From NCBI RefSeq assembly GCF_963506605.1, contig NC_083282.1, positions 45,198,001-45,262,000 on the forward strand: a DNA stretch of 64,000 bases. Direction: 5' to 3'. The notes under the pieces are model-generated. The model was not told the DNA's origin, searched no databases, and was given only the letters and a program-made list of their open reading frames with translations. This document shows positions 1-64,000 of this stretch, in pieces. The stretch's first letter is position 1; every line of letters starts with the position of its first letter. A program made the position numbers and the translations under genes. Source of the DNA: Zootoca vivipara. Its lineage: Eukaryota.

Positions 1-3000
1 CAGAAATCGCTGAAGAAATGTGAAGGAAATACCACACTATACAAAGGTGCTTGGGTTACAAAAAGATATTTTCATCAGCGTAGGATGAAAGAAAATTGAA
101 AGGAATTGTTTGAACCTGTTTTCAGGATCAGTTACTTTGTGGTAACAGCTATTGAACTCCCCTCAACTTTTTAGCTGGCTATGCATTCAAAGACTGAATC
201 AGAAGCTAAAGTTACAAATATCTCAGATTTAATGCATCACTGATTCCTCAAACTGTCTTTGGGATAGATGGGGTATTCCTTATGAAGGAATTAGAAAATG
301 TCTAGAGATGCTTGGCCAACAACACATAATCTGAAAACTTGTACCTTCCTTGCCTTCATTCTTGTAGCATTCTTCGACCCAAATTTATTTGGTGACCTTT
401 TTTTAAAGTTTTAATTGAAACTTGTGGAGTCAGAAAGTATTCTGTTTTAGGATAGTGTGACATAAGCAGACACAGTGCTTGTTGTCTAGTTTGCCGTCAT
501 AGGAGCTCATCTTCCTACTTTGAATTTGTGTGATACAGGGAAGTGGAACTTCCAGGCTGGGGTCCAAATATGATCCTCCAAGAATCTCTGTCTAGCCCAT
601 AGGACCCTCCCCAGGCCACACAACCTTCTGAGCCCCGCTGCTCATCAACCCTGCTTTGCATCCTTCTTAAGTGTTTTTGCTGGCTAGAATGTGTCCTGAA
701 AAGGCTTCTTGCTTGAGTTAGATGGAACATAGAGAAGAATGCTTGAGTGTGTAAAAAAAGTAGCCTACTGCACAAAAGCAAAAATCCACATTTATTGCTC
801 TCTGCCCACATTTGGCTCTAGCCCTGCCCACCATTGGCATGTGGCCCCAAGAAGGTTGCCTAGAAGGGAATGCGGCCCTTGGGTTGAAAAAGGTTTCCCC
901 AGCCCTGGAAGAATGACGTGGACAAAGGAGATAACTGCTGAGGACTTCTATTTCTGAGGTTAACATAAAGAGCAGATCTTTGGGAAATATTTGTAGAGGG
1001 GTATGCCAGTAGGACTGCTGTTCTTCAACTGTCTATCAAACACGTATTCCCCTCTGGCCCAGCGCAGGTTTATCCACTGGCATGTATTTTTTTACAACTT
1101 GATAGAAATTCCCACTCCAAAAATTTATAACTGGCCTCTCTTTGTTGCAGGAGTGCCCAGCCAACAGTCTTCATTCCACACCTTCAGCAATGTAGCTGAA
1201 ATCAAAGAGTTTCGGAAGAGGCTGCTCACTTGGTACAACAAATGCAAACGAGATCTTCCTTGGAGGAAATTGGTATGGCATATTGAGCTGGGCTTCTAGG
1301 ATGCTCAGAAATATCTCAGAAGAGAGAGACAATTGTTTTGCTGTGTCCTGTTCCCTGAAGTCCCCTGTTCACTCTTTTACAGGCTGCAAGTGAAGATGAT
1401 GCTGACAGACGAGCATATGCTGGTGAGAGCAAGAACCCTCAGGAATTCTGCTGGGGATTCCGGACATCTACCTGCATTCAGGGGTGCTCTAGAGATAAAT
1501 GCCACTGTCCTAGTGGCAGCTGCAATGTGGTGGTATCAATTTTACTGCTGAGAAAAATACTTCGAATTGTGGCACCTTATTCCAAAAAAGGACATTGGTG
1601 TTCGGCTTTGCTAGAGATCCCCTAGTCAGATCATGGCACTTGACTTTTGGCAGCAGTATAATATTTAAGGGGCAAGATAGACCCGCATGCAGAACTAGTT
1701 ATCTCCAACTAAACAGTCCCCCTGGGATACAAAAAGGTTGCTTAACCTCTTACAGTTGCCTTTAAAGTATATTGAGCAGCACATCCTCTCCCACGTGCCA
1801 TGCAGAACAAGGAAGGTACAGTATCAGAATCCCTGATGCACCTGCTTTCTCTTTGTGCCTGCAGTGTGGGTATCGGAGATAATGCTCCAGCAGACCCAGG
1901 TGGTTTCAGTGATCAACTACTACAATCGCTGGATGCAGGTGATGCTGAGATCCTTTTATCTCTGTGGCATGCTCTGTTGTGCATTAGCTCCTGAATTCTG
2001 GATCTTGTATCCATTGTGCTTTGGAGACCTTGTAAACAAGTCCCTGTTTCCTTTTTGATACAGAAATGGCCAACCTTGCAGGACCTGGCTCAGGCTTCAC
2101 TAGAGGTAAGGATGAGAATGCAATATTTTGTGTGTGTTCATGCATGAATATTTGAATGGAACATGCAGCTTTGCTCTCCCCCCCTTTAAAAAAAGGATTT
2201 AAATACATTTTTTAAAAAATACGGAAATACCCAAAAAATCCACAAAAATGAAATAGCAAAAAATTAATACACTAAACAAAAGCAATCATTATTGGTCTGG
2301 TCTAATATCTTTTTCTTAATCTTTCTATTTGGAAATAGGAGGTGAATGAGCTATGGGCAGGGCTTGGCTACTATTCCCGAGGGAAGCGACTCCAAGAAGG
2401 TGCACATAAGGTACTCTATAGGCAGTGGGTCAAGACACAAGGCATTTTTGCAAGAAGATAGTTCCCTTTATGTCTTGTGTTTACGGAAAGAAAGATTTTC
2501 TAATAGCCACGTATGTTAGAACCAGGTGCAAAATACTGTAACTAGCTACTGTAGTTATTGTACTACCTAGTCTAATTGGGAGTCCAAGTAGGAATAGCAA
2601 AGTGTTATTAGATGGTAAGGTGGGAACCCCAAATAGTTTACTCTTGAGGTCCTAAGCATAGTGCCTTCCTAAAACTCAGGGCATAGTTTGTAGGATATGT
2701 ACAGTATATCCAAAATCCCCTAATGTTTGTATCCCACCCTTCCTCCAAGAGGCGATGGGTAGTATTTTAGTCTCGATATCTTATCAGCAGAAAGGCCACC
2801 TTCTTCTTAATGTGCTGCTCAGATTGTGCTATAGAAACATGGAGCTCTGATACTGCTTCAGTCACTGAACCCTATATCAGTGTTTCCCAACCTTGTGCCT
2901 CCAGACGTTTTCGGACTACAATTGCCATCATTCCTGACCACTGGTCTTGCTAGCTAGGGATGATGGGAGTTGTAGTCCCAAAACATCTGGAGGCACAAGG

Positions 3001-6000
3001 TTGGGAAACACTGCCCTATATAGTGGCAGCAAGGGCATCCCAATTGTTAGCCCCATCTGCAATGGTAGGTGCTTCTTCAGTGAAAGCCAACCTATTCCTA
3101 TTGCAATAGAGCAGGGAGCTAGGAAGGTTCTGCAATAGTTTCTTCCAAGGACAGCAGTGCCACATCCTCTGGCTGGAGAAACACTGCTCTCACAGGCTCA
3201 TCAGATAGAAGTACTTTTGGGGCTGGCCCTTCATTCCCTTTCCCTCCTGCTTCAGAGTCCTCAACCTCATCCCCTGAAGAAGGGGAATCTGACTCCAGGA
3301 TCATGACACCTTAAAGGGATGTTGGAAGTTTTAACGGTGTGCCTAAGAACCACCAGAGATGGTGCTTTTGAGTGACAATGCCCCTGTATGGCTTCAACTG
3401 GTTTTTGGGTTTTTTTGCAGTTGGTGTCACAGATGGAAGGACATATGCCCAGGACAGCAGAAGAGCTGCAGAAGCAGTTGCCAGGAGTTGGAAAGTACAC
3501 TGCAGGAGCTATTGCATCCATAGCGTTTGGTCAGGTAATGAGGTTGGGCAGATTTGCTTTAGGAATATGCACAAAGGAATATTACCCAATCTGGCTTTGG
3601 GATTTTGAGTCCTTAGTCAATCTAGAGGGCCAGACACTTCTTATCTCCTTTCCCTTTGCAGCTGATGTTCACTCTTGTGTTTCCGTTGATGCCCCTAAAA
3701 ACAGTGAATTGGCTACTGATTCCCTCACTGATAGAGCTAGAACAAGTAGGAACAAATAGGAAGATCTCAGCCAAGGAAGTGGTGTGTAATTTAGATTTCT
3801 GCTCTGTATGGCATGACTTCATAACCTGTGTAAATGAAAAGAAAGAGTATCAATACCTTTCTAACCCTGTGACTGGAAGAAAGACTAAATTGTGGCTAGT
3901 CTTGGTCATCAGTCCTGAAGAGTAGCTTCCTTTTGTACAATACAAACACAAACCATACAGAGGTGGTGTCTGGCAAGAGAAACAAATATTAATACAGAAT
4001 TTAATATGGTCTCTAGACATTACCGTACTATCTAAGCCACTAAATAATGACTTGTACCTCTGTGCACTCTGCTTCAAACCAAAGACTTCCTGAACCATAC
4101 TTGATATCCTAGCCACTACGTAATCTCAACTTTCCATGGATCCACAGAGTGAATTTGATGCAGCCAGAGGGCCCTCAGTGGCCTAGTTGGGCTCTTCAGT
4201 AGCTCTGTCAGCAGCCCTTAATGGAGGCTGGAGCAGAAGTTGTCGCAAGTACAGTAATGGTTGCGTTGCTGTTTTGTCCAATGCATCCAGGTGACCGGTG
4301 TGGTGGATGGGAATGTAATTCGGGTCTTGTGTCGTACACGAGCCATTGGTGCTGACCCTGCCAATGCATCTGTGGCTGACAGACTCTGGTAAGGGAAGGA
4401 ATGGGGTTGGGATGGTGCAACCATCAGCTTTAGGACCTGAGAGTCAGGAAAGGACAATAGCTTTTGGAAGATAAAAGTATTTTGTTCCTCCTTCCCCATC
4501 AGATATCCAAACTGGAGACAACACTTACTTGCAAAATCTAAACTGTTCACAGCCAGTCCCTAATTGCATATAGTGGACTTGCAGTTGGTCTCCCCATGCT
4601 GGTAGTGGCCCTACACACACATATGAATTTGAACTCTTAAGCTCAAAAACATAATGAATTAGCAGTTCAATCAGCAAACCAGGAGCTGTACACACACCCA
4701 GAGAAGTAGGGGTGAATAATGCAGTCCTTCACATGTAAGAAGGTTCCATTCAAATCAATGGGAATCCTAACTAAATGTTTGTTGGCTCAAGAGGAAGAGT
4801 TAGGTGCTGTGTAGAGAATGACAGAGGGCAGAGAATTTAGAAATGCTGCTCTTCCTCTTTTGGAAACTCCCCATTACTGATTGCTGAGCTTTTACAGAAT
4901 GCTGGTTTCTAGAGCCTGCTCTAAAGTTAGGGAGCAGGTAGCCTCCTCCCTAAGAAATGCTTCCCTACAGCGCAGAGCGACAGCTGGCAGCCCCAGGGCA
5001 GTTTTTGTGCAAAACTAGCACCTTTCTCTGTCTCTTTTTTTCACTGTCAGCTCTCTCCCATCGATGCGGTTGTAGATCAAGAAAGCTCTGGAGTTGTTTT
5101 CTTTCAAGCTGCTGCTTTAGAAAGACTTGTTATGCTTGCTAATGTAGGCTGCTGTCGTTCTTAGGGCTTTAGCACACACTCTGGTGGACCCATCCTATCC
5201 CGGTGACTTTAACCAAGCGATGATGGAATTGGGGGCAACTGTGTGCACTCCCAAGGCCCCACGGTGCATGGAGTGTCCCGTGAAGCAGCACTGCAGAGCA
5301 CGCCACAAAGTAAGGGAGCTCCTCCTTTATACCCTTTTCTGTTCCCCATGCTCTGGTGTTTTGCTGTGGAGTCAGATTATTATTATCTGTTGGGAAAGAA
5401 GAGCCATTTCCTGCAAAACTCCCTGAACAATTTAACACTCCTTGTACACATACCACACAGATATTGTATGGGGGTTCTGCATGTGTGTCTGCATGTCTGC
5501 TCAGAAGTACTTTGTTCAGTGGTGTTACTCCCTAGTGAGTGTGTTTAGGAATGCTGCCGTGCACATAAATTCCCTTGGAGTTCGTTCAATTTCATATGTT
5601 TGGATTTCCTCCTGAGCAGAAATACAGTCTAACAAAGCCACCTATTGATGCTTCATTATAATCTCTTCAGTTAATCATATTCTAAATTGTGGATCCTTCC
5701 TAGTTCCTTTCACATAACCAGGCCCACTTCATCTCTCTTCTTAAATTGTTCCATAGACAACACAGATGTGCATCCTATTCTGTCCTTGGGTTTGGTCTCA
5801 ACTTTGGAATCATCGCTAATGTTAAGACTAAGGACATGGGAGTTCTAGAAGAAGCCTCAAGTACTTGCACAGTCCCCCCACCTCTGTGTTCACTGATGGT
5901 TTCAACCTTTTCCTGCAGGTGGAGAAAGAGCAGGCAGCCTCTGCCAAGAAACTGTTAGGGAAACCTGCTTCTAAGTGCCCCCAGGTGCTGGATGTAGAAG

Positions 6001-9000
6001 AATGTGGTAAGCGCATTACCAGGTTGGTGGTTTGGAATTATTACAAGGTGGGAAAGCTCTCAGATCTCGACCTCCAGCAAATCTCTACCTTCTCTTCCCA
6101 ATTCCACCAGCAGCCCTTCTTTATGTAGGGTAGCAGATGCAAGAAGGAGGGGGAAGAACCACAGCCATCTTCTGTTGCCAGCAAATTAAGCCCCCCACCC
6201 ACCCAAAAACCAAACATACTAAATCCAGATCCATTTTTAAGGAGAAAACGTGGCCTTTTTATTTGAGCAGGCTTTTGTGATGGTTTATGAGAGTGCTGCT
6301 GTGATGAATGGTTTTTGATGAGGTCTCCATAATGGTTTTTGATGAGGCCATGAGAGGCGTGGCCTTTGGAGAGTTCCGAGGCGTCCAATAGAGAAGCCTG
6401 GATGACTGGAGGTTTCCCACCCTGGTATAGAGCTATTGACTAGACTGGCTCTTGTGCTGTTGCCAGCAGTTCAGAGCCAGGCATCTCATCTGTTTAATTC
6501 TTCTGATTTGTAGCCGCTGCCACCACAGGGAGCTGCTCCCTCTGCCTGCCTCCTTCAGAGCCATGGGATCCCAGCCTTGGTGTGACCAACTTCCCCAGGA
6601 AAACTGCCAAGAAGCAGCCCAGGATCGAATGCACAGCCACATGTGTGCTACAGAGAAAGTGCAGTGATGGGAAACCAGAGTACCTTATTGTGCAGAGACC
6701 TAGTACAGGTAATGGTCTGAGAAAGAGAGGCTTACCATGCCTAGAAAATCTTTTGTTACATCTCCAGCCCCTGTACCCCACCCACGTCAGTGATCATTCC
6801 ATTTTTATGTTGAGGCACATTTATGACTTTGAGCTAATGGTTGCAGAAAATAGATGCCTGCAAGATGGGTCGAGTTTATCTTCCAGTCCATTCCAGGCTG
6901 CTATACTAGGTGCCAGGCGAAAACGTTTCAATATGACCAGGCCTTTGGCTGATTAAGGCTCTATGGTCTTTAAAATGTGATTGTGGGAGGAGGGTTATTG
7001 GTTTTGTTTTATTATGTATCTTGTGTTCTCATTTTGTATTTTTATGTTGTGAACCACCCTGTGGCTTTCAGATGAAGAGTGGTATACACATTTAATAAAT
7101 AGATAGATACCCTGGGCACCCGGACCTGTCTCTGTTATTGAGCATTTTTTCAGCTGTTGAAAAATTAATGCCACAATTGAAGTAAAAGAAAACCAGCTGA
7201 ATTATTTAAGGCATTACTTTCGCCTGCACTAGTCAAGGGAGAGAGCACTCAGCCCTGACTTAGGCATCTACCTTAGGAGCCCTGCTTGTTTACTATGGAA
7301 GCAGTGTTTTCTAAATACATGTCTTGTGCGCCTGATAGAGGGTGGTTATGTTTATAATATGATATTGACAACACAGTATTTATTTAGAGCATTTCCTAGG
7401 TGTTTTGTGTACATTATCCCAGGAATATTTGCGACAACCTTATTTAGATTTTTATTTAGGTTTTAAGATATGACTAAGAATGTGTAACTTTGCCAAAGGA
7501 TACCCAATTTTATATCCAAGATGATTTTTTGAACCAGGGATTTCTAGCTCATAACTCAGGCTCTTAACTACGATACAATATCAGCTTGTGCTGGTGACGG
7601 TACATTTTATTGCAGGTCTGTTGGCAGGGCTTTGGGAGTTTCCAAGCCTCCTCCTTGAGTCAGGGCAGGAGAAGCAGCAGAAAGCAGCGCTGGCAGATCA
7701 CCTCCAGGCCTGGGTTGGCACTAACGTGGCAACAAGACGCCTGCAGCATGTTGGAGAGGTACATTGGACCCCCCCCCCCTCCCTGCAGAATTGGCCCATT
7801 GTTTATACGGGGTCTCTCCAGCAAGTACCTCCCCTCTCGCCGCCATCTCCCCTTGCATGGGATTTACAACCTACAACCTGGGGTGGCATTAGCACCAGAA
7901 TCTCTGTTGCTATTAACTGCCAAACAAAACCTCCAGGATGTGTGCCATGCATGAAGCTGGTTTGATGGGGAAGACAGTTGTTCTATTTTGAAATTGACAG
8001 ATGGAAAGTTTTGCAGTTAAATAGCTGGCGATGAAATTACTGCCCCTGTGAATATCTGGAACAGTATTTGTCAGGATTGAATTAAATCTCACTTCTAGCC
8101 ATCCAGCCCTCAGATTATTTTTGGATTATCACTCAGATTATGCCATAGGCGGGAGAGATTATCATGTCTTGCTAGTCAGCTACTGCCCACCTTAAGCTTG
8201 TCAGCCCCAGTCAATAAAGTGCTGATCCCCCACTCTCTGCCTGCTTCAGTGGTTGCTTGGAGCTCAGAGTATCACTTGACAAGTGGAGTGAACTACTTGA
8301 CCCCCAAAGGCACACTCCTCCATTATCTCCCGAGACAGACGGATGCCAACAGGCTACATTCCAGCCAAACAAAAGTCAGAGGTTTTAATATACATACACA
8401 CACATACTTTCATCCAGACAGGCCAGGAGTGTTATTGCACTTCAAGGCCACATTCCAGCCAGGCAAAAACACTAGGAGGAGTATGGCTGGGGAGGGGTGT
8501 GGAATGGGAAGGAGGCACAACCTAGTGTGAGTCTCAGGGACTGGGAAGAGAAGCCTGGAGAACTGCAGACTGCCTCCAGGCCTGCAGCAGTAGGCTATGT
8601 ACCTGCAGCTTCTTGTCCTGAGACAATGAAGGTTGGGAAGAAGCTCCCAGGTCTCCGTGCAAAGCCCAGCCTCCCTCTATGAGGCTGCAGCTGGGTTTCT
8701 TCATTCCCAAGGAACTTGTCCTCCTTATCTGCCAGAAGGTAGGGAGGGAAGGGATGCTCTGACATAACGATATCTCTCACCTTCCCTAACCACATCTACA
8801 TATCTTCACCTCCTTCACCAGGTTCTCCATATCTTCTCCCACATCCGCCAAACATATGTGATCTACTCTTTGAATCTGGATAAAGATGAAGGAAACTGGG
8901 ACGTGGAGCTGGAGCCGCTGGCATCCCGGTGGGTGACCAAAACAGAATTCCACAACTCTGCCATCTCCGCAGCCATGAAGAAGGTACTGAGAATCTAGAG

Positions 9001-10036
9001 CTTGGTTGCTTCAAGTTTCCCAGTGGACCCACATGTCAATTTCTCCTGAGATATGCAGGTGACGCAACAGCGTGGAATGTTAGCCCCAGCTTCTGGGGAA
9101 ATGCAGACGTTAACTGCAGCTGGAAGTATGACTGAACATAGCTTTCTAGCAAGGGATACACTTGCCCACTTTTAACTGCTTAAGTGTGCTCTGTCTCTTT
9201 CACACTGTCCCTGTGTTTCTGGCTCAAGCAATCAGTAGTTCCAGGGGGCAGCCAATACGTTAAAAACGCCTTTGTACGTAAACAGTTGCAACCTGCCCCC
9301 TTATATGGAGTCAACACCATGTATTCATTATGGTGCTAGATGTGTTATGTGGAGTGTTCTACTTTTCCAGGTCTTGAAAGCTTATGAAAAGTGGAGCTCT
9401 ACAATCAGTACTGCCAAGGTAAGGACATCCATTTGCTAGAGCGGAACAGCTCTTACCTCTCTCTGTGCAACTCCAATCATGTTCCTAGAATAATAATTAT
9501 TATTATTAATAATAATAATTATACCCCGCCCACCTGGCTGGGTTTTCCCAGCCACTCTGGGGGGCTTACAGCATATCTAAAAACCTAATAAAAACATCAA
9601 GAGTTAGAAACCTCCCAATACAGGGCTGCCTTCAGATGTCTTCTAAAAGTTTTGTACTTCTTTATCTTCTTGACATCTGAAGGGAGGGCGTTCCACAGGG
9701 AACAGCATCTCGCCCCTCTGTCTACTGAGCTCCATCGCTGGTCCTGCATGTTTGAGGCTTGCCAACTGCACCTCCTTCCAACCACACTGAGTGGGTCCTG
9801 CTGGTTTGCCTCCACCCTTAGAGTGCTTACCAATGTTAGGCCTGTAAGCAAGAGGCTGGGATTTAGAGGTGGCCGCAGTGCTTTCACTGTCAAATGCATA
9901 TGCATGTGTGACTGTACAGACTGTCAAGAGGAAACGGGACTTCCTACACACCAGCCAGACCCTGCATGAAGAAGGCAGTTTTTCCAAGAGGCAACTTTCT
10001 CTGGATTCATTTCTTGCAGCAAATCCTGGGGACTGA
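1..10036 (+). CDS. MUTYH: Adenine DNA glycosylase MUTYH, spliced CDS with the 5' end outside the window
   Basis: GT-AG exons in continuous frame: <1-46 (weak donor, least certain), 1151-1272, 1383-1422, 1865-1938, 2064-2105, 2339-2410, 3421-3534, 4291-4388, 5165-5309, 5919-6006, 6514-6708, 7616-7758, 8822-8983, 9371-9418, 9920-10036 (TGA). Motifs: [16 protein letters not shown] (catalytic Glu), [10 protein letters not shown], Hh[24 protein letters not shown] (catalytic Asp), 4Fe-4S loop [30 protein letters not shown] loop, C-terminal PIP-like QLSLDSFL. Confidence 0.96.
535..907. mobile_element. Old hAT-like non-autonomous DNA transposon remnant
   Basis: Starts CAGGG and ends CCCTG. The segment near 830-890 resembles the reverse complement of sequence near 30447-30500. 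No clear TSD. Confidence 0.4.
2878..3013. mobile_element. hAT-type MITE (ACTACAANTCCCATCA family)
   Basis: Long TIR CAGTGTTTCCCAACCTTGTGCCTCCAGA and a perfect 8-bp TSD CCCTATAT (2870-2877, 3014-3021). Confidence 0.9.
6905..7105 (+). mobile_element. LINE (L2-like) 3' end fragment
   Basis: Shares TGTTGTGAACCACCCTGTG..TTCAGATGA..GTATACA.ATTTAAT with 55410-55555 and ends in an A/T-rich microsatellite tail. Confidence 0.55.
8199..8764 (-). mobile_element. Candidate solo LTR in a MUTYH intron
   Basis: 566-bp segment bounded by TGTCAG...CTGACA (TG..CA termini, 6-bp inverted ends) with an ATTAAA on the minus strand near 8384. No convincing TSD; orientation tentative. Confidence 0.35.
9490..9702 (-). 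mobile_element. L2-like LINE 3' end
   Basis: (TAA/TTA)n tail, then CCCCGCCCACCTGGCTGGG..CCCAGCCACTCTGGG. The minus ORF carries the LINE C-terminal-like [20 protein letters not shown]. Same family in + orientation at 32455-32597. Confidence 0.7.
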
Positions 10037-10806
10037 TGGCAGTCTCTATGCTCTGCCTGACCTCACGTGAGTACACCTCATTCCACTCCCAGCAACCTTG
10101 TACAACACTTGGAAGCCCCATTGGTGCCTTGTCAATGAGCATCACCGAAAGGTCTCAAGATTCTCGGCTGGGATGACCACACTACCCAGGCAGTGAGGTG
10201 TGCCTGCCTGTTGTAAACAGTGCCAAGTTGCATAATCTTACTAGAGTTCAGGGCTGTGGGATGAGTCCAGTTGTTTCGTCTGTATTACCATTCAGCTGAT
10301 GTGCCTTATCTTACAGTTTCAGAGATGAGGGACTGATCTCCAGCAAGGATGTGGTCATACTGGAATGAAACACTGTGGCTGCAATGAGGGCATCGTGGGA
10401 ATGTTGTGACTTTAAACTGCCCCCCTCCACTCCAATACATAACACAGGCACAATTCAAACAAGTGTGGCTTTAGTGGCTCCTAGGAGGTGGTCAGAGTTT
10501 ATCAGTATGCCACACTGCAGTAAAATGAACTTTTTAAAAAAGTATATGAGGCAGGCTGACTGAAACACTTTTATTCTCCAGTGGATGCTAAGCAGAAAGG
10601 CTCAGTGTCTCTTCTGCATCCTTCTTAAATGTTGCTTTCTTAGAGCTGGTTTATTCTGAAGGACAAGTAACTATGCAATTGCCATTTGCTCACATCCATA
10701 GTCAAGAAAGTGTTTTGCTGCTGTACTAGATGCCACAATTGCTGGAGTTCGCAGATGAAACTGTTTTTCAGTACATGCAGTGTCCTGTTTTAATTGTGGG
10801 TTTGCT

Positions 10807-10812
10807 AATAAA
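10807..10812 (+). terminator. Candidate MUTYH polyadenylation signal AATAAA
   Basis: First AATAAA seen downstream of the MUTYH stop; a second lies at 11124-11129. Confidence 0.4.
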
Positions 10813-12407
10813 ATTTTAATGAATTTTTACTGTGGCAGTTATTTAGATATACTTTCTTCTTCTTTAACTTATTGCATTATTCACACTGTAGCATTGAAAA
10901 TTGGCACACGCCCACACACACACAAACACACACACACACCCAACCTTAAATATTGTACTAGCATGTTGATCTCTGCACAGCCATGTCACTGGCAAGGAAC
11001 CAAGAAAGTCTCTTTAAAAGCAAGCATTCAGAAATCTGTTAATACAAAGGTGGAATATTGTGGAGTTTTCCATTCTTTTCTCACTATTTCTAGTATTTGC
11101 CGTTTCACATGTGAAAAAAGCACAATAAATGACTACTCTATAATCTCCCCATTGCTCCCCTGCAACCAAAAGGGGCACATTGGTAACATTTATCAAAAGG
11201 GTAACTACCCCGCCATAAGCAATTTGGAAAATATGCTATTAGGCATGTCCTTTTTGTAAAGTACAGCTAAGTAGCAGCATCTGTTCCCCAAGATGAAGAA
11301 ACAGCAACTTCATAAAAGCTCACCCACACAGTAAGTGAACACATGAATCAGACCTTGTTCATTGCATGATGTTGATAATAATCAGATTCTAAATATTCTA
11401 AAGTCAGAAGGGAATTAATGCAGAGAAGCATGTAACAAGGTGTTCTATTACAGAACTACAAAGAAATATTTAAAGTTAACACAATTGGGTTTTTAATGCA
11501 AATATAACAAAAAATAGTCTCAACTGATATTGAGAATTTTTTTAAAAAAGATCAACCCTAACTTAAACACATATGTCTTTATTAGTATAAGTAGTCCACA
11601 TGTCCAAATAAATATCCAAAAAAGACTGACAATTGAAATATGTTTAAAACTTAACACAATTGTAACAAAAATTAAGCAAGTTTACTAAAGAAATAAGCTG
11701 TTCTTCAGCTGACTAGCAGGCCAAATTGAAACAGTAAAACATATTACCAACTAGACCTAAAACAGAAAAACCACTATTATACCCAACACTTAAAAGAACA
11801 TTATACTTCAGTGTTATAATTTAAATAACAAGTTACAAATAAATCCTGTAATTTAAATTGTGGTTAATAAACATATTAATGTTTTGCTGTGATCTCATCA
11901 CAAATATACTTGAGACGGAAACCATTCAAGTACTGTAACAATTTTTAAAAAGAGCTTCAGCCCATACGGTAGTTTTGTGCTGAAGAAGATGAATTGCATA
12001 TTATTGAAGAACTCCATTTCCTGTTCTGGGACAATATTGGGCAAGCATCAACCTGATACTACCCCTTTCCATGTTGCTTTAGTCTTTGTCTCTGGAGCCC
12101 CAGATCTACAAGAAATTAGAGCTGGATTTCTATGCTTTCTGTTTGCTTTGCTTGTTCCAGCAGTGAAGCTTGTTGATAGAGATGCAGAATAGAGAAGCCC
12201 TGTTCTAAGAGTATTGACCACACTTGTTTGCAGGCAAGATGCAGTATTCCAATGCCCACCTAGCAAAAACGTGTTCTCTGTCAGAGCTCAAGAGACTTTA
12301 ATGAATTGACTAAATACTTCACCCTCCACGTAATTAAGCAGCATAACAAGGTAGCTGCCTTCGGAGATGTAGGCTCACCTGATATTCACCCTTCTAGTTT
12401 TCAATAT

Positions 12408-12760
12408 AAAGGTAAAGGGACCCCTGACCATTAGGTCCAGTCGTGACCGACTCTGGGGTTGCGCGCTCATCTCGCATTATTGGCTGAGGGAGCCGGCGTA
12501 TAGCTTCCAGGTCATGTGGCCAGCATGACAAAGCTGCTTCTGGCGAACCAGAGCAGCACATGGAAACGCCGTTTACCTTCCCGCTGTAGCGGTGCCTATT
12601 TATCTACTTGCACTTTTTTTAATGTGCTTTCGAACTGCTAGGTTGGCAGGAGCTGGGACCAAGCAACGGGAGCTCACCCCGTCACAGGGATTCGAACCGC
12701 CGACCTTCTGATCAGCAAGCCCTAGGCTCAGTGGTTTAACCACAGCGCCACCTGGGTCCC
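12408..12760 (-). mobile_element. Sauria SINE, full length
   Basis: Reverse complement starts GGGACCCAGGTGGCGCTGTGGTTAAACC (tRNA-derived A box), contains B box GGTTCGAATCCC and ends in an ACCTTT tail. 10-bp TSD TTTTCAATAT (12398-12407, 12761-12770). Confidence 0.93.
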
Positions 12761-13615
12761 TTTTCAATATGGTGTAAGGCAAATTCTGTCCCTCTTATAG
12801 GAGCCCAAAGCTTGACACTGTCTCATCCAATTCTGTGTGCAGTTGTTTTGGATCTACAGAGCCACAAGAGTTCCCAACTAGTCCTTATTGTGCTGCTAGT
12901 CAGGAAGCTGCCAAGTTGCACAGCAGGAATAGTTAGCAAACCATCTTGCATGCTGCGTTTCCAATTAACTGTATTGTTCTAGTGTGTAAATGGGTAAAAG
13001 CAGCATAGGAATTTCCTCTCTTTTTTGGACACTTAACTGGATGGTGGAGATAAACTAAGCGTAAACACTGGTAAAGGCAGAAACAACTTCCTCTTCTGAC
13101 CTTAAAATGGGAATCGCAATGAATTAAGTGAGTGGGGCAATTCACTTGTTTCAGAATCAGGTCCCAAAATAATGGGCTTTGCTGTGGATGTTGCTTGTGC
13201 AGTTCCAGTGCTTGCCCCTTTTTAGGACAGAAATACATGCCATATCTTGCCTTAGGGATGGGAACCTGCAGCCCTGCAGATGTTGCTAAACTCCCAACAT
13301 CTATAGCATGGCCAATGGTCAAGGATGATATGAGTTGTAGCTCAACATCTGAAGGCTCCTTAAAGCCCTTGCATTTTAGCGCTAAGAGAAATAAACATGT
13401 GCACACAGGCCTTGAGGTGCAGCTGCCATCACAATGTTTCTTTGCTATGGTTAGCTCCCAACTCAATAGATCAGCAATGTGTAAAAAGTTCTGATTAGGT
13501 GGGTCATCCAGATCACATGGATACTTTTTACACCAGTGAAAGCAACTCTGGTGGAGGTGCAGAGTCAGTTTAGGAAGTATGTTAGTGATACAACAGGGAA
13601 ACCAACCCCTTAGGA

Positions 13616-13751
13616 CAGGCATCCCCAAACTTCGGCCCTCCAGGTGTTTTGGACTACAATTCCCATCTTCCCCAACCACTGCTCCTGTTAGCTAGGGATC
13701 ATGGGAGTTGTAGGCCAAAACATCTGGAGGGCCGCAGTTTGGGGGTGCCTG
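13616..13751. mobile_element. hAT-type MITE just downstream of the HPDL stop
   Basis: TIR CAGGCA(T/C)CCCCAAACT and 8-bp TSD CCTTAGGA (13608-13615, 13752-13759). Confidence 0.9.
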
Positions 13752-13835
13752 CCTTAGGAGGTTTGCAGAACTCGCACCATCAAGTTCACATACACACTGA
13801 GCACAGGATTGTGTGACAGTATTCGTGCGCATTCT

Positions 13836-15041
13836 TCAAACTTGCTGGTCCATATAGTTTTGTACAGACCGCCAGAGAGCACGAATGTTTCCCTCACCAA
13901 AACCTGTGGCCCCACATCGCTCTATAAGCTCCAGGAAGAAAGTATCTTCTGTAAAGAGAGGCTTGGTGAAGATCTGCATGAGGTATTGCTTCCCAAAAAG
14001 GCCTCCCGAGCCACTGTTGCCTCCTAAGTCAGTGTCCAGAAGGATGCCATGGTCCTTCAGGAGCTGAAGATTTTGCCCAGCTTGCCTTATCTCCTCCACC
14101 TTCCTTTTCTCACTGTAGTATGATAAGGGGGGCTTGAAAAAGTTTGCGCCAGATCTGGCCATGGCTGCAGCAGCCCCTATAATACCTGTGGTGTAGAGAG
14201 CCACGTGCTGGATGCCCGATCCACCGTGCTGTTCTAAGAAAGTATCCACCTGGTTCTTCTTTTGCTCTGGCAGAGACTCAGCTAGAATAATTTTACAGTC
14301 ATTGTGAAGCAGAGTTGAATCGCTCCCTTTGGACTGCATGGCAGTAAGACGAAGGCCCATACCAGCACCCTGGATTGTATAGCCATCAGTACCATTGTCT
14401 TGCTGGTGGATGGGGAAGCGCTGGAATCCCAAACAGTTCTTGTACCAGTCCAACACAGCTTGCGAGCTACCTTGGGGGCAAGCATAGGTGACATGGTCAA
14501 AATGTGTCACCTGGCCACCTGCCTGGAACTTCTTGGGAGCACCCTCTGCCATGTGGAAACCAGGCAGGAATGGTCCGCTGTACCGAGATCTGTCAAGTAG
14601 TGTGTGGCTGACGTTGCCTATGATGGATGCCACCACAGAATAAGTGACATGGCCATTTTCATCTCCCACAGCTGTGGGAGGGATGAGGATCTGACATCCT
14701 CGTTCCTGTAGGCTTTGGGAGATGCCAGGTACATCTTCTGCCTCAAAGCAAATGTTGGAGGCTGTACTGACGGCATACTCTAGGTCCACGTCATACAGGA
14801 TTCCTTTATCCTTGCGGCAGCCTGAAGATGGCACAGGCAGAGCGTCTCTCTTGGCAGGCTTCAGCCTTTCATTGACGAGAAAAACGGCATCGCCTCTCCG
14901 GAAGGCCAGCTGCCTGCTCCATTCTGCCACCCGTGCAGCAAACAGCTCGAATCCAAACTGGTGCACCAGGTTGCTGGCCAGCTGTTGCCCCTCAGGGACG
15001 TGGAACCCAATGTGGCACATCCGGTTCAGAAGACCAGGCAT
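13836..15041 (-). CDS. HPDL: 4-hydroxyphenylpyruvate dioxygenase-like protein, single coding exon, 401 aa from ATG 15041
   Basis: Uninterrupted ORF MPGLLNRMCHIGFHV...; VOC dioxygenase metal ligands FDHVTY, GIQHVAL, FLELIER and C-terminal GFGEGNIRALW; tail-to-tail with MUTYH as in other vertebrates. Confidence 0.96.
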   Translation of the reverse strand: MPGLLNRMCHIGFHVPEGQQLASNLVHQFGFELFAARVAEWSRQLAFRRGDAVFLVNERLKPAKRDALPVPSSGCRKDKGILYDVDLEYAVSTASNICFEAEDVPGISQSLQERGCQILIPPTAVGDENGHVTYSVVASIIGNVSHTLLDRSRYSGPFLPGFHMAEGAPKKFQAGGQVTHFDHVTYACPQGSSQAVLDWYKNCLGFQRFPIHQQDNGTDGYTIQGAGMGLRLTAMQSKGSDSTLLHNDCKIILAESLPEQKKNQVDTFLEQHGGSGIQHVALYTTGIIGAAAAMARSGANFFKPPLSYYSEKRKVEEIRQAGQNLQLLKDHGILLDTDLGGNSGSGGLFGKQYLMQIFTKPLFTEDTFFLELIERCGATGFGEGNIRALWRSVQNYMDQQV

Positions 15042-15130
15042 TGTGCTGTTTGAAAGGGTGGGCAATGGTAACACAGCTTTTGCTGCTAGACCTACAGAAA
15101 CAGAAAAGAAAGCCAGCTCAGTTGTTGTAG

Positions 15131-15276
15131 GGTGGGGAAGCTCAGTCGGTAGAGCATGAGACTCTTAATCTCGGGGTCATTAGTTCCAGTCCCACGTTGG
15201 GCAAAAGTTCCCTGCGTTACAGAGGGGGTTGGGCTGGATGACCCCAAGTGGTCCCTTCCAACTCTATGGTTCTATG
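15131..15276 (+). mobile_element. tRNA-Lys(CTT)-derived SINE with CR1-like 3' tail
   Basis: AGCTCAGTCGGTAGAGCATGAGACTCTTAATCTC..CCCACGTTGGGC matches tRNA-Lys-CTT, but the acceptor stem and T-arm are degraded. It is followed by the CR1-type tail GGTCCCTTCCAACTCTATGGTTCTATG. Confidence 0.85.
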
Positions 15277-15427
15277 GATGGGAACAGGGGCCTGTTCTGT
15301 TAGTGCCTCCAGGTTTTGTAGGGGGGGCAGGAGGAGGAGGCAGCTCTGTGCCACCTCCCTTCGGCTGACGTGTGCCTGAAAAATCAAAAGAATCCAGGTC
15401 TAAGGGAGGGGGGATCTGCCCCGCCCC

Positions 15428-15544
15428 CCGAAATCTGCACGTTTCTCCATTTCTCTCTGCCTAGCTGCAGAATATATCCTCTCCCTCCGAAATCTGCACG
15501 TTTCTCCTTGTCTCTCTGCCTAGCTGCAGAATCTATCCTCTCCC
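15428..15544. repeat. Tandem duplication with a 59-bp period
   Basis: CCGAAATCTGCACGTTTCTCC...CCTAGCTGCAGAAT.TATCCTCTCCC occurs twice, starting at 15428 and 15487. Confidence 0.85.
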
Positions 15545-15579
15545 CCTTTAGATCTTGCCTCAGGCCTCCTGATTGAAAG

Positions 15580-15900
15580 CTTATCTGCCGCGTGTCTTTG
15601 ACTCCTCATGCGAAAGTGACTTTCATGCAGCAAGCAGGCAGGCGCCGGAACTCCTCCTCCTCCCGCCGCTGACTTGAATCTCCTGCAAGGAGGGGCTCCG
15701 CAACACGCGCTCGGAAGCGGAAGGCAAGTGTCTCCAGGGCGCACGTGGGGCTACGCCAACATCTTCCACCGGCTCGCAGGTCCTAAGCAAAAGCAATTGC
15801 AACGGTTATCAGCCATTTAATGGGCTGCGTATACCGGAGCCGCAATCTCCTTTCCTACAACGCCATTACCACCACTACCGCCCCCCAAAAAACAACCAAG
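15580..15900 (-). promoter_or_regulatory. CpG-rich candidate HPDL promoter / non-coding first exon
   Basis: Local CpG enrichment, tandem ETS sites CGGAAGCGGAAG (~15712-15723) and E-box CACGTG (15742-15747). Confidence 0.55.
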
Positions 15901-16281
15901 AGCGTTTATTTTACCTTTGTTGATAACACTGTTTTGTGCTGTAATTCTTTTCCAATAATACATTGCTTTCATACCGCCACCACTGGGTGGGCAGCCTTGT
16001 TAAGTGTTTGCAGCGCTTGAAGACTCGCTGTTATTTTTATTATTTATGTGGGAAGGAGGTTTGCAATTCAATCTTGAAAGTATTTTTAAGAACAGACCTT
16101 TAGATCGAACCTCCCCTTTTCACACACTCGTAACAGTTTTAGATTTCAGTGGGAAGGCACAAGGAAGTGGCATGCTTTATGATGATGACTGATGATTATT
16201 TAATTTCTATGCTGCTTAATCTATTAAAAATATCTCTTAAACGGTGTACAGTAAACTGAAACAGCAACAGCAGACAAAACA

Positions 16282-16411
16282 CCCCTTCTCCACATAAGCG
16301 CCTGGGGACTCCTATTTCAGTGTATCTGAAGAAGTGTGCATGCACACGAAAGCTCATACCAAAATAAAAACTTAGTTGGTCTTTAAGGTGCTACTGAAGG
16401 ATTTTTTTTTT
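16282..16411 (+). mobile_element. Penelope-like element terminal (pLTR) fragment
   Basis: Shares sequence with the 3' region of the GIY-YIG element at 58403-58450. 15-bp TSD ACAGCAGACAAAACA (16267-16281, 16412-16426). Confidence 0.85.
16322..16359 (+). ncRNA. Minimal type I hammerhead ribozyme motif
   Basis: GUAU-CUGAAGA-A-GUGUG(CAUG)CACAC-GAAA-GC-UC-AUAC: conserved CUGANGA and GAAA boxes, stem II, UH cleavage site after C16355, stem I GUAU/AUAC, palindromic AGCU in place of stem III. Confidence 0.8.
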
Positions 16412-17458
16412 ACAGCAGACAAAACAAAATACTACAAAAATACACATAAAATGTTACATTAATAGAAAGTTACCACTATATTTAAATAGATATCAATGCA
16501 TTTTCCTTTTGACACACCCTCCCTCTCAGCACCCAGGGTCGAAACAAACTCTCAGCTCACCAACAAAAGTTTCAACGAGAAGAGTTCCTGGAAACCTCAG
16601 ACATCAGCCTAGCCTCTTGGGAGACTTGCAGATCCAAGGTGGATGGTACTTCCTCAGGCTGCCCTCGGCTGTGTCCCACTCAGCTGCACTCTCTACTCTC
16701 AGTTCCAGGTACAGCAGGTTTGCATGTGTCTTATCAGATCTTGGGAAATAATTCCTCTCCCTTCAGGGCTTCTAAAGTGGGGTGGGGACTATTGTGAGGG
16801 AAAAGAGTGCGTGTGTACTGCTGGAAAGGTATAGATTTGGGGAAGGCCAATACTTGGGGGCGGGGGTTGATGGGGAATGGCCTGTAGGTACTAGTTGTAC
16901 AGAAACCTGGCAAGAAAATGGGGACAGGACATAATTTCCAGGTTCTTGCGTTACTCTGCTGGTATGGGATCTTCAGCAGCACCACTCCTGCATGGAACAA
17001 GAGTGTATCTTAATGGTTAGCATTGGCACAGGAAGGAGCTGTGATGTGGGCTTTGTTACTCATGGTCTGGGCTTCTCACTGTTGCCCCACCAATGCAAGA
17101 AGGAGCAGCACTGCAGCACGTCCAATGGTGTTGGGGCCTTAAGGAGCAGTCTGGAAGCCATATAATCTACTCAGGAAATCCTATTTCAAAATGCATGACA
17201 TGGCAGCTTCTCTGTTGCAAGGCAGAGGTATTCTGCACATGTTCAGAGGAACTCTGTTTCGCTTTTACCTCACATCACTCAATCAGGTCACGTTTATTAT
17301 CCCAGAAAACCAGTTTTCCGCCCATGTCCTCTCATGTCAGTTCACATTCAATTAAATTTCCTCCAACCATTCGTGCCACCCTCAAATAAAAAAAAGAAAC
17401 AAAAATCTCAATTTTCCTCCCATCCATGCCTTCTTAGAGCTCTTCTTAGCATGTAGCC

Positions 17459-17692
17459 CAGGCTTCCTCAACCTCGGCCCTCCAGATGTTTTGAGACTAC
17501 AATTCCCATCATCCCTGACCACTGGTCCTGCTAGCTAGGGATCATGGGAGTTGTAGGCCAAAAACATCTGGAGGGCCGAGGTCATAGCTGCCAAGTTTTC
17601 CCTTTTCTCGCGAGGAAGCCTATTCAGCATAAGGGAATTTCCCTTAAAAAAAGGGATAACTTGGCAGCTATGGCCGAGGTTGAGGAAGTCTG
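17459..17692. mobile_element. hAT-type MITE carrying a nested MITE
   Basis: TIR CAGGCTTCCTCAACCTCGGC / GCCGAGGTTGAGGAAGTCTG; same internal core as 2878-3013. Confidence 0.85.
17583..17672. mobile_element. 90-bp nested hAT-like MITE
   Basis: TIR CATAGCTGCCAAGTT and perfect 8-bp TSD GCCGAGGT (17575-17582, 17673-17680). Confidence 0.9.
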
Positions 17693-17814
17693 CTGTAGAG
17701 TCTCACATGTAGGAAGTATCAATTCAAGCTTTGGATATTTGCCTCTTATCCATGAGGGAGGAAATGAAGCTGCTTCTCTTCATGTTCCTCACACTGTTTT
17801 CCAGCCATGTAACT

Positions 17815-18470
17815 GACAGACATGTCTGAACGTGATCCAAGTTCAGACTGTCTAGCTGAGAAAACAAGGTCCAGAGTATGACCTGCCACATTTGTTGGGC
17901 CAGTGATATGTTGGGACAGCCCCCTGGTTGTCATGGCAGCCATTAAGTCCTGAGACACCCCAGAGCCAGTCACCTCAGCATGGATGTTGAAGTCCCCCCA
18001 GAACCAGCAGTCTGGGAGTCCTCAACACAGCCTCTGAGACCAGCTCTGTCAGCTCAGGCAGGGAGACTGATGGGCAGCCAGGTGGTAAACCAATATAATC
18101 CCTAATCTGTCCTGATTGCCCAATGCCAGGAACACACACACTCTAAATTCCCCACACAACTGGACAGAGAGCCTGGAGGGAGCGAGAGACAGAGACACAG
18201 AATTTCTATAGACCACAGCAACTCCCCTCCCCAACCTTCAAGCCTGCCCTAATGTTGCACTGAGTACCAAGGTGGGCACAGCTGGGTGAAACCAACTCCA
18301 CCCTGGTCACCCACCCGGGTGATACAGACCAGATTGGCCTTCTCATCCATAATCAGATCATGGATGAGGGAGGTCTTCAGAGCTGACCTGAGATTCAGCA
18401 ACAGCAGCAACAAACCTGAGGGCAGCCTGATAGGACAGCTGCAATTCCCCAGGTTGGAGGAGAAGCTAGC
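17815..18470 (-). mobile_element. Degenerate L2/CR1-clade LINE, APE endonuclease region
   Basis: Frameshifted minus-strand pieces LLNLRS..KTSLIHDLIMDEKANLVCIT, LCPPWYSVQH, GRGVAVVYR, GDFNIH and GLSQHITGPTNVAGHTLDLVFS are typical of a LINE endonuclease. Confidence 0.8.
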
Positions 18471-19129
18471 ACACGACACAGTTGTTAACAATTGCTTCTT
18501 TCTCTTATTCAGTGTCAGGCTGACTGGCTTTGTGGTTTTTCTTCTGAATATCTAGATCAGCTAAATATTCTCTGCTGAATGACTGGTTATTTTGGGATAT
18601 GCAACTGACCTATAAACTCGGCACACAATATGCTTTAAATCATCTAATTATTTGAGCTGTACACAATCCTGGGAGTTTGTGCGTTGAAGGGCAGCCTATA
18701 AATAAAGCAAATATTTCCACGGTCACATGCAGCAAGGTCCTCAGCTTCGGTTACTGTACAAAATAAACACATTGAATGCACAGCAACCCATAGGTAGAGA
18801 TTATTGTCTTGATTAGGAAAAAATGGCTGCAATCGGCTGAATATTTATACCCATGAATTTTTGGGAAGGAGAATCCAAATAATATAGAAAGAGATTTTCT
18901 GGATCAACCAAATAATCTAATTCAATATCCAGTTTCCCACCGTGGCCAAATAGATTCCTCTGGGAAGCAAACAAATAGGGAAAGAAGGTAAAAGCCCTTA
19001 CCCACAGTTGGTTCCCAGCAACTATATTTATTAGCACAAACTGGACCTGCAACAAATTGATGCAGTATGGAGTGTTTGGTGTTCAAGTCAGTGGGCCATA
19101 CCCTCCATTATACTCCATCCCATTCCTCC

Positions 19130-19373
19130 ACCAGCATGGTGTAGTGGTTAAGAGCGGTAGACTTGTAATCTGGTGAATCGAGTTCACTTCCCCGCTCCTC
19201 CACATGCAGCTGCTGGGTGACCTTGGCTAGCCACACTTCTCTGATGTCTCTCAGCCTCACTCACCTCACAGAGTGTTTGTTGTGGGGGAGGAAGGGAAAG
19301 GAGAATGTTTGCTGCTTTGAGACTCCTTAAGGGGAGTGAAAGGTGGGATATCAAGTGCAAACTCCTCTTCTTC
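19130..19373 (+). mobile_element. tRNA-derived SINE (Squam3-like) with CTT tail
   Basis: CAGCATGGTGTAGTGGTTAAGAGC A box, GCTGGGTGACCTTGG core and CTCTTCTTC tail. Confidence 0.75.
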
Positions 19374-19756
19374 CCACCTGGTTTTAAGTGCCCCACCCCC
19401 AGCCGTGAGTCAGCATCCCATGGTCACTGAGCATGTTCAGTCCCCACTGGTCTGTTTTTGGGGAGCTCCCATATGGTTTTCTTTTTTCTTTTTACACTAA
19501 TGCAGACCTTGGAGTCCCCACAGACCCGCTGATTCTCCCATCACATGCATGGCTGATGCCAGGGTGCCATTTTGATTATCTAAACAATGGCAATCACGCC
19601 TGAAATTACACCCTTACGATGCTCATTGTCAAATCCTTCCCCTCATATACTTTAGAGTAGGAATAATAGGGAGTTCATGCCTGAATTGGAAACTCAAAGG
19701 AACTGTTTTTTCATATACTCATGGATATCTCATCATGCTGTACCAGTCTTACTAGT

Positions 19757-20130
19757 GGGTGGCACTGTGGTCTAAACCACTGAGCCTCTTGCTGATTTGA
19801 AAGTTGGCAGTTCGAATCTGCTTGATGGGGTGAGCTCCTGTTGCTCTGTCCCAGCTTCTGCCAACCTAGCAATTCAAAAGCATACCAGTGCAAGTAGATA
19901 AATATGTACCGCTGCAGCAGGAAGGTAAACGGTGTTTCCGTGCACTCTAGCTTTCATCATGGTGTCATCATGTGCCAGAAGCAGTTTAGTCATGCTGGCC
20001 AAATGACCCGAAAGTTGTCTGTGGACAAACGCTGATTTCCTCGGCCTGAAAGTGAGATGAGCGCCGCAACCCCATAGTCGCCTTTGACTGGACTTAACCG
20101 TCCAGGGGCCCTTTACCTTTTACCTTTACC
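19757..20130 (+). mobile_element. Sauria SINE, older subfamily
   Basis: GGGTGGCACTGTGGTCTAAACC head, typical body and (ACCTTT)n tail; similar to 52165-52556. Confidence 0.88.
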
Positions 20131-20144
20131 TACTAATCTTAAAA

Positions 20145-20492
20145 GGGACCCAGGTGGCGCTGTGGTTAAACCACTGAGCCTAGGGCTTGCTGACCAGAAG
20201 GTTGGCGGTTCGAATCCCTGTGACGGGGTGAGCTCCTGTTGCTTGGTCCCAGCTCCTGCCAACCTAGCAGTTCGAAAGCACGTCAAAATGCAAGTAGATA
20301 AATAGGAACCGCTACAGCGGGAAGGTAAACGGCGTTTCCATGTGCTGCTCTGGTTCGCCAGAAGCGGCTTTGTCATGCTGGCCACATGACCTGGAAGCTA
20401 TACGCCGGCTCCCTCGGCCAATAATGCGAGATGAGCGCGCAACCCCAGAGTCGGTCACGACTGGACCTAATGGTCAGGGGTCCCTTTACCCT
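20145..20492 (+). mobile_element. Sauria SINE, young copy
   Basis: Near-identical to the 12408-12760 copy. 14-bp TSD TACTAATCTTAAAA (20131-20144, 20493-20506). Confidence 0.93.
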
Positions 20493-20608
20493 TACTAATC
20501 TTAAAACAATTTTGCGCCTGAAGCAAAAAGTCAACGTATACCACCCCTTCACAATAATGCAAGTTGAGTGGGGAAAATTTGTCTGTTTTGGAATCTGTTG
20601 CCTGTAAC

Positions 20609-20744
20609 CAGGGCTTTTTTTCATCCAGAACTCACCGGAACTCAATTCCAGCATCTTTCAGGCGGACATCGTTGCCATGATAAGAGAACAATGGAGGCAT
20701 TCATGGTGAGTTCCGGCACTTCTTTTTCTAGAAAAATAGCACTG
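20609..20744. mobile_element. hAT-type MITE
   Basis: Ends CAGGGCTTTTTTTC / GAAAAATAGCACTG with 8-bp TSD CCTGTAAC (20601-20608, 20745-20752). Confidence 0.88.
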
Positions 20745-23359
20745 CCTGTAACAATTGCTTCCTTTTGCTTTATACCAAGGCGGCCCATCTCGTCACACCA
20801 ATAATGTATTCCTCAATGTAACTGAAAACTGCCAGGATGCAGTCATGTCATCTTCCAGAAGCATAATGCTTTCCAGTGTTCCTGGCCTGGCACTGCATGG
20901 TATTTCTTCAGTTCCTGAATGTGAAGTCTCTGAATGAAAAACAAGTACCGCTGGGTGTATGGCAGTGGTAAACGCAATTCATGCTGCTCTGAAATTATTC
21001 AAGGACATCTGTGTATCTATCCCCCAGCCAAGCACCTCCTCTCTCCCAGCCCCTTCTGGGTGGAGAGACCTTGAATGAGAGATAAAGTATGCCACAGCCA
21101 GCCTGGGGATAAGAGATCCGAGAGAACAGAGCTACAGTAGGACTGTCATAGAGTGGAGTAGAACAACAGCTGGAGTCACCTGAGAAAAGGCAAGAGTATC
21201 ACCTGGTTGGGAATTCTTGGCGCAGACTTGTTGGGAAGGCAGGTGTCAATGTCTATTAAGTTCAATTTCTGCAGTTTGTCAATATGCTTTGTGGAGGGGA
21301 GGCTCATGAGAAATATTTATCACAATGAAGTTAGAGCAGAAAGCTTCCGAACAAGGAAGGCAAAGTTGTGCTACTGCTTCCTAGAACAAAGTCTTGGTGG
21401 ATTCCTGAGAGGCACAACATTGGCAAGGTGTCAAATCACCTTTGATTGAACCACCTTTTGTGGGTGAGACTGTGAGAGGTTTTGAATCTTGCCAAGATAA
21501 GCATAATGAAGTTCTGCACCCTCATTATCTGATCTCTGAGTTGTTCCTAATCTACTACCACCACCCCAAGGCTGTTTTTCTTGGATGTGGGAAGGAGAGG
21601 AGTATATGGGAGGGAATTGCAGAAAGCCTGTGTGGTGGCAAGTAGGGGATGACGGGGACGTTGTGACCAGCTTTAGAATGCAAGTGCCACTGCTTCTGAT
21701 GGTGGACTCAAAAGCTTGTTCCACAGGACAATTAGGGGAGGGGAACATTCTGCCAAGATTTGGTTCAACCAAAGGCATTGCCTTCCCTGTTTTGCCGCTT
21801 TCTGGGATCAACAAGGGCTTTCTAAATAACCATTTTTATTGAGAGATTAGGGTGGTGTGGCTGAATCATGCTGGGATTGTGTGGCTTGTTTTTACAAGTT
21901 TAACAAGGCTTGGGTGTGTGTCCTTTTTTAACCAGTGTGTTGGAAAACAACAAGACTCTTGCTGAGATTTCATCCATGTGATTAATGTGTGTGGCTTACC
22001 AGGACTGTGCAAAACAGGCTGGCTCCCAGGGAGGAGCTTTCACCTGTTTTGTTCCTCCCCAGGCTTTTTAGCTCAGTTGGGTAGCTAAACCTCAATATGT
22101 AGCCAGTAACAAATCTTGGCTGTAGATAATTGTTAAGGAGGCAAGAGCTTCATCAGTATCCCAAGCTCAAACAACTCTCTAAGCCACCCTTGGCTTTGGT
22201 GCTGCACCCCACTGAGCTAAAGGGGCCACAGAGGAGCAGCTGTAATCTTATCCCCAGCAGCCAGTTCACACTAAACTATGGCTTTGCTTAGCATTAGATG
22301 TGAATGCAGCCAGAGCTGTAAAAAAATGTGGGGGAGAAACTAACGGTGCCTCCGGACTTCCACTATCTTGCAGAAGGAATGCAAGTACATGTTGGAAATT
22401 TAGATTTGCACAGTTAAAGCACATTAAAGGATTCTGGGCAACAAATTCACTTCACACAAAAACACCAGACTTTTTGCAGTTTGGAAAGTGATGGGGGAAT
22501 GCACTGAAAACATGTGCAATGAGCAAATGACTAATGGGAAGGCATATAAACACCCTGCAAGCAAATCTGAATGGATGCTAATTGTCATATAACTAACTAC
22601 CCTGCAAACAAATCAGAATGAATACTCAGCAAAGACTAGCTAAAATTTAACTTCTGTGTAAGCTTTGTGCAAGCAAATCAGGATGAATGTCAATAAACAG
22701 GGGGCTCAGTTTGTTGCGTAAGCTGCACATGAGAATTCTCTGCTCTGAGTTTGCTGACAACAGAGGAAGACAGTGCTTTTTTTCTCTTTGCTTTTTGAAC
22801 AGTTCTTAATTTTTAGCAAAACTTATACTGGAGCATTCATCTATGACAGGAAACATTCCATCACATCATCAGCCCTGCTTTGTATTTATAAATGTATAGG
22901 GAAAGGAAAACTGCAGTTGTTTAGTAACAAGTGAAAAACATATGATCAGATGCACAGTATTCCTAAATTCTAAGTGCAGGGAGGAAGTGGAAGCTGCAGC
23001 TGTTAAGCAGCATGGGGAATTACTTTATTAATTTATTAATGTTTAACTATTTGTGCATTCTCTCCCATGGTTATCTGACTCATATAGGGCCAGTCAATTA
23101 TTGCTGTGCCCCACTTGTAAAATGGGGCCAATATCCTCTAAAAGCAATAGGGTGCCTATATGTGACTTACGTACGTGAATTGCCTTGTGGCCTGTGGCTT
23201 ACTTCATTGCTTTTGTCCTGTCTAGATATTTGCTTGCATTCATTTTTAGTTCCCACTTTCTTCTTGAGGCATGTTTCAGTCCAGATTGTGTTGGCTTCAC
23301 CATTGTCTGCCAGACCAGACTGCTTGGCTGCCAGACTCCTTCTTTGGCCCTATCTGCTC

Positions 23360-23900
23360 CTCAAATTATGGTGGAACAACACAATACTAGGCATACTCAG
23401 TGCTTCCCCCAGGGGGGTACTCAAGGGTACGCAGTACCAGCACCTCTTTTTGTTGTTGTTAAAAAGTGTGGCACTTACTGTAACAGCTTCATGGTACCAG
23501 CACCTATTTTTCTAGAAAAAAAAGCACTGAGTATACTGTGTACCATTCTGGTCACCTCACCTAAAAATATATTCTGTAGAGTTGGAAAAGTTTCAGAAAA
23601 GGCCGGAGCAATTAAAATGATCAAAGGGCTGGTACAACCGTCTTATGAGGAAATATTACAACATTTGGGGATTTCCAGATGAGAAAAAAAGGTGTATGGC
23701 ATAGAGAACGTGGATGGAGAGAAGTTGTTCTCTGTCTTTCCAGAATATTAGGCCATCCAATGAAGCTGAAAATGGGAAAATTCAGGGCGGACAAAAAGAA
23801 GTACTATATAAGTACTTGCTCTCACAGGATGTGGAGATAGCCATTAATTTGGAGGTGTATGGGAAATGCACCTGGAAAACAAAATATATTAAGGAGTTAG
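23360..23900 (+). mobile_element. Degenerate CR1 LINE ORF2 3' fragment, interrupted by a MITE
   Basis: TACTGTGTACCATTCTGGTCACCTCACCT...TTGGAAAAGTTTCAGAAAAGG...AAAATGATCAAAGGGCTGG resembles the CR1 YCVQFWSP..LEKVQ..TKMIKGL region. Confidence 0.65.
23398..23529. mobile_element. hAT-type MITE
   Basis: CAGTGCTT...AAGCACTG ends with an imperfect 8-bp TSD GGCATACT/AGTATACT. Confidence 0.75.
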
Positions 23901-24168
23901 TGATCTGACACAGTTAGCCTTCCTGCCTCTGTTCCTTCCCCCTCCCTTGCTCTTGTTAAGTTTTTTGATGCTGTGAGAACAGTCTTTAATGTCCTGAGAA
24001 CTTTGGGAGGAGGTGAAGCCCTACACACAGCTGCCTTCATCAGTTGTGGAGGATAATTCTAGGTACCTTATTTGATGCTGGACATTGTTTTGACAAACTG
24101 AGGCCTTGGGAGGGGGTGGCTAATGGATGATCTGCACATAGCCAGCCTTGGAAGCCACACAGGCTATC

Positions 24169-24175
24169 TATAAAA
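24169..24175 (+). promoter_or_regulatory. Candidate TATA box for SELENOP2
   Basis: TATAAAA about 760 bp upstream of the acceptor (24928-24929) of the ATG-containing exon; that acceptor implies a non-coding first exon upstream. Confidence 0.4.
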
Positions 24176-24434
24176 TCGGATGCTTTGGGCAGAGTTTCTT
24201 TGAAGCTCGTGCACAGATTGATCGGCCACAGGGCCGTGCAAACTGAGGCTACCTGGGGGAGTCGCTTTGCCGCTTCTTGAGGGCTTCCAAGTGGCAGATT
24301 GAAGTGCTTGCTTGGTATATGTATACCTTGCTTGCTGTTTCAGAATAAAATCTTTAAACTTCTCACTCACTTGTGCATTTTGTACTGCTTCTGAATCTCA
24401 TTTTAAAAGAACCACCACCTTGCCGTTGGCAAGA

Positions 24435-24655
24435 CAGGAGGATTAGACAAATTCATGGAGGACAGGGCTATTCATAACCACTAGATATGATGGATACCTC
24501 CACTGTCTGAGAAGCTTCTGCTTACCAGTCAATGGGAATCACAAATAGAGGGAGTGCTGTGGCACTAGGCATCTGGATGGCCACTGTGAGAACAGGATGC
24601 TGGACTAGATGAGTCTTTGGTCTGATCCAGCAGGAGGTCTCTTCATATGTTCTTA
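24435..24655 (+). mobile_element. CR1 LINE 3' end
   Basis: GGATTAGACAAATTCATGGAGGA...GGCCACTGTGAGAACAGGATGCTGGACTAGATG...TGGTCTGATCCAGCAGG...TATGTTCTTA. Confidence 0.7.
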
Positions 24656-24949
24656 ATGACCATGCTGGGAGTTGTACTGCAACAATATCCAGAGAGCCAC
24701 AGGGCAGCAACAACTCTTGCTGTAGCTGTAGCTGAAATCCTGGGCAGCTGATATGTGAGCGTGTCTTTAAGCATCCATTACTGTCACTTTCAAATACAGG
24801 GCACTAGGGCATCCATGTAGGACAATCTTACCTATGTTTACTCAGAAGAAAGTCTTCTGAGACTTGGAGGCTGCATCTGGCCTGCTGAGGGAAGTTCTTA
24901 TGGTCTTAAGCTGCTCTCTTCTACTTTAGGCTGAAGGGAGGTGGCCAGG

Positions 24950-27900
24950 ATGGGCTATTCAGCCCTAGCCACAACAACCTTGCTGCTGCTCCTGGCAATT
25001 GCTGCTACGCTGGCAGACGTGGCTGAGAACAGGACCCGAATATGCCAGCCTGCACCACTCTGGAAGATCAATGGAGTGGCCCCCATGGCTGGGATGGAGG
25101 GCCAAGTGACAGTGGTGGCACTGTTGAAAGCCAGCTGACAGTTCTGTCTCAAGCAGGCCGCCAGGTGAGTTCATAGTTCATAGATTGCCTGAGTCAGGGG
25201 CTGTTAGGTCGCAGCCACACCATACATTTGGTGCACGTGGCTTTCCCCAAAGAGTCATGGGAACCGTAGTTTAAGAGTGCTGGGAACTGTAGTTCTGTGA
25301 GGGGGTAAATCGCAGTTCCCATAATTCTTTGGGGAAAGTCACACGCTTTAAAAAGATGGCCTGGGTGTGACTAGAAAGTCAGATATGTGTTGGAACCCTG
25401 TATCTGGTTTTCAGCGGCAATATCACAACTCTTAAGGTCACATATTTGCCCCCAGGCTTTCTACCAGGAAACACAGAAAGGAACCGGTTGTCTATAAGCT
25501 CCAGTTCAACAATCAAAAATTGAGGCCTGGGCTGCAGCAGGCCAGATATAACATGCATATAGAAGGTGGCTGCAATTTTCCTGGTGAATTACAGCTCAAG
25601 CATAATATGTATCATTTAACTTATTGCTGGATCTATGTAGCAGGGACTGCTGCAATGGCAAGTCCAGTGAACTGATCAATGAAGGGGCCTCTGTCCAGCA
25701 GTGCAGGCTCATATCCCACATGGTATGTGCAGAGGGCAAAGGCTGGAACCTATATCTGTGCACTGCATTTCCTAAACGTTGCTTGTTCTTCCTCCCCATC
25801 AGCCTTGGCAGCTTGCAGAGGAAGCTGTCCCTTGAAGGAGTGACCAATGTCAGCTTCATGATTGTGAATGAGAAGACTCCTTTCTCCAGAGCTATGTACT
25901 GGGAGCTCAAACGGCATGCCCCAGAGGGAGTTCCTGTTTACCAGCAGCAGATTCTGGAGCCTGACGTCTGGCAAATTCTAGATGGGGACAAGGATGACTT
26001 TCTGATCTATGACAGGTCAGTGCTTAAGGGAGCAATTCTAACTCCCCAGCCACCCAGTCTGATGGGGTTTTTGGAGAGTCAGGGCCACTGCTGTGCATAG
26101 CAGCTGGGGCAGAAGGGAGGGAAGGCAGATCACTGAGCCAGCTTGGCTTGGAGCTGGTGTAGCAATTGAGCCTGGAACAAGCCCAGTTCTGGCAGTGGGA
26201 CCATCTCAGGATCCAATGGACTGCAGTCCGGCTCAATCCAGCTCCTTCCTTGACTGCTGAAAGCCCCTGCTGCCACCAGCAGGGATCCCATCAGCAGCGC
26301 TGGGGGGCAGAAGAGGGTGCTCCGTAGGCAGCTGATGATGGGAGACCAATGGGGGTCTGCAGGCCTGGGCAGAAGGAAGGAAAGTAAGATATATGGAATC
26401 CGGGATTCCTGAATGTGTTATCAAAAAGTCTGTTTGAGAACACATCTGGAAAGAAAGGACATACCATGATGTAAGTGTTTCTCTTTACCATCATGCCTCA
26501 CAACTGTTGGTGAGGAAAACCAGATTCTTCAGGCCAGGTTAGATTCATTTCTAGTGCAAATTAGTGGACTACAGGCTCTACTGACACTAAATTTATGTCC
26601 GTTTGTTTCATGGCTCTTGGGCTTTACAGGTGCAGCAGGCTGGCTTTCCACATCCAGCTGCCATACAGCTTTCTGCACTTGCCCTATGTTGAAGCAGCCG
26701 TGCGGTACACACACAGCAAAGACTACTGCGGCAATTGTTCCTGGTACCCCTCTAACAGCAGCCAGGAGGTAGGGACTTGAATCCCCTCATCAACTTCCTT
26801 TTCAACTATTTTGTTTAAGCCAGACGTTTCCTCATTTGCCCATCCTGAACTTTTGCCTGGGAATTCTAGGTTTCTGATCAGATCGGCCTTACAGCAGGAA
26901 TGTGGGAGGAGAAGGTGGAAGGGAGTGTTATATTCTACAGTATTGGGCCACTACAGCAAGCAAGGAGAAAGGATGTTGAGATACCACAAAGCATCTTTCA
27001 TCTTGGCAGGAAGTAAACCATCTTGAAATAAAAATCTCAGAAGCAAATTGCAGAGGGGGACATCAGGTCTGCCACAGTCACAGATAGTGTAGCGTGGAGG
27101 GGTCCAGGTTGGGGGGAATGCTAAACTCCCCCCCCCCCACTTGCAGCTTCTCACATATACACATCTTTATGCCCTCCCCCAAGTGCTTTTCTCCCCAGCT
27201 GAGTTCAGATACTAAAAGTGAGATTAACTTGGAGAAAAACACTTTGGAACAAAAGTTGTGTGGCATCAAGTGCAGGAAAGGTTTGGTTCCCCTCACCCAG
27301 GCACCCCTTTTGCTCTAAAGTCAACCCCACCTTCCTGTTTTATACATGGTGGGGCAAGACCTGGGTCTGCTGCCATCATGTACTGCTTGAAGCTCACCCA
27401 GTAGCCATTGTCTGCCCTCAGTTCTAGATAAAAATGAAATTAATAGCCTTAATTTGTCAGGTTGAAGTGTGTCAGGTTGAAGTGGGAGCATATTGTTCCT
27501 TGGATAGAAGAAATAGTAACTGCTGTCTTGTCCTGTGGTGTCACTTCCTGCTGCATCAGTAACCTGAAAGTTCATTCCTCAAGGTGGGACTGATGTATTG
27601 CCGATTTTAGATTTTTGCTGCCCTGATAGCCAATGCAGCAAAATATTGTAAATACGTTTTAAGCCATTTCGGCCATACCGAGAGTAAAGTCAAACAGATC
27701 TCCTTCCAGCAGTGGGTGCAGATTTTTCAGATCTGGAGAAATAAATCCTTCTTCCCTCCCCACTCTTTTGAGATATATATACCGTATATTCCAGCGTATA
27801 AGGCGACTGGGCGTATAAGACGGCCCCCCACTTTTCAAGTTAAAATATAGAGTTTGGGACATACTCTATATTTTATGTACTTGCAGCCGCGGACAAGCCC

Positions 27901-28866
27901 CAGCTGACTCTCTGGCAAGCCAACAGCTCGTGAGCAACAGCACCGGCAAAGCTGCTCCTCTCCCTCCTCCCTGGCTCGCTGTCAAACCTCGCAGCTCCAC
28001 AGAAGCGATTTCTGGCGCTGCAGACATGTTGGATATGGGCAGCACAGAATCAGAAATCGCTTCTGCGCAGCTGCGGACGCGATTCTGGTGCCACTCGGCG
28101 AGTCCCCGCGCCGGTTTAGCGCAGCGCGCAGGGGACTTGCTGAGCGGGCAGCTCAGTTCACGGACCAGCGGGGCAGTACCTGGCGTATAAGACTTTGGAG
28201 GAGATTTTTGGGGGTTAGAAAGTCATCTTATACGCTGGAATATACGGTATACTTGGCTTAAACTCCTGTGCAGCTTTTTGCCTCTCAAACTTTGGGCTTT
28301 TAAAAAACCATTTCTACGCCTATACATCCAGCATGTTTGCTCATTTAAACTTCTATTTTACACATTCTTTAAAACCACTTTTTAAATGGCAATCACCATT
28401 CTTCACAGCCAATTTCTCCTGAAAACAGAAAGTAGAAGTTGCTCTGAGCTCAGTTTATTTTAGAAGTTTACATATTTTGTCAAAAAGGGCTGAATGCAGA
28501 TCAATTCAGATATATATATATCCACCTTCATTTTCAAAAATATGTTTCTGTCTTCACCCTAAGCCCTTCTGTATGTACATGTACATATACTAGAATCTTT
28601 CATTACCTTCACAGATGAATAAGACAGCAAGTACTAACGTGACGACAACTGAGGGATCTGGGCACAAAGAGAAGCACCTGGAGGAACCAAAGTACCATCA
28701 CGATGAGCCAAGCCAAGAAGCACCTAGCACCAAGCCCACAGCCCATCACTATTCACATCATGGAGGAGTCGGCAACCATAAAGCCTTGGGTTTGAGTAGT
28801 ACACACCAGCCAGTTCTCCACTCTCAGAATCGCTCACAGAAGCATCAAACAAGGGAATCCCCATAA
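24950..28866 (+). CDS. SELENOP2: Selenoprotein Pb (SELENOP2), 272 aa, one in-frame UGA-Sec
   Basis: Exons 24950-25164, 25803-26015, 26630-26768 and 28615-28866, all GT-AG and in frame (819 nt). Signal peptide, GQVTVVALLKAS-U(TGA 25136-25138)-QFC, DVWQILDGDKDDFLIYDRC, LPYSFL..PYVEAA, YCGNCS, His-rich tail, no Sec-rich C-terminal domain, SECIS in the 3'UTR. Confidence 0.93.
27782..28247. mobile_element. Tc1/mariner-pogo non-autonomous element in the last SELENOP2 intron
   Basis: Perfect 21-bp TIR CCGTATATTCCAGCGTATAAG flanked by TA duplications; CpG-rich interior. Confidence 0.9.
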
Positions 28867-29353
28867 AAGATTTAAACTTCAGTGTATGCAACACCCAACA
28901 GTTAGCCATAAGCACACTCAGCACTAAGCAAGCTTTTAAGAAGAACTTACATGCATCAGAAGGAAGAAGTATGATGGTTCAGTTTTCAGCAGGGGAAGGG
29001 AAGTGACTGTTCCACTCCCTAAATTAACACAAACGTTCAAGGTCTCTCAACTGATAGCAGAGGGCACAACACAAACTTTTGTTGTGTCATATATGTGATT
29101 GGAAAGTTTAACTGCTTGTCCACAATGAGACCTCTATCCTCATTTTTAATCTGTCTCCCAATTAACCTCATACCCACCAGTTTTGTTCCACCAAGCCTTA
29201 AGGTGGTGTTCATCTTGGGCTCAGATTTTTGGATACATCACATTTCTGTGATGGACTGCCTAAGGAAGCCATCTTGTTTTCCTCAGGAACACAGAGCTGC
29301 TATGGTACTCAGCTTCTTGGGAAGCCAATTTTGACCCCCTTTTTGCATTTCCT

Positions 29354-29424
29354 GCTTTTGTGCACTCAATGAAGCACGTGATGTAAACTTTCTGTCATCA
29401 CATGCTGACACCGTACATAAAAGC
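29354..29424 (+). promoter_or_regulatory. SECIS element (type I) in the SELENOP2 3'UTR
   Basis: Helix I GCUUUUGUGCAC/GUACAUAAAAGC; AUGAA at 29369-29373; helix II GCACGUGAUG/CAUCACAUGC (9/10 pairs); apical AAA 29385-29387, 11 nt above the core; 3' UGAC 29406-29409. Confidence 0.9.
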
Positions 29425-29860
29425 ATGTCCTTGGAGATGGAAGGATGGGGATCAGAACTGGTATTAGCAGGAGGGTGACGTGACTGAGGCTGACTTTGAG
29501 CCTGGGGCTCAAGATTTTGTACATTAAAGTCCATGCCCACAAATTACTAGTTTGAAAACTGACATTTGTTGTGTTGCTGGATCTTACTCAGCTATGAGTG
29601 ATCGCCAAAGAAGAAGAAGAAGGATGTAAAGAACATTTGGTGTTTGTAGGAATGGAAGTGATGAGACAGAATTAGCCAGGTTTACAGGTATGTTGATAGA
29701 TGTAAGAAAGACAGAGAAGTCTGAGGTGAGAGTTGAGTTTGTCAGTGCTATGAGAGCTGAACAAGGGGGGGAAATGCCATGTATCAGGAAAATTCATGGA
29801 AAGGGATGCACTGCTTGCTGATTAAAAGTAGTAAAACTGTTTTTGGGGAAGAATGTTGGA

Positions 29861-29866
29861 AATAAA
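29861..29866 (+). terminator. Candidate SELENOP2 polyadenylation signal
   Basis: AATAAA downstream of the SECIS; ATTAAA variants at 29523 and 29821. Confidence 0.45.
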
Positions 29867-32454
29867 CTCTCTGAAATGAGCATGTTTGAAGTCTTTGCTT
29901 AATACCTTAATGTACAAATGGGGTCATTTATTTCAGACAGTACCCAGCATTGTAGAACAAGTGTTCACCTTCAACATTTAAGAGATGCCCCATAGTTTAT
30001 CTGCATTTATGGCATACTAAGCAGTCCTTATTTAGGTTCCGGTTCCTGTTATTTGTTGAAAGTCAATGAGTTGGTTCACACTGTACAAGTCCTCCACATC
30101 CCACAGTTTTAGGAAGCTACTGCTACAAATATTTACGGGAGGGTGTAATCTGTCTTCTTTATTGTATTGTTAATGCTGATAGGTATCCACCTATAATCTG
30201 TTTACTCCAAAGTAACCCTAGTTAGTAAAGCCGACTAGACTGCAATAGGTGGCAGTTTTTCATAGGTTTATGCCATTTCTTTGAAAGCCTCAATTCATTT
30301 TTTTTACATTTCTGCTGGCGGCTAAAGGGACCAATCTTAAATTTACAGGACCAGCCATAGGTATAACATCTATAATAGGTAGCTCAAAATTATAACTCTG
30401 CTGATTACACTCACACATGCTGTAGACTGGAGTGAGTAACTTATTTCAGCCCAAGGGCCACATTTGCTTCTGGGTAACCTTCTGAGGGCCGCCTGCCAGT
30501 GGTGCACAGGGACAGAGGTCAAAGTGAATGAAGCAACAATAGTTAATTTTACCTTTCGTACCAGTAGGCTAGTTTCTTCATACTCACACATTCCTCTCTA
30601 TTCACCCAGGCAAGCAAAGAAGCATGATCAGAATTCAACGACGCAGTCCAGCCACTCAAAAAGAGGGTGTGAAGCAGTGACGTGGCCTGGGGAGAGCCTC
30701 AAGGGACAGATAATGAGTTCTGGAGGGCCTGAGGTTCCCTATCCTTGTTCTGTTCTATAGGATACATTTATCATCATATAATTTCATGCCTGCCCAGGGT
30801 GTGTGCCTTTATGTGTTAGCTTGTTAAAGAAACAGTAACAATACACACACATAGAGAGACAATACCTTAAAGGTTTGGGGAAATAAAACAGCTCTTCTTC
30901 TGGCCCCAGATATTAATAAGGCTTGCTGCTGGTGTCAGGCAAGCTTTTCTAGGAAAGACAGGGCAGTATAACTGGAAAGACCCGACCACAGTCCCTGAAA
31001 GTGGGGAGATCTGAAGAAGGGCCTCCTGGTATAATATTAGTAGTTCAGGAGGTTCTTGTGGAATAAGGCAACCTTTGAAATTCTGCAAGATGTGGTGATA
31101 GCTACCAACTTAGAAAGCTATAAAAGGGCATTAGGCTGTCAGTGAGGTGCTTATAGTTAACAACCCACCTTTGGTGTAAACAGCATACTTAACTGCAGAT
31201 TGATTTATCCCCTTGTGTATATCAAAACTTTCCTGATATCTGTACATGCTGGCCACTCTTAACATACATGCATTAGAGCTATAACATAATTTATAGCTTT
31301 TGGTAATATGTCATATAATTAATCGTCTTCACCCAGGGCATAACCAGCACAATGGACTCTAAATAAAATGCTTGCAACTGTGATTCAACTTGCAGGCATA
31401 GTTGCTTAACAACTAGTTTAATGTTCTTAGCAATCTTGTTCTCCACAATACATAACATAGTAACAAACAAAAGCAATATCCCCACCCCACCGTGTAGCCC
31501 GTATGGTAGCAGCTATGACCTGGTGTAATATTTGATTACTTGCCCAACTGACATGCAAAGATTTAGCTGTCCTTCCCACATGCTGTTCCTTTCCCTTTTT
31601 ATGTTCCTTTAGTTCATTTCCTACTTATGTACATACCTAGCTGAAACCATCCCTGCCCCTCCAGAAATCTGCAGAGGCCCAATCTACAACAGCTAGGTCA
31701 TAATTTAATTGTTAAGAGACTATTTTCTTGCTGATAGTTTTGTACCAACCAAAGTAATTATATGGCTGGCTTGTTGTTGATTTTTAACATTCCAATTGTA
31801 TTTATAATCTATTCCTTTTATTTCTATGTACAGTATTACCATTATTACCAAATAAAAAACCTTCAGTAGTACCAGTGCTAAAAAAAGATGGGGCAAAATG
31901 TTTTGCTTAGGACAACAACATTCCTACCTAATGCTGGCCTTGGGCTCTGATCCAGCTTTCCTGATGCCCTCTGCCCCAGCCCACAGCTCCCATTATCCAA
32001 ACTAAACTCCTTTGCGTCATGTCCTGTTTGCTTACATTTGCAGCAGAGTCCACAGGTTCACAGCAAAACTGGAGCAAGACTTTTATTATCATGTTTGATG
32101 CTAATCTCATCTAACATGCAGGGCAAATATTTGCTAAAGATCCTCTTTAAACTGGCCTCTCTGTTTGCAGCAGCCAGAAAATCTCTTATAGTTTGCCTGT
32201 GTATATGCCTACTCAGAATAAAGCCTCATTTGAGTTCTATGGCACTTACTGCCAAGTATGTGGGTATAGCATTGCAGATGTAGTCTCTTTTTGATGGACA
32301 AGGCTGGCAGAGTGAAGCAACCACCACAGGTGGTAGATGCTAAGGGGATAAAATGGAGGCAAGATGTTGGAAGAGAGAACTGCCTATGCCACACACAGCC
32401 TCCCCTGCTGCCCTCAGGCATGGTAGAGGATGCAGTCCCATTGCAAATGGAGAA

Positions 32455-32597
32455 AGGAGATGTCTGAAGGCTGCCCTGCATAGGGAAGTTTTGTAATGTT
32501 TAATTATGTTTTTATATATGTTGGAAGCAGCCCAGAGAGGCTGGGGCAACCCAGTCAGATGGGTGGGGTGCAAATAATAATTTTTTTATTATTATTA
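32455..32597 (+). mobile_element. L2-like LINE 3' end
   Basis: Reverse-complement homolog of 9490-9650 with an AAT/TTA tail. Confidence 0.65.
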
Positions 32598-35500
32598 CAT
32601 GTATTTTGCCTTGGTACTAAATTGCATTAGGGTTTTGTTTGACTACATGATTACAGAATCAAATCAAATAGACGCTCAGTTAAAGGAGCCTTAACATTTA
32701 GGGTAGAGTTGGTAGAACAGCAAAGTCTTTCCCATAGTTTTTTTTATTGTCAAAGCTCTCCAGAGGGAAGCAGTAACAATATTATTGATGTTAACATCTT
32801 CCCCTCCAATATTTTTTCTCCATGGATGAGCTCCAATATTAGAAGTGACTTTGACTGGATGGGAAGCATTTTGGCACGGAACTACGGAAAAATAAGTACT
32901 GAGTGGAAGGAGGGTTCGGATCCCCTTACCCTTCTGATTCTTTGCCTTAACACAAGTCTACAGGGTGGGTAGTGTAGCACACAGACAGAGGAGTGATAAA
33001 ATTTGCTAGGCTACATTCTGTGAGGAACAGCCCTCCTTCCTTCCTCCCTCCCTTCATGTAAGCTCTATTTACAATTCCCCCTGCATTTGCACCCATAAGC
33101 TTGTCTCTTACTTGACTAGCACCAAGGACCATGAGGTTGTGTAAACATCTGTACAGCTGCCTTATCTTCTGCTTAACACTGTCATTTGCTCTAGAGTCCC
33201 TTTAACCCTGTTCATCTGAGGGATCAGCTAGAGAATGAAAAGCAGAATGGTGTGTGTGAGAGAGAGAGATGAGAAGGGAAGGAGAGGCTGTGTCCATGTC
33301 TATTTCTCCATGGAATTCACACTATGGGCTGCCTTCAGGAGATGTAGTACTTCTGTTGGAAGCCTCAAAAGTGGGACAGCATTAGACTTTAATCAGCAAA
33401 GGAGGGGGCAGCTGAGGGGTAAATATGCTTTAATGCCTCTTAAGTACACTTTCTCTGCCCAATCCACTTTCCCCTGTTGGGCAGTGAAGTAAAAAGAAAC
33501 AAAAGGTTATCTAGCGAATTCAGAAGGGTTATGTTAACTGGCTTCATTATTCAATTAATTCATGCATGAATGTATAAGACTGACAGAAACAAGAGGAAAA
33601 TGTCTAATGGTGCTGTAGAAACTCATTTATAGAAAATGGTCTGGCACATTTAAAGTTTACACATGTAGAGTAATTGCTTCCATTGTAATGTTATGTTCAT
33701 ACAATATTCAGGAGTATTTACATAAGTGATACATAATAAAATCCAACATGCTAATAAGTTTCTAAAACTTATTTAAGAGTCATTCCCTATAGATAGGCCA
33801 TGATTGGTTATTCTTTAAGTTTGCAATCTTATACATACTGATTAGAGTGTAAAATCTTACATGCACACTGAAATCACTAGGATTTTCTTCTGGATATGAA
33901 TGCATAGGATTGTGCTTTGAATCTTTCACCATCTGTTGTATAAGCAAGAGTCCTCATATGTAATTCCCAAGTATAAAACTCATTTATCAAATAATTCATT
34001 CAAAGCAGTATGCTTCTGGTTTACAATGATATTCATTTTATGAGGAGCTCAGAAAAGTTTAAGACATTATTTCAAACCATCATTTTAAACAATATCCCCG
34101 AAGTTTGGGGATGCCTGTCTTAGAGCCATCCAAAGAAGCAGGGCAAGGGGGATAAAGTGAAGGGACTGCCTCAGAAGAAGGCACCTTGAATTAACCAGCA
34201 GTCTGCTAGTAATCCTTACTGTATTAATCCACTTGACGTTATCAATTTAAAAGAGGATCCCAGCTATAGGATGTATTTGAGTATCACCATAATTGATGCT
34301 CTGCAATCTTAGATGATCAAGCCTTTTAGTTTAGTGCCTTGTGGGGACATTTCCTAATGTTAGGAGGCAGTGCCACATTGTGGGTTCTGTCAGTTAGTGC
34401 AGCAAGTACTGTTTCCCGCTTTCTTAGGAAACCCCCTAAATTGCAGGATGTTCAACCTGAATGGATTCTCAAGATCAAGCACTTTTGGCAGCTCTTTTGT
34501 ATTCTAATGCTTGGACAGGTACTGGAAGTTTAAGATGCTATTTGATCAATTTATATATCGTATTTACTCCTTTCATATTTCTGGGAAGTGGGTTGATCCT
34601 CCAATTTACTGAGCGCAGGTGTGAAACATGTCATCTTGATCCACCTGAGTCTGGCTTCGTGTTTCAGGACCTAGTCAGCAGTAGTGGTCCTGATGGATGA
34701 CCTTGATCACATGAGACGCAGGAGGGTGTGACCCTGCAGCTCACTCTTTTTTTGACAACAATCATGGTACCCACCTGGACCAGCCGTCTTGGGTGGAGAT
34801 TTGTGGAACTGTACTTCACTGGTTCCGTTCCTTTCTGCAGGACCTTTCAGAGAATGACTCTGGAGGACTAGAAATCCCTGGCATTTCTACTAGTGGGTCT
34901 CTCATGGTACCTTCACATCCCCAATGCTTCTAAACATCTACCAGGTTACCTGAATGGCCACCTTATCCCTTATAAACCAGCCAGATCATTGCACTCATCT
35001 GAAGAAGCCCTCCTGACACAGATGTAGTTTCTACAAGAACCAAAGTTTAGCGTAGCAGCACAGGTGCTCTGGAACAGCGTTTCAGACATACCACTTTTGA
35101 TAATTTGTCACCGATAAAAGTTGCTTTCTCCAGTCATTTTTAGATTATTAGTTTGATTCCTTGTTGGTAATTTGATTTGTATTTTATGTTGTTTTATTGT
35201 ACTGTATATACTGCCATGATTTTTTTCTATGGCTTGGCAGTTCATACTCTTAGAATCAGAAAATAAATAATGTGGAGAAATTACAGATCTGCGTAAGTAC
35301 ACAAAATGTTGTGAGAGGGAGAGGACCATATCAGAGCCAGTACTGATAGGAGGGCAATTAGGACTATGCAAGGAGTAAGATCAATGGATGATTTTGGGCT
35401 TGCGGTTCAGGTTTTGGATAGTGAAGGTCTGTAAGTCATGAGTTATTAGACTGAAGGCTGAAGCATCTGTTTGGCAACATGGTTAACTAAGTCTATGCAG

Positions 35501-35859
35501 CAGGTGTTGCATAAAGCTTAGGGTTTTTACATGTTGATATGTATTTGATTATCTTTTCACACCCAGCTCAGAAATACCATCTCCCCTCAAAGGAGGACAA
35601 AGACTTAAGCTTTCTAACAGAAATTATGCCCTTTCAGAAGAGCTATTGCATGTTCCTGCTATACTGAGATCACCCAATTAATTAGATACATAAAAATCTG
35701 ATTTTCCCCGAGTTTAATGACAGTACAAAACATCAGAAAAACCGACTGTTCTACATGCATCCCTAGGCCAATCATATACATGGTACTGGTCCTTTTTATC
35801 CACATTAGCACAAGGAGCAATTTCCCTTTCCTGGTTCTGATCAAAAGAACATACAGTAT

Positions 35860-35910
35860 GTTGTTGTTGTTGTTTAGTCGTTTAGTCGTGTCCGGCTCTT
35901 CATGAATAGT
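35860..35910 (-). mobile_element. BovB/RTE LINE extreme 3' stub
   Basis: (GTT)n TTAGTCGTTTAGTCGTGTCC; 12-bp TSD AACATACAGTAT (35848-35859, 35911-35922). Confidence 0.8.
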
Positions 35911-36155
35911 AACATACAGTATACTATTAACAATAGCTATTAAGTACTGACCAATGTTTCAATACATAATCCATTTACTCCAAAGCTGTCCTAGCAACGT
36001 AAATTGGATTGATAAATGGCATCTGAACTATAAACCAGTTAGCTCACAATAATTTTACTATTAAAAATAAAGGGAATGACAAGTACAGGTCTGCTTTTAC
36101 TTATATAGGTTACAGAATAGATGCCTTGTACAAAAAAAACAATCAAACAGCGCAT

Positions 36156-39100
36156 TTATTTCTGCTTGGAGAAGTACTCTTTACTCTTCTGAACATCAGG
36201 TTTGATAGTGTCTTTCCCAGGATGCCAGCCAGCAGGACACACTGAGGAGATAATAATATTACCTTTTAAGTGACTCCAGGAATACAGACCGAAAACAGCA
36301 TGCAAAGAACTAAGTTGTTATGTCCATCACTAGACTTCACACAAGATGACTTGGATCACTACAAGTTACGTCATCTATTTGACTAACTTCTGGAGCTAGC
36401 AGCAGTCACCACCCCACCTCTCCTACAGATGGGCTTCTTGATGCAATTGTGTACCTGGGTTGTACATGACAGCTGCCTCTTGGAAAAACCAAAGTGATTC
36501 ACAGTTTATGTATATAAAATACTAGCCAAATAAATGCCTGACAGCAACAGAAGACTGAAATAATGACAAGAGAAGGGGATTGGATGGAATATGGGTCAGA
36601 GTTGAGAGCAAAAGACTAGTATTATGTGTCATTGAAAAAGAGCCACTTTGAGGGAATGAATGAAATGGGAATGAGATTAGAGAGCCAATGAGAGGCATGT
36701 GTAGAAAAGGACAGACATTATGAAAATTAGAACAGTCTGTACACAGTCCTGAACGTTATGTTCCTTAAGTAAATACATGTTTCTGTTTTAACTGTTCTGG
36801 TCAGGGTAGATTCTAACTGGATTTTTTTTATCAATGAGATACTGTTTTAGAGAACTATAGTCCTAGATTTTCACATTTATGGTTCTTTACACATAGTAAC
36901 CCCTTTTGCAGGCAATAGGATACAGGAGTACATCATGAACTGTTAAGTGCATCCTTCTTTTTCACTGAGAAACTTACTGCAGTTCATGCTTGCCTAGCCT
37001 GAACTTGACAGTCTTACCTTCTCCATGTTTGTCTGTAAACTGAAAAGCCTGAACTAGCCGGAGTGTTTCATCAACTGAGCGACCAACAGGGAGATCATTT
37101 ATTGTGATCTGGCGCAAGATTCCCTTATCATCAATGATAAAGAGGCCCCTAAAGAGAGAAGACAGACACACACACGAATGTATTGTGGCAGAGTACAAAA
37201 CTACAAGGTAGCATTCAATACCAAGTTCTGTATCATTTTAGTTCTTCTGAAAACATCAAAACCAGTTCTCTTAAGATCTGGTACAACTTCCACCCTATAT
37301 ATGAATTAAAAGCAAAACTATATGGAGAATCATTTGCAATTCCAAGCACTAAAACCTATATAGAATTCATAAAGGAATGTGGTAAAACTTCCTACATATG
37401 GCCTCTTTACCTTTCACCCTTCAAGAGACTTCTAATTTGAATGTTCAAACTTTTGTTACAAGATACAGTGGTACCTCGGTTTACGAACACCTCGGTTTAC
37501 GAACTTTCGGTTTACGAACTATCCTAACCCGGAAGTTAGTAAACCGAGGTGCCGGAGGTCTACTGAGTGTCCGATGCCTTCGGGGAGGCCGGGCCTTCGC
37601 TCCGATGCCTCCTGGAGGCCCGCAGCGAAGGCCCGGCCTCCCCGAAGGCATCGGAGCGAAGGCCAAACCTCCCCAAAGGCATCGGAGCGTCGGATACCTT
37701 CGGGGAGGCTGGGCTTCGCTCCGATGCCTTTCACAGACACTGTCCTCCTCCCAGTGAAAAGGACATGCATAATTAAGGGCAGCCTTATTAACAGGGCTAG
37801 TAAAGTGTGCATGTTGACTCAAAACTTGAGTTACTTATTTTCTGTGGGCTTCTCCCTCCAATTAAGTTTTATCTTTTGGAACCTTTATCATGCAGTGCTC
37901 TATATACCACAAGTCACTAAGTCACAAGTCACTAAGAGGCTGCAATGGTAACTTTACCTGTAGGAAATGCCTTCATCTTCTTTTAGTACTCCATACTTTT
38001 TAGAAATTGCACGGTTTGTGTCAGACACCAAGGGAATGCGCATGCAGCCTAGTCCACCCTGTTTTTTGGGTGTGTTGATCCTGTTAACAAGAAGAGGAAA
38101 GGCATTTTATAAATCAGGTTAGTATTTCAATAATATCCTTGTCCTTCTGTACACTTACACATTCAACTGCAGCAGAATATCTAAAGCACAGGAGATTGCC
38201 TGTCTAGTTTCATGTGTTAGTTTCAAGTCCCAATCCTTGTTACTGGAGTGGTGTGGGAACAGCTTCCTAGTGGCCCGGTCCCACACTGTTCTTACAATAT
38301 CCAATAAAGGAAACCCACATGGTTCTTACCATTCTTACCATAATGGCCAGAGCAAGCAGCTTCATTGGGTCTAAGGTTACAGCTCAAGCTGCTTGAGTTC
38401 AGGGACTTAAGATGACTACACTTAAAAAGCTACAGGACCAGATCAGAACAGGATTGTGAAGGGTCGGGCACAAAACCCTGAACCAACCCCCTTTCTAGTA
38501 CAAATTGATTTGTGAGCAGGATGGTGTTTTCTCCCTCTTGCACAGGACATGAGGCTTGGGGGGGGGGAGAAATAGCTGACAATAGTCACTTGTTGGTAGC
38601 TGCTTCTTTCACCCATTTAACAGGCTTATAACTATTAATGTAGGAAACCCCCAGAGAATAAAAAGGCTGAGGTCCAAATATTCTTACCAGGCAAGATGGC
38701 AAAAGTGAGAGTCAACGGAAGCACCAATCACTTCGCAGTTTATTTTTCTAAACTCCTCAGACCTGTCACTGAATGCAATGATCTCAGTTGGGCAGACAAA
38801 GGTAAAGTCAAGTGGATAGAAGAAGAACACAACGTATTTCCCTGGTGAAGAAGTTAACAAGTTAATCTCTTACATGAAGATCTCCATCATAGCAAAGCTA
38901 GAAGCAATTCAAAAGTCAAAATTTCTGATTTCAAAGTACATTAATAGCTTTGTGGCATTCTACCCCAGAGGTGAGGAGCCTTTTTTTGGCATGGCAGGCC
39001 GGTTGTTTATATTCTGCCACCATAGCTAGCAAACTTTGCACACGATCACCTTACTTGTCAGTCATCTGATGTCATACTGGCACCAGTTGATTTGACAGGT

Positions 39101-39825
39101 GAGTTGGCCCGCTAAGGGGGGGGGGAATAGAGATAAATAGTTAGATAGGTAGATATAGATATATATCACAAAGCAGGATTGAACTCCCTGGGCATCTGCC
39201 ACACCCGAGGTCACATATGGGGCAGGTGGGTGTGGTTTAAGAAAATCATCCTAGTGAGCCTAGTTTGGACTGTAGGCTGAAGGTTCCCCACCCATGCTCT
39301 CTTCTCTCCTTGATCTCCAAATACTGTATACAAAAGAAGTGCTGCAATTAAAAGTCATAACTATTTTCTTCCAAGCTAGCAGAAGTGACACATGCAAGGA
39401 CAACATACATACTACGGTAGAACAGAATAGAGTACCTACATGCAGGTGTTAGTAACTTTCTGAGGACTTATTTGGAATACTTTGTTGTTGTTTAGTCGTT
39501 TAGTCGTGTCCGACTCTTCGTGACCCCATGGACCATAGCATTTGGAATACTATCCAATGCATTTTTGTGAATGCCAACAAAACTTCCACTTCAGAGCCAA
39601 AGAAGGTTATGTTGTTAGTCCAGACAGTAAGTTAGCGTTTTATACATGTCACATATTTATCAGTACCTCAGTAACCCCTTGCCAACAAATACAAATGCAA
39701 CATGCTTTATTGCACTTACCTTTGTACTGAGAGAGTGTGATTTCTTTGAATTGCCCATCTGGCATTACAGCCGTGGCCAGAAAGTCTGGGGCTGGCTTCC
39801 CAATGTGAGCCTCTCCTGCTGACAT
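36156..39825 (-). CDS. PRDX1: Peroxiredoxin-1, 199 aa
   Basis: Minus-strand exons 39825-39720, 38841-38688, 38080-37958, 37148-37018, 36241-36156 (106+154+123+131+86 = 600 nt). Peroxidatic FTFVCPTE (C52), GGLG, resolving VCPAGW (C173), C-terminus SKEYFSKQK; divergent from AKR1A1. Confidence 0.97.
37466..37732. mobile_element. Tigger/pogo-like DNA transposon fragment with internal repeats
   Basis: TA followed by CAGTGGTACCTCGGTTTACGAAC, repeated CGGTTTACGAAC subterminal motifs and direct/inverted CCGATGCCTTCGGGGAGGC units; only one end seen. Confidence 0.7.
39482..39539 (-). mobile_element. BovB/RTE LINE 3' stub
   Basis: Matches the end of 44508-44717; 12-bp TSD ATTTGGAATACT (39470-39481, 39540-39551). 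Confidence 0.85.
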
Positions 39826-40350
39826 TCTGACTGGAGCTGGAGAAAGTTTGAACTTGTTAGTTTCTGTGGCTTTTACGTTGACCCACCCCAGAAGAGGAAA
39901 CCGATTAGCAAAAGTTTAGCATACATTTAAAATACAATTTAGAATGTGCCAGACTGAACAGAACTACTGCAGGTTTGCCAAGATATACCAATAACCTTTA
40001 AATGCCAAGACAACTATTTCATTACCTCAGTATTTGGACCAAAGGGAAAAGAACCTTCACTATCTGTATACAGTATTCAATACTTTTTAAAAACACAATC
40101 GATGTAGCACACAAAGCAGATGTTAAATGTTCCACATGCTTTAATTTAAGCAGTATCTGCTGAGTTACAAACTCCATGGGTACAAGTAAGTAAACTCTAC
40201 TTTTACCCTTCAGTATCTACTCTGCAGCATTGGGGAACCCTCAGCTCAAGAGGTTATTTCAGGCAAGCAAGCTACGCCCATACTCTTTGATTTCAAACTA
40301 CACGGGCAAAGGAAAGCGGCCCCACCCACCAAAGTTGAACTGCAGAGTAT

Positions 40351-40468
40351 GAAGTGTGCATGCATACAAAAGCTCATACCAATGACAAACTTAGTTGGTC
40401 TCTAAGGTGCTACTGGAAGGAATTTTTTTATTTTGTTTCGACTACGTCAGACCAACACGGCTACCTAC
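40351..40468 (+). mobile_element. Penelope-like pLTR fragment with a truncated, mutated hammerhead
   Basis: GAAGTGTGCATGCATACAAAAGCTCATACC...AAACTTAGTTGGTCTCTAAGGTGCTACTG; flanking direct repeat CTGCAGAGTAT (40340-40350, 40469-40479). Confidence 0.8.
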
Positions 40469-40872
40469 CTGCAGAGTATAAAGTCTCAATAGGAGTCATA
40501 GGGCCCCTCTGCCAAAGGTTTGCATAAAATAATTATGAGCAAGGCCAAATGTCATCATGCATGCAGCCTGAAATTCATTTAAAAGTATGTACTTCAACTA
40601 AGTTTATATTGCCACATAATTTTAAATATATGAACCTTAACACAACCTAATTTTCTACTGTGGTTGCAGCCAAGCATCACATTGCATTAGCATAGTTTTT
40701 TAAGATCTCATGTGACTCAAGCGTACATACCAATCACCTTTAAATGCCAACATTAATTGTCGCAACAGAGCAGAAAAATATTAGATGTGTGCATCCTGCC
40801 ATCTTTAAGCAAACTGGAAAGATACTGAGGGAAGTGCTCAGCCAAGTGTAAATGTATCAATTGTGTTTTATT

Positions 40873-41047
40873 CACAGAATCACAGAACTGTAGAGTTGCA
40901 AGAGACCCCCAAGGGTCATCTTGTCCAACCCCCCCTGCAGTGCAGGAATCTCAACTAAAGCATCCATGACAGATGGGCACCCAACCTCCACTTAAAAACC
41001 TTCAAGGAAGAAGAGTCCACAACCTCCCAAGGAAGTCTGCTCCACCG
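40873..41047 (-). mobile_element. CR1 LINE 3' end
   Basis: CACAGAATCACAGAACTGTAGAGTTG...GGTCATCTTGTCCAACCCC...AAAAACCTTCAAGGAAGAAGAGTCCAC is the reverse complement of a CR1 tail. Confidence 0.75.
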
Positions 41048-41113
41048 TCGAAACAAAATAAAAAAATTCCTTCCAGCAGCACCTTAAAGACCAACTAAGT
41101 TTTTATATTGGTA
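41048..41113 (-). mobile_element. Penelope-like pLTR fragment abutting the CR1 piece
   Basis: TCGAAACAAAATAAAAAAATTCCTTCCAGCAGCACCTTAAAGACCAACTAAGTTTTTAT matches the other Penelope fragments. Confidence 0.75.
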
Positions 41114-43025
41114 AACGAGAGACACTTCAAGGGAAAATCTATACTAATAGGAACATGAAACTTAACAGCATTATGTAGAACAAGAGTGGCTATTCTCCAC
41201 TTCAGGGCCTAATCCAACCCTCCCACAAGCATTTTTCCCCTTCCCACCATCACCCATGGGGCAGCAGGGGCAAAATGAAAAAAAAAATAGATGTAGAACT
41301 GGGTTGGGGAGTGGAAAACTGTACCCTTTAGACTAAAATTATTTATAAAAGTATATTTATAAAACCACCTGCTAAAGTATCAAGGTGAGGTACAATACTG
41401 TAAGTATATAATAAAATGCAAAACCATTAAAATATAAAATTAAAAGTAATGTGAAATATGCATTCTAAGCATGTTTAATAAGGGTGGTTGCAACCAGTTC
41501 CCAAAGGAGCAATCTGATAGCCACATGAGGAGCAATAATTCTCCTTCAGGTGATCTGCCTGGATCAGCTGCATAGGGAGGGTTGTCTGACTCTGTGTGCA
41601 TGCATGTGTATGTGAAAGCGTGTACAGCCCCCAGATGTTTGAATGTGACCCTTGGGCCAAAACATTTAAAAAGGAATTTTAAACAACAATACATTTTAGT
41701 GGCTTTAGTAGTTCCCCACCAGTGTTAGAAACTCCTATTGTTCTAGGCGCATTTTGTGACAGGGAATTTCATTAGGGTAAGCAGTTTTTGAGCTCTGGGC
41801 GCAATACTGCACCTAAGACTTCAGAATAAAAATCCAGAGTGGAAGGAAAGGAGGACCTTTTTCTGCCTCTCCACTTCTAGCTACTCTCTGAAGACTGGAG
41901 AAGAGACCCTCTTAAGAATATTAGGGCAAGAACTAGACCGTATGAAAAATGAACATACTGTAATATTTTAGCTGCAGTTCATTCATTTTCAGCTTTGTAT
42001 TCTTGTTATAAAAAAGTGTGCCTAAACATTCTGTTGTTGCACCCATAACCTAGGTTTAAGGTGCCATTTAGCTCAGGCTTTCACATCTCAGTTTCTAACT
42101 CTGTTCCCCATACAACTTGGCTCTAGCATAAGAAAATAACAGCTGTGTTATGTTAAAAGTAAGCCTTGAGATTAACTGTGTAATGCACAAGAAGTATTCC
42201 AAGTATAAACTTATTACATCCCAAAACAGGCAACGGTTTAAAAATCAGAGTTCCAGATGATCATCTTAACCCCAATACTCAATGCCAAAAATAATAGCAA
42301 CACTACTCAAATCAATGCAGTTAACTAAACGGTTTAGTTTTCCATTACGCAATTGTATGGAAATGAAACCGATAAGAGGAAACTCGTTCATAACTACGGT
42401 AGCTAGCCTTCGCCCATTTCAACTCTCTTGCACACTGTTCATTCGCTAAACTCCATGGAGCTCAGTAGCACCTTTCATGTACCTGAGCCCAGGTACAACT
42501 TCGACCTTACTGTATAATTAATTTTTAAAATGCCATCTCTCGTGGAACACAAGACAACGGCCCCTAACCCACGGAGGCAGCAGCCTTCCAACTCCCAAAT
42601 TCCCTGTTTTGTGTCCAAGCATCCCAACTTCTCTCCCTACCAAGATAAATGCAGCTTCACGCCCAACTAAACCGACCATCAGCTCATTGAAACGACCAGC
42701 GGAAGGAGCCGGTGGCAAACCCAACAGCAGCATGCACGGCGAGAACCGCGACGTCCTTTGAAGTTCATTGACTTAATAAAGCAATTTCACTTAATAGCTC
42801 GGTCGCCGGTCGCACCGAGAGCTTTTTCCCACCCTGCAGGCTGCACTTGCCAACTTCCGAGCCTCTTTTACACCGGGATCATTTGTTGAGCCAGGAAACC
42901 GAGGCAAAGACCTTCGAGGCGCTGAAAAACGAACTGAAGCTCTATCAAGGCAGGAAACTGAACTCAGCTCAGCTCTCCCTCCACCTGTTGGGCTACCAAG
43001 CGCCGCGGAATAGAGCCCAGCTAAG

Positions 43026-43027
<2 letters not shown>

Positions 43028-43110
<83 letters not shown>
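43028..43110. repeat. Compound (CA)n(GA)n microsatellite
   Basis: About 24 AC units followed directly by about 17 GA units. Confidence 0.97.
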
Positions 43111-43113
<3 letters not shown>

Positions 43114-43480
43114 CCATCGGGAAACAGTCTACAATTTTTTCGACACACAAAACAGCAGATCTCAAATACTATTAATAAGCACATTCTATTACCGCAAACG
43201 AACAAATCATGTATTAACTGCAGGCCAGCCCTGCCCTCGCCCAGATACTCATTTTGGACGGCGGAGAGAGGTATGTTTTACCTAATGCGAAATTAACTGC
43301 TTCCTCAAATATCTTCTTGCTTGCCGCTCCCGGCTCGAAACAAAAAAAGATCCAGCCCTGCAGGCAGTGCCCCTTCTGTTTTATACCTTCTCAACTCTCG
43401 CGAGAGTACGAAGCCGAAGAACTTGTCGGTTGGCGCCTCCTTCGCGGCTCTTCTGCCAGCCGGCGTAGCTGCTGCGCCAG

Positions 43481-43496
43481 CATGACTTTGCATTTT
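43481..43496 (+). promoter_or_regulatory. Antioxidant response element (NRF2/sMAF), copy 1
   Basis: CATGACTTTGCATTTT fits RTGACnnnGCA with an AT-rich 3' flank. Confidence 0.7.
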
Positions 43497-43820
43497 GCGG
43501 CTTTTTGTTCGCTAGCATAACTTTGGTGGTGCTGGTTTTAGAGTCGGGTGTTGTTGTTTTTTCTGGTTGGTGGATGGGTGAGAATCAGGGCCAACCGTAC
43601 TGCACAGATCTTGATAGTTTTTTGGGGGAAAGGTGCCCCCGCCTCCCCTTCGACAGATCGCCGGGGGTGGGAGGAAGAAACAATGAACTCTGGCTGCAGA
43701 ATGATGGTTGCATTAGACTCGGGTTTTATGGGTGATGCAAACCATGCATGACTACAAAGGGGGAGCGAAGATGGTTGCAATCGTTTCACTGAAACCGTGT
43801 TGTGCAACCGATCTGAATTG

Positions 43821-43836
43821 AAAATGCAAAGTCATG
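43821..43836 (-). promoter_or_regulatory. Antioxidant response element, copy 2 (inverted)
   Basis: AAAATGCAAAGTCATG is the exact reverse complement of copy 1. Confidence 0.65.
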
Positions 43837-44507
43837 TGGAATAGACAGTTTGCTGTGTGAAAGGGAAGGACTTTGGGATTTGCCCAATTAACACCACAGC
43901 TGGGTCGCAACGATAGTGCTTGAGCGAAACTTGGGTCACATGAATAATTCTGTTTTCAGATAGATGTGACTCGTTGGCATTTAAACTATCGCATCCCACT
44001 ATTGTAAAAATGCGGAAACCTCATAGATTCTATTCATTCTGGGATCTTTCATTTCACAACTTTAGTTTTTGGTGTAGACATGTACATTGCTTCAGACTAG
44101 TTGGGTTCCTGCCATACAATTTACAGTACAACTTGCTGACATAGGAATATCCATAAGATATTTAAGGATCATACCAAAGGCCTGTCCAGTCTCATGTTTC
44201 CCACAATGCCCAATCAGGTGCCGCCTGGGAGGCCAAAAAAGCATGAGGTGAAAACATATCCCTCTGCCTTTGTTGCCACAGCAGAAGTATCAAGGTACTT
44301 CTGAACCTGTAAGTGATATATAATCAACATGACTAACAATAGCTGCCTACAGTCTCCCATCTTCCTCTATAATGAACTCAAAATTGCTGTCCCACATAAA
44401 GCAAAAGACAATGGCCCATAAATCCTGAATACAAGCAGCATTCGTACACAGAATTCTCCATTTTGTGTCTAAGCATCCCAGATGACACACTGTTAACAAT
44501 ATGAGTA

Positions 44508-44717
44508 GTTGTTGTTTAGTCGTTTAGTCGTGTCCGACTCTTCGTGACCCCATGGACCAGAGCACGCCAGGCACTCCTGTCTTCCACTGCCTCCCGCAGT
44601 TTGGTCAAACTCATGTTCGTAGCTTCGAGAACACTGTCCGACCATCTCATCCTCTGTTGTCCCCTTCTCCTTGTGCCCTCAATCTTTCCCAGCATCAGGG
44701 TATTTTCCAGGGAGTCT
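44508..44717 (-). mobile_element. BovB/RTE LINE 3' end
   Basis: Minus [50 protein letters not shown] is the BovB C-terminus, followed by a (CAA)n tail. Confidence 0.9.
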
Positions 44718-45061
44718 AGTACTAGCACCTAAATTTTTTTTACTAGAAAATGCACTGATTGTAAGTAGTATAAACTTCAATAAAATTGCTTTAAGTCAGT
44801 TTTCTGCTGGAATTACAATGCTGAATAGACAATAGTTCCGTTCAAACAGGTTTTATAAAATGGGAGTTGCCTGGATGTGGATTTGTCTATAATCCCAGAT
44901 TACTTTGGGCTGTTAGCGGTGAGAGAATGTTACTTTACGCTCAGAGACATGTACTATTATTAACCATTGATGTGCACATTATCCTGCAAGGCCAAATAAA
45001 GCCACATTTTCAGTCACTTAGCTGTAACTGCTAGCAAACAGAAACTCAGTATTTTGTTGTA

Positions 45062-45251
45062 GTTACAGGTAGGTAGCCGTGTTGGTCTGAGTCGAAACAA
45101 AAAAAAATAAAATTCCTTAAGTAGCACCTTAAAGACCAACTAAGTTTTTATTTTGGTATGAGCTTTCGTGTGCATGCACACGAAAGCTCATACCAAAATA
45201 AAAACTTAGTTGGTCTTTAAGGTGCTACTGAAGGAATTTTTTTATTTTGTT
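45062..45251. mobile_element. Head-to-head Penelope-like pLTR fragments forming a palindrome
   Basis: Perfect inverted repeat 45120-45229 centred on GTGTGCA|TGCACAC. Confidence 0.9.
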
Positions 45252-47071
45252 GATTCAGCCAAAAACAAAAACAGTGTTTGCAAGATACCAGTGCCATACC
45301 TCCTTGTAACCAGGGAGGTGGCATGTTACTGTATAATCTATTTTTCCTATTTTGAGGTTAATTATTTTATAATCTCTGCTATTCATTAGTTAGCCTTATT
45401 CACATGAGCCATACTTTTGGCAGTGGCTCATACATGCTGCTTCGAATGGCTTCTTCATCTGTTCTGTTCTCTTCAATTCAGGTATTTATTGTTGCTTTAT
45501 TTTCTCTCTGCTCAACTTTCTTCCTTATGCAACTTTTCTGTTCCTTTCCTCTGGGATATCTCTTTTTTACTTTGATTCCAAGAGACAGATAACACTGTGG
45601 AGAAGTAATCATGTAAGAAGCCAAATGGGGATTTGTTTCTGTACCTCTGAGATGTATGGATTTGGGCCAAATGACTACAGTAATCACGAAGGTTGACTGA
45701 GAGAGGAATAATGAATCATTTCAGAGGCAAATAACACCTGCCCCAAGTCCCAGTTGCCTTTAAATGCATGTCAGAGTTTCCATTTTTCAAACATTTATTG
45801 AAGCAATATTTCCATTTTAATGCTATGCTACTTCTCAGATATATGCTGCTATAACATTATTGTAAAAAAACAACAGTTTGAATTAGTACATATTATGGAA
45901 TAACGACACTCAGGACTGGCGATTATACAATCCAGGAGGAGGAAAAACAAGATGGGCAAACTAATTCAATAAATGTTTACTCAGAAGTAAGACACACAAA
46001 AAGTTCAATGCACACTTCCAAGTAGGTTTGAATTCATTGAACTCAATGAGGCTTACTTCCGGGTAACTAAGTTTAGTATTGAAACACTGTGCTAGATTAG
46101 AAGGATGATCCACTATGATTTTTTTCATGGATTATGTTGCAATAATAATTATCTGAAACTCAGTGTTTAATTCTTTTTAAAACATAATATTATACAGGAT
46201 AATATTCTTATCTTTTGGGTTTATGTTTAACTTTCTTTTATATGACTTTAATAGTGTACTTGAAATTCGCCACTATAAAATGCTATATGAGAGGGGGGAA
46301 GAAAGGATGGATTAATCAGTAACAGCAGAATTAATGTCTAAAGTCCAAGATACATGTACAAGTGTGCAAAATAGTAAGGAATGTGTCACATATTACCAAC
46401 TCCCTATTCAAAATGAAACAATGTATTTATGTATTTATTCACAAATGTAAATTATATAATATATCTATGTGTAAATTCATAATCTAAAGAGGTCTAGAAA
46501 CTATCCATTAAAGTATCAATTAGGGAGATCTAGAAAACAATCTGGAATTTTTTTGACTAAGTGAAAGAACTGGAGCTGGTACAAGATTTTTTTGCTGGCT
46601 GATGCAGAAAAACAAATCATATAGCACTACCATCACCCAATCCCTAAGGCTGGTCAAGTTATTTTGACACCAGAGGCAGAAAATATGACAAGTCCTTATC
46701 CCTTGGAGTAATACACTGGGCACCAGCTTGGCTGCAGGAGTTGCTGGAAGGAGTTGTACAAGATGCTATCCAACCATTTTAGGGACTCCAATCCAGATTT
46801 GGGTATGGATGTGTAAGGCAGCGGGTATGGGGATAAATATAGACTTGATTATCAATGGCTGAGTTTGTCAGAAGCAAGTAGCAGATTGAGACTGCAATCC
46901 TAACCCCATTTACCTGGTAGCAAGTCCACACTGAGTATAGTAGGGCTTACTTCTGAGTAGGCATGGTTAGTACTGCATTCTTGATCTCCAAACCACCTAA
47001 ATGAGGCCTGCTGTCTGTTGAAATTCCTTTATCCACACAACTCTTAGGTGCAGGAGTCCTATCCTCTTGCA

Positions 47072-47207
47072 CAGGCACCCCCAAACTTGGCCCTCCAGAT
47101 GTTTTGGAACTACAACTCCCATCATTCCTAGCTAACAGGACCAGTGGTCAGGGATGATGGGAATTGTAGTCCTGAAACATCTGGGGGGCAGAGTTTGGGG
47201 GAGCCTG
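47072..47207. mobile_element. hAT-type MITE
   Basis: Same family as 13616-13751; 8-bp TSD CTCTTGCA (47064-47071, 47208-47215). Confidence 0.9.
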
Positions 47208-47881
47208 CTCTTGCATCTGGCTACCTGTATATATAAGTGAATGATTTCTATTCACACCTGTAGAGAAAGGTAAAGCACTGCATTTGAAAACAATTGTGTA
47301 GGGGAGGCAAAACATGCCGCTCCAGAGACTAGACCCAGCCTCCATTGCCAAGGGATCTCATTCCTTACCACATTGTGCAATTATGACTAAAACAATGCTT
47401 ATTATTATGATAGGTGGAGGAGATAACAAAGAAATTTTTTATTTTACAAACACTTATTGAATTTTATTTATTTGTCATACTGGGGAGGAGGGATGTGTCA
47501 CTTCAGCCCATTCACACATTGAAATAATGCATGTAGGAGATGCAGGGTCAGCACTGTGTAGCTCAATTTGCTGTCAGCTATGCATTTTTGCATTCACTTG
47601 AAGAGCCCTTGGCATATACTGACAGACACAGCCTGGTGTGTCTGTTTGTGTGTGTAGGATCCCAGAAACCCCCGGGATCTCCCCTTGGGTGGAACAAGAG
47701 CTCTACCTGCACACATATGTATGTGAGGTGGTAGTGGGGCCTGTGACAGGACTATACACTTCAACCTCCACAAACTGCTTTACCATTAAAAAGAAAAACG
47801 TGAGTGGGTTCAAGTGAGTGGATTCAAGCATGACTGGAAGTAGAATATAAGGTGGGGTATGTGCAGATAAAGGGGTGTAAC

Positions 47882-48020
47882 CAATGCTTTCCCCCCTGGG
47901 GGTATGCATACCCCTAAACATTTTGTGAATCTAAGTTTGGCATCATTGAGGGGCAGTATTTCAGTATGAGTATGAAAATGAGAGTACCCCTAAACATTTT
48001 TTAAAGAAAAAAAAACACTG
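47882..48020. mobile_element. hAT-type MITE
   Basis: CAATGCTTT...AAAACACTG ends; 8-bp TSD GGTGTAAC (47874-47881, 48021-48028). Confidence 0.8.
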
Positions 48021-48479
48021 GGTGTAACTATTAAGACAAGGAAATGTTCTGTTTCCTTTATTAAGTTATATGAAACAAATAGGTTGCAGTCGGCAAATCT
48101 GAAAGAAACTGAAACTATCAGAGATAGGCAGTTAGGCTTTCAGTCCGACAGGTCTCATCATGCCCTTGAATGCACATTTCTCCCGTGTAAGTGAATGGCT
48201 GCAAATCACTTGGAGTCAGACAGGACAGGAGTAAAGATACCTTTTGGCACTGTTTATGTTATCGCTGCCACTGACAATCCTGGTAGTAGCTTTCGCCACA
48301 TTCCTTATCTAATTATGAACATCTGTCTAGCTTTGATTGAGAAGAGGCAATCCTGGGAGGCTCTCCTTTTATCATACCTCTGGTTGCAGCATGACTAGGC
48401 AACCCCACCCCCCAGCTGTCGTAGATAATCTACCCAAAATTGTAATGCAAACTTTTCTTCATTAAAGGTTTCTGCCAGA

Positions 48480-48840
48480 TTGTAACGGAAGCGATTTAAT
48501 TCTACCAAACCCTTTTCGAAAGAGTGGGAATATAGAGCAATAAACTGTTCACGCACCCACGTGGGTTGGAAAATTTTGAGAAGTGAGGAGTGTATACGGC
48601 TACATATCAAACCCGGAAACGGAAACGCTGAAGTTGGAGGCCGGGGTAGTTGTTGGTGTATTTTGAACTGCGGTGAGGGAAGGGAGCGCTCGAGGACGAG
48701 GCGCGCGGCAAACTGGTTGTGAGTTTCCCCGTGGCTAGCTAATCTCTTGCTTTGCCTGACTTGATTGGCGTCAGTCAGATTCGTGTATAATCAGGAGGTG
48801 GGGTAGAAAATAGAGGAATCACGCCTGTCCCGGAGGTTCT
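48480..48840 (+). promoter_or_regulatory. AKR1A1 CpG-rich promoter and non-coding exon 1
   Basis: CpG cluster, palindromic E-box ACCCACGTGGGT, tandem ETS CCGGAAACGGAAA (~48613-48625), donor GCG|GTGAGG at 48672/48673. Confidence 0.65.
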
Positions 48841-51800
48841 GCTTTTGAATTTTGACCCCCCCCCCTCCCCTTTAGCTGTAAAAGTTGGTGGGTAGGGGAT
48901 GGAAAAACTGTTGACAGAAGGAGGGAGGGGAAGAAATAACAACAACAACATGTACCACTAACGTGCATTAAGTGCAACGTGGTATTATGCGTGGCGAGTG
49001 AAACTACACATGTTTGCATTGAAGTGAGTTCCGCATGGTGTTCTTTCCAACTAAATGTGCATAGGAGTTACGTATTTGTTTGGAAATAAGTCCCATTAAA
49101 AGCTGTGGGTTTTTGGCCCCACCCCACCCCGTGAAGGTGTAGAAATATCTGGCTGCATTAAGAGCTATTGGCAGGCGATTCATGTATTCACACCAGTACA
49201 ATGGTGTCTGTAGTGTACTTTGCAGCGACTACATATCAAAATTTCAGTTGTTTCCACACTTAACAGATATTTAATTATGGGTGCTATAACCACTCTTCCT
49301 GGAGATTACTACCAGTGAGCACGCCTCATTCCGGAGTAGCTTAGTTTACCCCTTGGCAGTCCTGTTTAGAAATCCTTGGTAACGTCTGCCAGTAATGAAT
49401 GCATGGGCAAACCATATTTTTTTTTTGAGAAACAGAAAAGGTTAAACTACTAATGTTTGTGGGTTGAGTGCAATGCCTTTTTAATTTTGAAATGGAGGTA
49501 ACATGTTTGGGGGGTTCTCTATCAAAATGCAGGAAGTCTACATTTTGTATCACATGCCTCTGGGCAAAACTCTGCTCACTTGCCAACACCCACCCACTCC
49601 CCATGCATTTCTGTTGCAAGTGGTTGCAATAAACCTTGAGGCAAATGACAAGCATCCAATAGCTAGGAGTGTGGTGTAACAGTCAGCACTATGGCAAGCT
49701 GAGGTGCTAAGGGATTCCCTGAAGATTTGCTTGAGCAAGTTCTCTTAATTATTTTGCTAACTCAATTATTCAGGCTGCCTCAATTTGTAGCCTACTTGGT
49801 TCAATTAAATTTAAATTGAAAAAGCTAAATTGCTCTGGTTGATCATACTGTATTCACAATTTAACCTGATTCAGAAACCATTTAAAAGAGTGCTTAAAGA
49901 AAAAGTTTCGTAGGTGTTATCCTAAACATAATTTGTCTAGAAGCAAGCTAACTAAAACCAGAGGGCATTTTTTCCCCTGGGATTAGTATGTAAACTAATT
50001 AGACTTTGTAGTTTCCTCCTGTGTATGTTATGTTCAGTAGAAATTGGGTGTGCATAGGATTGTTGCTCAGAGTACAAATATGCTAATAGTTGAGTTTTGG
50101 GGTGGGGAGGCAACAGCACCCCCATGACCCCTATTCCCCTCGCTTGCAGGACAGAGCTGTGTGCATTCTCATAGAATGTATTTTCCCTCACCCCAAACTA
50201 GACTGCAGCTCATATGTTTTAGAAGATACTGTCACATCAATAATGTTGTGTGAATCAATTACAGTATTACTTGTAATACTATCGGTTGGTAATTTTGTTT
50301 TGGACAGCTTCTGTACTGTTCCTGCACCACCACCCCCAGCTGCCCAAAGTCCTGCGTGCCCTTTGCCCAAGTCTGCTCAGCAATGATTAAAAGTCAACGC
50401 TTCTAAATCCACTATTATATCTGCTGGATTATACTTGCTTTCCAAAGCAAACAATTTGAACCAGCGTGGCCTCATGGCTGGTGGTGGGTTAAACTAGCTC
50501 CTAGGAACCCTGAACTTAGTTCCTAACTTAGACTGGACTAACTTTGTGGTGTTGGATAAGTCACTATCAGCCTCTGTTTCTATTTTACAGATATAGAGCA
50601 ACCCTGAAACGTCTTGGTAATATGATAGACTTTGTAAACCATGCACTGTAAAGGATAATTATTTTAGGAGCGATGTCTAGACCAAAGCATAAATGAAAAA
50701 ATTAATATAACTTGTCTTCGAAACAGAATCAATTACAGCCTTTGCTGTTTTAATTCTGCAATCTATGCACTTTAGCAGCAGTTGGAATTGGGTTTATTTG
50801 CCTCTGTGTCAGGTGAAATAAGATGAAACTGCTGGTATCTACTGATCAAGTTACTGATAATATATTATAAGTTGCCCTGGGTTAAAGTTTTGCATTCAAG
50901 ATTGATGTGCATCTTATCTAAAGTGCAGAGCTGGAATGAATAGTATACATACAGTGCATATATAACTTTATTTGTATGCCACATTTCCACAGTTTTTAAA
51001 CTACTGTACTGTATGGTCAAGGCAGCTTACAACATGGAAAAATACAGAACTGCAAAATAACACAAGTACTGTAGTAATAATAAATAAAACATTCAAAAAA
51101 TATACAACCGTACGGAATAATTTCCACATAAATCACAAGATCTAAAATAAAAACAAAAGAACCAGCGACAACAGCAACAAGATCCCCGTCCCAAAAAAAC
51201 AAACCCTAAACAGTACCAAGCCGAAGAGTCTGCTCATCAGCTTCTGCTAGTATAGTGAATTACACAATTCAAATCATATAGGTGCTAATTATGCTTTGTC
51301 AAATGAGATTCTTGGACATTTTTAAAATACTAAAATGTACTTTTCTTTGCTGGTTGTCCTCCTAAAGGCTTCCATGTCATATTTTCACAGGACAATGAAT
51401 CAGCATAACCAAGTGGTTAATGTGCTAGCTTTGTACATGAGTTTGAATCCTAGCATGTTGGTTTCAGGGACCTCCCCAGGAATAATGATGAGGCTGAGGC
51501 TGCAAGTCATAACCACTTGGTAGTAAATGCCATTGAATTCAATTGGACTTGACTTCTGAGTAATCATGTACAGGTACTGTATAGGGTTGCACTGCAAACC
51601 TGTGCGTGCTTCCTTGGGAGAAAAGCCTATTAAACTGAATGGGACTTGCTTATGATTATGTATAGGTTTGTGCTCCACACCTATACTGTATATATATTTG
51701 TCCCTTCCAACTCTATGGTTTTATTCTATGATTTTAAAGACAGGGAATCTATGAATATACATAAGTATTGTGAATATATAGTGTGAATAAGAGTTTTAAA

Positions 51801-52164
51801 GAGGGAGACTCGTTCTGCACACCAAGCCATTGTTTGCATGTAGGCCCTGCAACTTAAGCTCGTTTTCCTCATTGGCAGTATCCAATAGGCATTTATTATT
51901 TTATTAGAAATGTAATAGTAGAAGTGTGAATGTAATTTTCATCCTGCCTTAATTGTCTAATGGAGCTGGTGCTTAAATGGAGGAAGCAGTTTCATGGGAC
52001 AGCTGATCTCAGCAAAAGCGGAGGAAGTTGACGGAGACTGGAATCTCTTGAAGCATAATTTCCTTTTACAATTCAGCCAGCAAAGCAGCTTTTAGATCAC
52101 ATTGGAGGATGTTCCTCTTTGATAAAATACTTTTCAATCGGCACAAACACGCACAGTAAGTCAA

Positions 52165-52556
52165 GGGACATGGGTGGCGCTGTGGTCCAAAACACTGAGC
52201 CTCTTGGGCTTGCTGATCAGAAGGTTGGTGGTTCGAATTCATGTGATGGGGTGAGCTCCCGTTGCTCTGTCCCAGCTTCTGCCAACCTAGCAGTTCGAAA
52301 GCACACCAGTGCAGGTAGATAAATAGGTACCGCTGCATTTGGAAGGTAAACAGTGTTTCCGTGTGCTCTGACTTCCGTTACGGTGTACTATTGCGCCAAA
52401 GCAGTTTGTCATGCTGGCCACATGATCTGGAAAACTGTCTGTGGACAAACGCTGGCTCCATTGGCCTGAAGAGTGAGATGAGTGCCACACCCCATAGTTG
52501 CCTTTAACTGGACTTAACCGTCCAAGGGTCCTTTACCTTTACCTTACCTTTACCTT
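52165..52556 (+). mobile_element. Sauria SINE
   Basis: GGGACATGGGTGGCGCTGTGG head, GGTTCGAAT B box and (ACCTTT)n tail. Confidence 0.9.
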
Positions 52557-53596
52557 AAACTAATCCAACAAAGAGTCAAGCAGAATCCCTTTTAATTACT
52601 TTCAGTTCTATGCACATGCACTTGGGAGTAAGACTGCAGCTGAATTCAGTGAAACCTGCATCTGAATAAAAATCCATTGAATCTGCAACTTTCAGGCAAT
52701 GGGTGTGAAAGAAACAGGGAAGGAGTTAGTTAATGGTGTTATATTGTGTAAGTTTTGGACATCGAACAGAAAGTTGAGAATGAAAACCTGATATTGCTCT
52801 GTAGATCTGCTTGTTATGAAATCAGGCTCTGACCATGGCTTTGGGACAGACCAAGAGACCTTGCCTTTATATGCTTCCCTAAGTTTGTCAGAAGATAAAC
52901 TGATATCTTGTTCTGATAACCAGCAAGCATTAAGCTACAGGTACAGACCTGGCAGCCACCTTATGCGCAGATTTCTTCATTGAAGTGCACAGACTTACAA
53001 TATCTTCAAGTTACATCCCAAGGTACACGGTGGGGGGAGGAGAGGGTATGGGCTTGGGGAATACTTTGCCTGAATCCTTGTGGTCATTCCTTTCTATACT
53101 CAGACTTGCAGTATCCATCCTTAACTTTTTGTAATAAAGCAAACTCTTCTAATTTATAAGGAATAACTTGAGCTGCACCTCTTATTTAAGGAAAGCCTGT
53201 ATTTACTAGCAGCAAAGGCACAGCTCTCCCACCCTGCAGGTTACGCCTACAGTGATCCCTCTTAATATGCTGTTGGTTTTATAAAGATTTATATAGATTT
53301 TGGGTGTGGGTGGGTGGGTGGGCATCTGTAGATGTTTTTAAATTGTTGTAAGCCACTGTGAACATCGTGTCTGCCATGGAAGGGCAGGATTTAAATTTTC
53401 TACATGACATGAATAAAATTTATAAAATGTAATATAATCAATCCTATTATATATTTACACTTTGCATTCCACTCTCTCTGTTTCAGCTTAAATAAGAATA
53501 ATGTCAAGTCTACTACACATTCTGTTCTGTGTAGCGAAACAAATTGGTATAGCGTCCTAGTTAATATTTATATTATTGCATTTATTTTAGGTAAAG

Positions 53597-56500
53597 ATGT
53601 CTTCCGAGGCCAATTATGCTTTGCTTCATACTGGGCAAAAGCTGCCTTTTGTTGGATTGGGTACTTGGAAGAGTGACGCTGGACAGGTAAGACGTGAATT
53701 TAGTGTTTGAAGGACAGGGCCGGCCCTATGGCCAGGCTGGGTGGCGCAGGGCGCCTGCCCGCCAGGGGGGTGCCGCACAGCTGCGCCCGCCCGCCACGCA
53801 GCAGCACCTGCGGCAGCCGCGCTGCACATTGCGTCCGCCCGCCCGCCGTGCTGGGAAACGGGGCGGGGGGCGCTGGAGGGATCCGTCGCGCCAGGGCGCC
53901 AGATATGCTTAAGACGGCCCTGTTGAGGGAGGGGAATTCTAGAACTCTGTGCTAAAACCATTCAGATTTTTTTTTCTTTTAATCTGTGGCTGCATAGAAA
54001 GGTAAGGTTGCATGACCAGGAGCTACTGTATGTACTCTGTGCAGATAGAACATTTTTCAGTTTCTTAATTGTGATTAAATGACTGGGAGTTTTCCTCAGG
54101 CACATACATGCATGTTGTGTTAGGAGCAAGATGTAATAGAGAAGAGCACAATTACTTTTCTGGCATTTAAGCATGATACTGAGTAAATGTGTTCATCCAA
54201 GAGCAGCAGTCATGAAGAATAGAGATTGTGCATAGAAAACATCAACCTACTTGTTGCACCTCCCCCTTCTCTCTTCATTTTTGATATGAAAGTGCAAATG
54301 GATATTGAACTGAAATGGCTATCCTGAATGTAGATATACGGCAATGCAGAGTCAGTTCATGTTCTGATTGAGCTGGACATGAAATGTGGATTCTTGAAAG
54401 TTAGGCATATAGGCATGTACTTTCTTACAGCTCATTGGTATGACATCTCTGTCCGTAGGAGTAGTGCGGTTATAACTTTGATGTTGTGACTGGTACATGT
54501 GAAGCCCTTCACAAATATTTTAAATCATGATGAGATGTTGGAGGCAGAGATGTTGGATGGGTATGGCATAGTGTCCACTTGAGTCTGAGTCCATGTGCAA
54601 TAGTGGCATGACTTAGTGATGCACTTTCATCTAGCAGTGAGAGACGTGCCACTGAGGTTCACCACGGAAGAGTCCAGAAGTCAAATTCTACCTCAGCCAC
54701 AGACCTGCAGAGTGTTTCTGGAAATTGTAGCTCTGTGGGAGGTAAATTACAGTTCCCAGAATTCTCTGGGGGAAGCCATGTGGTGTGAATGTGACCTTAA
54801 TTCACATCTTTGCTTGTCCATTTGAACATGGGTTGGAACTGCCTCTGCCTCTGAATTCTCTTGCACCATCTTTTATTTAATACCTCTGTACTGATTGATT
54901 TTGCACATTCCAAAAGCAAGATAAAGAAGGAGGAAGAACACCCACTTTGCATAAATTTTATAGGTCCTATTAAACAGCCAGACTCCACTTCACTGAAGTG
55001 CCATTTGCTGGCTCTGCTTTTTCAGTGCAGTTCTAGATTCTTACAACTTAGTGGGGTCCAAGATTCCTTTTGAAGGGAGGCCAGTCATGTTACTAGTCGC
55101 AATGCATTTTATTAGTCTCTTTTTCGGTCTGACCCAGAGTTCTGCCTTGGTGGGAGGACACTTTTCCCCCCTCAACTTGGAAGAAAAATGGTTAGGAGGA
55201 GTGGGAAATAAGGATTTATCAGGAACCAACAAGCAGGGAGTACATAGTCTTTATTTCGCCTTCCTGTAACTAATAGAGTAGCTTCAACATGGACTCTGAG
55301 GAGAGGCTAATTTCCAGTCACAAGGCATGAAGCTTTGCATTCACTTTCTCCTTTGCACAAAAAAAGGGAGCCAGCTAGGGAAACTTAAGAATGAGATTAA
55401 ACATTCTTTGGCATTTTAAATGTGTTTGTGGGAAGGGAGGGGGCAACTGGTCTGTTCTCTGTATTTTGTGTTCTCATTTTGTACATTTTTGTTGTGAACC
55501 ACCCTGTGATCTTCAGATGACGGGCAGTATACAAATTTAATTAATAATAACTATAATAATATCTTCAGGCACTGATAATGGAGGTGACATTTTTGCATAA
55601 TATGTTTTTAAATGTTTAAAATCAAAGTAATGATTTATTGATAATTGCTGGCATCCAAAACTGGTTCTCCTGCTCTTGATCCCATTGCAGCTGCAATGCT
55701 TATTAGGTGTAGACAGAACAACCAATTTAAATAACATGTTTTAAAGCTTTATTTGTCTTTATTTTACTTCATAAAACGAAATGTATATACAACTTGATTG
55801 TTAAACAAAACGAAAACCTCAAAGCAGTTTACAAAGCTTTAAAGGCATCTGCAAGTTTCATCTTCAGTAGAATTGCTCTCATTTGGTAGTGTGCCACATT
55901 TAATTTTTCTACAGTGATGACAACGCCTTGTGTAACCTGAAGTGTGTTGCAACAATTTCATAAGCTGAACTTCCATTCACAGTGTATTTATAGCGACTTT
56001 CTGAATAGGAATGGTGACCATAAAATGAATCATGCCAAGGCTAGAGTTAAAGTGAGGGAAACAGAATTATTTTATCATTGTGACTAAGGGAAACTGATTT
56101 CTAATTAATGTGGCTTTTTAGAACATCAGAGCGTTTGTGACACTTTATCCATTGCCCAGGCTTCCAATAAGCAAAAGGAAATTAAATCTAAGAGGCATCA
56201 GAGGCTCTGATCTTTTTCATTTTTTAACCCCCCCAAAAAAAACTAAAACCAAAGGCTCTTATCTTCCTTTTGTGAATATTGTTTCATCTTTCAAAAAATA
56301 ATGCAGGAGCTTTATCAGATGAAACATCATTTAGGTATATTATTTATTCTATCATTGCCACGGAAACCTTTGCTAAATGTTGTTTGTTCTTTTAATTGGA
56401 GAACTGGATAAAAACATTGCTTAAAAACAATAAAATAGGCATAGTTCCGGTGGGTGGAGGACAAGGAGAGAATGAGAGAAAATGTATTGACCTTGCTGAG

Positions 56501-59500
56501 AATCACTTACATATACATCATCTCTTTGTGGATGTGCAACCAGACAATGAGACTTGTGGTAGTAGATGATGTCAGTGCTCAAGGTGGCATACATAATTCT
56601 TCCCTCCTCATTAATTCCCCACAGCACAGTGAGGTAGGTTAGGCAAAGAGGTAGTGACTGGCTTAGGGTCACCCAGTAAAGGAAGAAGAAGAAGAATTTA
56701 TTATTGGCCAAGTCCAGCATACTTGGAATTTGTTTCGGCTACATTGCAATGTAAACATACACACACTGTTCCACTGACAATACAAATAAGCAAAGAAAAC
56801 CCACCCATAATTGACCTCCCCTTCAGCTACACATCTACAAAATTTAACTGTTATTGGCACAAGGGAAAAAACTGTTCCTGTGCCTGGCCGATTTTGTATA
56901 TGAAGACCTGTAGCAATGTCCAGATGGGAGTAAATCTAGCAGATGATGACCGGGATGTAAAGGATCTGCTGCAATTCTCTAAAGCTTCATGGCCAAGTGA
57001 AGACTTGAACCCTTGCTATTTAGCATAAATCACCTTAAAGTGTAAAGGGAAAAGGATAAAAATAAATGCAAATTTCTCATTTTATAAAATTATGAAGCTT
57101 TCTCCAAGATGTATAGGCCTTTTGTCACAAGTTCTTGTAGATTTGGAATGGCACTGTCGGCTAAAATGAAGCAGATGTCCCCACATTCTTATGCAACAAT
57201 CTCCCTATTTTTCTTATAGGTGAAGGAGGCAGTAAAATATGCCCTTAGTGCTGGCTATCACCACATTGACTGTGCTACGGCTTACAGCAATGAAGCAGAG
57301 ATAGGCGATGCTCTGCAAGAGATGGTTGGAAATGACAAGGTAAAAAAAAGGAGCGAGAATATTGCTGCTGGAAAAATGCTGGGTGGGTGGAAGTTTCATG
57401 TTTATTTCAGATTGGCTCTGCTTACAAAGTGTAATTACATCTCCATATAAACCTACCAAGATGGCAATCAGCTATTGTTCCTGCTGTCTGCTGTGTGTTC
57501 GTGGGCTCTGTTGCTTTGACATTCTGCCTATCCCTTTGCTAAATGTCCTTTTGCTGCAAAATAATTCATAGGACACATTAAAAATATGTCTGTGTTGTTC
57601 TGTTGACTCTGGAAATGAAGCTTCCTTAGCATAATAGCACAGAAGGCACACACAAAAATCTAATCCAAGGGATGAGAAACTTCTTGAGCACTGAAAATAT
57701 TCCCTTCCCCATTCTTTCTAAAAGGCCATTAAGAGGGAAGAGCTGTTTGTGACTTCCAAGTTATGGAACACCAAGCACCACCCAGAAGATGTGGAGCCAG
57801 CTCTAAAGAAGACCCTGGAAGATCTAAAACTGGAGTACCTGGACCTCTACCTCATGCACTGGCCACACGCCTTCGAGTGAGTGTCTGTAGGAAGGAAATG
57901 TGGAACATGAAACCATAGCAGCACTTGGAGGGTGTGGGAGGGTCAGATATCTTTCACCATCTGCATAAATAGGAATTTGTTGTCACAGAATGATGAGCCA
58001 GCCCTGTTACCCCTTCTGTTCCTCAGGTTTACAACAAACACAGTTCATTTTGTTTGCCTTCGCTGTTGAGGGTTTGAGATTCTTCTTTTTTTTCCAAAAG
58101 GAAAAAAAGGGAGGAAACAAAAGCCTAATAGATGAAAACAAATTCTTAAGAGGCCTATAGAAAAGAAACCTGTGGTCCTTCAGATGTTGGTAGATGCTAA
58201 CTCCCATCAACCCCAACCAAATAGTGAGGAGGGATTGTGAGAATTGTAGTCCAAACACAACTGGAGGACCATAGGTTCCCCATCCTGTTTTGTGCCAGCT
58301 TCTAGATTCTGTGCTGTTATAACCAAAGCTGTGGATTTATGGGAGTTACTTTTCCAAGGCCTAAGATGGTTAGTCATAACTCAATTTATACTGCCATAAA
58401 TTTGGTATGAGCTTTTGTGTGCCTGCACACTTCTTCAGATACACTGAAACAGAAATCACCAGACCCTTATATATAGTGAGAGGGTGGGGAGGGGTATTAC
58501 TCAGAAGGGTGGTGGGAATGGGTGATTGGCTGATAGGTGTGGTAAACCTGTGGACGACTGTTAATGACTGCAATTGGTCCTACAGGAAAAAGCAAGGGGT
58601 GAGATGGCTAAAAATAGCTTTATCATGTATAATAAGATAAGAATCCAATGTCTCTATTCAGACCAGGTCTCTCCATGGTTTTAAGTTTGGTAAAAGGTAA
58701 AGGTAAAGGGGCCCCTGACCATCAGGTCCAGTCGTGTCCGACTCTGGGGTTGCGGCGCTCATCTCGCTCTATAGGCCGAGGGAGCCAGCGTTTGTCCGCA
58801 GACAGCTTCCGGGTCATGACAAAGCTGCTTCTGGCGAACCAGAGCAGCGCACGGAAACGCCGTTTACCTTCCCGCCGGAGCGGTCCCTATTTATCTACTT
58901 GCACTTTGATGTGCTTTCGAACTGCTAGGTTGGCAGGAGCAGGGACAGAACAACGGGAGCTCACCCCGTTGCAGGGATTCGAACCACCAACCTTCTGAGT
59001 TTGGTAATAAGTTGCAATTCAGCAATTTCTCTTTCCAGTCTATTTCTAAAATTCTTTTGTAATAAGACAGCTACTTTGAGATCTTGTATAGAATGTCCTG
59101 GGAGACTGAAGTATTCTCCTACTGGTTTCTCTGTCTTGTGATTCCTGATGTCAGATTTATGTCCGTTTATCCTTTGGTGTAGGGTTTGGCCTGTTTGTCC
59201 AGTATAGAGAGCTGAAGGGCACTGTTGGCATTTGATGGCATACACAATGTTAGAAGATGAGCAATTAAATAGTCCTGAGATGATATGTTTGTATGGGTTG
59301 GTTTTTAGTTAACAATTAATAACTACATATCAACTACTTGACCACATTGTAAGTGGTAAAGGAGAAGAGCTTGTTCTGGATCTGGGTCATATGACATGGG
59401 ATTTTAGCAGTACTTCTAATGAGTTGAACTTAAATAGACTTAAGATTGTTCTAGTTATCTCTTTGCTGTGCATATTTTTTATAATAGACGGGGGGACAAC

Positions 59501-62500
59501 CTCTTCCCCAAGAATCCTGATGGCACAATGCGCTATGACTACATTGACTACAAAGAAACTTGGAAGGCGATGGAGAAGCTAGTGGAAAAGGGTCTGGTGA
59601 AAGCCATTGGGTTATCAAACTTCAATAGCCGTCAAATTGATGATATCATTGGCATAGCTTCTGTAAAGCCAGCTGTGCTACAGGTAAGGCAGATGCAGAA
59701 AAAGAGGGAGCAGGTTACTTTCTGAGATGGTTTTCTTGGCAGGGGAGAGAAGGTGGGCCATAAGGATGGATGTTTCTGTTGGGCATGGGGTGGCTGTGCC
59801 GTGGAACTGCCCCTGCAGAATGGAACATCCTGTACAAAAAAGCCTGTTTGACTCTTCTAAGAAAGGTTCAAGTAGTTGGGACTTGCAGTTTTTATTTAAA
59901 GCGACTGATTACTCTTAAGTGTTGGTTTCCTTTTAATATGAGAAATGTGATCAGAATAGCCCAGCTTTCCCACTCTTACATTATCAAGATTTCTCTTTGC
60001 TTTGGTGGTTTTGTTTTTAGCTTTGCCCATTATGTTTGAGGTTGTTATTTTGAGGAAGCATGACTAGGGTAGGGGTTTGACTCTTTCTCCTCACTCCATT
60101 TCCCTGATTTAAATTGGGCCCCCAACCACCACAGCCAAACACAAATGAACAAGCGCATCCTATGCCAACCCCCCGACCTCTCTCACTAACAAAGGAGCAC
60201 AAACGAACAACAGAAAACCTGCAGGACCAACGCTGACACTGAACCCCTACACATACCAAGGAAAATAGAAACATCGGCACCCCACCCCACCCACCTACCT
60301 CTCCCCCCCTTTTCTTCCTAATGTCTTAACAGTCAAGCTTAATGTGTAAAAACAATGCATGGAAAAGAATATGAGACATTGTACTACCTTTGTAAACCAA
60401 GAAAATCCTTAATAATAATAAATTGGGCCCCCAACATATTGTTTGCTCCTTGGCAGAAAGTGAGGAGTAGAGAGAGAAGTAATGCATTTAAAGTGGATCT
60501 CTTGACAAAAAGATGTGATAATTTGAGTGAATGGGTACTTCAGATTCACATGAGACATTAGTCATCTTTAAACTTATTTTTCATAACATACTAGTGGTTC
60601 TGGTACCCAGTTTGAGAATTAACTGTGATAGATCCTGGTGAAGTGCTTTCACCAATTTGCTAAAACGTGTGATCAATAACCAGAATTCTTGTGGCAAAGG
60701 AAAGGCTAGTGTAGTGCTGCAGACTCATTGCAGACTCTGAGTGGCTTGCATGATCCTCCGCAACAGAGACATTTGTTTGTTTGTTTTTTAAAAACCCTCT
60801 CTTAATAATGTTCTCCTTTCAACATTGTTTTCAGCATGACACAACCGGTCTCACAGCATTCCTTACAGTATTTGCAAACGAGAGTCTGGTAATAGAAGGC
60901 ATTTTGTAAAGCAATAGGGAACCTTAAGATCAGGTGTCATGAGAAAGGAAGGGAAGCCAAAACTTGATTCAGGAAAATATATACTTTTTTATACAAAATT
61001 TCTATAATGGCATAAATGGTTTTACAAAGCTGTTATGCCTGGAGAGTGTGTTATCTGTATTTTGTCTTAAAATAAGCAGGACTGCTGAATAATAAACAGA
61101 TTGCAGATTCTAGCTAGTATGTGTAGTAAAGGAAATGTTATCGGCCCCTGCAGGGTGGAGATAAGGAAATGGTCAATGACTTGGGTTATTCTACTCCCTT
61201 AATCCAGCCCCAACCGTGATCAGTCTTGCACTTCTGCTTTAGAATGTTTATGCTACAAGTGGGAGGGTTTCCTCTAAGAGCAGGAATTATGTGACTTGTG
61301 AATGCCATTCTGCCGTTTCTGCCAATATATGAATTGACCTGCACCTGTCTTTCCTGCTTCTGCAGTGCAGGTGGGTGTCCCCCTCTCTTTAGCAATCTTC
61401 TCATTGCTGTATACTGCTTTTTTAAATAGGTGGAATGTCACCCTTACCTTGCCCAGAATGAACTGATAGCTCACTGCCATCAGAAAGGGCTGGTGGTAAC
61501 TGCTTATAGCCCTCTTGGTTCCCCTGACCGGATGTGGAAGCACCCAGATGAACCTGTGTTGCTGGAAGAACCTGGGATAAAAAAGCTAGCTGAAAAATAC
61601 AGCAAATCTCCTGCTCAGATTCTTCTCAGGTAATAGCAGGCTAGAATTTGGTAGAGGACATGGTGAGGACTTATTGGAACAAATGGATCTTTTTGGTTTT
61701 TGTGCGAATTCACTATGAAGTTTGTTTTAGCCCAAGGGGTGGGAAACATCTGCTGTTCCCCGCCCCCTCCCCAGGCAACTGTTGCAGGGCTACAACTCCT
61801 GTCTGAACAGCCAGCATAATGAGCAGGTGGTCCAGAATTATGAGAGTTGTAGTCAAGCAACACCTGGAGGTTCCTCATCCTTGTTTTTGCCAAAATGGTC
61901 TGTTTAGCTGACTTTTGCTTCTAAATGGCAATAAAGCATTTTAAGCTGCCTCTCCTATTTCCTATTTTGGCCTTTCAAAGGGCTGAAAGGTTATGGTGAG
62001 CTGTAGGCTCTAAGTGGATTCAATACTCTGCAAGATAGAGTCAGCTCCTGGTAAGAGAAGAGATACTGGAGGAAACAAAAGCTCCCCAAGTGAGAAAGGA
62101 GAACTTTATACCGGAGAATATGCTGGAATTTCTTGGCTATATTGCAGTCATTATCAAGGCCCAAGTGGGCTCAACTTTTCAAAAATAACCATTGATTTTG
62201 AGAATCCATTCTGAGGTTTCTCTGAAAGGAGCTGCTTTGGAGCTCTGTCTTGCTCCCCAACAACTGAGCTTTCCCAGAGCTTAGAGCTCTGTCTTCTTAA
62301 GATTATGCTGTGTCACACTCTGAGCCCTGAAGATGCCTTAGAAGGCATGAGAGGCCTGTAGAAACAAAGAGGATGGCAGGAGTGGCTGTGGCATGTACTA
62401 TTTTGCTACCTGGATCGACTATTTTGGATTGTATTTAGACACTGGAGGAATCACAGCTTCTCCTTTAACTCTGTAATAGATGGCAAGTACAGCGCAAAGT

Positions 62501-62552
62501 GGTCGTCATTCCCAAAAGTGTTACTCCTGCTCGCATCCTCCAGAATCTCCAG
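53597..62552 (+). CDS. AKR1A1: Aldo-keto reductase 1A1 (aldehyde reductase), 3' exons beyond the window
   Basis: Exons 53597-53686, 57220-57339, 57725-57876, 59488-59683, 61430-61629, 62480-62552, in frame. Motifs GLGTWKS, catalytic D (HIDCA), Y (AYSNE), K (TSKLWNT), H (LMHWP), [32 protein letters not shown]. Confidence 0.96.
53715..53922. mobile_element. GC-rich hAT-type MITE
   Basis: TIR CAGGGCCG / CGGCCCTG; TSD TTGAAGGA/TTGAGGGA (7 of 8 match). Confidence 0.8.
55410..55555 (+). mobile_element. L2-like LINE 3' end
   Basis: Homologous to 6960-7100, with a (TAA)n tail. Confidence 0.55.
56682..56979 (-). mobile_element. Rex1/Babar-like LINE 3' end inserted in a SINE
   Basis: Minus translation [39 protein letters not shown], (CTT)n tail and TAAAG duplication; the flanks join into a MIR/Squam-like SINE. 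Confidence 0.7.
58403..59291 (-). mobile_element. Penelope-like element: GIY-YIG endonuclease C-terminus, 3'UTR and degenerate hammerhead
   Basis: [39 protein letters not shown]...[11 protein letters not shown], continuing past the SINE as [19 protein letters not shown] (stop 58623-58625); hammerhead-like motif at 58405-58442. Confidence 0.9.
58694..58997 (-). mobile_element. 5'-truncated Sauria SINE nested in the Penelope ORF
   Basis: 10-bp TSD AGTTTGGTAA (58684-58693, 58998-59007). Confidence 0.92.
60127..60418 (+). mobile_element. Retrotransposed insert, probably a truncated L1-type 3'UTR
   Basis: 17-bp TSD TAAATTGGGCCCCCAAC (60110-60126, 60419-60435), (TAA)n tail and TTT/AAA target site. 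Confidence 0.65.
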
Positions 62553-64000
62553 GTGAGTGAGGCCTCCTGCCAGGCCTTTCAGAAACAGCACTGCCTTGGC
62601 TTGCACTACTAAGCCTTCTACTCTCCCTTTCTGACATTGTTTAAGTAAGGTGTGGTCCTACCATGTAGTAGTTTTATATAGCCAATGCATGCATATTTAC
62701 CATTTCCAGTTCATTCTGTGCAGCAACCACACCGTGCAGTAGTTGATCAACTCTTTTTCTACCATATGTATCAGCAGTGGCTTATCTGGGTATCTGATTT
62801 TTAGAGATGAGAGCATACTAGTTTAGCACATCCAGTCTTTGTAATCTACATGTTCAGTCTGCTGCAGCTGACCCTCAATTGTGTGCATTCATTGCCATCT
62901 GTTTCCAGTGCCTTAAATGGATTTTCCTTTCCAGCTTTGATTTGGGTGGCTGTATTCTCTTAAAGCTTCACTTCAAACAATTTTAATTGTGCATGTTCCT
63001 TTTGGATTTAAATGAGTTCACCATAATCTTTGATCTTTTTCTCCAGGCCTTTTCTCTATAGTCCAGGCAAAAATAAATCTGTGCCCTCCCCATTTTGAGA
63101 GTATTGCTGAAAAATTACTCCGTAATTTTATCACTAAGCCAGAACATGGCTTTTCAAGTGCTATTAAAATGAAGTTCCGAAGCATGTTGGCAATATTACA
63201 GTGTTTTTGGGAAGATCCTCCCAAATGCTTTGGATTGTGTGTGTTGGAGTGGAGGGACTAGGAAGTTCCACTCTCTAGGATGACAGCAGGCAGGATTAAG
63301 GTTACCTTCATTTCAAGGAAGCCGATTTATTTCCTGCCTCCGAAAAGACAGCAGGTTTTGCTTTTGCTTGAGATTAAAAAAATAAAACACAAAAATTGCA
63401 TGACAACTACCAAACAGTGACAGCAACTCCATCTCCTGCATAGCAAAGTCAGGCAGGAGAGGTGAAAAGATGAGCTGGACAGGTACTCTCTCAGAAGCAG
63501 ATCATTTAACTTTCATTCCAGCTTCACTACTGAATGAGAGGGCTTTGTGTTGGGCAACACTGGCTTTGCTGAAGAAGCCTATGAGAGTTCTTCCTGCTGC
63601 ACCCCCCTTCACCCCCCCCCTGTCACCATGGCCAGGCCTTCAGCTGGTGCTTAACTAGATTTGAGAAGGCTACGAATGAGAACTCCCTGAAGGAAGTTAG
63701 AACTTTTTTCATTGGTCATTTTTGTGTCTGAAGATTTGTGGAGGGTGGCCAAACCTCATATCACTAAATAAGTCTTCCCTAGGGAATTTGATTCTTGTGT
63801 CTAGCAACAAATTCAGGCTTCTGTTATTGAGGAAGAAACTGCCCTCTATCTTGAGGAAAGCAATAATAGCCAGTCCTGCCTTTTATTATATGCTCAAGGG
63901 TTGTAGAGCAGGCTATTTGAAATTATTTAGCTTGTGAGCAGAGAGGGTTTCCCTAGTGTCTGTTTTCCATTGCAAGCTGATGTGCACAAATGGTTCTCTC

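What the first reader, a model, noticed from the sequence alone, without database searches (positions are those of the whole stretch)
24950..28866. Hidden selenoprotein: SELENOP2/SelPb read through an in-frame UGA
Seen: the ORF track stops at TGA 25136-25138, but the frame continues as QFCLKQAA to a strong donor (AG|GTGAGT). It splices in frame through three more exons to give a 272-aa protein with a signal peptide, a UxxC motif and a His-rich tail. Known: SELENOP-family N-terminal domains carry UxxC, and SelPb lacks the multi-Sec transport tail and is absent from placental mammals. Inference: a functional single-Sec secreted redox protein that automated pipelines can truncate or call a pseudogene.
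Basis: partly seen in the sequence, partly recalled or inferred. Interest (0 to 1): 0.8.

Follow-up and report, generated by a model that had tools for sequence, protein, structure and literature searches.

The report
Lizard selenoprotein Pb (SELENOP2) gene

Summary
ATG 24950, an in-frame TGA at 25136-25138 and four coding exons give 272 codons plus a stop. Pfam SelP_N matches exons 1-3 colinearly, with the gap at the TGA. RNA contigs and reads from three studies show all three junctions. One 999-nt contig spans every coding exon with the TGA unchanged.

A SECIS hairpin lies at 29353-29425, 503 nt past the stop. It is the only match in 128 kb to my simple SECIS descriptor. It is transcribed, and a natural variant (29377 C>T) repairs its one helix mismatch.

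The closest named proteins are reptile "selenoprotein Pb". Sharks carry Cys at the TGA position, and turtle and cobra models keep QFCLKQA after it. Neighbours are an HPD-like gene and MUTYH.

New details:
- An upstream non-coding exon (about 21165-21238) is joined through a GC-AG intron.
- Expressed alleles have G at 28615 (Val rather than Met).

None of 60 public models of 87-276 aa carries U. The Podarcis muralis model splices around the UGA.

This is a known gene family, so interest is low. One thing is unexplained: in one run, read orientation over the 3'UTR is opposite to that over the exons. The scan's own note s1-852678 had already flagged the SECIS.

The parts
21165..21238 (+). Non-coding first exon (5'UTR). 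The 5' limit is approximate; the 3' end sits at a GC donor (AAG|GCAGGT).
   Evidence: The X5 and X1 contigs carry 74-75 letters upstream of 24928. Their last 18 letters match 21219-21236 with one mismatch, against 0.02 matches expected by chance. Only the split 21238|24930 gives a legal intron, GC..AG.
24930..25164 (+). First coding exon. It has a 20-nt 5'UTR, the ATG at 24950 with A at -3 and G at +4, a signal-peptide-like N-terminus, and the start of the SelP_N domain.
   Evidence: Translation. Pfam SelP_N, E 5.1e-09, profile positions 2-36. Covered by RNA contigs X1 and X5.
25136..25138 (+). In-frame TGA, the proposed Sec codon 63, in the motif U-Q-F-C.
   Evidence: It is unchanged in the X5 mRNA contig, whose only difference in this exon is the synonymous 25012 G>A. 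The aligned position is Cys in shark SelPb-like proteins, and it is deleted or skipped in turtle and cobra models that keep QFCLKQA.
25803..26015 (+). Second coding exon, the core of the SelP_N domain.
   Evidence: Pfam SelP_N, E 1.7e-24, profile 47-116. Junctions on both sides are seen in RNA. It is 100% identical to the P. muralis model and 81-90% identical to other reptile SelPb models.
26630..26768 (+). Third coding exon, the Cys-containing end of SelP_N (CGNCS).
   Evidence: Pfam SelP_N, E 1.3e-14, profile 118-161. Junctions seen.
28615..28866 (+). Coding part of the last exon. It encodes a His/Ser/Thr-rich tail with N-glycosylation sequons and ends at TAA 28864-28866. It contains no further TGA.
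   Evidence: No Pfam family, so no SelP_C. The tail and its end align with squamate SelPb models that end at the same place, for example P0017 at 92.8%. Further stops follow in frame.
28867..29900 (+). 3'UTR. The 3' end is approximate. AATAAA lies at 29861 and ATTAAA at 29821.
   Evidence: RNA contigs cover 28971-29620 and 29596-29929 in X1 and 29591-29860 in X5. X19 reads cover 28924-29803. Poly(A) signals come.
29353..29425 (+). SECIS element. AUGA is at 29369-29372, helix II at 29373-29383 paired with 29396-29406, AAA at 29385-29387, GA at 29407-29408, and helix I at 29353-29365 paired with 29413-29425.
   Evidence: Fold of -23.6 kcal/mol, z -3.55. It is the only match to a SECIS descriptor in 128 kb, with 0.1 expected. 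Rfam SECIS_1 aligns end to end at 16.2 bits, which is below its gathering score of 35. It is transcribed. The variant 29377 C>T makes helix II perfect.

Best explanation
The window carries the SELENOP2 (selenoprotein Pb) gene of a wall lizard. It is Podarcis muralis or a very close relative, judged by 100% identity to that species' public model. The gene has five exons. The first is non-coding, and the other four encode a 272-residue secreted glycoprotein. This protein has a signal peptide, a thioredoxin-like SelP_N domain whose redox centre is U-Q-F-C, a short Cys-containing segment, and a moderately His-rich tail without further Sec. UGA codon 63 is recoded to selenocysteine by the single SECIS hairpin, which lies about 1.13 kb downstream on the mRNA, through the standard eukaryotic machinery (SBP2, eEFSec, Sec-tRNA). 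What is shown here: the exon structure, the splicing, transcription of coding exons and SECIS, family membership, and conservation at and around the UGA. What is inferred: secretion, the redox function of UxxC, heparin or membrane binding by the tail, and actual Sec insertion.
For: - Frame and splice sites.
- SelP_N matches in three exons are colinear on the profile (2-36, 47-116, 118-161), and the only gap lies at the UGA and the eight residues after it.
- All three coding junctions, and a 999-nt contig spanning all coding exons with the TGA intact, appear in RNA-type runs from three studies.
- Variants in the domain exons are all synonymous (3 of 3), whereas 4 of 6 in the tail change the residue. 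P. lilfordi shows 0 differences in the 116 residues of the second and third coding exons that its model covers, against 6 of 83 in the tail. This is purifying selection on the domain downstream of the UGA.
- The SECIS is a unique descriptor hit, has a stable fold, is transcribed and keeps its structure in three haplotypes, one of which repairs the mismatch.
- Orthologues: reptile proteins named selenoprotein Pb are 81-90% identical in the second coding exon. Sharks have KASCRFCL, a turtle model KAS-QFCLKQA and a cobra model QFCLKQAAS.
- This matches the literature. SelPb has a single Sec, is Cys in frogs and sharks, and was lost in placentals (PMC2397514, PMC3316567, bioRxiv 10.1101/2025.05.29.656587).
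- The neighbours are an HPD-like single-exon gene and MUTYH. From my own knowledge, both lie on human chromosome 1p34. PMC6301783 reports that the conserved SelPb locus maps to human chromosome 1 and lacks the gene there.
Against: - Rfam's SECIS_1 model scores only 16.2 bits against a gathering score of 35, and it found nothing in the wider scans.
- The spliced contigs end at 28944-28956 and the next contig starts at 28971, so no single record links the coding region to the SECIS.
- In run X19, read pairs over the exons and over the 3'UTR have opposite first-mate orientation. This could mean a separate antisense RNA over the SECIS region.
- SELENOP1 proteins were outside the length range of the protein search, so placement against that paralogue rests on architecture, names and synteny, not on a tree.
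- No translation data are available.
Confidence: 0.92

Rival explanations
1. The gene is a decaying or non-functional copy. The UGA simply terminates translation after 62 residues, and the downstream frame is a relic.
For: Public gene models avoid or truncate at the UGA. Rfam does not call the SECIS at its threshold.
Against: All four exons keep the frame with canonical splice sites. The mRNA is spliced as predicted. Variants downstream of the UGA in the domain are synonymous only. The residues after the UGA are identical in cobra and turtle. A unique, structurally conserved SECIS sits in the 3'UTR.
Confidence: 0.03
2. It is a SELENOP1 (SelPa) paralogue that lost its Sec-rich tail in this lineage, and not the SELENOP2 orthologue.
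For: SELENOP1 proteins could not appear in the protein search because of its length range, so no direct comparison was made.
Against: The best named matches across reptiles, fish and sharks are all SelPb or SELENOP2, and they share the same short tail and the same stop position. No SelP_C domain is present. Only one SECIS is found. The neighbours are the HPD-like gene and MUTYH, which fits the chromosome-1-type SelPb locus of PMC6301783 and not the SELENOP1 locus.
Confidence: 0.02
3. In addition to the selenoprotein mRNA, a second RNA is made from the opposite strand over 28977-29803, covering the SECIS. Alternatively, a short SECIS-less isoform ends near 28950.
For: In X19, first-mate orientation is 38:1 minus over the 3'UTR but about 12:2 plus over the last coding exon. 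Spliced contigs from two runs end at 28944-28956.
Against: - In X20, from the same study, exon and 3'UTR reads share one orientation.
- Minus-class reads in X19 run from the coding exons into the 3'UTR and include spliced reads.
- Contig depths of the coding and 3'UTR parts track each other in X1 (5.1, 8.0, 6.2) and X5 (29.8, 42.9).
- No poly(A) signal lies between 28867 and 29522.
- No minus-strand gene was recognised downstream.
Confidence: 0.12

Closest known systems
SELENOP2 / SELENOPB / SelPb (sepp1b) of fish, sauropsids, monotremes and marsupials
   Same: It shares the SelP_N thioredoxin-like domain with UxxC, a single Sec, a His-containing tail without a Sec-rich region, and one SECIS. 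It has the same exon plan, with a non-coding first exon and a large last exon that carries the tail and the 3'UTR. It is 81-90% identical in the core exon to reptile proteins named selenoprotein Pb (PMC2397514; PMC3316567).
   Different: Nothing of substance differs. The tail diverges fast even within Podarcis (6 of 83 residues). The 5'UTR intron uses a GC donor. The public models for this genus lack the Sec.
SELENOP / SELENOP1 / SelPa (plasma selenium-transport protein)
   Same: It has the same N-terminal domain family, the same UxxC position and a signal peptide. The exon boundaries are comparable (Pfam SelP_N; PMC2397514).
   Different: SELENOP1 has a Sec-rich C-terminal domain (7-28 Sec, per PMC2397514). 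From my own knowledge it has two SECIS elements and lies at another locus. Here there is one Sec, no SelP_C and one SECIS.
Cys-form SelPb of frogs and sharks
   Same: It is the same protein with the same motif position (KASCRFCL in Heterodontus and Scyliorhinus).
   Different: Those lineages replaced Sec by Cys (PMC2397514; bioRxiv 10.1101/2025.05.29.656587). The lizard keeps TGA.

Membership tests
Selenoprotein P family (Pfam SelP_N) | N-terminal SelP_N (thioredoxin-like) domain | tested here: met
   Three exons match PF04592 above its cut-off, colinearly on the profile (E 5e-09, 2e-24, 1e-14).
Selenoprotein P family (Pfam SelP_N) | In-frame UGA in a UxxC motif at the start of the domain | tested here: met
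   TGA 25136-25138 is followed by Q-F-C. It falls exactly in the profile gap 37-46.
Selenoprotein P family (Pfam SelP_N) | SECIS element in the 3'UTR, by motif and structure | tested here: met
   AUGA, an 11-bp helix II, AAA, GA and helix I lie at 29353-29425. It is the only descriptor hit in 128 kb, with 0.1 expected. It is transcribed.
Selenoprotein P family (Pfam SelP_N) | SECIS recognised by a curated covariance model | tested here: inconclusive
   Rfam SECIS_1 aligns over its full length at the same place, but at 16.2 bits against a gathering score of 35. The wider scans found nothing. SECISearch3 is not available here.
Selenoprotein P family (Pfam SelP_N) | Signal peptide (secreted protein) | not testable with these tools
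   No signal-peptide predictor is available. A hydrophobic run, LLLLLAIAATLA, follows a short N-terminus.
SELENOP2 / SelPb subfamily | Single Sec; no Sec-rich C-terminal domain | tested here: met
   The frame holds no other TGA. TAA at 28864 is followed by more stops. There is no SelP_C match. The stop position is shared with squamate SelPb models.
SELENOP2 / SelPb subfamily | Sec or Cys at the same position in orthologues | tested here: met
   Sharks have Cys. Turtle and cobra models skip one codon but keep both flanks.
SELENOP2 / SelPb subfamily | Groups with SELENOP2 and not SELENOP1 in a phylogeny | not tested
All named matches are SelPb or SELENOP2.
SELENOP2 / SelPb subfamily | Conserved SelPb locus (the block that lacks the gene on human chromosome 1) | tested here: inconclusive
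   An HPD-like single-exon gene and a MUTYH exon lie 10-21 kb upstream. That both are on human 1p34 is my own knowledge. PMC6301783 names the chromosome only, and its figure is not held.
SELENOP2 / SelPb subfamily | Sec actually inserted at the UGA | not testable with these tools
   This needs Ribo-seq, 75Se labelling or mass spectrometry.

The most novel reading that the evidence does not exclude
An RNA from the opposite strand overlaps the SECIS-bearing 3'UTR of SELENOP2 (28977-29803). It could modulate Sec decoding or mRNA stability. This would parallel, as I recall it, the CCDC152/L-IST antisense RNA that restrains SELENOP translation in mammals. The only support is the orientation flip of read pairs in one run.
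Probability: 0.1. Interest if true: 0.45.

Novelty: already known. Interest (0 to 1): 0.15.

Why it matters
The biology is textbook for the selenoprotein field. SELENOP2 is known from fish to marsupials, and recent surveys cover hundreds of vertebrate genomes. The practical value is in annotation. None of the 60 public protein models of 87-276 aa that the search found for this gene contains Sec. The model for this lizard both skips the redox centre and loses the last exon. The window gives a fully supported gene model: five exons, a GC-AG first intron, a Sec codon, a SECIS and a poly(A) signal. It could correct those records.

Tried and rejected
- Rfam at gathering threshold over the whole window, and at E<=10 over 28800-33000, found no SECIS. 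Only a 141-nt scan brought out the sub-threshold SECIS_1 match.
- A loose IUPAC pattern for SECIS was uninformative: 242 hits against 284 expected. I replaced it with a pairing-aware descriptor.
- tblastn of the exon peptides against the window found no second SelP copy.
- PDB holds no sequence relative of the core exon.
Orthologous DNA and transcript contigs that could have shown TGA and SECIS conservation in other squamates were therefore not read.
- The spliced protein was never joined. Each exon was translated and searched by reference on its own, and the piece before the TGA and the piece after it were kept apart.
- For the one large word search, I used the stop-free ORF 25624-26097 that contains the core exon, and only residues 61-130 were scored.
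- The representative search over 1.84 billion proteins was left out because the family scans had settled the family.
- No structure was predicted.
Full report
**What is in the sequence**

- The ATG at 24950 has A at -3 and G at +4. It opens a frame that meets TGA at 25136-25138 and then continues as QFCLKQAA to the donor CAG|GTGAGT after 25164.
- Exons 25803-26015, 26630-26768 and 28615-28866 keep the frame, in phases 2, 2 and 0. They end at TAA 28864-28866.
- The four pieces sum to 819 nt, which is 272 codons plus the stop.
- All three introns are GT..AG with good polypyrimidine tracts.
- The tail has 12 His in 83 residues.
- After the TAA, the same frame meets TAA and TAG within 40 nt. No hidden Sec-rich extension follows.

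I never joined the exons into one protein. Each was handled by reference on its own, and the stretches before and after the TGA were kept apart.

**Family**

Pfam SelP_N (PF04592) matches the piece before the TGA at profile positions 2-36, the next exon at 47-116 and the third at 118-161. All three are above the curated cut-off. The only missing profile positions are the Sec codon, the eight residues after it and a split codon. The last exon matches no family, so there is no SelP_C domain.

**Expression and splicing**

I laid four runs on 24700-29950: two sets of RNA-type contigs (X1, X5) and two raw RNA-seq runs (X19, X20), from three studies.
- Junction 25164|25803 is seen in X1, X5 and X19. 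The tool's 25161|25800 with "cut +3" is the same joint.
- Junction 26015|26630 is seen in all four runs, from nine distinct starts in X19.
- The third junction has exactly the predicted 1846-nt skip, but it was laid as 26769|28616. This means the reads carry G where the window has A at the first base of the last exon. With the canonical acceptor, this is an A/G difference at 28615 (Met in the window, Val in the expressed alleles). The P. lilfordi protein model also reads SSQE-V-NKTAS there.
- One X5 contig of 999 nt runs through all four coding exons. Its only difference in the first coding exon is 25012 G>A, so the TGA is present in the mRNA.

**An extra exon**

Both contigs carry 74-75 letters upstream of 24928 that are not contiguous in the genome. 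Their last 18 letters match 21219-21236 with one mismatch, against 0.02 matches expected by chance. Given the four-letter overlap, the only legal split is 21238|24930, with a GC donor (AAG|GCAGGT) and an AG acceptor. The gene therefore has five exons, the first non-coding. This matches the SelP gene plan in PMC2397514.

**SECIS**

Rfam called nothing at its thresholds.

By eye, and then by folding, 29353-29425 forms a SECIS-type hairpin. AUGA lies at 29369-29372 in an internal loop. An 11-position helix II has one C·A mismatch. AAA sits in the apical loop, 12 nt after the AUGA. GA lies at 29407-29408, and there is a long helix I. The energy is -23.6 kcal/mol, z = -3.55.

A pairing-aware descriptor finds this site and no other on either strand of the window. 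The descriptor requires:
- A/G-UGA;
- at least 9 pairs in helix II, with at most one mismatch;
- AA at the right distance;
- GA on the 3' side;
- a helix I of at least 5 pairs.

Block shuffles give 0.1 hits per 128 kb.

In a 141-nt scan, Rfam SECIS_1 aligns over its full length at the same place, with AUGA, AAA and UGA in register. The score is only 16.2 bits against a gathering score of 35.

The site is transcribed: it is covered by X1 contig 28971-29620 and by 13-18 X19 reads at each variant position in it.

The expressed haplotypes carry 29377 C>T. This turns the C·A mismatch into U·A, giving a perfect 11-bp helix II. Two further changes fall in helix I and in the internal loop. The architecture and all core motifs are kept.

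The UGA-to-SECIS distance on the mRNA is about 1.13 kb.

**Relatives**

I made one word search using the stop-free ORF 25624-26097, scored only over the core exon. It returned 60 proteins.
- The best is a Podarcis muralis UniRef entry, 100% identical over the core exon. It is also 100% identical to the first 59 residues and to the third coding exon. The window therefore comes from that species or a very close relative.
- Other reptile hits are 76-90% identical where they cover the whole core exon, and several are named selenoprotein Pb (alligator, king cobra, geckos, turtles).
- Fish and shark hits named selenoprotein Pb or P2 are 61-69% identical.

None of the 60 sequences contains U or X.
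- The P. muralis model jumps from VVALL to GSLQ, removing K-A-S-U-QFCLKQAA-S, and it runs into the intron after the third coding exon.
- The P. lilfordi model starts at the Met in the next exon.
- The Pelodiscus model reads KAS-QFCLKQAHS with the codon removed.
- The cobra model keeps QFCLKQAAS.
- The two shark proteins read KASCRFCLTQATK.

So the aligned position is Cys where it is not a stop, and both flanks are conserved. This is what the literature reports: a single Sec in SelPb, Cys in frogs (PMC2397514) and sharks (bioRxiv 10.1101/2025.05.29.656587), and loss in placentals (PMC3316567).

The tail aligns with the tails of squamate models, which end at the same residue.

**Selection**

The three variants seen in the domain exons are all synonymous. 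In the tail, four of six change the residue. P. lilfordi differs at 0 of the 116 residues of the second and third coding exons that its model covers, and at 6 of 83 in the tail. The part downstream of the UGA is under purifying selection, which argues against a 62-residue product.

**Locus**

Upstream lie two genes.
- A single-exon ORF on the minus strand (13836-15074) is related to 4-hydroxyphenylpyruvate dioxygenase (E 1e-33). This fits HPDL, the name a first-stage note used.
- A plus-strand exon is from adenine DNA glycosylase MUTYH (E 5e-13).

From my own knowledge, both are neighbours on human 1p34. PMC6301783 reports that the conserved SelPb locus corresponds to a human chromosome 1 block that lacks the gene. 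The window holds no second SelP copy.

**Mechanism**

- Shown: a spliced, polyadenylation-competent mRNA with one UGA and one SECIS, encoding a SelP_N protein.
- Inferred from the family (PMC2397514): a secreted glycoprotein whose thioredoxin-like domain uses a selenenylsulfide-forming UxxC centre, and a His-containing tail for heparin or membrane binding.
- Inferred from general selenoprotein biology: UGA 63 lies far upstream of the last exon junction, so the mRNA should be sensitive to nonsense-mediated decay when selenium is scarce.

**Unexplained**

- In X19, pairs over the coding exons mostly have the first mate on plus (12:2 at 28702). Pairs over 28977-29803 have it on minus (38:1 at 29551). 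Both classes contain spliced reads of the same haplotype.
- In X20, from the same study, the few exon and 3'UTR reads share the minus class.
- The spliced contigs of X1 and X5 stop at 28956 and 28944, and the next X1 contig starts at 28971. No single record links the coding region to the SECIS.
- Contig depths track each other (X1 5.1, 8.0, 6.2; X5 29.8, 42.9), which favours one transcript.
- An antisense RNA or a short isoform is not excluded.

**Verdict**

The observation and the interpretation are both right. The gene is the known SELENOP2/SelPb, so novelty and interest are low. The useful output is a corrected gene model for a locus that public protein sets mis-model.

Noticed in passing
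window 27767-28262: Intron 3 of the gene holds an element of about 500 nt. It has 42-nt terminal inverted repeats (27767-27808 and 28221-28262, 83% complementary) and an inner 25-nt hairpin (27990-28014 and 28051-28075). RNA-contig depth there is 231 in X1 and 212 in X5, so it looks like a multi-copy, transcribed MITE-like repeat.
   Followed up: partly
window 28924-29803: In run X19, read pairs over the 3'UTR have the opposite first-mate orientation to those over the coding exons (38:1 against about 2:12). In X20 both parts share one orientation. This could be an antisense RNA or a library quirk.
   Followed up: partly
window 21239-24929: The 5'UTR intron of the gene uses a GC donor (AAG|GCAGGT) with a normal AG acceptor. 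This is the only legal split consistent with the RNA contigs.
   Followed up: yes
window 29598-29612: An (AAG)n microsatellite in the 3'UTR has an AAG insertion polymorphism at 29607. Many reads from elsewhere pile up on it.
   Followed up: no
window 13836-15074 (-) and 3388-3759 (+): Two neighbouring genes were seen. One is a single-exon 4-hydroxyphenylpyruvate-dioxygenase-like ORF (probably HPDL). The other is an exon of the adenine DNA glycosylase MUTYH with its helix-hairpin-helix motif.
   Followed up: partly
window 28615: The window has A (Met) at the first base of the last exon. All RNA runs that cover the junction have G (Val), as does the P. lilfordi protein model.
   Followed up: partly
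window 32346-32413 (+): A weak, sub-threshold Rfam match to the mir-31 precursor (22.6 bits against a gathering score of 51, E 0.11) lies downstream of the gene. It is probably chance.
   Followed up: no

Follow-up and report, generated by a model that had tools for sequence, protein, structure and literature searches.

A lone type I SECIS hairpin in the transcribed 3' UTR of a lizard SELENOP2 gene likely directs selenocysteine insertion at its single in-frame UGA

SELENOP2 (SelPb) carries one selenocysteine (Sec) in fish, birds, platypus and opossum, was lost in placentals and has Cys at the equivalent site in frogs and sharks, according to passages in PMC2397514, PMC3316567 and 10.1101/2025.05.29.656587. 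The lizard DNA analysed here, a stretch of 64,000 nt to which we refer as the window, contains a SELENOP2 gene interrupted by one in-frame UGA, which raises the question of whether the locus also holds the signal needed to read that codon as Sec. A hairpin downstream of the gene is the sole SECIS-shaped element found in the transcribed SELENOP2 3' UTR, and we infer that it very probably directs Sec insertion at the single in-frame UGA, codon 63 (UQFC). A preliminary description of the locus had taken this hairpin as support for recoding of the UGA, and that view is borne out by the anatomy of the element, by its being the one such element found in the transcribed UTR of a SelP_N gene with a single UGA, and by the presence of a separate SELENOP1.

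The gene comprises four exons with GT/AG introns and 272 codons, and its only in-frame TGA in the assembly lies within KASUQFC (a UxxC motif; Table 1). Pfam SelP_N scores above cut-off in three of the four exons (the scan took in 99 of the 187 ORFs listed for the window and left out ORF 30370–30597) and, judged from its sequence, the frame past the UGA is conserved as SelP_N. A SelP_N domain with one predicted Sec in UxxC and without a Sec-rich tail is that of SELENOP2/SelPb. No strong hairpin is found just 3' of the UGA, where folding gives −2.9 kcal/mol.

Table 1. Features of the SELENOP2 gene and of its SECIS hairpin, in window coordinates
Feature	Position	Strand	Remarks	Evidence
SELENOP2 coding exon 1	24950–25164	+	Hydrophobic N-terminus, likely signal peptide; UxxC motif	
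In-frame TGA, codon 63, predicted selenocysteine	25136–25138	+	1,132 spliced nt upstream of SECIS core	
SELENOP2 coding exon 2	25803–26015	+		Reading frame, RNA, Pfam
SELENOP2 coding exon 3	26630–26768	+		Reading frame, RNA, Pfam
Last exon, coding part	28615–28866	+	His-rich tail, no UGA; stop TAA 28864–28866	
3' UTR, to end of RNA cover under same species label	28867–29930	+	AATAAA at 29861	
SECIS element, type I, whole hairpin	29354–29424	+		Folding, Rfam alignment, own grammar, SECISearch patterns, pairing
Helix I, 5' arm	29354–29365	+	Pairs with 29413–29424; pair probabilities 0.87–1.0 except at mismatch	
Internal loop, 5' side UCAA	29366–29369	+	3' side is ACC, 29410–29412	Pairing
Core, 5' strand AUGAA	29369–29373	+		Sequence; aligned to Rfam consensus core
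Helix II, 5' arm	29374–29383	+	Pairs with 29396–29405; 9 of 10 pairs	
Apical loop, 12 nt	29384–29395	+	AAA at 29385–29387	Pairing
Core, 3' strand UGAC	29406–29409	+		Sequence; Rfam alignment

All eight protein homologues returned carry SelP_N, and three of the eight are named SelPb. The SelPb-named entries are 60–74% identical to the lizard protein in exon 1 and lizard orthologues 74–88%, the best database match (labelled Podarcis muralis) being identical over the aligned 83% of that exon. In seven of the eight entries the Sec codon is skipped or garbled, the turtle entry lacking just that residue, and a public entry for the identical protein (P0003) skips codon 63 and lacks the last exon. Such skipping usually betrays a Sec codon that the annotation has avoided, a common fault (a passage in PMC12822975). 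The eighth, the caecilian SelPb-like entry P0008, has Arg at the selenocysteine position (RHFC vs UQFC), neither Sec nor Cys, which either a genuine loss or an error of annotation may explain; the word 'caecilian' is absent from the text of 10.1101/2025.05.29.656587, passages of which mention just Cys in frogs and sharks. A scan of metagenome contigs returned no distant orthologues.

A second SelP_N gene of the same genome, near 44.90 Mb on a different contig (G000:C11), is SELENOP1 (SelPa). It is 49% identical to SELENOP2 in exon 2, its UGA-rich last exon has 12 UGA in an open stretch, and it has two SECIS matches 681 nt apart. Because this multi-UGA, two-SECIS gene sits separately on C11, the gene in the window is the single-Sec paralogue; the earlier assignment to a single-Sec SelPb rather than to SELENOP1 thus stands, with one UGA and one SECIS here. 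The first SELENOP1 element shares with our candidate the UGAA 5' core and the A-U top pair, but differs in a predicted extra apical helix (type II).

The hairpin begins 488 nt past the stop codon. Its core quartet opposes U29370·C29409, G·A, A·G and A29373-U29406, and the tandem G·A/A·G pairs are therefore present (5' UGAN, 3' NGAN). Helix II has no bulge and, in the assembly, a sole mismatch (C29377·A29402), which places it within the rule of 7–15 pairs, under three bad pairs and no bend found in supplement S4 of PMC3753652. Helix I pairs at 11 of its 12 positions, with a C29363·A29415 mismatch and a G29360·U29418 wobble, and closes an internal loop of 4 + 3 nt. Exactly 11 nt separate the core from the AAA, which has unpaired probabilities of 0.90, 0.67 and 0.71 and supplies the unpaired AA that a SECIS requires 11–13 nt above its core. 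The hairpin is type I, with the AAA in the apical loop and no helix III kept, because relatives carry both substitutions and indels in the part of the loop that follows the AAA. The preliminary description was accurate as to the AUGAA/UGAC quartet, the apical AAA 11 nt above the core, the paired helix I and a position about 490 nt downstream of the SELENOP2 stop. Its 10-bp helix II does span ten positions, but nine of them pair in the assembly.

The same description called the element canonical. This holds insofar as every SECIS part is present, but the 3' core reads UGAC rather than KGAW and the score falls short of a match at the Rfam gathering threshold. UGAC is off the narrow consensus UGAN/KGAW (given in a section of PMC3753652); KGAW is nevertheless a preference and not a defining rule, because the SECISearch patterns ask just for NGAN and the SELENOF-locus element of this genome has UGAG. 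Above the G·A tandem stands a Watson-Crick A-U pair, as in the SELENOP1 element that scores 40.3 bits; excerpts of PMC1874613 report a non-Watson-Crick pair at this place as important in a selected RNA. Compared with type I elements (RF00031; human GPX1, GPX2, DIO1, SELENON and SELENOV, from part of the class list in PMC2761289), the candidate is alike in its AUGA/GA core, helix II spacing, apical-loop AAA and helix I-closed internal loop, and unlike in its UGAC, the C·A mismatch of helix II and the sub-threshold Rfam score.

The element lies within transcribed sequence. Over 24000–31500 we used three runs of the same species label that are RNA by record (X19–X21) and one contig set of that label, X1, which is likely RNA; for X1, as for the sets from relatives (X8, X9, X13 and X14), this is a guess. 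All three SELENOP2 splice joints occur in RNA, in 3, 9 and 4 reads of X19 and in one X1 contig that runs through all three. Mean depth over the bin holding the SECIS is 15 in X19, 2.9 in X21, 0.14 in X20 and 8.0 in X1, against 0 in repeat-free intron bins, and cover extends from the last exon across the SECIS to about 29770–29930. Read strand was left unused, since strand bias flips along the gene. No single record in X19–X21 or X1 joins the stop codon with the SECIS, the X1 contigs breaking at 28956/28971; in each of X8, X13 and X14 one contig spans the SECIS and reaches upstream of its aligned part, by 1,199, 987 and 598 nt respectively, which would take in the stop if the contigs are colinear.

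As initially noted, the hairpin lies upstream of the candidate poly(A) signals. ATTAAA at 29523, ATTAAA at 29821 and AATAAA at 29861 are all downstream and all leave the element in the mRNA, and weak CATAAA variants occur at 28862 and 29416. Twenty-two X19 reads begin at 29767–29770 and X1 extends to 29929. More than one poly(A) site may be in use, each of them downstream of the SECIS. The contigs of the four relatives imply ends near 29.68, 29.82, 30.4 and 30.84 kb if colinear, and in the assembly no standard signal lies 15–35 nt upstream of the point near 29770 where the X19 reads stop. Between 28600 and 29770 the X19 reads show many differences from the assembly, most reads being 90–99% alike, which suggests that X19 represents a distinct lineage.

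The Rfam covariance model aligns the candidate in register, but weakly, and the check proposed at the outset is to that extent only partly favourable. Rfam returned no match in the whole window at gathering score and no SECIS match in 28800–31500 at E up to 10. On 111 nt, RF00031 (SECIS_1) aligns all 64 positions in register on the plus strand with 16.2 bits (E 0.77, cut-off 35), and a miRNA family unrelated to it ranks higher, on the minus strand. For comparison we took eleven other SECIS-like elements of the genome, which are themselves predictions behind GPX, DIO, SELENOF and SELENOP1 exons and, in two cases, behind unnamed genes (the GPX and DIO labels are our own); a further GPX locus (L012) had been excluded before this count, having no SECIS in 4 kb of a stretch that probably ended inside the gene. 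Ten of them score 40.3, 29.9, 29.7, 28.2, 31.2, 20.1, 29.8, 26.3, 19.4 and 18.3 bits, with an upward bias for the four picked by Rfam itself (L002–L005), and the eleventh, the second SELENOP1 element, is not listed by RF00031. The cut-off is thus passed by one of the eleven, and the candidate scores below ten of the eleven. Because the other ten also fall short, a score under the cut-off is no refutation, and the Rfam SECIS cut-off misses most of the likely SECIS elements of this genome. A model of our own built from six other elements of the genome missed the candidate; it is uninformative on this point because it also missed four of five held-out elements and found the fifth at E 4. A MAFFT alignment of the eleven elements was out of register and was dropped.

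Three of the comparison hairpins deserve separate mention. L003 (G000:C6:36149670–36149728, minus strand; 29.9 bits) and L005 (C6:19984197–19984257, plus strand; 28.2 bits) are well-formed predicted SECIS elements. The best candidate downstream of a multi-exon GPX gene on G000:C2 (L013:3389–3452, minus strand; 20.1 bits) has AUGAC, an 11-pair helix and AAA, yet CAAG in place of the 3' NGAN; its core may be non-standard, the assembly may be wrong at this point, or the hairpin may not be the true element.

Sequence variation bears on whether the element is still in use. Among the differences listed, position 29377 is T in X19, X21 and X1, which turns the helix II mismatch of the assembly into a U-A pair, and it is T also in three of the four relatives (X8, X9 and X13). 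In all four relatives 29398 T>C breaks a helix II pair and creates another A·C mismatch, so that X14 has two such mismatches in helix II, and 29360 G>C turns the helix I wobble into a mismatch. Among X8, X9 and X13 the apical loop differs 3' of the AAA by two substitutions (29388 C>A and 29389 T>C), by one inserted nucleotide and by a deletion of 3 nt. No change is listed in the core or the AAA of any of the four related runs, although an unchanged 10-nt core is expected by chance at this divergence with p 0.53. Variable sites number 6 of 71 in the element and 14 of 250 in its flanks (Fisher p 0.41), i.e. there is no excess conservation, and the four close relatives, whose divergence is too small to test structure, show no compensatory base changes.

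These data could be read as a SECIS that is true by descent but decaying or nearly inactive, in a gene heading in this lineage for the loss already seen in placental mammals. The low Rfam score of 16.2 bits, the one to two A·C mismatches of helix II in the assembly and relatives, and conservation no higher than in the flanks would all fit, as would the loss of SELENOP2 in Eutheria and its Cys forms in frogs and sharks (passages in 10.1101/2025.05.29.656587). We nevertheless consider decay very unlikely: nothing but the UGA interrupts the frame of 272 codons, spliced transcripts show the gene to be expressed, its lizard orthologues retain the exon 1 identity given above, the core and AAA are unchanged in all four relatives, and the human GPX3 SECIS, described in part of PMC2761289 as weak yet functional, itself has two A·C mismatches.

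Pattern searches and folding likewise single out the element. The region 29340–29440 folds at −31.1 kcal/mol (z −3.85), with none of 200 shuffles as good; the minus strand of the same region folds equally well (z −3.92), something to be expected of any hairpin, and stability alone therefore gives no strand. A SECIS grammar of our own, which scores the core, the spacing, the unpaired AA and the energy of both helices, has the candidate as its single match on both strands of the window, and elsewhere in the genome it recovered seven of the eleven comparison elements together with two off-target matches. (It replaced a first grammar, strict and ungapped, which missed the SELENOP1 elements.) Run on one strand of 150 copies of the window shuffled in blocks (9,600 kb in total), our grammar gave 50 matches at loose cut-offs, none of them as stable as the candidate by cut-offs taken from the candidate itself; about 1% of stretches of 2 kb would hold a loose match. 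The published SECISearch patterns, re-implemented from supplement S1 of PMC3753652, recover six (strict) and ten (default) of the eleven comparison elements, and both match at 29369. In the window they give five strict and four default matches, among which the candidate has the lowest energy (−24.3 vs −10.8 to −19.2), and it passes the SECISearch3 filter rules (loop 8–30, stem 7–15, no bending, energy under −4). Under the published grading of that program it collects 3 points and no penalty, which would make it grade A with a Covels score of at least 15 and grade B with a lower one.

That the locus has one SECIS only, as first proposed, agrees with these searches: no second element appears in 28841–33000 (plus strand) at very loose grammar cut-offs, or at 29369–44482 (plus strand) with the strict or default SECISearch pattern. 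The single-SECIS status holds within reach of the patterns used, which could miss a non-standard second element. The idea that the hairpin is a stable SECIS-like structure by chance, with the recoding signal elsewhere or the UGA a true stop, can appeal to the looseness of SECIS patterns (the strict one matches four other places in the window), to an Rfam match weaker than that of a minus-strand miRNA family and to the equally good fold of the minus strand, but it is barely credible given that none of the 50 shuffle matches in 9,600 kb is as stable, that the hairpin is the sole candidate within 15 kb behind a gene needing one and that the frame beyond the UGA is conserved as SelP_N.

Delivery of selenocysteine at UGA involves eEFSec and Sec-tRNA. 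In the mechanism we propose for the lizard mRNA, the tandem sheared G·A pairs would form a kink-turn bound by SBP2 (as described in parts of PMC3753652, PMC2761289 and PMC1874613) and helix II would give the unpaired AAA its proper spacing. eEFSec would then deliver Sec-tRNA to the UGA 1,132 spliced nt upstream, a distance well clear of the requirement of more than 51–111 nt. The predicted product would be secreted, with a thioredoxin fold and a single Sec among its 272 residues, as against a stub of 62 residues.

The element may be of weak-to-moderate strength, a prediction made because it has U three bases before AUGA, a G-C pair near the base of helix II and, like the weak GPX3 element, an A·C mismatch. 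The first two of these together predict weak recoding in human SECIS elements according to passages in PMC2761289, and the position of the G-C pair was judged from the text of that paper, apart from its figure. By extension, the helix II variants (no, one or two A·C mismatches, from U/C at 29377 and U/C at 29398) might tune Sec insertion between individuals and species, although we regard this as unlikely.

Vertebrate SELENOP2/SelPb (excerpts of PMC2397514, PMC6301783 and 10.1101/2025.05.29.656587) and the lizard gene share one Sec in an N-terminal thioredoxin-like domain, a His-rich tail without a Sec-rich region, four coding exons and one SECIS; one SECIS per SelPb is given for salmonids in a passage of PMC6301783. 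There is no difference in kind between them, the comparison being one of gene layout. The single-Sec, single-SECIS SELENOP2/SelPb is already well described, and the lizard hairpin is a further ordinary member. Our literature search found no description of this particular element; the supplements of the preprint 10.1101/2025.05.29.656587 may list the gene.

In the window, SELENOP2 has MUTYH-like and HPDL-like genes upstream and aldo-keto reductase exons downstream, and a literature search on the names of these neighbours (for synteny) yielded nothing relevant. The first is represented by helix-hairpin-helix and NUDIX_4 exons at 3376–3759 and 7555–7965 (plus strand), likely MUTYH, a name that follows from the domain pair, and the second by an intronless 4-hydroxyphenylpyruvate dioxygenase-like frame at 13836–15164 (minus strand), likely HPDL. 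The aldo-keto reductase exons lie at 57220–57450 and 59444–59725 (plus strand), and between them a GIY-YIG fragment at 58961–59308 (minus strand) is likely a Penelope-type repeat.

The hairpin backs selenocysteine at codon 63 of the lizard SELENOP2 and otherwise adds little beyond annotation. Its natural helix II variants would offer a cheap reporter test of the effect of mismatches on recoding strength. If those variants did tune Sec insertion, recoding strength would be a standing polymorphism of a gene lost or converted to Cys in other tetrapod lineages.
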